NCBI GenBank assembly: GCA_003133025.1
Contig: PKZK01000254.1
Span: 1 to 32,437, forward strand
From: Vulcanimicrobiota bacterium
GTDB taxonomy: Bacteria; Vulcanimicrobiota; Vulcanimicrobiia; Vulcanimicrobiales; Vulcanimicrobiaceae
Length of the DNA stretch: 32,437 bases
Direction: 5' to 3'
The notes beneath the pieces were generated by a model. That model ran no database searches. It was not told the origin of the DNA and saw nothing but the letters and a program-made list of their open reading frames with translations. Below are positions 1 to 32,437 of this stretch, in pieces (position 1 is the stretch's first letter; each line of letters opens with the position of its first letter). Position numbers and translations under genes: made by a program.

Positions 1-1281
1 CGAGGTCTTCCCCGTCGTGAGGCTCGTCTCGAAGATCTCGGTCGGGTAGGTGAACGACTGGAACGAGTAGTAGGCGAGGTCGTCGTCGGCGTTGCCCGTG
101 AAGCCGCCGATGGCGCCGAGCGTCGGCAGCTCAATCGCGCGAACGAGCTTGCCCGCTTCGTCGCGGACCTCGACCTGACTCACCACGTCCTTCAGGTACG
201 ACAGCACCAGGTGATGGCCGAGGATGCCGGACGACTCGAGCGTCGCGTCGTGACGTTCGGGGATGAGCTCCTTCCACTGGTCACGCGCCGGATGCGCAGG
301 GTCGACGAGCATCACCCGGTACTTGGGGGCGCCGTCGTTCGTGCGGACGTAGAAGCGCCCCTTGTCGACGTCGACGATGTAGCGCGCGTCTTGCCCCACG
401 ACGAGCGGCGTCCAGGTGGGCTTGGCCGCGTGGAGATCCATCATCTCGACGTCGGTGCGGGTCCACCCGTGCTCGACCGTCGCGATGAGCCAGCGACCGT
501 TCCGTGAAAGCTCGGCGTTTACGAAGGTCTTCGCGTTGCCGGTCTTCTCGTGAACGGTGCGGTCCTTCGCCGGGTCGGTCCCGAGCGCGTGGTAGCGGAC
601 CTCCGCGTAGCCGGGCCTTTCGGCCACAGGCACGGTGTCCTTGGGGGGGATCCACGTGTAGTAAAACCCGTCCCCCTTGGGGGTCCACGATGGGGACCCG
701 TAGCGAGCGCCAGGGATGACATCGACCGCGCTCTTCTTCCCGGTCGCGACCTCCATCACGTAGAGCGTCGCTTCGTCCGAGTTGTTCGGCTTGAGCGTAT
801 AAGCCAGCAGCTTCCCGTCGAGCGAGACCGCCGATTCCCCCAACGCCGCATTGTTCGTCGCCACAAACTGGTTCGGATCGACCAGCACATGCTCCTCCTC
901 CGGCCGGCCCACCGGCGACCAATACAGGATCGCCTTCTCGTCCCTGGAGCTGTGCTTCATGTAAAAGAAGCGATCTCCCGCCCGCTCCGGCGCGGATATG
1001 GTATCGATGTAGAGCAGCTCGTGGAAACGCATCGCCAGCGCCTCCCGCCCCGGCAACGCGTCGAGGTAACTCCGGGCCAGCTTGTTTTGTTCGCCCAGCC
1101 ACGTCTGCACCTCGGGCGATTTGCCGTCTTCCAGCCAGCGATACGGATCGCGAACCACGGTTCCAAAGTACGTCGTGCTGACGTTGTCGACCGGCGTTTG
1201 CGGGTAGCGCAGCGCTGCGGGAGCCATCCCCAGGAGGGCGAGGGCTCCGGCACCGATGAGCCCGATCCTGCGCTGTGTCAT
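1..1281 (-). CDS. Prolyl oligopeptidase family (S9A) serine peptidase, secreted; partial (runs off the window start)
   Basis: Not in the ORF track (no stop in window). My translation from ATG 1281, with GAGAGG upstream, gives MTQRRIGLIGAGALALLGMAPAALRYPQTPVDNVSTTYFGTVVRDPYRWLEDGKSPEVQTWLGEQN...RFFY...LVDPN...SLDGKLLAY...DGFYY...APKYRV...YYSFQSFTYPTEIF. This is the classic POP N-terminus and beta-propeller; the catalytic domain lies beyond the window. Confidence 0.93.
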   Translation of the reverse strand, partial: MTQRRIGLIGAGALALLGMAPAALRYPQTPVDNVSTTYFGTVVRDPYRWLEDGKSPEVQTWLGEQNKLARSYLDALPGREALAMRFHELLYIDTISAPERAGDRFFYMKHSSRDEKAILYWSPVGRPEEEHVLVDPNQFVATNNAALGESAVSLDGKLLAYTLKPNNSDEATLYVMEVATGKKSAVDVIPGARYGSPSWTPKGDGFYYTWIPPKDTVPVAERPGYAEVRYHALGTDPAKDRTVHEKTGNAKTFVNAELSRNGRWLIATVEHGWTRTDVEMMDLHAAKPTWTPLVVGQDARYIVDVDKGRFYVRTNDGAPKYRVMLVDPAHPARDQWKELIPERHDATLESSGILGHHLVLSYLKDVVSQVEVRDEAGKLVRAIELPTLGAIGGFTGNADDDLAYYSFQSFTYPTEIFETSLTTGKTS

Positions 1282-1483
1282 GTCTATTCGCCTCTCGTTC
1301 CGTTGGCAATGCGTGAAGTCACGTGATTCGAGCCGGTCCGCAACGATCCGCCCGGACGAAGCATACGCTGGAGTTTCCAGCGTATCACACCCGAGTGTTT
1401 TTCGTGGACGGGCGAAGTATCCGACGACGGCACGTCGTGGCTTCAAATCCAGGAGATCGAAGGGACGCGCGCCGGGTAGGTTG

Positions 1484-2410
1484 CTACTGCACGGTCGCGT
1501 GAATTTCTGCAACGTATCCGCCGGGAAACTGCACCATCGCGGCTAGACGACCGTCGGAGGTATACGGCGTCACCAACACGACGGCACCGGAAGCGACCGC
1601 CTTCTTTAGCGTATCGGCCAGGTTCGCGACCTCGTAGCCCGTCGTCTCGCGACCGTACGGATACACGAGCTGCCCGTTCGTCACCAGCACCGTCATCTTG
1701 CCGAAGATCGACTCGATGCGCACGCGCCGATACGTGACGCGAGCGGCGCCGATCTCGGTGCCCGGCGCCTTTGCGACATCCGAGACCACGGTCCCGTGCG
1801 AAAACCCCACAAAGTCCCGGATAAACGCATCCGCGCTGTCCGGCGACACGTACACGCGATTTTCCGGCACGGTCGCGAGCGCCGCGGAAGTCGGCGCCGT
1901 GGTGTGCCAGTAAAGCTGCATCATGACGCCGCCGGGCCATTGAATGATGGCGTCGCGTCCGATGGGGTCGTTGAAGGGCTCGACCACGACCGCAGCCCCG
2001 TTCGCGCGCGCCGCCTTCACGGCAACGTCCATATCGGTCACGAGATAGCCCGTGCGCTCGAGACCGAACGGATACGGAATGGGCGTCTTGAAACCAAACC
2101 CGGAGATCGATCCGGCCGGCGTTACGGCGGCTTGAAACGTCGTCGAACTCGGCGTCGGCGTGATGGTCATGACGAGAGGCGCGGTACTCTTGCCTCCAAA
2201 CGTCGCCGTGAAACTGCGCACGAATGGTTCCAGATCGGCGGCAGCCACGTAAACATGCGCGGTATCGTATTGCGAGCCGACGCCAACCACGGGCGTCGTC
2301 GTCGCAGGATCGGCCAATCCGGGCACCCCGGAGAGACAGAGAAGCCCCGCGAGCCCCAGAGCCCGGCAGGCGGCGATCGGCGAAAGCGGCGTATGGCGTG
2401 GGCGCATCAT
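1484..2410 (-). CDS. Secreted glyoxalase/VOC-superfamily protein (tandem VOC-like modules)
   Basis: ATG 2410 follows a GAGGGA RBS, then a signal-peptide-like segment. Two internally repeated modules: YPFGLERTGYLVTDMDVAVKAARANGAAV...IIQWPGG and YPYGRETTGYEVANLADTLKKAVASGAVV...MVQFPGG. Confidence 0.8.
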   Translation of the reverse strand: MMRPRHTPLSPIAACRALGLAGLLCLSGVPGLADPATTTPVVGVGSQYDTAHVYVAAADLEPFVRSFTATFGGKSTAPLVMTITPTPSSTTFQAAVTPAGSISGFGFKTPIPYPFGLERTGYLVTDMDVAVKAARANGAAVVVEPFNDPIGRDAIIQWPGGVMMQLYWHTTAPTSAALATVPENRVYVSPDSADAFIRDFVGFSHGTVVSDVAKAPGTEIGAARVTYRRVRIESIFGKMTVLVTNGQLVYPYGRETTGYEVANLADTLKKAVASGAVVLVTPYTSDGRLAAMVQFPGGYVAEIHATVQ

Positions 2411-2583
2411 CGGTAATCCCTCGGTCTGCTGCGAGAGATGACCTATGCCTAGTCGACTGCCCGAACCTTTAGAGAATCCTTCGCCGTATGGCCGGCGAGG
2501 GCTCAGAAACCGAATGGCCTCCGAAACTCGAAACGCCCGAACGGCGAACGGAGTCAGGCAAAGTACGCGAGAAAGCAACCGTT

Positions 2584-3006
2584 ATGAGCGCCCCGCCAGA
2601 GAAACCGGCGATAGAGTCACAACCGCTCATCGCGGTGCGCGATGTTCGCGCGAGCAGTCGCTGGTACGCCGAATTGCTCGGAACCGACTCGCTCCCGGAT
2701 CACCCCCATCGCGACACGTACGATCGTATCTCAGCCGGCGGCAGGCTGCTTCTGCAACTCCACGCCTGGGACGAGGAAGAGCATCCCAACCTCGTAAATG
2801 CCGGAGCAGCGCCGCCGGGTCATGGCGTCGTGCTCTGGTTTCAAGTCGAGGATTTCGATGCGGCCGTCGCGCGAGCCCGCGGCCTCGGCGCCGAGGTGGT
2901 GCAAGAAGCCCACTTCAACCCCGCGCCCCGACACAGAGAGATCTGGCTGCGCGACGCCGACGGTTACGTAGTCGTACTTTCGAGCCCCGATGGCGAACTC
3001 ACTTAG
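2584..3006 (+). CDS. VOC (glyoxalase/bleomycin resistance) family protein
   Basis: Motifs LIAVRDVRASSRWYAELLG, LWFQVEDFDAAVARARGLGAEV and REIWLRDADGYVVVL. Start placed at ATG 2584, in frame with the track ORF 2488-3006. Confidence 0.85.
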   Translation: MSAPPEKPAIESQPLIAVRDVRASSRWYAELLGTDSLPDHPHRDTYDRISAGGRLLLQLHAWDEEEHPNLVNAGAAPPGHGVVLWFQVEDFDAAVARARGLGAEVVQEAHFNPAPRHREIWLRDADGYVVVLSSPDGELT

Positions 3007-3817
3007 ATAATCGCGCAAAACTGGGCCGTCGCGGAGACTCCAAATACAGCCGCAACGGCGTCGGCACGGTCGAATACAGAAACGAAATCCACTGATACCG
3101 CCGCCCCGGAATCACGATCGGTTTCCCTGACGGCAAAGCCGCAAGCGAAGCGGCCACAACCGCCTGAGCAGTCATCCAGTACGACGCGGGCGCAACCTTG
3201 CTGCGATCCGCAATCCCCGCTGCCGCATGAAAGTTCGAATACGTAAACCCCGGACACAGCGCCTGAACCCGCACCCGCGACCCCACGCTCTCCAATTCGA
3301 GATACAGGCCCTCGGTGAACGTCGCCACCCAACTCTTGGTCGAGCAATAGCTCACGCTCCCGGCCCGCCGCATGAATGCCGCAATCGACGAAACGTTGAT
3401 GATCGTGCCCGCATTCCGCGCAACCATCTGCCCGAGCGCCGCGTGCGTCAGCCGCATCGTGGCCATCACGTGCACCTGATGCATCGCCACCTGCCCGGCA
3501 AAATCGGTCTCCCAAAAGAGCCCACGCGAGCCGAACCCCGCATCGTTTATCAACATCGCCAGCGCAGGCTCCGCAGCAAGACGTTGCGCCGCGAGCTCGA
3601 TGCCCGCATCGCTGCTCAGATCCGCCGCCAGCACGTCAACCGCCGACCCAAAACGCGAACGCACGTCCAACGCCACCGCGGCAAGCCGATCCTCGTCCCG
3701 CGCGATCAACAACAGATCGTGCGTCGGTCCCAACGCCTCGGCAAACGCCTTTCCAATGCCGCTGGAGCCGCCGGTAATAGCCGCCAGCGGCCGAGGTGCA
3801 CGAGCTTGCTCAGTCAT
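2999..3817 (-). CDS. SDR family NAD(P)-dependent oxidoreductase
   Basis: Rossmann motif TGGSSGIG, LINDAG, INVSS, catalytic YCSTK and ALCPGFT. Confidence 0.92.
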   Translation of the reverse strand: MTEQARAPRPLAAITGGSSGIGKAFAEALGPTHDLLLIARDEDRLAAVALDVRSRFGSAVDVLAADLSSDAGIELAAQRLAAEPALAMLINDAGFGSRGLFWETDFAGQVAMHQVHVMATMRLTHAALGQMVARNAGTIINVSSIAAFMRRAGSVSYCSTKSWVATFTEGLYLELESVGSRVRVQALCPGFTYSNFHAAAGIADRSKVAPASYWMTAQAVVAASLAALPSGKPIVIPGRRYQWISFLYSTVPTPLRLYLESPRRPSFARLSK

Positions 3818-3831
3818 GAGCAACCGCTTCG

Positions 3832-4335
3832 CTACGTAGTCGGCGGAGACTCCCGCTGCGCAAGAATGACCAAGCCGCCGGCAACACCGGCCGCCACCGC
3901 TGCCCAGATTAGCTTGTCGTGGGCCAATGCCGCGTCGAGACCCATCGCCGCATCGAGCGAATAGCGTCCATAACCGCCCATCGCGAACGCGAGCGCCGCA
4001 GCGCCGTACAGCACGTTGATTTCAACGCCGCCGTTCTGCACGAAAAAGCCGTCCTTGAGATGCCCGGCCCCGGCGACCGTCATCACGCCGATCAACCCCG
4101 CAGGGCCTGCCGGTCCGCCAAGGCCGGCCGCGATCAAGAGTCCCGACCCAATCTCCGTATACGCAGCGAGGCTGACGTACGTAGCGCCAGGCTTGAAGCC
4201 CATGCCTTCAAAGAAGCCGGCGGCTTTCTTCAGGCCGGGTCCACCGAAGGAACCAAATGCCTTCTGCGCCCCGTGCGCCGCAAAAGCGAGCCCGATGGCC
4301 GAGCGAGCAAGCAGCATTCCAAAATCGCGATTCAT
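3832..4335 (-). CDS. DoxX family membrane protein
   Basis: [32 protein letters not shown]...[11 protein letters not shown]...[10 protein letters not shown]...GYGRYSLDA is the typical DoxX pattern. Confidence 0.9.
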
Positions 4336-4460
4336 GTGCCCCACCGACCGCGCCACGGCGCATGAAGTTGCGTCTCGTCGGGCTGGGAGAGATAGTCCAA
4401 GGATCGGCCCTGGATTTCGACGGCTTCGCGGCGTACGATGAGCGTCGGAGGAAACATCCG

Positions 4461-4964
4461 ATGTCGCTCGCACCGCAAGGCCCACCAGAAGTCGAGAAAC
4501 CACGCCCGCCGTTGCCGCCGTTCACGCAGGCATCCGCAATCGAGAAGGTTCGCGCCGCTGAAAACGGCTGGAATACGCGAGACCCCGAGCGGGTTTCGCT
4601 CGCGTACACGCCGGAGAGTCGCTGGCGCAATCGCAGCGAGTTCCTCCACGGTCGCGCGGAGATCGTCGAATTTCTCAAACGAAAATGGGCGATGGAACTC
4701 GACTATCGCTTGATAAAAGAACTCTGGGCCTTTGCGGATAATCGCATCGCAGTGCGCTTCGCCTACGAATGGCACGACGCGGCAGGCAACTGGTTTCGTT
4801 CCTACGGAAACGAAAACTGGGATTTCGACGACGCAGGCTTCATGCGCGCCCGTCACGCCAGCATCAACGACGTTGCCATCGCCGAATCCGATCGCCTATT
4901 CCGGTGGGACCGCAACGCCCCGCGTCCAGCCGATCACCCAAGCCTCAGCGACCTCGGTCTCTAG
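4461..4964 (+). CDS. DUF1348 / NTF2-like family protein
   Basis: GGAGG RBS then ATG 4461. RPPLPPFT...[22 protein letters not shown]...WRNRSEF...[13 protein letters not shown]...[10 protein letters not shown]...RHASIND. Confidence 0.92.
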
Positions 4965-4994
4965 CGACCGCGCGATATCGAGAAGGAGAGCCCC

Positions 4995-5345
4995 ATGGCC
5001 CACGAAGAGAGCGGCATCAACCCGACCGTCAAACCCAGCGGCACCGGTTGCGTCGAGTGCCTCGCAACCGACAGTTGGTGGCTGCACCTGCGCCGTTGCG
5101 CGGAGTGCGGACACATCGGCTGCTGCGACAACTCGCCCAACCAACATGCGACGAAGCACAACAAATCCACCAAGCATCCGGTCATCGCAAGCTTCGAACC
5201 CGGCGAAGATTGGTTCTACGATTACCGCACCGGCGACTACGTCGACGGCCCGCAACTCGCTCCGCCCCACGCGCATCCGTCGAGCCAACCGACACCGGGC
5301 CCGGCAGGCAAAGTCCCGCACGACTGGCAATCCAAACTCCACTAA
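4995..5345 (+). CDS. UBP-type zinc finger domain protein
   Basis: AAGGAG RBS. CVEC...WLHLRRCAECGHIGCCDNSPNQHATKH...HPVIASFEPGEDWFYDY. Confidence 0.92.
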   Translation: MAHEESGINPTVKPSGTGCVECLATDSWWLHLRRCAECGHIGCCDNSPNQHATKHNKSTKHPVIASFEPGEDWFYDYRTGDYVDGPQLAPPHAHPSSQPTPGPAGKVPHDWQSKLH

Positions 5346-5490
5346 CGCCTCAGCGGCGTAGCGCCCGACCCGGGAGACCGATCGTTCTCTGCATTCGAAA
5401 AAGCGTTTTCAAACGTCTCGCCCGCGGCCGCCGCCACCTGGAAACCCAACGAGGCGGGGCATTCGGCCGCACACCTCTAAAGGACTGGCT

Positions 5491-6822
5491 ATGTCGAAAT
5501 CCGGCTCTTACTTCGCCACTTTCTGTAGCGTCTCTCTTGGGTTGCTCACCATCGCAGGCTGCGCGGCCGGTACCGCCACATCGCCCGGCCCCGGCACGGC
5601 CGTCGGCACCCAAGGCCACCAACTCGCGCAACGAAGCAATGCGGGCCCCGACACCAAAGCCATCTTCAACATCCACATCTTCGATCCCAACGACAGCGGC
5701 CTCGGCGTCAACCCGCAAGCTGGCCTCTACCAGGATCCCGACAAGAATCTCTTCGGCTCCACGAAAGCCGGCGGCGTATACACGTACGGCAACGCCTTCG
5801 AGATAACGCCGGCCGGCGCGTTTACCGATCTCCACGATTTCGGCGGCGGCGAAGGCGACGGCGCTTTCCCGATCGGCGTGCTGATCCCCGGCGCGAATGG
5901 CGTGCTCTACGGCACCACCTCGCACGGCGGGACCGGCTGCTTCGGAAGAGGCTGCGGCACGGTCTTCGCGCTCGCGCCCAACGGCAGCGGCGGCTATACG
6001 GAGTCGGTACTCTACCGTTTTGCCGATACGCCCGACGGCGCAATTCCGCAAGCCGGCGTCATCTTGCACGACGGCGTCCTCTACGGCACCACCTCCAAAG
6101 GCGGCGCAAACGGCCACGGCGCGATCTACTCGCTCACGCTCGCGGGCCAAGAGAAAGTCATCTACAGCTTCACCGGCGGCGTCGACGGCGAGAGGCCCGA
6201 TGCCGCACTCTTCGCCTATCACGGCAAACTGTACGGCACGGCCGCAGAGGGCACCACGCGCAAAGCGGGCACGGTTTTTTCGGTGACGCCCGCAGGCGCG
6301 TTTACGGTGATCCACACGTTCGGTGAAAAGCTCGACGGCGCCGACCCGGAGGGCCCGCTCGTGGTCAGCGCGCACGGCATCTTGTTCGGCACCACCTCGC
6401 TCGGCGGCGCAAACGGCTTCGGCATGGTGTACGGCGTGAGTCCCAACGGTGAAACCTACAATCCGGTCTACAATTTTAAAGGCGCGGCAAACGGCGACGG
6501 TGAGGATTCACTTTCGGGCCTCACGGTCGGTTCCGGCGGCACGCTCTACGGCACCACCAATAAAGGCGGCACCGGCCCGTGCACCGCGCAGAGCATCGTC
6601 GTCGGCTGCGGCACGCTCTTCGAACTCAAGCCCAACGGGAACGGCGGCTACGCGGAAACGGTGCTACACCAATTCCAGGGCGTCTCAAACGAAGATGGCG
6701 ACGGAGCCGCCTCCGCCGTCATCATCGAGAGCCCCGGCATGCTTGCCGGTACGACCAACTTCGGCGGGGAGAGCGGTTCGATCTGCCCCGCCGGTTGTGG
6801 TGTCGTCTACGCTTATCGCTGA
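5491..6822 (+). CDS. Beta-propeller tandem-repeat lipoprotein (choice-of-anchor GloVer-like repeats)
   Basis: AAAGGA RBS and lipobox LTIAGC. About seven repeats of DGxxPxxxL...G.LYGTT..GG...G.VF. Confidence 0.85.
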   Translation: MSKSGSYFATFCSVSLGLLTIAGCAAGTATSPGPGTAVGTQGHQLAQRSNAGPDTKAIFNIHIFDPNDSGLGVNPQAGLYQDPDKNLFGSTKAGGVYTYGNAFEITPAGAFTDLHDFGGGEGDGAFPIGVLIPGANGVLYGTTSHGGTGCFGRGCGTVFALAPNGSGGYTESVLYRFADTPDGAIPQAGVILHDGVLYGTTSKGGANGHGAIYSLTLAGQEKVIYSFTGGVDGERPDAALFAYHGKLYGTAAEGTTRKAGTVFSVTPAGAFTVIHTFGEKLDGADPEGPLVVSAHGILFGTTSLGGANGFGMVYGVSPNGETYNPVYNFKGAANGDGEDSLSGLTVGSGGTLYGTTNKGGTGPCTAQSIVVGCGTLFELKPNGNGGYAETVLHQFQGVSNEDGDGAASAVIIESPGMLAGTTNFGGESGSICPAGCGVVYAYR

Positions 6823-7409
6823 GCGCTGATCACCTGGCGGCGCGGATACGGCGAACGCCGCCGCGCCGAGTGCGCGGACTGCGCAAACTGTGCCGGACGC
6901 CGCACGCGCGCCGCCGGCCGCTGCACGCGAATCAGTTCGGCGAGATACGCATTCGCCTCGTCTTGCGAGAGCTCGCGCACCCCGCCCGCAGCCTTGCCCG
7001 ACGAGACCTGCAGAATCGTCTCGCCCGAGAGCCGCAGCGCAACGTCCGTGCGCCCCGCGGCCGCAAAATCCGCCGCTAGCATCACGCTCTGATCGGGCGT
7101 CAATTGCCCCGTTTGCTCGCGCGAGAGCGCCACGCCGCGGTTGTTGTACGAATCCCAGATGGAGAAGAGACGCAGCGCGAGATCGTCGAGCGATTGTCCC
7201 GGCACGGGCACAATCTCGAAACCGCACACGCCGCGTGCGCCCAGATCGCGAGCCCGAGTGCGCGACACGTGCGGGTTCGAACCAAATTCGTAGGCGACGA
7301 CGTCGACGCCGGTGTGTCCGCTAAACGTGATGGCCACGGCGGCCTCGGAACGGTATCCGACGATCCGGATGCCGGTCACCAGCGGTTGTTCGCGATGGAG
7401 TTGATGCAT
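6813..7409 (-). CDS. Hypothetical protein (198 aa), no family recognised
   Basis: GAGGA RBS about 8 nt upstream of ATG 7409. Globular-looking composition; fills the gap between the flanking genes and is divergent from the HTH-ATPase. Confidence 0.6.
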   Translation of the reverse strand: MHQLHREQPLVTGIRIVGYRSEAAVAITFSGHTGVDVVAYEFGSNPHVSRTRARDLGARGVCGFEIVPVPGQSLDDLALRLFSIWDSYNNRGVALSREQTGQLTPDQSVMLAADFAAAGRTDVALRLSGETILQVSSGKAAGGVRELSQDEANAYLAELIRVQRPAARVRRPAQFAQSAHSARRRSPYPRRQVISAQR

Positions 7410-7486
7410 GTCGGTGTCCTCAATCGGTTCCGGTGAAAGCTGTGCCGCCAGTATGCGAGCCGGGCGTGAGGCGCCGCTACGTACAC

Positions 7487-7509
7487 CCCCTACAGTGCGC
7501 CCCTACAGT
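7487..7509. promoter_or_regulatory. Direct repeat CCCCTACAGT x2, candidate operator
   Basis: Exact 10-mers at 7487-7496 and 7500-7509, in the short divergent intergenic region. Confidence 0.4.
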
Positions 7510-7554
7510 TGCGGGATGAGCCCCCCCGACGGGGCGCGAACCAGGGGGCCAGCG

Positions 7555-9954
7555 ATGGTCGAGCCGGAACCGTCAGACTTTGGGTCTGCCCTCAGGAAGT
7601 TGCGCGTCGCCGCGGGGTTCTCGCAAGAGCAGCTCGCCGACCGCGCGGGCGTGAGCTTGCAGGCGATCAGCGCGTACGAGCGCGGCACGCGCAAACGCCC
7701 GTACCGCGAGACGATCGCGCTGCTGGTCAAAGCCCTCGACCTCTCACCGGCCGCGCAAAACGAACTCGAGGTCGCAGCCGACCGTCGGCGCGCCGCAGGC
7801 GAGGTGCGCCTCGCGCCCGGCCCCACCAACCTCGTGCCGCGCCTGGCCTCGTTCGTCGGACGCGAACGCGAACTCGACGAGATCGCCGCGCAGCTGGCCG
7901 AGCGACGTCTGGTCACGATCATGGGCACGGGCGGGGTGGGCAAGACCAGCGCCGCCATCGAGACGGGCCTGGCCCTGCGCGACACGCGGCCCGACGGCGT
8001 CTGGCTGGTGGAACTCGCTGCGCTCGCGAGCGGCTCGCTCGTCGCAAGCGCCATCGCCTCGGCGCTCGGCATCGCGTTGCCCGCCGAAGGCGATCACGTC
8101 GCGGTAGTTGCCAAAGCCTTGGCCGCGAAAGACCTCGTGCTGCTCCTCGACAACTGCGAACACGTCGTGAAGGAAGCGGCCGTCGCCGCGCAAGCGATCC
8201 TGTGGTCGTGCCCGGCAGTCACGATACTCGCCACCAGCCGTCAAGCACTCGGCGTGCCCGGCGAAGCGCTCTATCACATGCCTTCGCTCAGCATGCCCTC
8301 CGCCGTTGCGCTGTTCGTCGATCGCGCGCGTTCCGCCGACCAGCGCTTCGAACTCACCGACGAAAACGCTCCGCTCATCGGCGACATCGTCCGCAGGCTC
8401 GACGGCATCCCGCTCGCCATCGAACTCGCCGCTCCGAAGCTAAAGGTCTTCGGCGCCCGCGAACTGCGCGAACGCTTGAACGAACGCTTCCGCATCCTCA
8501 CCGGCGGCGGCCCGACCGTCCTGCCACGCCAGCAGACGCTGCACGCGCTGATCGGTTGGAGTTACGATCTCCTCAGCGAGCCCGAACGCGCATTACTCCG
8601 GCGCTTGAGTATGTTCGCCGGCAGCTTCACGCTCGCGGCAGCCGAAGCCGTCTGCCCCGACGCATCGCTCGATGCGTCGCTCGTGATCGAGCTGCTCACG
8701 GGGCTGGTCGAAAAGTCGCTCGTCGCGGCCGAAGTCGGAACGGGCGGCCCGCGCTATCGCCTGCTCGAATCCACGCGCGCCTTCGCACAAGAGAAACTGA
8801 CCGAGGCGGAACGCGTCCCCCTCGCTCGCCGCCACGCCGCATGGGTCGCCGATTTCGCAGATCAAGTCTATTCGAGTTCGTGGACGACGGCCGGCCCCGT
8901 GCTCCTCGCGCAGGTGCTGCCCGATCTCGAAAACGTCCGCGCCGGCTTGCGCCAGGTGCTCGAGGTCGAACCCGACGTCGAAATGGCCGGCCGCATCGCC
9001 GGCGGTCTCACGTCGCTCTGGCAAGCGCGCGGCCTGGGCGAGGGCCGCCGCTACGTCGAACGCATCCTAGAGCGTTGGAACGGCGACCTCTCGCCGAAGA
9101 TCCCGATCCGCTTGTGGCTGGCGCTCTCCGCGCTGACCGTTGCGAAGCGCAAAGCCGACGCAGCCGCCGAAGCCGTGGCCCTCTGCGAGCGGCTCGGCGA
9201 GCGCGAAAACCTCGCCGTCGCGCTGCGTCTCCAGGCCGACGGCCTGCGCCAGATGCAACTCCTCGACGAAGCCGAAGCGGCCGCCGTACGTTCGCTCGAA
9301 CTCTTCCGCGAGAGCGGACTCTACGGCACCACACACTACGCCGCGCTCTTGCAAGCCCACGCCTCGATCCTCGTCGACCGCAATCAGATCGACGAAGCCC
9401 GCCCGCTCTTCGCCGAAGCGCTCCGCCGTTTCGAAGCGATCGGCGACGTCCGCCCCATCGCCAACCTCAAACTGCTGATGGCCGAACTCGAATTTTCCGC
9501 AGGTAACGCCGCCGTCGCGATCGCGCTGGCCGAAGAAACGATCGAAGCCTTCGTGCAACTCGGCGACTTCGTCGGCGCCGCCGGAACGTCGTGTAACGTT
9601 GCCGCCTACTACCTTGCCGATAACCAAATCGACAACGCGCGAGCCGCCGCGCACCAAGCTCTAGAATTTGGCCTACTGGTCGACATCCCGCTCTACGTGA
9701 CCCTGGCGCTGCAACACCTCGGCACGGTGGCCGCGCTCAGCGGCAACGTCCGCCGCGGTGCGCTGCTGCTCGTGCACGGCGAACTGTGGCTCAGCACCGA
9801 AGGCTTCGAGCGCGAATACACCGAGCAGAAGGCCTACGACCTCGGCATGAGCGCCGTCCGCGAGCATCTCCCCGCAGCCGAATACGACCAAATCCTCGCC
9901 GCCGCGGAAAGCGTCACCCAAGAACAAGCGATAGCGGAAGCCCGTCTGGTCTGA
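7555..9954 (+). CDS. XRE-HTH + STAND/NB-ARC-like ATPase + TPR transcriptional regulator (COG3903-like)
   Basis: N-terminal HTH FGSALRKLRVAAGFSQEQLADRAGVSLQAISAYERG; SFVGRERE; Walker A GTGGVGKT; Walker B LLLLDNCEH; ATSR; DGIPLAIELAA; RYRLLES; C-terminal helical TPR-like repeats. Confidence 0.9.
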   Translation: MVEPEPSDFGSALRKLRVAAGFSQEQLADRAGVSLQAISAYERGTRKRPYRETIALLVKALDLSPAAQNELEVAADRRRAAGEVRLAPGPTNLVPRLASFVGRERELDEIAAQLAERRLVTIMGTGGVGKTSAAIETGLALRDTRPDGVWLVELAALASGSLVASAIASALGIALPAEGDHVAVVAKALAAKDLVLLLDNCEHVVKEAAVAAQAILWSCPAVTILATSRQALGVPGEALYHMPSLSMPSAVALFVDRARSADQRFELTDENAPLIGDIVRRLDGIPLAIELAAPKLKVFGARELRERLNERFRILTGGGPTVLPRQQTLHALIGWSYDLLSEPERALLRRLSMFAGSFTLAAAEAVCPDASLDASLVIELLTGLVEKSLVAAEVGTGGPRYRLLESTRAFAQEKLTEAERVPLARRHAAWVADFADQVYSSSWTTAGPVLLAQVLPDLENVRAGLRQVLEVEPDVEMAGRIAGGLTSLWQARGLGEGRRYVERILERWNGDLSPKIPIRLWLALSALTVAKRKADAAAEAVALCERLGERENLAVALRLQADGLRQMQLLDEAEAAAVRSLELFRESGLYGTTHYAALLQAHASILVDRNQIDEARPLFAEALRRFEAIGDVRPIANLKLLMAELEFSAGNAAVAIALAEETIEAFVQLGDFVGAAGTSCNVAAYYLADNQIDNARAAAHQALEFGLLVDIPLYVTLALQHLGTVAALSGNVRRGALLLVHGELWLSTEGFEREYTEQKAYDLGMSAVREHLPAAEYDQILAAAESVTQEQAIAEARLV

Positions 9955-10006
9955 CGAAACAGCCGGCGCTCGCATGACGCCCGCCACCTGCCGATGCAAT
10001 CGACGC

Positions 10007-10813
10007 CTATTTCCGGATCGAGTATCCCATGAGGTCCGCGAAGCGTCGTTCGACGCTCGCATAGCACTCGCACGAGGCGGCGAGCAGCGCGCGCCTATCG
10101 ACGATCGTAATTCGGCCGCGATGGTAGCTGATCGAACCCGCTCGCTGGAAGGCCATCGCCGCCACGGTCACACCGGGCCGCCGCACGCCGAGCATCAACG
10201 CGAGAAGCTCTTGCGTGAGCATGATCGCGTCGCCCGCGAACCGGTCGTGCGCCATCAGGAGCCATCGCGCAAAGCGCTGATCGGTCGTGTGCAAGCGATT
10301 GCATGCCGCGAACTGGCTGAGCGCAGCGATCTGCGATTCGGTGTAGGCAAGGAGCAATTCCATGCCCGACTGGGCCAGGGCGGGCAGCAAATCGTTCCGC
10401 GCAATCTTGAGCGCGCTACCGGCCCCCTGCGCGTAGAGCGTGGTGGCGCTGAGCCCTCCGGTCAAGCCCGCCGTGCAGCCTGCGATGCCTTCACGACCAA
10501 TGACGCCGACCTCGAGCATCTCGCCGCCGGCCATCGTGATCACGTTGGAGATCATGCCCTCGAGCGGGAAATAGGCAAAGTCCACCGGCTGGCCGGCTTC
10601 GATCAGCGGTTCCCTCACCGTGAGTTGGATGAGCGAAGCGATTTCGCGGATCCGCGTCGCAGCAGACTTCGGCACCCGTTCTAAAAACAGATTCCCCGAG
10701 CTTGTGCTTTCGCGCAATCGAAGAGCCAAGAACCATTCCGTCGGCACTCGTCTGCCGACACTGCCAGTTTCGTGAGAGGGTAGCGCCGACGCGCGCGTGA
10801 TATCGCCGTTCAT
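10007..10813 (-). CDS. Crp/Fnr family transcriptional regulator (start uncertain; may be about 30 codons shorter)
   Basis: cNMP-like domain YFPLEGMIS...EVGVIGREG; RFARWLL; HTH LTQELLALMLGVRRPGVT...GSISYHRGRITI; C-terminal CECY. Confidence 0.9.
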   Translation of the reverse strand: MNGDITRASALPSHETGSVGRRVPTEWFLALRLRESTSSGNLFLERVPKSAATRIREIASLIQLTVREPLIEAGQPVDFAYFPLEGMISNVITMAGGEMLEVGVIGREGIAGCTAGLTGGLSATTLYAQGAGSALKIARNDLLPALAQSGMELLLAYTESQIAALSQFAACNRLHTTDQRFARWLLMAHDRFAGDAIMLTQELLALMLGVRRPGVTVAAMAFQRAGSISYHRGRITIVDRRALLAASCECYASVERRFADLMGYSIRK

Positions 10814-11281
10814 AGAATTCGGCGGGCCTCCCTTCGTGCCTCGACATAAAACTTCGGTACGTTGTCGACTACGTAAGATTTGTACATATCAAACCAGCTC
10901 TGCCAATCGACGACAAAGGAGGCCAAGGTTGCCGAGCTAGGTATCGTGTGAGGCACCCGACCGACGAAACTCGACGCTCATCATCGAACGCTCCGACGTT
11001 CGTTTCTATCGAAAGCACCGGTATAGCGCAGATAATTCCATCTAAAAACGAACGACGGAATGCGGCGAACATGTCGGTGTAGTCGCTTTCGCCGGGAGCG
11101 TGTTCAGGTTCTTCGACGTAGCCAGGCTCGTGGAGTTGCGTACGCCGAAATGGGCTCGGGTCTGGTGTCGAGCCGCCCATCGACGCCAGAGGAGCCAAGC
11201 AGCGTAAGAAATCTACGTAGGGGTAGTAGATACTCAAGGGCTAGCGGCCTCCCTTAGAGCACCCACTACGGCGGTCCCACA

Positions 11282-11644
11282 ATGCACCTCTCAAGCTACG
11301 TACTGCCCGCCTCGGGCGACCGGCAGTGCGTCGCCGTGCTCGAACTCTCAGGTGACGTGGATTTGGACGAGCGGCAGCGCTTGATCGATGCCGTCGACGA
11401 CGCAGCCGCTGGGCAGAGCACGCTCGTCATCCACCTCGACAACGTCCGCTACATGGACAGTATCGGGCTGAGCGTCTTGATCCGCGCGCACAAGATGATG
11501 CGCGATCGCGGCGGTTGTTTCACGGTTGTTGCCGCCACGCCCCAAATCAGGCGACTCGTCGTGATGACCGGCTTGGACCGCTTATTCGGCCTGCACGAGG
11601 ATCTCGACCGCGCGGTGCGCGCGGTGAGCGCACCCGCGGCGTAG
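11282..11644 (+). CDS. STAS domain anti-sigma factor antagonist (RsbV/SpoIIAA-like)
   Basis: LELSGDVDL...LVIHLDNVRYMDSIGLSVLI (phospho-acceptor DS motif)...IRRLVVMTGLDRLF. Confidence 0.9.
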   Translation: MHLSSYVLPASGDRQCVAVLELSGDVDLDERQRLIDAVDDAAAGQSTLVIHLDNVRYMDSIGLSVLIRAHKMMRDRGGCFTVVAATPQIRRLVVMTGLDRLFGLHEDLDRAVRAVSAPAA

Positions 11645-11711
11645 GCCGCGCGTCGCTCCGTCCACGAGCGAGCGTGGAGCGAGCACCCAACGCCTGGGTA
11701 CCACCGCTCGC

Positions 11712-11993
11712 ATGAAGAGCAACTTCCGTCTCCGCAGCCTCACCCTACCGATACTCGTCGCCGCGATCGCGAGCGCGGGAACCGCAGCGCAGGCAGCGCA
11801 GGTCGCGCTGCCGACGGCGCCCGCTGCGGACAGAGCGTCCATCGGCGGCTACACGGCCGCGCGCGCGTCGTTGCCCGGCGACAACGGTTCGCCGCTCGAA
11901 CCGTATCTCTATCTTGCGATACTCGCCGGCGGCGGCATCATCGCGGCGGTCGGCGTCGTGGCGAGCGATCGGCGAATCCGCGGCGCGCGCTAA
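11712..11993 (+). CDS. Small exported protein with C-terminal membrane anchor (93 aa)
   Basis: Signal peptide (MKSNFRLRS + hydrophobic stretch + AQA), Ala/Pro linker, hydrophobic helix YLYLAILAGGGIIAAVGVVA and basic tail RRIRGAR. Confidence 0.65.
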   Translation: MKSNFRLRSLTLPILVAAIASAGTAAQAAQVALPTAPAADRASIGGYTAARASLPGDNGSPLEPYLYLAILAGGGIIAAVGVVASDRRIRGAR

Positions 11994-12358
11994 GCCGCCG
12001 CTGCATCGGCTGCCGCCGACAAGAACGCCAAAACGCTCGCCTCCAGCGGGCTGAGGCCCTTGATGCGCCGGCGCTTCGGCAACGTGACGCCACCGAGGTC
12101 AGCGAGTGCGGCCAGCACCGACGGGTGAACGTAGCACTTTCGGCAGATCACCGGCGTGTTGCCGAGCTTCGCAGCCACGATTGCCAGAGCTTCGTTTGCG
12201 GTGGTGCGCCGCGCGGCTTGCGTGTCGCATTTCTCGCGCGACGCGAGCTCCTCGGCGCATGCGACCGTTGCCAACCACGTGCGAAAGTCTTTCGCCGTGA
12301 AGTCGTCACCGCTGGCCTCGCGCAGATAGGCGTTGACGTGGTTTGGCAACGCTTCCAC
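11990..12358 (-). pseudogene. DNA topoisomerase IB C-terminal fragment (122 aa)
   Basis: VNAYLREASGDDFTAKDFRTW and LGNTPVICRKCYVHP are bacterial TopIB motifs. The N-terminal ~200 aa are absent, and the divergent SDR gene begins 70 bp upstream. Confidence 0.8.
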
Positions 12359-12394
12359 GCGGGCTCATACCGGAGCGGTCATTCCCACTTGCGC

Positions 12395-12419
12395 GTTTGG
12401 CGCAACCTTCCCGCGGTAG
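12395..12419 (+). promoter_or_regulatory. SigB/SigF-like promoter GTTT-N15-CGGTAG
   Basis: GTTT 12395-12398 and CGGTAG 12414-12419, 8 nt before the SDR ATG; no SD sequence. Confidence 0.55.
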
Positions 12420-12427
12420 AACGATGT

Positions 12428-13411
12428 ATGCCCCGCTCGCAAAAGCCCGACCCGTTCTTCGCCGGCAAGACGGCGCTCGTCACCGGCGGCACCCGCGGAC
12501 TCGGACTCGCGATCGCCCGCGCGCTCCTCGCCCGCGGGGCCAAGATAGCGGTCTGTTCGCGCGATGCGCGGGAGGTCGAAGCTGCCGCCCTCGCCCTCGG
12601 CACTCCGGAGCGCGTGCTGGCGAGCGTGTGCGACGTGACCGATGCGGCGGCCGTCGCGAATTTCGTGGCGGAGATCGAGTCGCGGCTCGGGCCCATCGAG
12701 ATCGCGATCAATAACGCGGGCACGATCGTCGTCGCGCCCTACGAAGACATGACGCTCGACGACATCCATCGCGTGGTCGAGGTCAACTTTTTCGGCGCCG
12801 TCAACGTGATGGAGGCCGTCGTCCCCGGCATGCGTCGTCGCAAGCGCGGCTCGATCGTGAACGTCGCCTCGGTCGGCGGCGTGATCCCCGTGCCGCACCT
12901 CGCCGCCTACTGCGCAAGTAAGTTCGCGCTCAACGGTTTTTCTTTGACCGTCGGCGCCGAACTGCGGCGCTCGGGGATACGCGTGAGCGTGGTCAATCCC
13001 GGCCTGATGCGCACAGGCAGCCCGGGCAATGCGACTTTCAAAGGAAACGCCAAGGCTGAGTACGGCTGGTTCGCACTGTCCGACTCGCTGCCCCTGATCA
13101 CGATCTCGGCCGAACGCGCGGCGCGGCAGATTCTGCGCGCGTGCCGAAATCGCCGGCCCTTCACCATCCTCTCGTTGCCGGCCGGCCTGGGCGCGCTGGC
13201 CCAAGGCCTCGCCCCCAACGCCGTCGCGCTGCTGATGAGCCTCATAACCCGCCTGCTGCCGCAGCCCACGGGCGATCGCGCCCGCTACGCCCGCGGTCAC
13301 GAGAGCGAATCGCCGTTGGTCCCATCGGCCTTGACCACGCTCACCCAGCGTGCCGAAGTGCGCAACAACGAGTTGCCCGCGCGACGTCCCGCGCTCGACC
13401 TACCCGGCTAG
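12428..13411 (+). CDS. SDR family oxidoreductase with C-terminal extension
   Basis: ALVTGGTRGLG, INNAG, VNFFG, NVASVGG, catalytic YCASKFAL, VNPGLMRTGS. Confidence 0.92.
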   Translation: MPRSQKPDPFFAGKTALVTGGTRGLGLAIARALLARGAKIAVCSRDAREVEAAALALGTPERVLASVCDVTDAAAVANFVAEIESRLGPIEIAINNAGTIVVAPYEDMTLDDIHRVVEVNFFGAVNVMEAVVPGMRRRKRGSIVNVASVGGVIPVPHLAAYCASKFALNGFSLTVGAELRRSGIRVSVVNPGLMRTGSPGNATFKGNAKAEYGWFALSDSLPLITISAERAARQILRACRNRRPFTILSLPAGLGALAQGLAPNAVALLMSLITRLLPQPTGDRARYARGHESESPLVPSALTTLTQRAEVRNNELPARRPALDLPG

Positions 13412-13521
13412 ACGCCGCTCCCCCGTGCGGAAGTAGGGGTCCCCCCATACTCGCCGCTCGAGGGGCGCGCTACCGTTCTGTCAACACCTCGAGCAGGGCA
13501 GGGCCCATGAAGGAATGACAG

Positions 13522-14520
13522 ATGCGCGTTCGGTTCTCGCTGTCCGCTACGCTGATGGCGGCACTTTCACTCGCCGGCTGCAGCGGCGGCGGCCTCGCCC
13601 CGGCCTCACTTCCGGACCAAGCCTCGGTGCAGCCGGACGCGCACGGCGGTCCGCAGGCGGCCAAGACCGGTCTGCTCTACGTGGCGCTGCCCAACAATAA
13701 CGAGATCTTGATCTTTCCGCAGAACGCCAAAGCCAGCACGCCGCCCTCCGGCTACATCTCCGGTTCGAAAGCGAAGCTGGACGAACCGGTCGGCGTGTTC
13801 GTCGACTCGAGCGGTCAGTTGTTCGTCACCTGCACGATCACGAACGCGGTGAACGTCTACAAGGCCGGCGCGGCGGGCAACAAGGCTCCGGCCAGTCAGA
13901 TCTCGGGCCACAAAACCCAAATCAGCAAACCCATCGGCGTCGCCCTCGATTCCAAAGGCAAGATCTACGTCGCCAGCGCCAACACCAACGAGATCGAAGT
14001 CTTCGCCGCCGGCGCCAAGGGCAACGTCGCGCCGCTCTACACGCTATCGGGAACCGCCACGCTACTCGACAATCCCGCGGGCATCGCCCTGAACGCGAGC
14101 GATCAACTGATCGTAGCCGACGAAGGGGATAATGCCGTGACGGTCTTTGCCGCGGGAGCTTCCGGGAACACGGCGCCGATCGCGACGATCAGCGGCCCGG
14201 CGACCGGCATCGACGAACCCGGCGGCGTCGCCGTCGATGCGGCCGGCGACATCTACGTGACCAACTACGCGGCCAACAGCATCGTCGAGTTCTCGCCCGG
14301 CTCCAAGAACAATGCCACCCCGATCGTGAGCATCAACGGCACGAACACGCAACTCGATGCCCCGACGGGCATCGCCGTCAACGCCAGCGGCACGATCTTC
14401 GTCGGCAACTCGCTGGCGAATCAGGTCAACACCTACCTCGAAGGCGACGACGGCAACTCGCCTCCGGCGGTCTCGATCACCGACGGCATCACGCACCCCT
14501 ACGGCGTCGCGTTACATTGA
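13522..14520 (+). CDS. NHL-repeat beta-propeller lipoprotein
   Basis: Lipobox LSLAGC. Repeats of the form P.G.A.D..G.IYV.N....I..F..G..GN.AP...ISG..T. Confidence 0.88.
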   Translation: MRVRFSLSATLMAALSLAGCSGGGLAPASLPDQASVQPDAHGGPQAAKTGLLYVALPNNNEILIFPQNAKASTPPSGYISGSKAKLDEPVGVFVDSSGQLFVTCTITNAVNVYKAGAAGNKAPASQISGHKTQISKPIGVALDSKGKIYVASANTNEIEVFAAGAKGNVAPLYTLSGTATLLDNPAGIALNASDQLIVADEGDNAVTVFAAGASGNTAPIATISGPATGIDEPGGVAVDAAGDIYVTNYAANSIVEFSPGSKNNATPIVSINGTNTQLDAPTGIAVNASGTIFVGNSLANQVNTYLEGDDGNSPPAVSITDGITHPYGVALH

Positions 14521-14524
14521 CCGC

Positions 14525-14548
14525 CGGCGCAGCCGCTTCGCTGCGCCG
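14525..14548 (+). terminator. GC-rich hairpin right after the NHL gene (terminator or stabilising stem; no U-tract)
   Basis: CGGCGCAGC-cgcttc-GCTGCGCCG forms a perfect 9-bp stem, 4 nt after the stop codon. Confidence 0.4.
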
Positions 14549-14740
14549 CTCGAGCCCGATCATGCGATTGTCTGCGGCCTCGATGGCCCAGATGATCGCA
14601 CCGAGCTTTGCGTTCATGGCCGACGCATCGCGCGATTTGGCGTTGTTCAGCAGATACCCGATGCTCGTGCTACGAAACAAGGAGCGATAGTCGCTGAGCG
14701 ACCGTGCGTGAAGGCAGCGGTCGCCGGGCATCATGGGTTC

Positions 14741-16858
14741 ATGCAGAAGAAGACCCGCAAGAGCACCGCTCGACCCACGGACGAAGCGAGCAACCGGCCC
14801 GATCTCGACGCCTTCCGCGTCGACGACGCGGGATCGGAGCTGACGACCAACCAGGGCGTCCGCATCGCCGACGATCAAAACTCGCTCCGCGCGGGCGAAC
14901 GCGGGCCCACCTTGCTCGAGGACTTCATCCTCCGCGAGAAGATCACGCACTTCGACCACGAACGTATTCCCGAACGCGTGGTCCACGCCCGCGGTGCGGG
15001 CGCGCACGGCTATTTCGAGTTGTACGAATCGCTGGAAGAGCATACGCGGGCGCGTTTTCTGAGCGAACCCGGCGTCCGCACGCCGGTCTTCGCACGCTTT
15101 TCGACGGTCGGCGGCTCGCGCGGTTCGGCCGACACCGTGCGCGACGTGCGCGGATTCGCGGTGAAATTCTACACGCCCGAGGGCAATTACGATTTGGTCG
15201 GCAACAACATGCCGGTCTTTTTCATCCAAGACGCGATCAAATTCCCCGATTTGATCCACGCCGTCAAACCCGAGCCGCACAACGAGATCCCGCAGGCCTC
15301 CTCGGCCCACGACACGTTTTGGGACTTCGTCTCGCTGACGCCCGAGTCGACGCACATGCTCCTGTGGCTGATGTCCGACCGCGCGCTGCCGCGCTCGTAC
15401 AGCACGATGGAAGGCTTCGGCGTGCACACCTATCGCCTGGTCAACGACCAGGGCGATGCCACGTTCGTGAAGTTTCACTGGAAGCCGCTGGCGGGCGCGC
15501 ACTCGCTCGTCTGGGACGAAGCCCAAAAGCTGGCCGGCAAAGATGCCGACTTCAACCGCCGCAACATGTGGGAAGCGCTCGACCGCGGCGACACTTTCGA
15601 ATGGGAACTCGGTCTGCAACTGTTCTCCGAAGATGACGCAGACCGCTTCGACTTCGACATCCTGGACCCGACCAAACTGATTCCCGAAGAACTCGTGCCC
15701 GTTCGTCGCGTCGGTAAGATGGTGCTCGAGCGCAATCCCGACAGCTACTTTTCCGAGACCGAACAGGTCGCGTTCTGCGTGTCGCACGTCGTGCCGGGCA
15801 TCGATTTCAGTAACGACCCGCTGCTGCAAGGCCGCATCTTCTCGTATCTCGACACGCAACTCTCGCGACTCGGCGGTCCGAACTTCCACCAGATTCCGAT
15901 CAACCGTCCGGTGTGCCCGTTTCACAACAACCAGCGCGACGGCATGCACCAGATGGGCATTCCGGTCGGACGCACGTCGTACGATCCCAACTCGGTCGGC
16001 GGGGGTGCCCCGAAGGAAGTACGCGTCGAAAACGGCGGTTTCGCGAGCTACCTCGAGCGGCTCGAAGGCGACAAGCGCCGCGTGCGCGCCGATTCGTTCA
16101 AGGACTATTACTCCCAAGCCACGCTCTTCTGGAATAGCCAGTCCGACGTGGAGAAGGACCACATCGTCAGCGCGTTCTCGTTCGAACTCACCAAGGTCGA
16201 GCGGCCGGAGATCCGCGAGCGCGTGCTGGGCCTGTTGGCCAATGTCGACGCGACGCTGACCGCTCGCGTCGCCGAAAACCTCGGCCTCGACGCACCGAAA
16301 GGCGCAACGTCATCCACGCGAAACGGCAAGAAGAACGGCAAGACCGCGTCGCCGCAAGCCTCGCCGGCGCTCAGCCTCGCGGATCAGCCCGGAAGCCCCA
16401 AGGGCCGTTCGGTCGCGATCCTGGCGGCGCCCGGCGTGGACGCCAAAGCGCTGGCTACCGTGAAGAAGGCGCTACTCGCCGCGGGCGCCCAGGTGAAGGT
16501 GCTGGCACCAAGGCTCGGCGCCCTCGGCCGCAATGGCACTGCGATTGCGGCCGACAAGACGATCGTCACCACGCCCTCGGTCGTTTTCGACGCGGTTTAC
16601 GTCCCGGGCGGCACACGGAGCATCGAGACCCTCGCGCAATCCGGCGACGCGCTGCATTTCGTCGCCGAGGCCTACAAGCACGCAAAGCCCATCGCGGCCT
16701 CGGGCGAAGGTGCCGACCTGCTCCAGCAAGCCGGCGTCGTCGAAGGCCCGGGCGTCTTGATCGAGGATGCGTCGGCGTTGGTAACGCAATTCGTCGAGGC
16801 GCTCGGCGGTCACCGCATCTGGGCGCGCGAAGCCGCCGCCCAACTCATCCCGGCGTAA
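14741..16858 (+). CDS. katE: Large-subunit monofunctional catalase HPII with C-terminal DJ-1/flavodoxin-like domain
   Basis: LTTNQG...RGPTLLEDF; active site [26 protein letters not shown]; proximal heme motif [10 protein letters not shown]-terminal FDAVYVPGG...EAYKHAKPI. Confidence 0.96.
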
Positions 16859-17426
16859 TCGACCAGTCGATGGGCTTGAAGGCGTATCCGTTGGATTGCT
16901 CGGCGGAGCACGCCGTCAAGCCCACGAGTAGGTCGCATTCCGCGCGCAGGGCGATCCGATCGCCCGCGCGCGAAAGCGGCGGCAGCACGCGCAGGCTGCC
17001 GTCCGCGGCCATCTCGACATTCATGAACGCGTTAAACGTCGTGCCGATGTCGTCGTCGTCGATGCCGTGCGGCGCGAGCGCCGTCGCGAGGTTCTCGAGA
17101 CAACTGGGGTGCGGCTCGTTTGAGCCGTAGATGATGCGAAAGGTGTCGGGGCTGCACGGCGTCAGCAGAAAGTCGTGTACGCCGACCGTGTCTTCGACGA
17201 TCGTGAACATCGGAACGCTGCGATTCGAATACAAGATGTGGCCCACCGTGAGCCGCGTCGTGCTCGCGTAGTCGATACTCCGCCCCGATGAGAGCCGCGC
17301 GCGCCGGTCGTGCGCGTCGAAGGCCATCACGTCGGCTACCTGACATCCGAACGGGTCGACGATGTGCAGCACGTCGCCGCGCGCCAGCACGAACGCCGTA
17401 CCCGATTGGGGCGCGAGCCGCTGCAT
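16845..17426 (-). CDS. DUF1989 / urea carboxylase-associated family protein
   Basis: MQRLAPQSGTAFVLARGDVLHIVDPFGCQVAD...LSSGRSIDY...LYSNRS...DTVGVHDFLLTPCS...HPSCLENL...FNAFMNV...DLLVGLTACSA. ATG 17426 overlaps the upstream stop (TGATG); alternative start at 17450. Confidence 0.9.
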   Translation of the reverse strand: MQRLAPQSGTAFVLARGDVLHIVDPFGCQVADVMAFDAHDRRARLSSGRSIDYASTTRLTVGHILYSNRSVPMFTIVEDTVGVHDFLLTPCSPDTFRIIYGSNEPHPSCLENLATALAPHGIDDDDIGTTFNAFMNVEMAADGSLRVLPPLSRAGDRIALRAECDLLVGLTACSAEQSNGYAFKPIDWSITPG

Positions 17427-18220
17427 CACGGGCGAAACGGGCAACGCCATGTACCATCGACCGGCCGGCCCGCGTACTGGCGCGCCTCGGAGTGCGTGCC
17501 GAAGTCGGCCACGTTGCTGTTGAGCGACCCATCCAGCTCGATCTCCCGCACGCGGATCTTCTCCTGGAGCCCGTCGAAGCGGCCGTCGTCGCGTAATTGC
17601 TCGAACTGTTCGTGCGCGTTGAAGACGAGCGTCGGCCATGCGAACCGGCGCGCGCTCCGCGACGCGCCCGGGTGCAGACCCACGACGAAAAATGCGCTGC
17701 CCGCGAAACTGTAGGAGAAGTGCGGGTCGTCCGGATCGCTCGAGACGTGCGGGTCCGGCCGATGTAGCGGGCGATCGAGTGCGTGCAATGCCTGGAGTTG
17801 CTTCCACAGGGCGCTCTCGAAGCTCACCTCGGGGTCGTCGTCGCCGGCAACGTCGCGGAAAACGGCTACGAACGTGGTGAACGTCGATTCGAACCCGTGT
17901 CGCTCCGTAGCGAAGGCGTACAGGTCCCTCGCTAAACCGGCCGTGGCCGCATCTGAGGCGAGCGTTCCGTACGCGCCGAAACGGTAGGTGCCGCGCGCGA
18001 GCGCTGCGCGTGCCCCCAGACACGAAAATTCGGGCGCCTGCACGAACGCGCGGAACGCGGCGTGCGCGACCAGTTCGAACGGCCTGGGAGCCGCGGTCTC
18101 GAGCAGGCGCGTCAAGTCGGCGCCGTCGTAGCCGGCGTACGCGCTGTGCGCTCGCGCCAAGTCGGAGTCGAAGGGATTGCGATGCCAAGCGCGCTCGAGA
18201 AAAGAGTGCGTTTCACTCAT
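17426..18220 (-). CDS. YqcI/YcgG family heme-dependent protein (GntA/DcsA-like guanidino N-hydroxylase family)
   Basis: FSCLGARAA...FESALWKQLQALH...VSSDPDDPHFSYSFAGSAFFVVGLHPGASRSARRFAWPTLVFNAHEQFEQLR...IRVRE...SEARQYAGR...WRCPF. Start placed at ATG 18220. Confidence 0.85.
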   Translation of the reverse strand: MSETHSFLERAWHRNPFDSDLARAHSAYAGYDGADLTRLLETAAPRPFELVAHAAFRAFVQAPEFSCLGARAALARGTYRFGAYGTLASDAATAGLARDLYAFATERHGFESTFTTFVAVFRDVAGDDDPEVSFESALWKQLQALHALDRPLHRPDPHVSSDPDDPHFSYSFAGSAFFVVGLHPGASRSARRFAWPTLVFNAHEQFEQLRDDGRFDGLQEKIRVREIELDGSLNSNVADFGTHSEARQYAGRPVDGTWRCPFRP

Positions 18221-18256
18221 TGGGGCCGACACTTCGAAAACATGATCGCCAAACTT

Positions 18257-18282
18257 ATACCGGAAAGCGGCCTCTCGGAAAC
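18257..18282 (-). promoter_or_regulatory. SigB/SigF-like promoter GTTT-N16-CGGTAT
   Basis: The minus strand reads GTTT-ccgagaggccgctttc-CGGTAT, 36 nt upstream of the YqcI/YcgG ATG. Confidence 0.55.
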
Positions 18283-18374
18283 GTCGCTCGAACGGCGGCC
18301 ATGCGAGCGGTCTACCCCCTTGGAGCGGAACGCGCCGGAAGGATTTTCCGCGAGCGGGGAGAGCAAGACCTGAG

Positions 18375-19910
18375 ATGGGTTTGTCGAGCTTCATGCCGCA
18401 CGGCATGTGTTTTCTTTGGGATCCGCGTCTTCTCGGGGTCCACGTCGTCGCCGACGCTCTGATCGCCGTGGCCTATTTCTCCATTCCGGTGTTCTTGATT
18501 TGGGTGCTGCGCAAGCGCGGCGACCTGCCCTTCTCGTGGCTACTCGGCATGTTTGCGCTCTTCATCGTCAGTTGCGGGATGACGCATATCATGTCGATCT
18601 GGGTCATCTGGCATCCCGACTATTGGGCCGAGGGTGCGGTCAAGTGGGTTACGGCGGTTGCCTCGGTCGGCACGGCCCTGATGCTTATTCCGTTGACGCC
18701 GCGCATCCTGAGCATCCGTAGCCCCGAACAGGCGCAATCGCTCTTGGACCGGCTCAGCCGCGAGCATTCGATCGCCACGTCGTTTCAGAACGCGTCGCTT
18801 TCGCGACTGCCCGACGACACGCCCGGCCTCGAAATCGACGCAATATACCGGCCGGCCGTGAGCGATCTCGAAATCGGCGGCGACTGGTACGACGCGTTCT
18901 CCCTGCTCGACGGAAGAATGCTCGTGTCGATCGGCGACGTGGCCGGCAAGGGACTGGAAGCGGCGGTCGTGATGTCCAAAGTCCGCCAAGCGATTCGCGT
19001 GGCGGGCCAGGTGCAGATCGATCCTGCCGCCATCCTCAACGCCGCCGATCGTGCGCTCCGGACCGAATATCCGGACACTATCGTGACCGCATTTGTCGGC
19101 ATCTTCGATCGCATCGAGCGGCAATTCGTCTTCGCCAGCGCCGGACACCCCGGTCCGCTGCTGCGTTCGCCCGGCGGTCGCGTGGAATTTCTCGAGGACT
19201 CGTCCTTGCCGCTCGGTTTACGTCTGCGCGAAGAGGCCGGAATCGTGCAGTGCCGCGAACTCGAGGTCGGTTCGCTTTTCGTCCTCTACACCGACGGCCT
19301 CACCGAAGCCACTCGCGACGTCGCCGCGGGCGAAATGCGGCTCTGCGAGGCGGTTGGCGGGCGCGACACGTTCGAGGCGCGCAATCCGGCCCAGCTGATC
19401 CACGAGCGGGTGGTCGGCGACACCGCCCGCGACGACGTGGCGGTGCTGACCATTCGCGTCACCAATCTCGAATTGGAAGACGATTCGCGTTGCCGGCACT
19501 TCGATGCCCGCGATCACGAAGCGACCGAGAGTGCTCGCGCGGAGTTCGCGGAGTTCTTGGCCGCGCGCGGCGCGAGCAAGGAGCAAGCCTTTAACGCGGA
19601 ACTGATCTTCACCGAACTCCTGGGCAACGCGCTGCGCTACACCCCCGGGCCCGTGGAGACGCGCATCGAGTGGAATCGCGGCACTCCCGTCTTGCACGTC
19701 ATCGACGAGGGGCCCGGCTTCCAATTCGTCTCGCGCTTGCCCGCCGATATCTATTCCGAAGGTGGACGCGGCTTGTTCTTGATCTCAGCGCTGGCCGAGG
19801 ATTTTCACGTGTCGCGCCGTCGCTCGAAGGGCAGCCACGCGCGCGCGGTACTCTTCTCCACGGCCGCGACCCTCAGCGCACGGACGGGCGTCACGGCTCA
19901 CTCGGCCTGA
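18375..19910 (+). CDS. Ethylene-receptor-like membrane sensor fused to a SpoIIE/PP2C phosphatase and an RsbW-like HATPase_c domain
   Basis: N-terminus FMPHGMC...ADALIAVAYFSIP...FIVSCGMTH...VKWVTAVASVGTALML is ETR1-type. PP2C motifs IGGDWYD, IGDVAGKG, SAGHP, YTDGLTE, RDDVAVL. HATPase motifs ELLGNALRY, VIDEGPGF, SEGGRGLFLI. Confidence 0.9.
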   Translation: MGLSSFMPHGMCFLWDPRLLGVHVVADALIAVAYFSIPVFLIWVLRKRGDLPFSWLLGMFALFIVSCGMTHIMSIWVIWHPDYWAEGAVKWVTAVASVGTALMLIPLTPRILSIRSPEQAQSLLDRLSREHSIATSFQNASLSRLPDDTPGLEIDAIYRPAVSDLEIGGDWYDAFSLLDGRMLVSIGDVAGKGLEAAVVMSKVRQAIRVAGQVQIDPAAILNAADRALRTEYPDTIVTAFVGIFDRIERQFVFASAGHPGPLLRSPGGRVEFLEDSSLPLGLRLREEAGIVQCRELEVGSLFVLYTDGLTEATRDVAAGEMRLCEAVGGRDTFEARNPAQLIHERVVGDTARDDVAVLTIRVTNLELEDDSRCRHFDARDHEATESARAEFAEFLAARGASKEQAFNAELIFTELLGNALRYTPGPVETRIEWNRGTPVLHVIDEGPGFQFVSRLPADIYSEGGRGLFLISALAEDFHVSRRRSKGSHARAVLFSTAATLSARTGVTAHSA

Positions 19911-21709
19911 GCGAACATCCCCGCCAGCACTTCCTTGACCGACTGCGCGAAGACGGTCGCGCCTTCGGGATCGCCCTTGAGCATCGCCTTGCCGAACGAG
20001 ATGATCTGTTCGCTCGTGATGTTCGGTGGAAACATCGAGATGTTCGGATCGGTCAGTACCTCGACGACCACCGGGCCGCGCGCCGCGAAGGCCGCATCGA
20101 GCGCCGGAACCAGTTCCTCAATGTGCTCCACGCGCATGCCCTCAAAGCCGAGCAGACGGGCGAAGGCCGCGGTCGAGACGTCGGGCAGATGCTGCGACGC
20201 CGGAAAATCCGGCGCGCCGCTCTCTTCGCGCATCTCCCACGTAACCTGGTTGAGGTCGCGGTTGTTCGCCACGATGAAGATGATCCGCGGGTCGCTCCAG
20301 CGGTGCGCGTAGTGGCGCAGCGTGATCAGCTCGTTGATGCCGTTCATCTGCATTGCGCCGTCGCCGGTGACGGCGATCGCCACGCGTTCGGGAAAGGCGA
20401 GTTTCGCCGCGATGGCATACGGCACCGCAGGCCCCATCGTGGCCAGCCCGCCCGAAAGCGACCACTTCATCCCGCGTCGCATCTGCAGGTGCCGGGACGA
20501 CCAATTGGTCGAGGTTCCCGCGTCGGCGGTGATGACGCAGTCGTCCGGCAAACGCCGGTTGAGTTCGACGAAGAGGTCCTGAGGGTTGATCCCGTCGCTA
20601 CCGGAAATCCGTCCCCGCGCGGCGTCGATCTGCGTGCCCTTCTCGCGATGGCGCGCGATCGTCTCGCGCCACGAGGCATCGGTCTTTTGCTCGAGCAGCG
20701 GCAGGAGCAATTCCAGCGTGTCGAGCGCGGTGCCGTGCAAGTTGACTTCGTTGGGAAAGCGCAGGCCGAGCCGCAGCGGGTTCGCGTCGATCTGCACGCC
20801 CCGAACCTTGTCGTCGGCCGGCAAGAATTGCGCGTAGGGAAAGTTGGTGCCGATCATCAAGAGCGTGTCGCACTGCTGCATCATCTCGTTCGATGCGAGC
20901 GTGCCGAGCAAGCCGATCGTGCCGGTTACCCAGGGCAGATCGTCCGGCAGTACGGCCTTGCCCAGCAGGGCCTTCGCGCAGCCCGCCTGCAACCGGTCGG
21001 CGACCGCTTCGATAGCGTCGACCGCGCCAATCGCGCCCGCACCCACGAGGATCGCCACCCGGCTGCCCGCGTTGAGCACGTCGGCCGCGCGCTGCAGGTC
21101 GTGCGGGTGTGGCACGATCCGACCGGGCGCAAAGCCGACGCCGGAATTCGCGAAATTCATGTGGTGCGGCGGCTGCTCGACAGCCTTCTCCTCCTGAAGA
21201 TCCTTGGGCAGGATCAGGGCCGTCACCGTGCGCGCGCCGAGCGCGCCGCGTACCGCGCGGTCGACGCCATGCCGCACGCCGGCCGGGTCCATCAGCGTGA
21301 GGAGATACTCGCTCGCTACGTCCTTGAACAAGCTTTGCAGGTCGACTTCTTGCTGGTATTCGCTGCCGATAGCCGTCTTCGCCGCCTGCCCCACGATCGC
21401 GAGCACCGGGACGTGATCGTTTTTCGCGTCGTACAGCCCGTTCAGTAAATGGATTGCGCCGGGTCCGCTGGTGGCCAAGCAAACGCCGAGTTCGCCCGTA
21501 AACTTCGCATGCGCGGTGGCCATGAACGCGGCGTTCTCTTCGTGACGTACCTGCACGAAATCGATGGCGTCGCCGCTCTCCGCATGCGCGCGCTGATGCA
21601 TGTCGATCGCGTTGATGAGCCCGTTTATCCCGTCGCCGGGATAGCCGAAGATACGCCGCACACCCCACGCATGGAGTCGCTCGATCAGGAATTCGCTAAC
21701 GGTGGCCAT
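19898..21709 (-). CDS. Thiamine pyrophosphate-requiring enzyme (pyruvate oxidase-like)
   Basis: WGVRRIFGYPGDGING, QVRHEENAAFMA, ATSGPGAIHLLNGLYDA, SGGLATMG, and the TPP motif GDGAMQMNG...NNRDLNQV. Confidence 0.93.
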   Translation of the reverse strand: MATVSEFLIERLHAWGVRRIFGYPGDGINGLINAIDMHQRAHAESGDAIDFVQVRHEENAAFMATAHAKFTGELGVCLATSGPGAIHLLNGLYDAKNDHVPVLAIVGQAAKTAIGSEYQQEVDLQSLFKDVASEYLLTLMDPAGVRHGVDRAVRGALGARTVTALILPKDLQEEKAVEQPPHHMNFANSGVGFAPGRIVPHPHDLQRAADVLNAGSRVAILVGAGAIGAVDAIEAVADRLQAGCAKALLGKAVLPDDLPWVTGTIGLLGTLASNEMMQQCDTLLMIGTNFPYAQFLPADDKVRGVQIDANPLRLGLRFPNEVNLHGTALDTLELLLPLLEQKTDASWRETIARHREKGTQIDAARGRISGSDGINPQDLFVELNRRLPDDCVITADAGTSTNWSSRHLQMRRGMKWSLSGGLATMGPAVPYAIAAKLAFPERVAIAVTGDGAMQMNGINELITLRHYAHRWSDPRIIFIVANNRDLNQVTWEMREESGAPDFPASQHLPDVSTAAFARLLGFEGMRVEHIEELVPALDAAFAARGPVVVEVLTDPNISMFPPNITSEQIISFGKAMLKGDPEGATVFAQSVKEVLAGMFAQAE

Positions 21710-21719
21710 AGGTAAAGTA

Positions 21720-21745
21720 TTACCGCGCGACCGTCCTCACAAAAC
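21720..21745 (-). promoter_or_regulatory. SigB/SigF-like promoter GTTT-N16-CGGTAA
   Basis: The minus strand reads GTTT-tgtgaggacggtcgcg-CGGTAA, 10 nt before the ATG of the TPP enzyme; no SD sequence. Confidence 0.6.
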
Positions 21746-22021
21746 AACCACGGTAGCGAATATCGAGCACCTGTTTGAGGGCCCAATGCAGGGGGAATCA
21801 TGAGCGCGTCCTACCGAAAGCCGCGGCAAATGGGTTTTAGTGCTTTCCCCACGCGCCGCGACACCGCCAGAAGCATGAGGTAGGGGAAGCGCAGACTTCA
21901 CGCGGCCACGTGAAGCAACCCGGGAGACTCCGCGAGGGGTCTCTCTTTCATGTGTATCATACCGTGCAGACGCGGTAGCGCCTTGTGAGTCGGCAGCTCC
22001 GATTTTGGGAAAGCCCCAAAG

Positions 22022-24313
22022 GTGGACACCTTTGCGCCTGCGGACTCGATTGGTATGTCGGCGAGCGAGCTCGATGCTCGCTCGGATTTCGGAGATGCCG
22101 TCACCCTCGAATCGATTGGAGCGTTCGGCAACGTCTCGTTCGAGGTGCGGCGTGGAAAGCGTAACGTCTGGCTGATCTCTTCGATCGATGGGCGAGACGC
22201 GCTCGCGCTCAGGCTCGGCTTTAGCAGCATTGATCTCGAACGTATCCACACGACGACGGGCTCCGACGGCGTATTCGTGTTAGAGTTCAATGGGTCCCTG
22301 GGAGCGATGCGCGCGAAGATCGCACTCGTCGATCCCGACGCCGGCATCGTGCGCTGTACTACGTCGTTGCTGCCGGCTGTCGATGTCGTGGTGGCGGGGT
22401 GCCCCAACGACCTCTATGCCGTTGAACCTCACATCGGCACCGTACATACGTTTCAGCGCGGCCTGAGAACCGGCATCGTGTTCGCGAGTTGCGGCCTCCC
22501 GACGCCGTTCTCGCTCTTCTATCTGCAAGACTTCTCTTCGCTCGACGAGTTCTTCACAGCCGTCAAACGCTCGCCGGCCGCCACCGTGAGCGGCCGGTGG
22601 CCCGAACTCGGCTACGCCTCGCCCGGCGGCGATGGGTGCATTCTCGAGAAGGCCCACGAAGTCGTCATCTCCGACGTGTACCTCACGCTCTCGGAACGCG
22701 TGCCCTCGAACGAGGCCGAGACGGCGGCGCTCTATCTCGATCTGCTCGCCGCAACCTACCTGCGGCTGGAGCGGCCGAAGCCCGAATATCACGATTGGCC
22801 GTCGCGCGCCGAGAAGACGCTCCGCGACCTGTCGCTTTCACCCGACTGCACCGCAGCCCATGACGGTTTACGTTATCTCAAACCGTACGTCGGCGACGAT
22901 GCGAAGCCCCCGGAAAGCATGGTGCAGTTCACCGTCGCGTCCAACATCCACGAGTACGAGCGCTGGGCAAAGCAGGAGACCGTTTTGGCCGCTCTTCTCA
23001 GGGCGACCGTACCCACGTTCTTCGACGAAACCGTCGGCTCGATCGTTCGCTGGCTGCCCACGGCGCAGTTCGCCGATGCGCAAGCCGAAGAGAATATGAA
23101 CCACAGCGCCATGGACAGTTGGTACCTGCACCACGCGCTCTTCAACGCCTGGCGCATGGCGCGTGAGTGCGAGAGTGCCGATGCGAAGCGTCTTTTCCGC
23201 GCGTCGCTGCCCTACGTGGTGCGCGTGGCGCGACGCTTCGGTTACCGTTGGCCGATCTTTTTCGACCTGCGTACGCTCGACATCATTCGCGCGGAGGCCG
23301 AACCGGGAAAGGGCGGCGAAACGGATGTGGGCGGCATCTACGCGCTGGTCATGCTGCACGCCTACGAAATGTTCGGCGACGCCGACTACCTCGAAGAAGC
23401 GAAGAGAGGCGTGGAGTCGCTCCGGGGGCTGGGCTTCGCGCTCGGCTATCAGTTGAACACGACGGGTTTCGCCGCCGAGGCGGCGCTGCGCCTCTGGAAT
23501 CTCACCGGCGAACGCACCTATCTCGAACTGTCGGAGATCTGCCTGGCCAATATTTTCGACAACATGTGGCTCTGGCGCTCGAGCTACGGCAACGCGCGTT
23601 ACTATCGGACGTATTTCGGGCTCTTCCCGCTGCGCGACGCACCCTACATCGCCCCGTTCGAGGAATTGGAAGCGCAAGCGAAGTTCTTCGACTTCTTGGC
23701 AAACGGCGGCGACGACGTGCGTCCCTCGCTCCGTTTGCTCTTGGCCGAGTACCAGAAGTATAATTTGGATCGCGCGTGGTTCTATTACCCCGACACGTTG
23801 CCCGTCGACGTCGTCAGCGAGGATCCGCGCAACGGCCGGATAGAACGCGGCCTCTCGGTCCCGTTGGAAGATCTGCAAGACGGGTTCGCGACGTCGGGGC
23901 AGGTGGGCCAAGAAATCTATGGAGCGGGCCTGCCCTTCGTGCTTGCGAGCCGGCACTACGTTCGCGTTCCCGACGCCGGCTACATGCTCTACTGCAGCTA
24001 TCCGGCCTACGACTTTGCGTTGAGATGCGAATCGGGCGGCGTACGAGCAACCTGGCGCATCGGAGGCGATTCGCGCGGCGCGTGCGACCTGCGGCTAATT
24101 CCCATCGAGCCGAACATGGCGCCTGCCGTCGTCACGGTAACGGTGGAGGCCGGTACGATTCGCGTGCCGCTGGAGGGCCGGCTAACGCCGGAGGGTCACG
24201 CGGCGTTCGAGGTGCGAGGCGGAACCGACGTCGAGATCGGCATCCTCGCGCCGGCCGGAGCCGTGCCCGAGCTCGGCCTCCTGATCGGAGCGTCTGCCGT
24301 TGCAGATGCCTAG
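22022..24313 (+). CDS. Large uncharacterised protein (763 aa); beta-rich N-terminus plus probable (alpha/alpha)6 six-hairpin glycosidase-like domain
   Basis: Long ORF with aromatic/acidic enzyme-like composition. Hairpin repeats YALVMLHAYEMFGDADYLEEAKRG and AEAALRLWNLTGERTYLELSE. GTG start is uncertain. Confidence 0.7.
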   Translation: MDTFAPADSIGMSASELDARSDFGDAVTLESIGAFGNVSFEVRRGKRNVWLISSIDGRDALALRLGFSSIDLERIHTTTGSDGVFVLEFNGSLGAMRAKIALVDPDAGIVRCTTSLLPAVDVVVAGCPNDLYAVEPHIGTVHTFQRGLRTGIVFASCGLPTPFSLFYLQDFSSLDEFFTAVKRSPAATVSGRWPELGYASPGGDGCILEKAHEVVISDVYLTLSERVPSNEAETAALYLDLLAATYLRLERPKPEYHDWPSRAEKTLRDLSLSPDCTAAHDGLRYLKPYVGDDAKPPESMVQFTVASNIHEYERWAKQETVLAALLRATVPTFFDETVGSIVRWLPTAQFADAQAEENMNHSAMDSWYLHHALFNAWRMARECESADAKRLFRASLPYVVRVARRFGYRWPIFFDLRTLDIIRAEAEPGKGGETDVGGIYALVMLHAYEMFGDADYLEEAKRGVESLRGLGFALGYQLNTTGFAAEAALRLWNLTGERTYLELSEICLANIFDNMWLWRSSYGNARYYRTYFGLFPLRDAPYIAPFEELEAQAKFFDFLANGGDDVRPSLRLLLAEYQKYNLDRAWFYYPDTLPVDVVSEDPRNGRIERGLSVPLEDLQDGFATSGQVGQEIYGAGLPFVLASRHYVRVPDAGYMLYCSYPAYDFALRCESGGVRATWRIGGDSRGACDLRLIPIEPNMAPAVVTVTVEAGTIRVPLEGRLTPEGHAAFEVRGGTDVEIGILAPAGAVPELGLLIGASAVADA

Positions 24314-25337
24314 TTTCTCGTATCGCCGCTGCGGCATCGTGCTCGCTCCCGACGGGTCGGAGAACGAAGCCGCCGGCGTGCTGAATCCGGCGATCGCGCG
24401 CGACCGCTCGGGCAATCTGCTCATGTATCCGCGCATGGTTGCGCCCGGCAACATTTCACGCATCGGCATCGCGCGCGGGATCGCCGGCGCCGATGGTCCC
24501 GTGTTCGAGCGGACAGGCATCGTGCTCGAGCCGGAAACGTCGAGCGAAATCCGCTTCGAGCCCGGCGGTTACGGCTGCGAGGATCCGCGCGTTACGTTCA
24601 TCCCGAGCCTCGATGCGTATGTGATGGCGTACACGGCATTCGGACCCGAAGGCCCGAAGGTCGCCCTCGCGATCTCGAGCGACGCGTACGCCTGGTCGCG
24701 CCTCGGTCCGGTTCGGTTCGCCGACGCCGCGCTCAATGCGCTGCCGAACAAGGATGCAGCCTTCTTTCCGGAGGTCGTCACCTCACCGTCCGGCGTGCCT
24801 TCGTTCGCGTTCTACCACCGTCCGATGCTGCTGGAAAGCGTCACGGGCCAGGCGCCGATCGAATTGATGCAGTCGCTACCGCCCGAGGAGCGAGAGGTGA
24901 CGTGTATCGGCTACGTGCCGGCGGCTGCGGCGATACGCGGCGCCGAGGCGCTCTGCGGCGCAGCCGAAAGCGTGCGCGTGCTCGAAGTCGGCGAGACGTG
25001 GGGCCGCCTGAAAAACGGCTGCGGTACGCCGCCGGTAAAGACGCGCGATGGCTGGCTATCGCTCTTCCACGCCGTCGACGCGCGCGAACACGGTGATGGC
25101 CGGCAAACGGTCTACTATCACGCGGGCATCGTCGTGCACGACCTGGAACGCCCCGACCGCGTCCTCTTCCGGTCGCCCGAGCCGGTTCTCCAACCGGCCA
25201 CGGGAGCCGAACGCTTCGGCATCGTCGACGACGTGGTCTTTCCGACGGGCATCGATCCTCGGCCCGGCGGCGGCTACGACATCTATTACGGCGCCGCCGA
25301 CGCGAGGATCGCGCGCGCGGAGATGCACCCGCGATGA
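24306..25337 (+). CDS. Glycoside hydrolase family 130-like glycosidase/phosphorylase (five-bladed propeller)
   Basis: GVLNPA, GCEDPRVTF, YVMAYTAFG, NKDAAFFPE, HRP, GTPPVKTRDGWLSLFH, VVFPTG, IYYGAADARI. Start overlaps the upstream stop by 8 bp. Confidence 0.88.
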   Translation: MPSFSYRRCGIVLAPDGSENEAAGVLNPAIARDRSGNLLMYPRMVAPGNISRIGIARGIAGADGPVFERTGIVLEPETSSEIRFEPGGYGCEDPRVTFIPSLDAYVMAYTAFGPEGPKVALAISSDAYAWSRLGPVRFADAALNALPNKDAAFFPEVVTSPSGVPSFAFYHRPMLLESVTGQAPIELMQSLPPEEREVTCIGYVPAAAAIRGAEALCGAAESVRVLEVGETWGRLKNGCGTPPVKTRDGWLSLFHAVDAREHGDGRQTVYYHAGIVVHDLERPDRVLFRSPEPVLQPATGAERFGIVDDVVFPTGIDPRPGGGYDIYYGAADARIARAEMHPR

Positions 25338-25428
25338 TGCTCGTTGCGAACTAGGAGAGGCAAGGCCTGGCTCATAATGGTGGTGGTCCGTGTTTGGATG
25401 AGGCTTCGGGACATGTGATGGAGTTGAT

Positions 25429-27822
25429 TTGGCGTTGACCCGAGGAAACCGGCCAGCCGTTTTGGTCGCCGGATCGGTCCTTTTGGCCGCGCTCATCGCG
25501 GTCGCCGACTGGTTGTTGCCCTCTATTCAACTCGCCTATCTGGAAATCGTACCGGTGCTCGTGATCGGTGCCGTGCTGGGGCTGCGCGCCGGCATTGTGG
25601 CCACAATCGCCATAAGTGTGCCGCTGACGTACCTCGAGTACGCGGGCGGATTTCGGCCCCGCGAGTCGAGCATTGCGGCCAATATCGCGATCATGATCGC
25701 CGTCTTCGTTTTCGTTTCGCTGCTCTTCGAGCGCTGGCGGAGCGCCGAGAGCGAGCGCGTTCGGCAACAGGCCGCGGCGGATCGTGAGCGGCTCGTCGAG
25801 CGCTTGGTTGAAGCCAGCGCCGATAGCGTTAACGTGCTCGACGCCGCCGGCCGCATTGTGTTCGTCAACGCACACGGCCAACGGGCTCTCGGCATCAGAG
25901 ATTTCGCGTCGATTGCCGGTACCGACTGGCTGGATTTGTGGGCGGCAGAGTATCGAAGCGATGCGAGCGCAGCGTTCTCCGTCGCCCGTTCCGGCGGCAG
26001 TGGCCGGTTCGTTGCCGCGCGCGCCAGCGGAGGGCGCGACACGTGGTGGGACGTTTCTGTAACGCCGATCGCCGAGGGTGACACAGGTGTTCGCCACTAT
26101 CTTGCGGTCGCGCGAGACGTCACGGAAACCGTTATGATCCAGCGCGCCCTCGCTCGCTCGGAAGAACGCTACCGGCTGGTGGGCGCGTCGTTGCCGGGTA
26201 CCACGTGGACCGCAACGCCCGATGGCCTTCTCGACCACATTAGTGAGGGTGCCAACCCCATGGACCTTCCGGTCGAGTCTCTGCTCGGCCCCGCGTGGCT
26301 CGACATCGTGCATCCCGACGATCGTGACCGCGCGCTCTCCGTTTGGCGCACGGCGCTCGAGGCGGGTGCGCCTTACGACGTCCAGTTTCGCATCCGCATG
26401 GCCGGTGGCGTCTACCGTTGGCACCTCGTGCGGGCTCTTCCGCAGCGTGACGAAATGGGAGCGATCGTCCGCTGGGTTGGCGTCAACGTCGATATCGACG
26501 AGCAGCACCGGGCGGACGAACGGCGCGCGAAAATCGAGAACGGGTTGCGCGCGCTCGCCGAGGCCGGCGCGGAGATGTACGGCTCGCTCGACTTCGAGGA
26601 GACGCTGCGGAACATCGCCGAAGCGGTTGCGAAGTCGTTCTCCACCGCGTGCACGATCGATTTGCTCGGCGACGGCGGCGAATATCGGCGCGTGGCCGTG
26701 GCTCACCCGCGCGTCGATATGCGTTCGCTGTTCGAGCGGTACACGGATGCGAGCCGCTTCACCGAGCAACATCCGATCGTTCGAGCGATCCGGTTTGGAC
26801 GTTCGACCTGCGTCACCGACGTGCTCGACGGCTGGTCGACGACACAATCGGAGTCCCTCGTCGCCGTTGTCGAGATGCTCCGCTTGAGATCGATCCTGTG
26901 CGTTCCCGTTCGGGCGCCCGATGGATCGGTGATCGGCGCGCTCACCTGCAGCCTCGATCGTGACGATCCACGGCCGGCATACGTCCCCGAGGATATTCCG
27001 TTCGCCGAGGAACTCGGACGACGCGCCGGCATCGCGGTCCAGCACGCACGCGCGTACGAGCGGGAGCGAACGATCGCGATGCGCTTTCAGGAAGCGTCGC
27101 TTCCCTCCACTCTGCCGGCGGTCGGCGGCCTGCGCTTGTCGGCGGACTATCGGCCCGGGAACACGGAGGCGACGGTCGGCGGCGACTGGTATGATGCCTT
27201 CGAACTCGATGATGGCCTCGTCGCGATCACGATCGGTGACGTCGTCGGGAAAGGTCTCGGAGCCGCCGTCACGATGGCCACGCTACGCCAGGCGATGCGC
27301 GGCGCCGCGTCGCTCTTGCCCAAGCCGAGCGCGATGCTCGATGTCGCCGAGCGCACGATCCGCAACATGCCGGCCCAAACCTACGCAACGGCGCTGGTTG
27401 CGATATTCGATCCCCGGCTCCGTGAAATGATCTTTGCGACGGCGGGCCATCCCCTACCGGTCGTTTGCTTCGCCGATGGCGCCGTGCGCGAGCTGGTCGG
27501 TGCCGGTCCGATGCTCGGGCTCGGCGAGAGACACGTCGAGGAAACGACGGCCACCGTCCCGGCCGGTTCTGCGCTTGCATTCTTCACCGATGGTCTGACC
27601 GAATCGACGCGGAACCTCGACGAAGGCTACCGGCGCCTTCGCGCCGCGCTCACCGATCCTCGGGTGCGAGCGGCGGAAAACCCCGCGCGAGCGATCGTCG
27701 AGCACGTACTCGAACGCGGACAGGCGCGTGACGACATTGCCGTTCTCGTGATGCAAACCGCGGTTGCGAAAGGCGACGCTGAAAAAAGCGCCCGTGAGGG
27801 CGCTTTCTCCTTGGCGCGTTGA
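25429..27822 (+). CDS. Membrane-PAS-PAS-GAF-SpoIIE/PP2C sensor phosphatase
   Basis: About four N-terminal TM helices; PAS VLDAAGRIVFVN...VARDVTE; PAS IVHPDDRD...YRWHL...WVGVNVDID; GAF SLDFEETLRNIA...EELGRRAGIAV; PP2C VGGDWYD, IGDVVGKG, TAGHP, FTDGLTE, RDDIAVL. Confidence 0.9.
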   Translation: MALTRGNRPAVLVAGSVLLAALIAVADWLLPSIQLAYLEIVPVLVIGAVLGLRAGIVATIAISVPLTYLEYAGGFRPRESSIAANIAIMIAVFVFVSLLFERWRSAESERVRQQAAADRERLVERLVEASADSVNVLDAAGRIVFVNAHGQRALGIRDFASIAGTDWLDLWAAEYRSDASAAFSVARSGGSGRFVAARASGGRDTWWDVSVTPIAEGDTGVRHYLAVARDVTETVMIQRALARSEERYRLVGASLPGTTWTATPDGLLDHISEGANPMDLPVESLLGPAWLDIVHPDDRDRALSVWRTALEAGAPYDVQFRIRMAGGVYRWHLVRALPQRDEMGAIVRWVGVNVDIDEQHRADERRAKIENGLRALAEAGAEMYGSLDFEETLRNIAEAVAKSFSTACTIDLLGDGGEYRRVAVAHPRVDMRSLFERYTDASRFTEQHPIVRAIRFGRSTCVTDVLDGWSTTQSESLVAVVEMLRLRSILCVPVRAPDGSVIGALTCSLDRDDPRPAYVPEDIPFAEELGRRAGIAVQHARAYERERTIAMRFQEASLPSTLPAVGGLRLSADYRPGNTEATVGGDWYDAFELDDGLVAITIGDVVGKGLGAAVTMATLRQAMRGAASLLPKPSAMLDVAERTIRNMPAQTYATALVAIFDPRLREMIFATAGHPLPVVCFADGAVRELVGAGPMLGLGERHVEETTATVPAGSALAFFTDGLTESTRNLDEGYRRLRAALTDPRVRAAENPARAIVEHVLERGQARDDIAVLVMQTAVAKGDAEKSAREGAFSLAR
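27782..27806 (-). terminator. Intrinsic terminator of the minus-strand repeat lipoprotein gene (possibly bidirectional)
   Basis: AAAGCGCCC-GTGA-GGGCGCTTT inverted repeat. On the minus strand the GC stem is followed by TTTTTT. Confidence 0.7.
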
Positions 27823-27831
27823 TGCGGGCGG

Positions 27832-29076
27832 TTACAAGGTTACGTTGAAGATCCCGCCCTGCTCGTTTGCGCCTCCGCTGTACAGCGTACCCCAGAGCGC
27901 GCCTTCGAAATACACGAGCGGCGCGAGGGACGAGCCTCCACCGGTCGATGCCGGAAAATTGCAGAGTTCGGTTTCCGTACCCGCCGGCGTGACCGAGAAG
28001 ATCGCGCCCGAGCCGTCCGGGTTCGTGTTTGAGTATGCCGTGCCGTAGAACGTGCCGTTCACGTTGATCAGGCTCGCCGGCAGTTCTGCATCGTTCTGAG
28101 CCGCGAAGCTATAGATGACGGTCTCAGACCCGCTCGGAGTGATCTTGAAAACCGAGCCGGTGTTATTCGCTCCGCCTTGGTATGTGGTTCCGTACAGGTC
28201 GCCCTTATATTCGAGCAGGCCTCCAGTGGGCTGCCGGCCGTCGGGTTGTCCGGTGAAGCTGTGCAGCACCGTTTCCGTGCCGCCCGGCGTCACCTTGAAG
28301 ACCGTTCCAACGTTTGCGGTCCCGCCGCCGGCCGTCGTGCCGTAGAAGGCGCCCTTGTAGTAGATCACCCCCGCGAGGGGGTGCGCGCCGTCGGGCTGCT
28401 GCTGGAAGTTGTAGACCGTCTTTTCGATGCCCGACTTCGTGACCGAGAAGACCGTACCGGCTCCCCCCGAGCCGGCCTGTGACGTCGTGCCGTAAAGTAT
28501 TCCGCCGACTTTGATCAACGTCGACTGTGGGTTCTGGCCATCGGTAGAGCCGCCCGCAAAGCTGTAGACGATGTGCTCCTTCCCTTTGGTCGTAATGGCG
28601 AAGACGCTGCCGTCGTTGTGTTCGCCGCCGTTGTTCGTGGTGCCGTAGAGCGTACCGCCGACATCGAGGAGGGAGGATTGCGGACTAAAACCGTCGGGGT
28701 CGCCCGTGAAGTCGTGCAGGAGCGACTCCGTTCCCGACGTGGTGTACGCGAAGACCGTGCCCGCGCTTGCGCTTCCACCCCCCGCCGTGCTTCCGTACAA
28801 CGTGTTTTTCACGGCGGTCAGACCGCCCCACGGTGAGGCACCGTCGGGCGTGCCTTTGAAACTGTACAGCACGTTGCAGCTGGCGCCGTCACGCTTTACG
28901 TTCCGCTGCAGCGACGCTTGCGTCCGCTGACCGGCACCGAGCGTCGCGTTGCCGGCGGCGGTTGCCACCGGCACGTTGCCGCCGCCGCCGCCGCAGCCGG
29001 CCACGGCGGCCGTAGCGCACAAAGCCAAGAATTTGCCGCTTCCTTCGCGGAAGCGAAGGCGTCGAGTTGCGAGCAT
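27832..29076 (-). CDS. Beta-propeller tandem-repeat lipoprotein (choice-of-anchor GloVer-like repeats)
   Basis: GGGAGG RBS and lipobox AVAGC. Seven repeats of LYSF.G.PDG..P...L....G.LYGTT..GG....G.VF..T..G.E. Confidence 0.88.
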   Translation of the reverse strand: MLATRRLRFREGSGKFLALCATAAVAGCGGGGGNVPVATAAGNATLGAGQRTQASLQRNVKRDGASCNVLYSFKGTPDGASPWGGLTAVKNTLYGSTAGGGSASAGTVFAYTTSGTESLLHDFTGDPDGFSPQSSLLDVGGTLYGTTNNGGEHNDGSVFAITTKGKEHIVYSFAGGSTDGQNPQSTLIKVGGILYGTTSQAGSGGAGTVFSVTKSGIEKTVYNFQQQPDGAHPLAGVIYYKGAFYGTTAGGGTANVGTVFKVTPGGTETVLHSFTGQPDGRQPTGGLLEYKGDLYGTTYQGGANNTGSVFKITPSGSETVIYSFAAQNDAELPASLINVNGTFYGTAYSNTNPDGSGAIFSVTPAGTETELCNFPASTGGGSSLAPLVYFEGALWGTLYSGGANEQGGIFNVTL

Positions 29077-29232
29077 GGTGTAATCCTCCCGAGATGTAGG
29101 CGGCGCTCGCGGCCACGCTCGAGATCAAGCGAACCCCGACGCCTCATCCCGAGGATGGGGCATCCCGGGCCCCACTTCTATGGGGGAAAGTACTACTTTT
29201 TGCTAGGTTGGGCTCTCGCCACGTCGTCGGAA

Positions 29233-29607
29233 CTAAGGTTCGCGCTTGCGAAAGGAATAGACGATGACCCGGTGGCCGTCAAGGTCGTTACCTTCGAGCA
29301 CGTCGCCCCAGCCCATGCTCTTTGAGCGAAATCCCGATACGCCGTATTGCGCGAACCGTGCTTCGAGAGCGCCGAGGTCCTCCGTCTCGAAGCCGAGTTC
29401 CATCGTTCGGGAAGGCTCGGAAGCCGAAGCTTCTTCGGGCGTCGAGAGCGTCACCCCGCAGCCTTCCGACTCGAGATAAACGAAACCTGGGGCGTGCGAC
29501 CGTTCGAGATTTTCCGACAGGCCGAGCGCGTCCAGGTAAAAACGCTTTGAACGCTGCGGGTCGGCGACTTCCAGGTTGATCGTAGCGAGCTTGACCCTCT
29601 GCTGCAT
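29233..29607 (-). CDS. VOC family protein
   Basis: MQQRVKLATINLEVADPQRSKRFYLDALGL...MELGFETEDL...MGWG...DLDGHRVIVY. Starts 1 nt after the DUF2252 stop. Confidence 0.82.
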   Translation of the reverse strand: MQQRVKLATINLEVADPQRSKRFYLDALGLSENLERSHAPGFVYLESEGCGVTLSTPEEASASEPSRTMELGFETEDLGALEARFAQYGVSGFRSKSMGWGDVLEGNDLDGHRVIVYSFRKREP

Positions 29608-29608
29608 C

Positions 29609-30991
29609 TCAGACCTTTCGAGCGAGCTGTGTATCGTGCGTGCGCGTTTGGTCCCCCGAAGCGAGCCGCGGCGCGCTGAAATGCACGTAGTCGGCCTCAT
29701 TCTGGTCGGCATAGGCCTCGGCGAACTCCACCAGCGCGCGATCCATCGCCTTGCCGGCGCCGAGGTAGCCGGCGATCGCCGCCGCGTCGCCGGAGCGGGC
29801 GTGCGCCGCTGCGAGCGCGTAGGCGCAAAAGCGGCCGTATACGCGCAACTCGCCGGGGCCGACCCCGTCCAGATCGGCCGAAGCCTTCATGTCTTTGAAT
29901 TGACGCACGTAGAAATCGTGCTTGCCGGACGACGCCCAGCCCAAGAAGGCGTCGCTCGCAGCCTGCATCAGGCGCTGGCCGCGCACGACCCGCTCGCCGT
30001 GCGTGGCGTACGCGCTCGGCGCAACGTATCCCTCGAGCACGGACGGCAGCGCTTCCTTCACTTGCAACAGCAGCGGGTCGTGATCGTCGGCGACGAAGAG
30101 CGCGATGGCGCACCGCGTGCCGACGCTGCCTACGCCCACTACCTTCATCGCGTGATCGACTTGGCGATAACGCGAGAGCAAGTGTTGCATGTCCGGGCTG
30201 AGCGTCGTGCGGTAGTCGGTCAGGATCGCGTCGACGTCGAAGCCTTTCTCCTCGGTTGCTGACGAGTGAAACAGTTTCGGCGGATCCTCTATGAAGCGCC
30301 GTGCGAAGCCCGTGCCCGAGGTGAGTTTCTCGACGGTTGCGTGGATCGTCTCGGTCGCTACCTGCTCGCCGATCTTCCGTCGTCTCCGCTTGGCCGCGAT
30401 GGTTTTTGCTTCGTCGAGTATCTTGGTCGCGTCGAGCCGTGCATACCACACGTCCAAGGCGGGCAGGGTCGCGAGCGTGCGCATGTGCAGCCGGTAGGCC
30501 GCCGCGGTCGCGCTCGCGGCCGCCCGCGCTTCGTCCCCCGTGTGGCCGCCGTCGCGACCCGCGATCAAGATGCTCGTCACGAGGCGTTTCACGTCCCACT
30601 CCCACGGGCCCGGCAGCGTCTCGTCGAAATCGTTCACGTCGAAGAGCAAGTTGCGTTCGGGGCTGGCGAAGCCGCCGAAGTTCAGGCAGTGCGCGTCGCC
30701 ACAGGCCTGCACCGTCAGGCCCGTTTTCGGCGTGTTCGCGAGGTCGCAAGCCATCACGATCGAGGTCCCGCGAAAATACGTAAACGGCGTCTCGGCGATG
30801 CGTTCGTCGCGCAAGGGAATCAGAAAGGGCAACCGGCGCTTCGCCAGAGCATCGAGCATCTCGAGCGGATCCGGCCGTCCCGAGGCGGGTTCGTAGTGGC
30901 CGTGCGCTTCGCGCGGCACGTCCTTACGCAGGAGCTTTCCCGCTGCGGCGCGTTCGCGCGCCAGGGTGGTCGTAATTTGACTACGGGGCAT
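29609..30991 (-). CDS. DUF2252 family protein (kinase-like fold)
   Basis: GKLLRKDVPREAH...RPDPL...PFTYFRG...CGDAHCLNFGGFASPERNLLFDVNDFDETLPGPWEWDVKRL...KVVGVGSVGTRC...LQVKEA...GERVVRGQRLMQAASDAFLGW...FYVRQFKDMK...LAAAHARSGD...YADQNEADY. Confidence 0.92.
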   Translation of the reverse strand: MPRSQITTTLARERAAAGKLLRKDVPREAHGHYEPASGRPDPLEMLDALAKRRLPFLIPLRDERIAETPFTYFRGTSIVMACDLANTPKTGLTVQACGDAHCLNFGGFASPERNLLFDVNDFDETLPGPWEWDVKRLVTSILIAGRDGGHTGDEARAAASATAAAYRLHMRTLATLPALDVWYARLDATKILDEAKTIAAKRRRRKIGEQVATETIHATVEKLTSGTGFARRFIEDPPKLFHSSATEEKGFDVDAILTDYRTTLSPDMQHLLSRYRQVDHAMKVVGVGSVGTRCAIALFVADDHDPLLLQVKEALPSVLEGYVAPSAYATHGERVVRGQRLMQAASDAFLGWASSGKHDFYVRQFKDMKASADLDGVGPGELRVYGRFCAYALAAAHARSGDAAAIAGYLGAGKAMDRALVEFAEAYADQNEADYVHFSAPRLASGDQTRTHDTQLARKV

Positions 30992-31201
30992 CCATCACGA
31001 GCTTCTCGGAGCGTCCGCGAATACCGCCCCGGCGAAGAGTCGACGGTTCCGGCGTCATCGTGTCAGCGCTCGTCCTGCGTTGTGCGCCGACCCCAACGCC
31101 TTTTGTCGAGGCATTTACCGATGCACGCGCCGGAAGGTGAGCGCCAGCGGCCAATTCCCGCGTACGACGAACAGGCCCACACGGCGGCGATCGATCGTTC
31201 G

Positions 31202-32437
31202 CTACACCCGTAGACCGCTCGGCCGCTGCGTCAGAGGTATGCGCGCTTTCTGCATCGCGGGCTGCATCCTATTGCGTGCCCGCCGAGGCACGTCGAAGGG
31301 CAAGACCACGCGAGCGTGGCTACCGCCGTCCTTACGCGGAACGACGCTGAACTCGCGCGCCAGCGCCGCCACGATAAAGAGGCCCCGCCCCGATTCGCTC
31401 ATCAGGTTGCGCGGCAATCGCGTCGAAAAGTGAAAGCCCGGACCGCGATCGAGAACGTGGAGCACCGGAGCCCCTTCGTGCACGTCGATCGCCACGTCCA
31501 CGCTGCCGCCCACGTGGCGCACGACGTTCCCGACCAGCTCGCTCACCAGAAGCTCCGCAACCGCGACGTTGCTCTCCGGCACGCCGCGCGCGCTCAACGC
31601 TTCGGCGACGCCGCGGCGCATGTTCCCGGCCGCCGGCATGTCGCTCGCATCGAACGTCCACCGCGACTTCACAGGCGAATCGCTATCCTCACACGAGCGC
31701 AGCGGCAGGTCGTCGAACTGCACGACCAAGAGCGCGACGTCGTCGTGGACCTGGCTGAGGCTCGTGGTGGCGATCGCTTGTGCCGGGTCGTCGCAGTCGA
31801 GAACCTGGGGATCGGCCATCATCCGGCGCAAGCGGGCTTCGCCGTCGAAGATGTTCCGGGAAGCCTCGGTGAGGCCGTCGGTGTACAGCACGAGCATCGA
31901 ACCCGGCTCGATCGTCAGCGCGTGCGAGGCGTGATCGCTATGGTCGACGCGCAGGCCCAACATCAGGTCCGACGCGGTCAGCTCCACCACCGCACCGTCG
32001 GGATTGCGCAGGAGCGGCGGGGGATGGCCGGCCGATGCGTAGGTCAGCGTTCCGGTCACGGGTTCGAAGATGCCGATGAATGCGGAGACGATCGCTTCGG
32101 GATGTTCCGAGCGCAACGCGCGGTCGGCAGCGTCGAGCACGGCGCAGGGGTCGGGATAAATTTGCGACGCACCGCGTATCGACTGTCGCACTGCGCTCAT
32201 CGTGACCGCCGCGCTGAGTCCGCTGCCGGTCACGTCGCCGATGGAGAGCACCACGCGCCCGTCGGTAAGCCGGAAAGCGTCGTACCAGTCGCCGCCGACG
32301 TTTGCTTCCGAGTTTCCGGCTTGATACAACGCGCTGAAGCGCAGTCCCGGAATGTCCGGCAGCGCTTTGGGCAAGGCCGCGTCTTGAAACGCTTCGGAGG
32401 CGCGGCGTTCCCGATCGTAACGACGCTGGTCGGCGTC
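31202..32437 (-). CDS. SpoIIE/PP2C phosphatase + RsbW-like HATPase_c; partial (sensor N-terminus beyond the window end)
   Basis: Frame is open to the window edge (DADQRRYDRERRASEAFQDAALP...). PP2C motifs VGGDWYD, IGDVTGSG, SAGHP, YTDGLTE, HDDVALL. HATPase motifs ELVGNVVRH, VLDRGPGF, SESGRGLFIV. Confidence 0.92.
   Translation of the reverse strand, partial: DADQRRYDRERRASEAFQDAALPKALPDIPGLRFSALYQAGNSEANVGGDWYDAFRLTDGRVVLSIGDVTGSGLSAAVTMSAVRQSIRGASQIYPDPCAVLDAADRALRSEHPEAIVSAFIGIFEPVTGTLTYASAGHPPPLLRNPDGAVVELTASDLMLGLRVDHSDHASHALTIEPGSMLVLYTDGLTEASRNIFDGEARLRRMMADPQVLDCDDPAQAIATTSLSQVHDDVALLVVQFDDLPLRSCEDSDSPVKSRWTFDASDMPAAGNMRRGVAEALSARGVPESNVAVAELLVSELVGNVVRHVGGSVDVAIDVHEGAPVLHVLDRGPGFHFSTRLPRNLMSESGRGLFIVAALAREFSVVPRKDGGSHARVVLPFDVPRRARNRMQPAMQKARIPLTQRPSGLRV

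Follow-up and report, generated by a model that had tools for sequence, protein, structure and literature searches.

Ethylene receptors and partner-switching phosphatases

The described bacterial ethylene receptors AzoEtr1 (Azospirillum brasilense) and SynEtr1 (Slr1212, Synechocystis PCC 6803) share a three-helix N-terminus with seven binding residues. Theirs are the two bacterial domains with published tests, and both are reported to bind ethylene saturably (PMC6682694, PMC11819568). They go on to PAS or bilin-binding domains, a His kinase and a response regulator, and Arabidopsis ETR1 carries GAF, His-kinase and receiver domains. In plant receptors, kinase activity is described as minor, with output passing through CTR1 (PMC11971883). 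For the question of how ethylene binding in the membrane is converted into output, a phosphatase receptor of 511 residues, such as the one described here, would give a direct in-vitro readout.

A second set of systems joins a sensor through a helical linker to a PPM phosphatase acting on a STAS serine. RsbU/RsbP-RsbV-RsbW-SigB of Bacillus subtilis, SypE-SypA of Vibrio fischeri and HsbR-HsbA of Pseudomonas are built in this way, with RsbT, PAS or receiver domains as their described inputs and none with an ethylene-binding domain. SypE is reported to be a dual kinase/phosphatase (PMC8256260); SypA and HsbA reach targets other than SigB, and partner switches also act on diguanylate cyclases (PMC8256260; 10.1101/674879). 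A coiled-coil linker is reported to dimerise and activate RsbU, and the same has been modelled for Rv1364c of Mycobacterium tuberculosis (PAS-PP2C-GHKL-STAS). The same work proposes that sensors are exchangeable among PPM phosphatases, His kinases and GGDEF proteins via such linkers (PMC12143880); the word ethylene is absent from its available text.

An ETR1-type sensor joined to a phosphatase and a GHKL domain

The window, meaning the whole stretch of 32,437 nucleotides from an uncultured bacterium that we analysed, contains an intact open reading frame of 511 amino acids on the + strand, from the ATG at 18375 to the TGA at 19910. The features of this gene, and a STAS gene considered below, are as follows:

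18375..19910, + strand: ETR1-type sensor, predicted coiled-coil linker, PP2C phosphatase and GHKL (RsbW-like) domain (open reading frame, Pfam, model mean pLDDT 87)
18393..18419, + strand: N-terminal MPHGxCxxW motif (H9, C12), near invariant in the family and in diverse bacterial ETR1-type domains
18429..18716, + strand: ethylene-binding-type three-helix membrane domain with D27, Y34, I37, P38, I64, C67, H71, K90, S97 and P109 (PF25487 at 127 bits, hydropathy, published numbering)
18699..18797, + strand: helical linker continuing into the first phosphatase helix (model helix 117-141; P109 to Q138 is 29 aa)
18828..19460, + strand: PP2C/SpoIIE (RsbU-type) phosphatase with metal-site residues D170, D188, D307, D353 and D354 (PF07228, family invariance, alignment to Rv1364c and SpoIIE)
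19485..19850, + strand: RsbW/SpoIIAB-type GHKL ATPase with E414, N418, D444-G446-G448 and G464-R465-G466 (PF13581, motif conservation, family profile matching RsbW 6M36 and SpoIIAB)
11282..11644, + strand: STAS protein encoded on its own, candidate substrate carrying D-S-x-G as phospho-site motif (PF01740 and TIGR00377, both above their cut-offs)

Pfam placed ETR1_N (PF25487) at residues 19-114 (E 2.6e-37, 127.4 bits against a cut-off of 27, model positions 2-97 of 97), SpoIIE (PF07228) at residues 179-362 (128.7 bits, cut-off 25) and HATPase_c_2 (PF13581) at residues 381-488 (50.5 bits, cut-off 27.4), with HATPase_c under its cut-off. No further Pfam model exceeded its cut-off in the 511-aa protein, those for GAF, HisKA, receiver and STAS domains included. 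Hydropathy peaks at residues 24-42, 60-78 and 89-107, and two models predict three long helices (17-47, 54-79 and 83-113) followed by helix 117-141, with a model pLDDT of 91.5 over residues 1-141. The preliminary description had put D27, Y34, I37, P38, I64, C67, H71 and K90 on three N-terminal hydrophobic helices, which is where they lie. It had also read the remainder as a short linker, an intact PP2C domain and an RsbW-like HATPase, free of GAF, His-kinase and receiver domains; Pfam agrees, and the catalytic motifs are kept. It had named as a possible refutation a profile assignment of the N-terminus to an unrelated membrane sensor family; the PF25487 profile and the residue tests given below speak instead for a true ETR1-type domain.

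Whereas AzoEtr1, SynEtr1 and ETR1 lead into His kinases, this sensor leads into a Ser/Thr phosphatase and a GHKL domain, with no His-Asp relay. Rv1364c also has PP2C directly followed by an RsbW-like domain, and its RsbU-RsbW part (3KE6) is the top structure match (Foldseek E 6e-20, 27% identity). Its input, however, is a soluble PAS domain and it has a built-in STAS domain, in contrast to the membrane gas-sensor input and the lack of a fused STAS domain here.

The arrangement recurs. A whole-protein search gave 1463 matches among 7996 scored candidates, and in 80 of the 120 homologues listed (query included; 44-100% identity) our own profiles found the three domains together, so that the combination of ethylene-binding, SpoIIE and HATPase domains for which the preliminary description proposed to search genomes proves to be a conserved family. 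Among the remaining listed homologues, one is shorter and without GHKL, and 39 are fragments or lack the sensor, carrying GAF, PAS or other inputs on PP2C-GHKL. Public annotations name the family proteins by the phosphatase or the anti-sigma part alone.

A search of literature listings and abstract openings found no report of an ethylene-binding domain joined to a PP2C or anti-sigma domain, in keeping with the earlier remark that no characterised example of this coupling was known. Surveys of such architectures (Wang 2006; Lacey and Binder 2016; a JBC review of 2020) reportedly mention outputs other than His kinases, so PP2C fusions may already stand in one of their lists. The word phosphatase is absent from the available text of the two bacterial receptor papers (PMC11819568, PMC6682694). 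The sensor and the phosphatase-kinase modules are each known, and their join is the new element; also new are the heptad-step linker lengths, the probable repeated joining to PP2C paralogues and the association of carriers with photosynthesis genes.

We propose, with about as much confidence as doubt, that the protein is a Cu(I)-dependent ethylene receptor, likely a dimer, and that it likely controls the phosphorylation state of a STAS protein and thereby the activity of a SigB/SigF-type factor encoded elsewhere. The wider statement, that ethylene or a similar copper-binding gas sets a stress switch, is likely.

The sensor keeps the ethylene-binding residues

We matched the sensor to ETR1 by the Pfam profile and by residue spacing against published numbering rather than by pairwise alignment. 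The preliminary description had matched seven ETR1 residues at a constant offset of +2. This stands for D25, I35, P36, I62, C65 and H69, and presumably for Y32, which we take to be Y34 here; the residues of helix 3 lie at -1 instead, with K90, S97 and P109 equivalent to K91, S98 and P110 of AtETR1. Between the H69 and K91 equivalents, the protein has three residues fewer than ETR1. Its spacing is that of AzoEtr1: AtETR1 D25/C65/H69/K91 are reported to correspond to AzoEtr1 D35/C75/H79/K98 (PMC11819568), and D27/C67/H71/K90 equal the AzoEtr1 numbers minus 8 at all four positions. In ETR1, I35, P36 and I62 are described as binding residues and S98 and P110 as transmission residues (PMC6586836), and roles are reported for the pairs D25-H69 and D25-K91 (PMC10266040; PMC11971883).

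Across the 77 family members covering the binding positions, 58 keep all seven; D, Y and H are invariant and C is present in 76. Pro38 to Ala is the sole change in 15 members, and four show other changes. Replacement by Ala is the kind of change made in the ETR1 alanine scan, and the Pro38 to Ala members suggest that the ligand has drifted in some of the family. Upstream of helix 1, the MPHGxCxxW motif has H9 in 71/71 and C12 in 75/75 family rows covering it, and H9, G10, C12 and W15 are invariant in 61 diverse bacterial domains, in rows collected with a profile that includes the motif. ETR1 has C4 and C6, against the single N-terminal Cys of the HGxC motif here. H9 and C12 could form a disulfide or a second metal site; for cyanobacterial receptors, a single N-terminal cysteine and a possible disulfide have been described (PMC6682694). 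Solved structures gave no match to the sensor domain by sequence search, nor by Foldseek at E <= 0.001, and a wide fold search of the domain returned generic helical bundles alone (best Z 10.2, rmsd 4.0, 94 aligned).

The sensor might also hold Cu(I) and pass its signal to the same phosphatase-kinase output, yet respond to copper status, CO, oxygen or redox state, another small alkene or a thiol. We give this reading a little under half the weight of the ethylene reading. Several observations are in its favour. ETR1-type domains occur widely among bacteria without any obvious connection to plants, one is fused to a copper pump (P0131, below), the invariant His-x-x-Cys motif is an extra element, and the 15-member subgroup, to which copies adjoining bchH in G291 and G292 belong, keeps D, C and H but has replaced the Pro essential for binding by Ala. 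In the papers covered here, binding data concern two bacterial domains, SynEtr1 and AzoEtr1. Against it, the 18375-19910 protein keeps all seven binding residues together with the K91, S98 and P110 equivalents, and both tested relatives with this set bind ethylene. We keep ethylene as the proposed ligand for this protein.

Linker lengths step by heptads

We could measure the linker in 81 of 82 proteins. From P109 at the end of helix 3 to Q138 in the first phosphatase helix, the distance is 29 aa in 23 proteins, 36 in 4 and 43 in 53; in one further protein it is 223 aa, with a PAS insert. Three lengths in steps of seven would have a chance of about 1 in 49 if the lengths were independent, but only two or few events underlie them. 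The long linkers have a hydrophobic a/d pattern, and 52 of the 53 carry an Asn at one of the a positions; both features are typical of parallel two-stranded coiled coils. Because the lengths are confined to the heptad steps 29, 36 and 43, they point to coiled-coil signalling through the linker and lend indirect support to the predicted homodimer. The family fits the published proposal of sensor exchange (PMC12143880).

In the mechanism that we propose, Cu(I) would be held by C67 and H71, with D27 positioning H71 as in ETR1. Ethylene binding would shift helix 3 via a D27-K90 bridge, and the movement would run along a parallel coiled coil to the switch of the phosphatase dimer (alpha0/alpha1/alpha2), in the way already proposed for RsbU and Rv1364c. 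The phosphatase and the GHKL kinase would have opposite actions on the STAS serine, and through RsbW the state of the STAS protein would either release the sigma factor or hold it. For the sign we guess, from plant receptors, that the protein would be active in the absence of gas and damped once ethylene binds. If the proposal is true, the protein is a minimal, directly assayable system for how ethylene binding moves helix 3, in which the natural linkers of 29, 36 and 43 residues provide ready controls for the register. Ethylene perception would then reach into a little-studied phylum of acidic soils and mosses, most of it uncultured; the protein would connect a plant hormone with a bacterial stress switch and would serve as a test of sensor exchange among kinases, cyclases and phosphatases (PMC12143880).

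STAS partner, sigma factor and photosynthesis genes

The preliminary description proposed the STAS protein at 11282-11644 as the substrate for an assay. The evidence does not support it as the specific substrate: the gene lies 6.7 kb from the receptor with intervening genes, has no counterpart beside the closest relatives, and is one of seven STAS matches in the genome, and two other PP2C proteins share the window. The latter are a membrane-PAS-PAS-GAF-PP2C protein (25429-27822, +) and a PP2C-GHKL protein whose start lies beyond the window (31202-32437, -).

The source genome has an rsbV-rsbW-sigB/F-type operon, encoding STAS, RsbW and a SigB/F-type factor, on a different contig, C188, where unreadable bases split the sigma match. 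A SigB/F-type sigma factor exceeds the cut-off in the 11 other carriers, against a background of 115/121 family genomes (ten of them flagged as unpublished and used for the background count only). We had considered this co-occurrence as support and discarded it as uninformative, the factor being near universal in the family; the C188 operon therefore shows that a possible target exists, not that it is the receptor's. At none of the 12 loci is there a sigma gene beside the receptor, and the 11 related loci (up to ~19 kb each, some ended by contig edges) share no conserved neighbours. In two of these 11 (L092 and L098), the receptor gene and a STAS gene overlap at the stop codon of the receptor. 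The L092 and L098 copies belong to other PP2C lineages and have a more canonical RsbW domain, and L098 is without the cysteine. The gene order gives good support for a STAS substrate in these lineages, though not in the main clade.

Divergent from the receptor are YqcI/YcgG heme-enzyme and DUF1989 genes (window 16845-18406, -). They were considered as parts of the system and rejected, being absent beside the 11 related loci. Around the receptor (window 11990-24313) lie a short topoisomerase IB-like reading frame and genes for an SDR, a long catalase, a TPP oxidase-like enzyme and GH130; a 763-aa protein at 22022-24313 has no Pfam or NCBIfam match. Three proteins (5491-6822, 13522-14520 and 27832-29076) look from sequence alone like beta-propeller, lipoprotein-like repeat proteins. 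L092 adjoins trehalose synthesis genes. Upstream of the receptor gene we found no sigma-70-like site, and a SigB/F-like promoter pattern matches one of 10 upstream regions, not the receptor's, a result that carries no information. No copper P-type ATPase exceeds the cut-off in the source genome, which is 80% complete.

Photosynthesis genes are concentrated in the carriers. Reaction-centre genes occur in 30/348 genomes of the family, bchB in 30/348 and either in 31/348, and photosynthesis genes occur in 8/12 receptor carriers against the 31/348 overall (Fisher p 6e-7 by genome; 7/10 against 12/68 by genus, p 0.0014; kin are not independent in either comparison). Shared ancestry or habitat may explain the association. 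In the source genome, bchL, N, B, G and P exceed the cut-off and bchH and bchI/D are found by tblastn, with no match to reaction-centre genes or bchXY at 80% completeness. Immediately upstream of bchN-bchB-bchG-bchP, and in the same orientation, is a stand-alone gene for an RsbW/SpoIIAB-like protein (G000:C45:15509-21163; L112:510-6161), a position hinting at partner-switch control of pigment synthesis. In two genomes of one genus, G292 (L095:8282-13978) and G291 (L097:5417-12223), the receptor, in both cases a Pro to Ala copy, follows a co-directional bchH-like gene near bchI/D and bchL.

A chance slightly below that of the other-ligand reading goes to a receptor that senses ethylene while its STAS partner controls a target other than a sigma factor, such as a diguanylate cyclase, FliA/WhiG motility or photosynthesis genes. 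Switches of this kind are documented in SypE-SypA, HsbR-HsbA and SiaABC (PMC8256260; 10.1101/674879), and the genome offers material for one, with its seven STAS and 17 SpoIIE matches and a FliA/WhiG sigma factor. The enrichment of photosynthesis genes, the two copies directly after bchH and the RsbW-like gene before bchN point the same way. The bchH adjacency, however, comes from one genus, and the window has a general-stress look (long catalase, TPP oxidase-like enzyme, SDR, topoisomerase IB), as does the trehalose neighbourhood of L092. The closest characterised output, that of Rv1364c, is reported to be tied to a stress sigma factor (PMC12143880). We keep a SigB/SigF-type factor as the proposed target.

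Plant and moss metatranscriptome contigs contain short exact matches to the window. Two exact contigs of 151 bases lie inside the gene in the plant metatranscriptome X1 (X2, with identical values, seems to be one and the same data set). Similar contigs are scattered across the remainder of the window in both X1 and X3, and X8 has none. Such matches show that the organism is present; they are no evidence of transcription or of a preferred habitat. A link to alkene oxidation was considered and dropped, with diiron monooxygenase matches in 4/12 carriers and none in the source genome. The signal, we tentatively infer, would most likely be ethylene from mosses or waterlogged peat. A broader picture, possible but rather doubtful, is that phototrophic Vulcanimicrobiota of moss and peat switch a SigB/F regulon or photosynthesis genes by plant or soil ethylene, through a third receptor route with neither a His-Asp relay nor CTR1, the sensor having been plugged in repeatedly in heptad register.

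The GHKL domain as a probable part of the output

The phosphatase metal-site residues D170, D188, D307, D353 and D354 are invariant in 75 aligned full-length members, as are E414, N418, R421, D444, G446, E462, G464, R465 and G466 of the GHKL domain, and the protein has the GHKL N-box, DxGxG and GRG motifs. The family profile has its best match in Rv1364c (E 3.2e-37 over profile positions 161-505) and gives weak matches to RsbW and SpoIIAB (E 1e-4 to 9e-4). The isolated GHKL domain had no match among solved structures and matched the genome's own RsbW weakly (E 0.002). In an NCBIfam-type equivalog test, no RsbW or SpoIIAB model was reached at E 0.01, and the RsbA model scored 42.6 against a cut-off of 210. 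By these comparisons, the domain is diverged from RsbW.

That divergence leaves some room for the phosphatase as the sole output, with GHKL an appendage that came along with the cassette and serves docking or regulation, not catalysis, a view compatible with any of the other readings. Fusions without GHKL exist, and the same PP2C-GHKL cassette ends eight proteins of the source genome with differing inputs. The nine ATP-binding-type positions from E414 to G466 are nevertheless invariant in all 75 members, as expected under selection, and we consider an inert appendage improbable, preferring a GHKL kinase that would oppose the phosphatase.

Spread and origin of the fusion

Among the matches listed, the nearest one with a named record comes from a Vulcanimicrobiota MAG (L002, 80% identity). 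Among 58 loci from species genomes, L002 and L003 alone have the full architecture; L003 carries an Armatimonadota title. Within the source's Vulcanimicrobiota family, the sensor is continuous with the phosphatase in 11/348 genomes, all with GHKL. In a twelfth carrier, G011 (99% complete), the receptor gene is broken by IS256 copies (L099:9270-12773). Against 1.84 billion 50%-identity representatives, sensor and phosphatase occur together in 10 of the best 150 matches to a profile spanning both domains. Five of those 10 (P0136 and P0138-P0141) stop after the phosphatase, without GHKL, and the distant phosphatases of P0140 and P0141 suggest other phyla. The counts from the family, the genomes and the representative library establish that the sensor-PP2C-GHKL fusion is real, conserved and rare. 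Despite the patchy distribution and the broken copy in G011, an assembly artefact or a functionless chance fusion is refuted by the family data, namely the three-domain order in 80 of the 120 listed homologue clusters, and exact 151-base matches come from an independent public run.

Among the 56 ETR1_N proteins scanned at the related loci, the outputs include His kinases, GGDEF, GGDEF-EAL and PP2C-GHKL, and some proteins have no output domain. ETR1_N is thus a mobile module, and PP2C-GHKL a cassette. A tree built from 141 phosphatase domains places 80 of the 90 rows with a sensor on one branch (support 96) and the other 10 with different PP2C paralogues. This PP2C tree, a quick tree with long branches, does not support a single origin of the fusion: it needs nine changes, at least four of them forced by starred branches. 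The sensor-domain tree is poorly resolved (11 changes, three forced). The sensor probably joined the PP2C-GHKL cassette more than once.

Other combinations were also seen. P0131, of 1567 aa, combines ETR1_N and a hybrid His kinase with domains for heavy-metal binding and a P-type ATPase, and P0137 (996 aa) carries ETR1_N, a His kinase, a receiver, PP2C and GHKL in one chain. Stand-alone ETR1_N proteins of ~130 residues occur at L039, L042, L045, L052, L054, L055 and L058, mostly in Maricaulis records.
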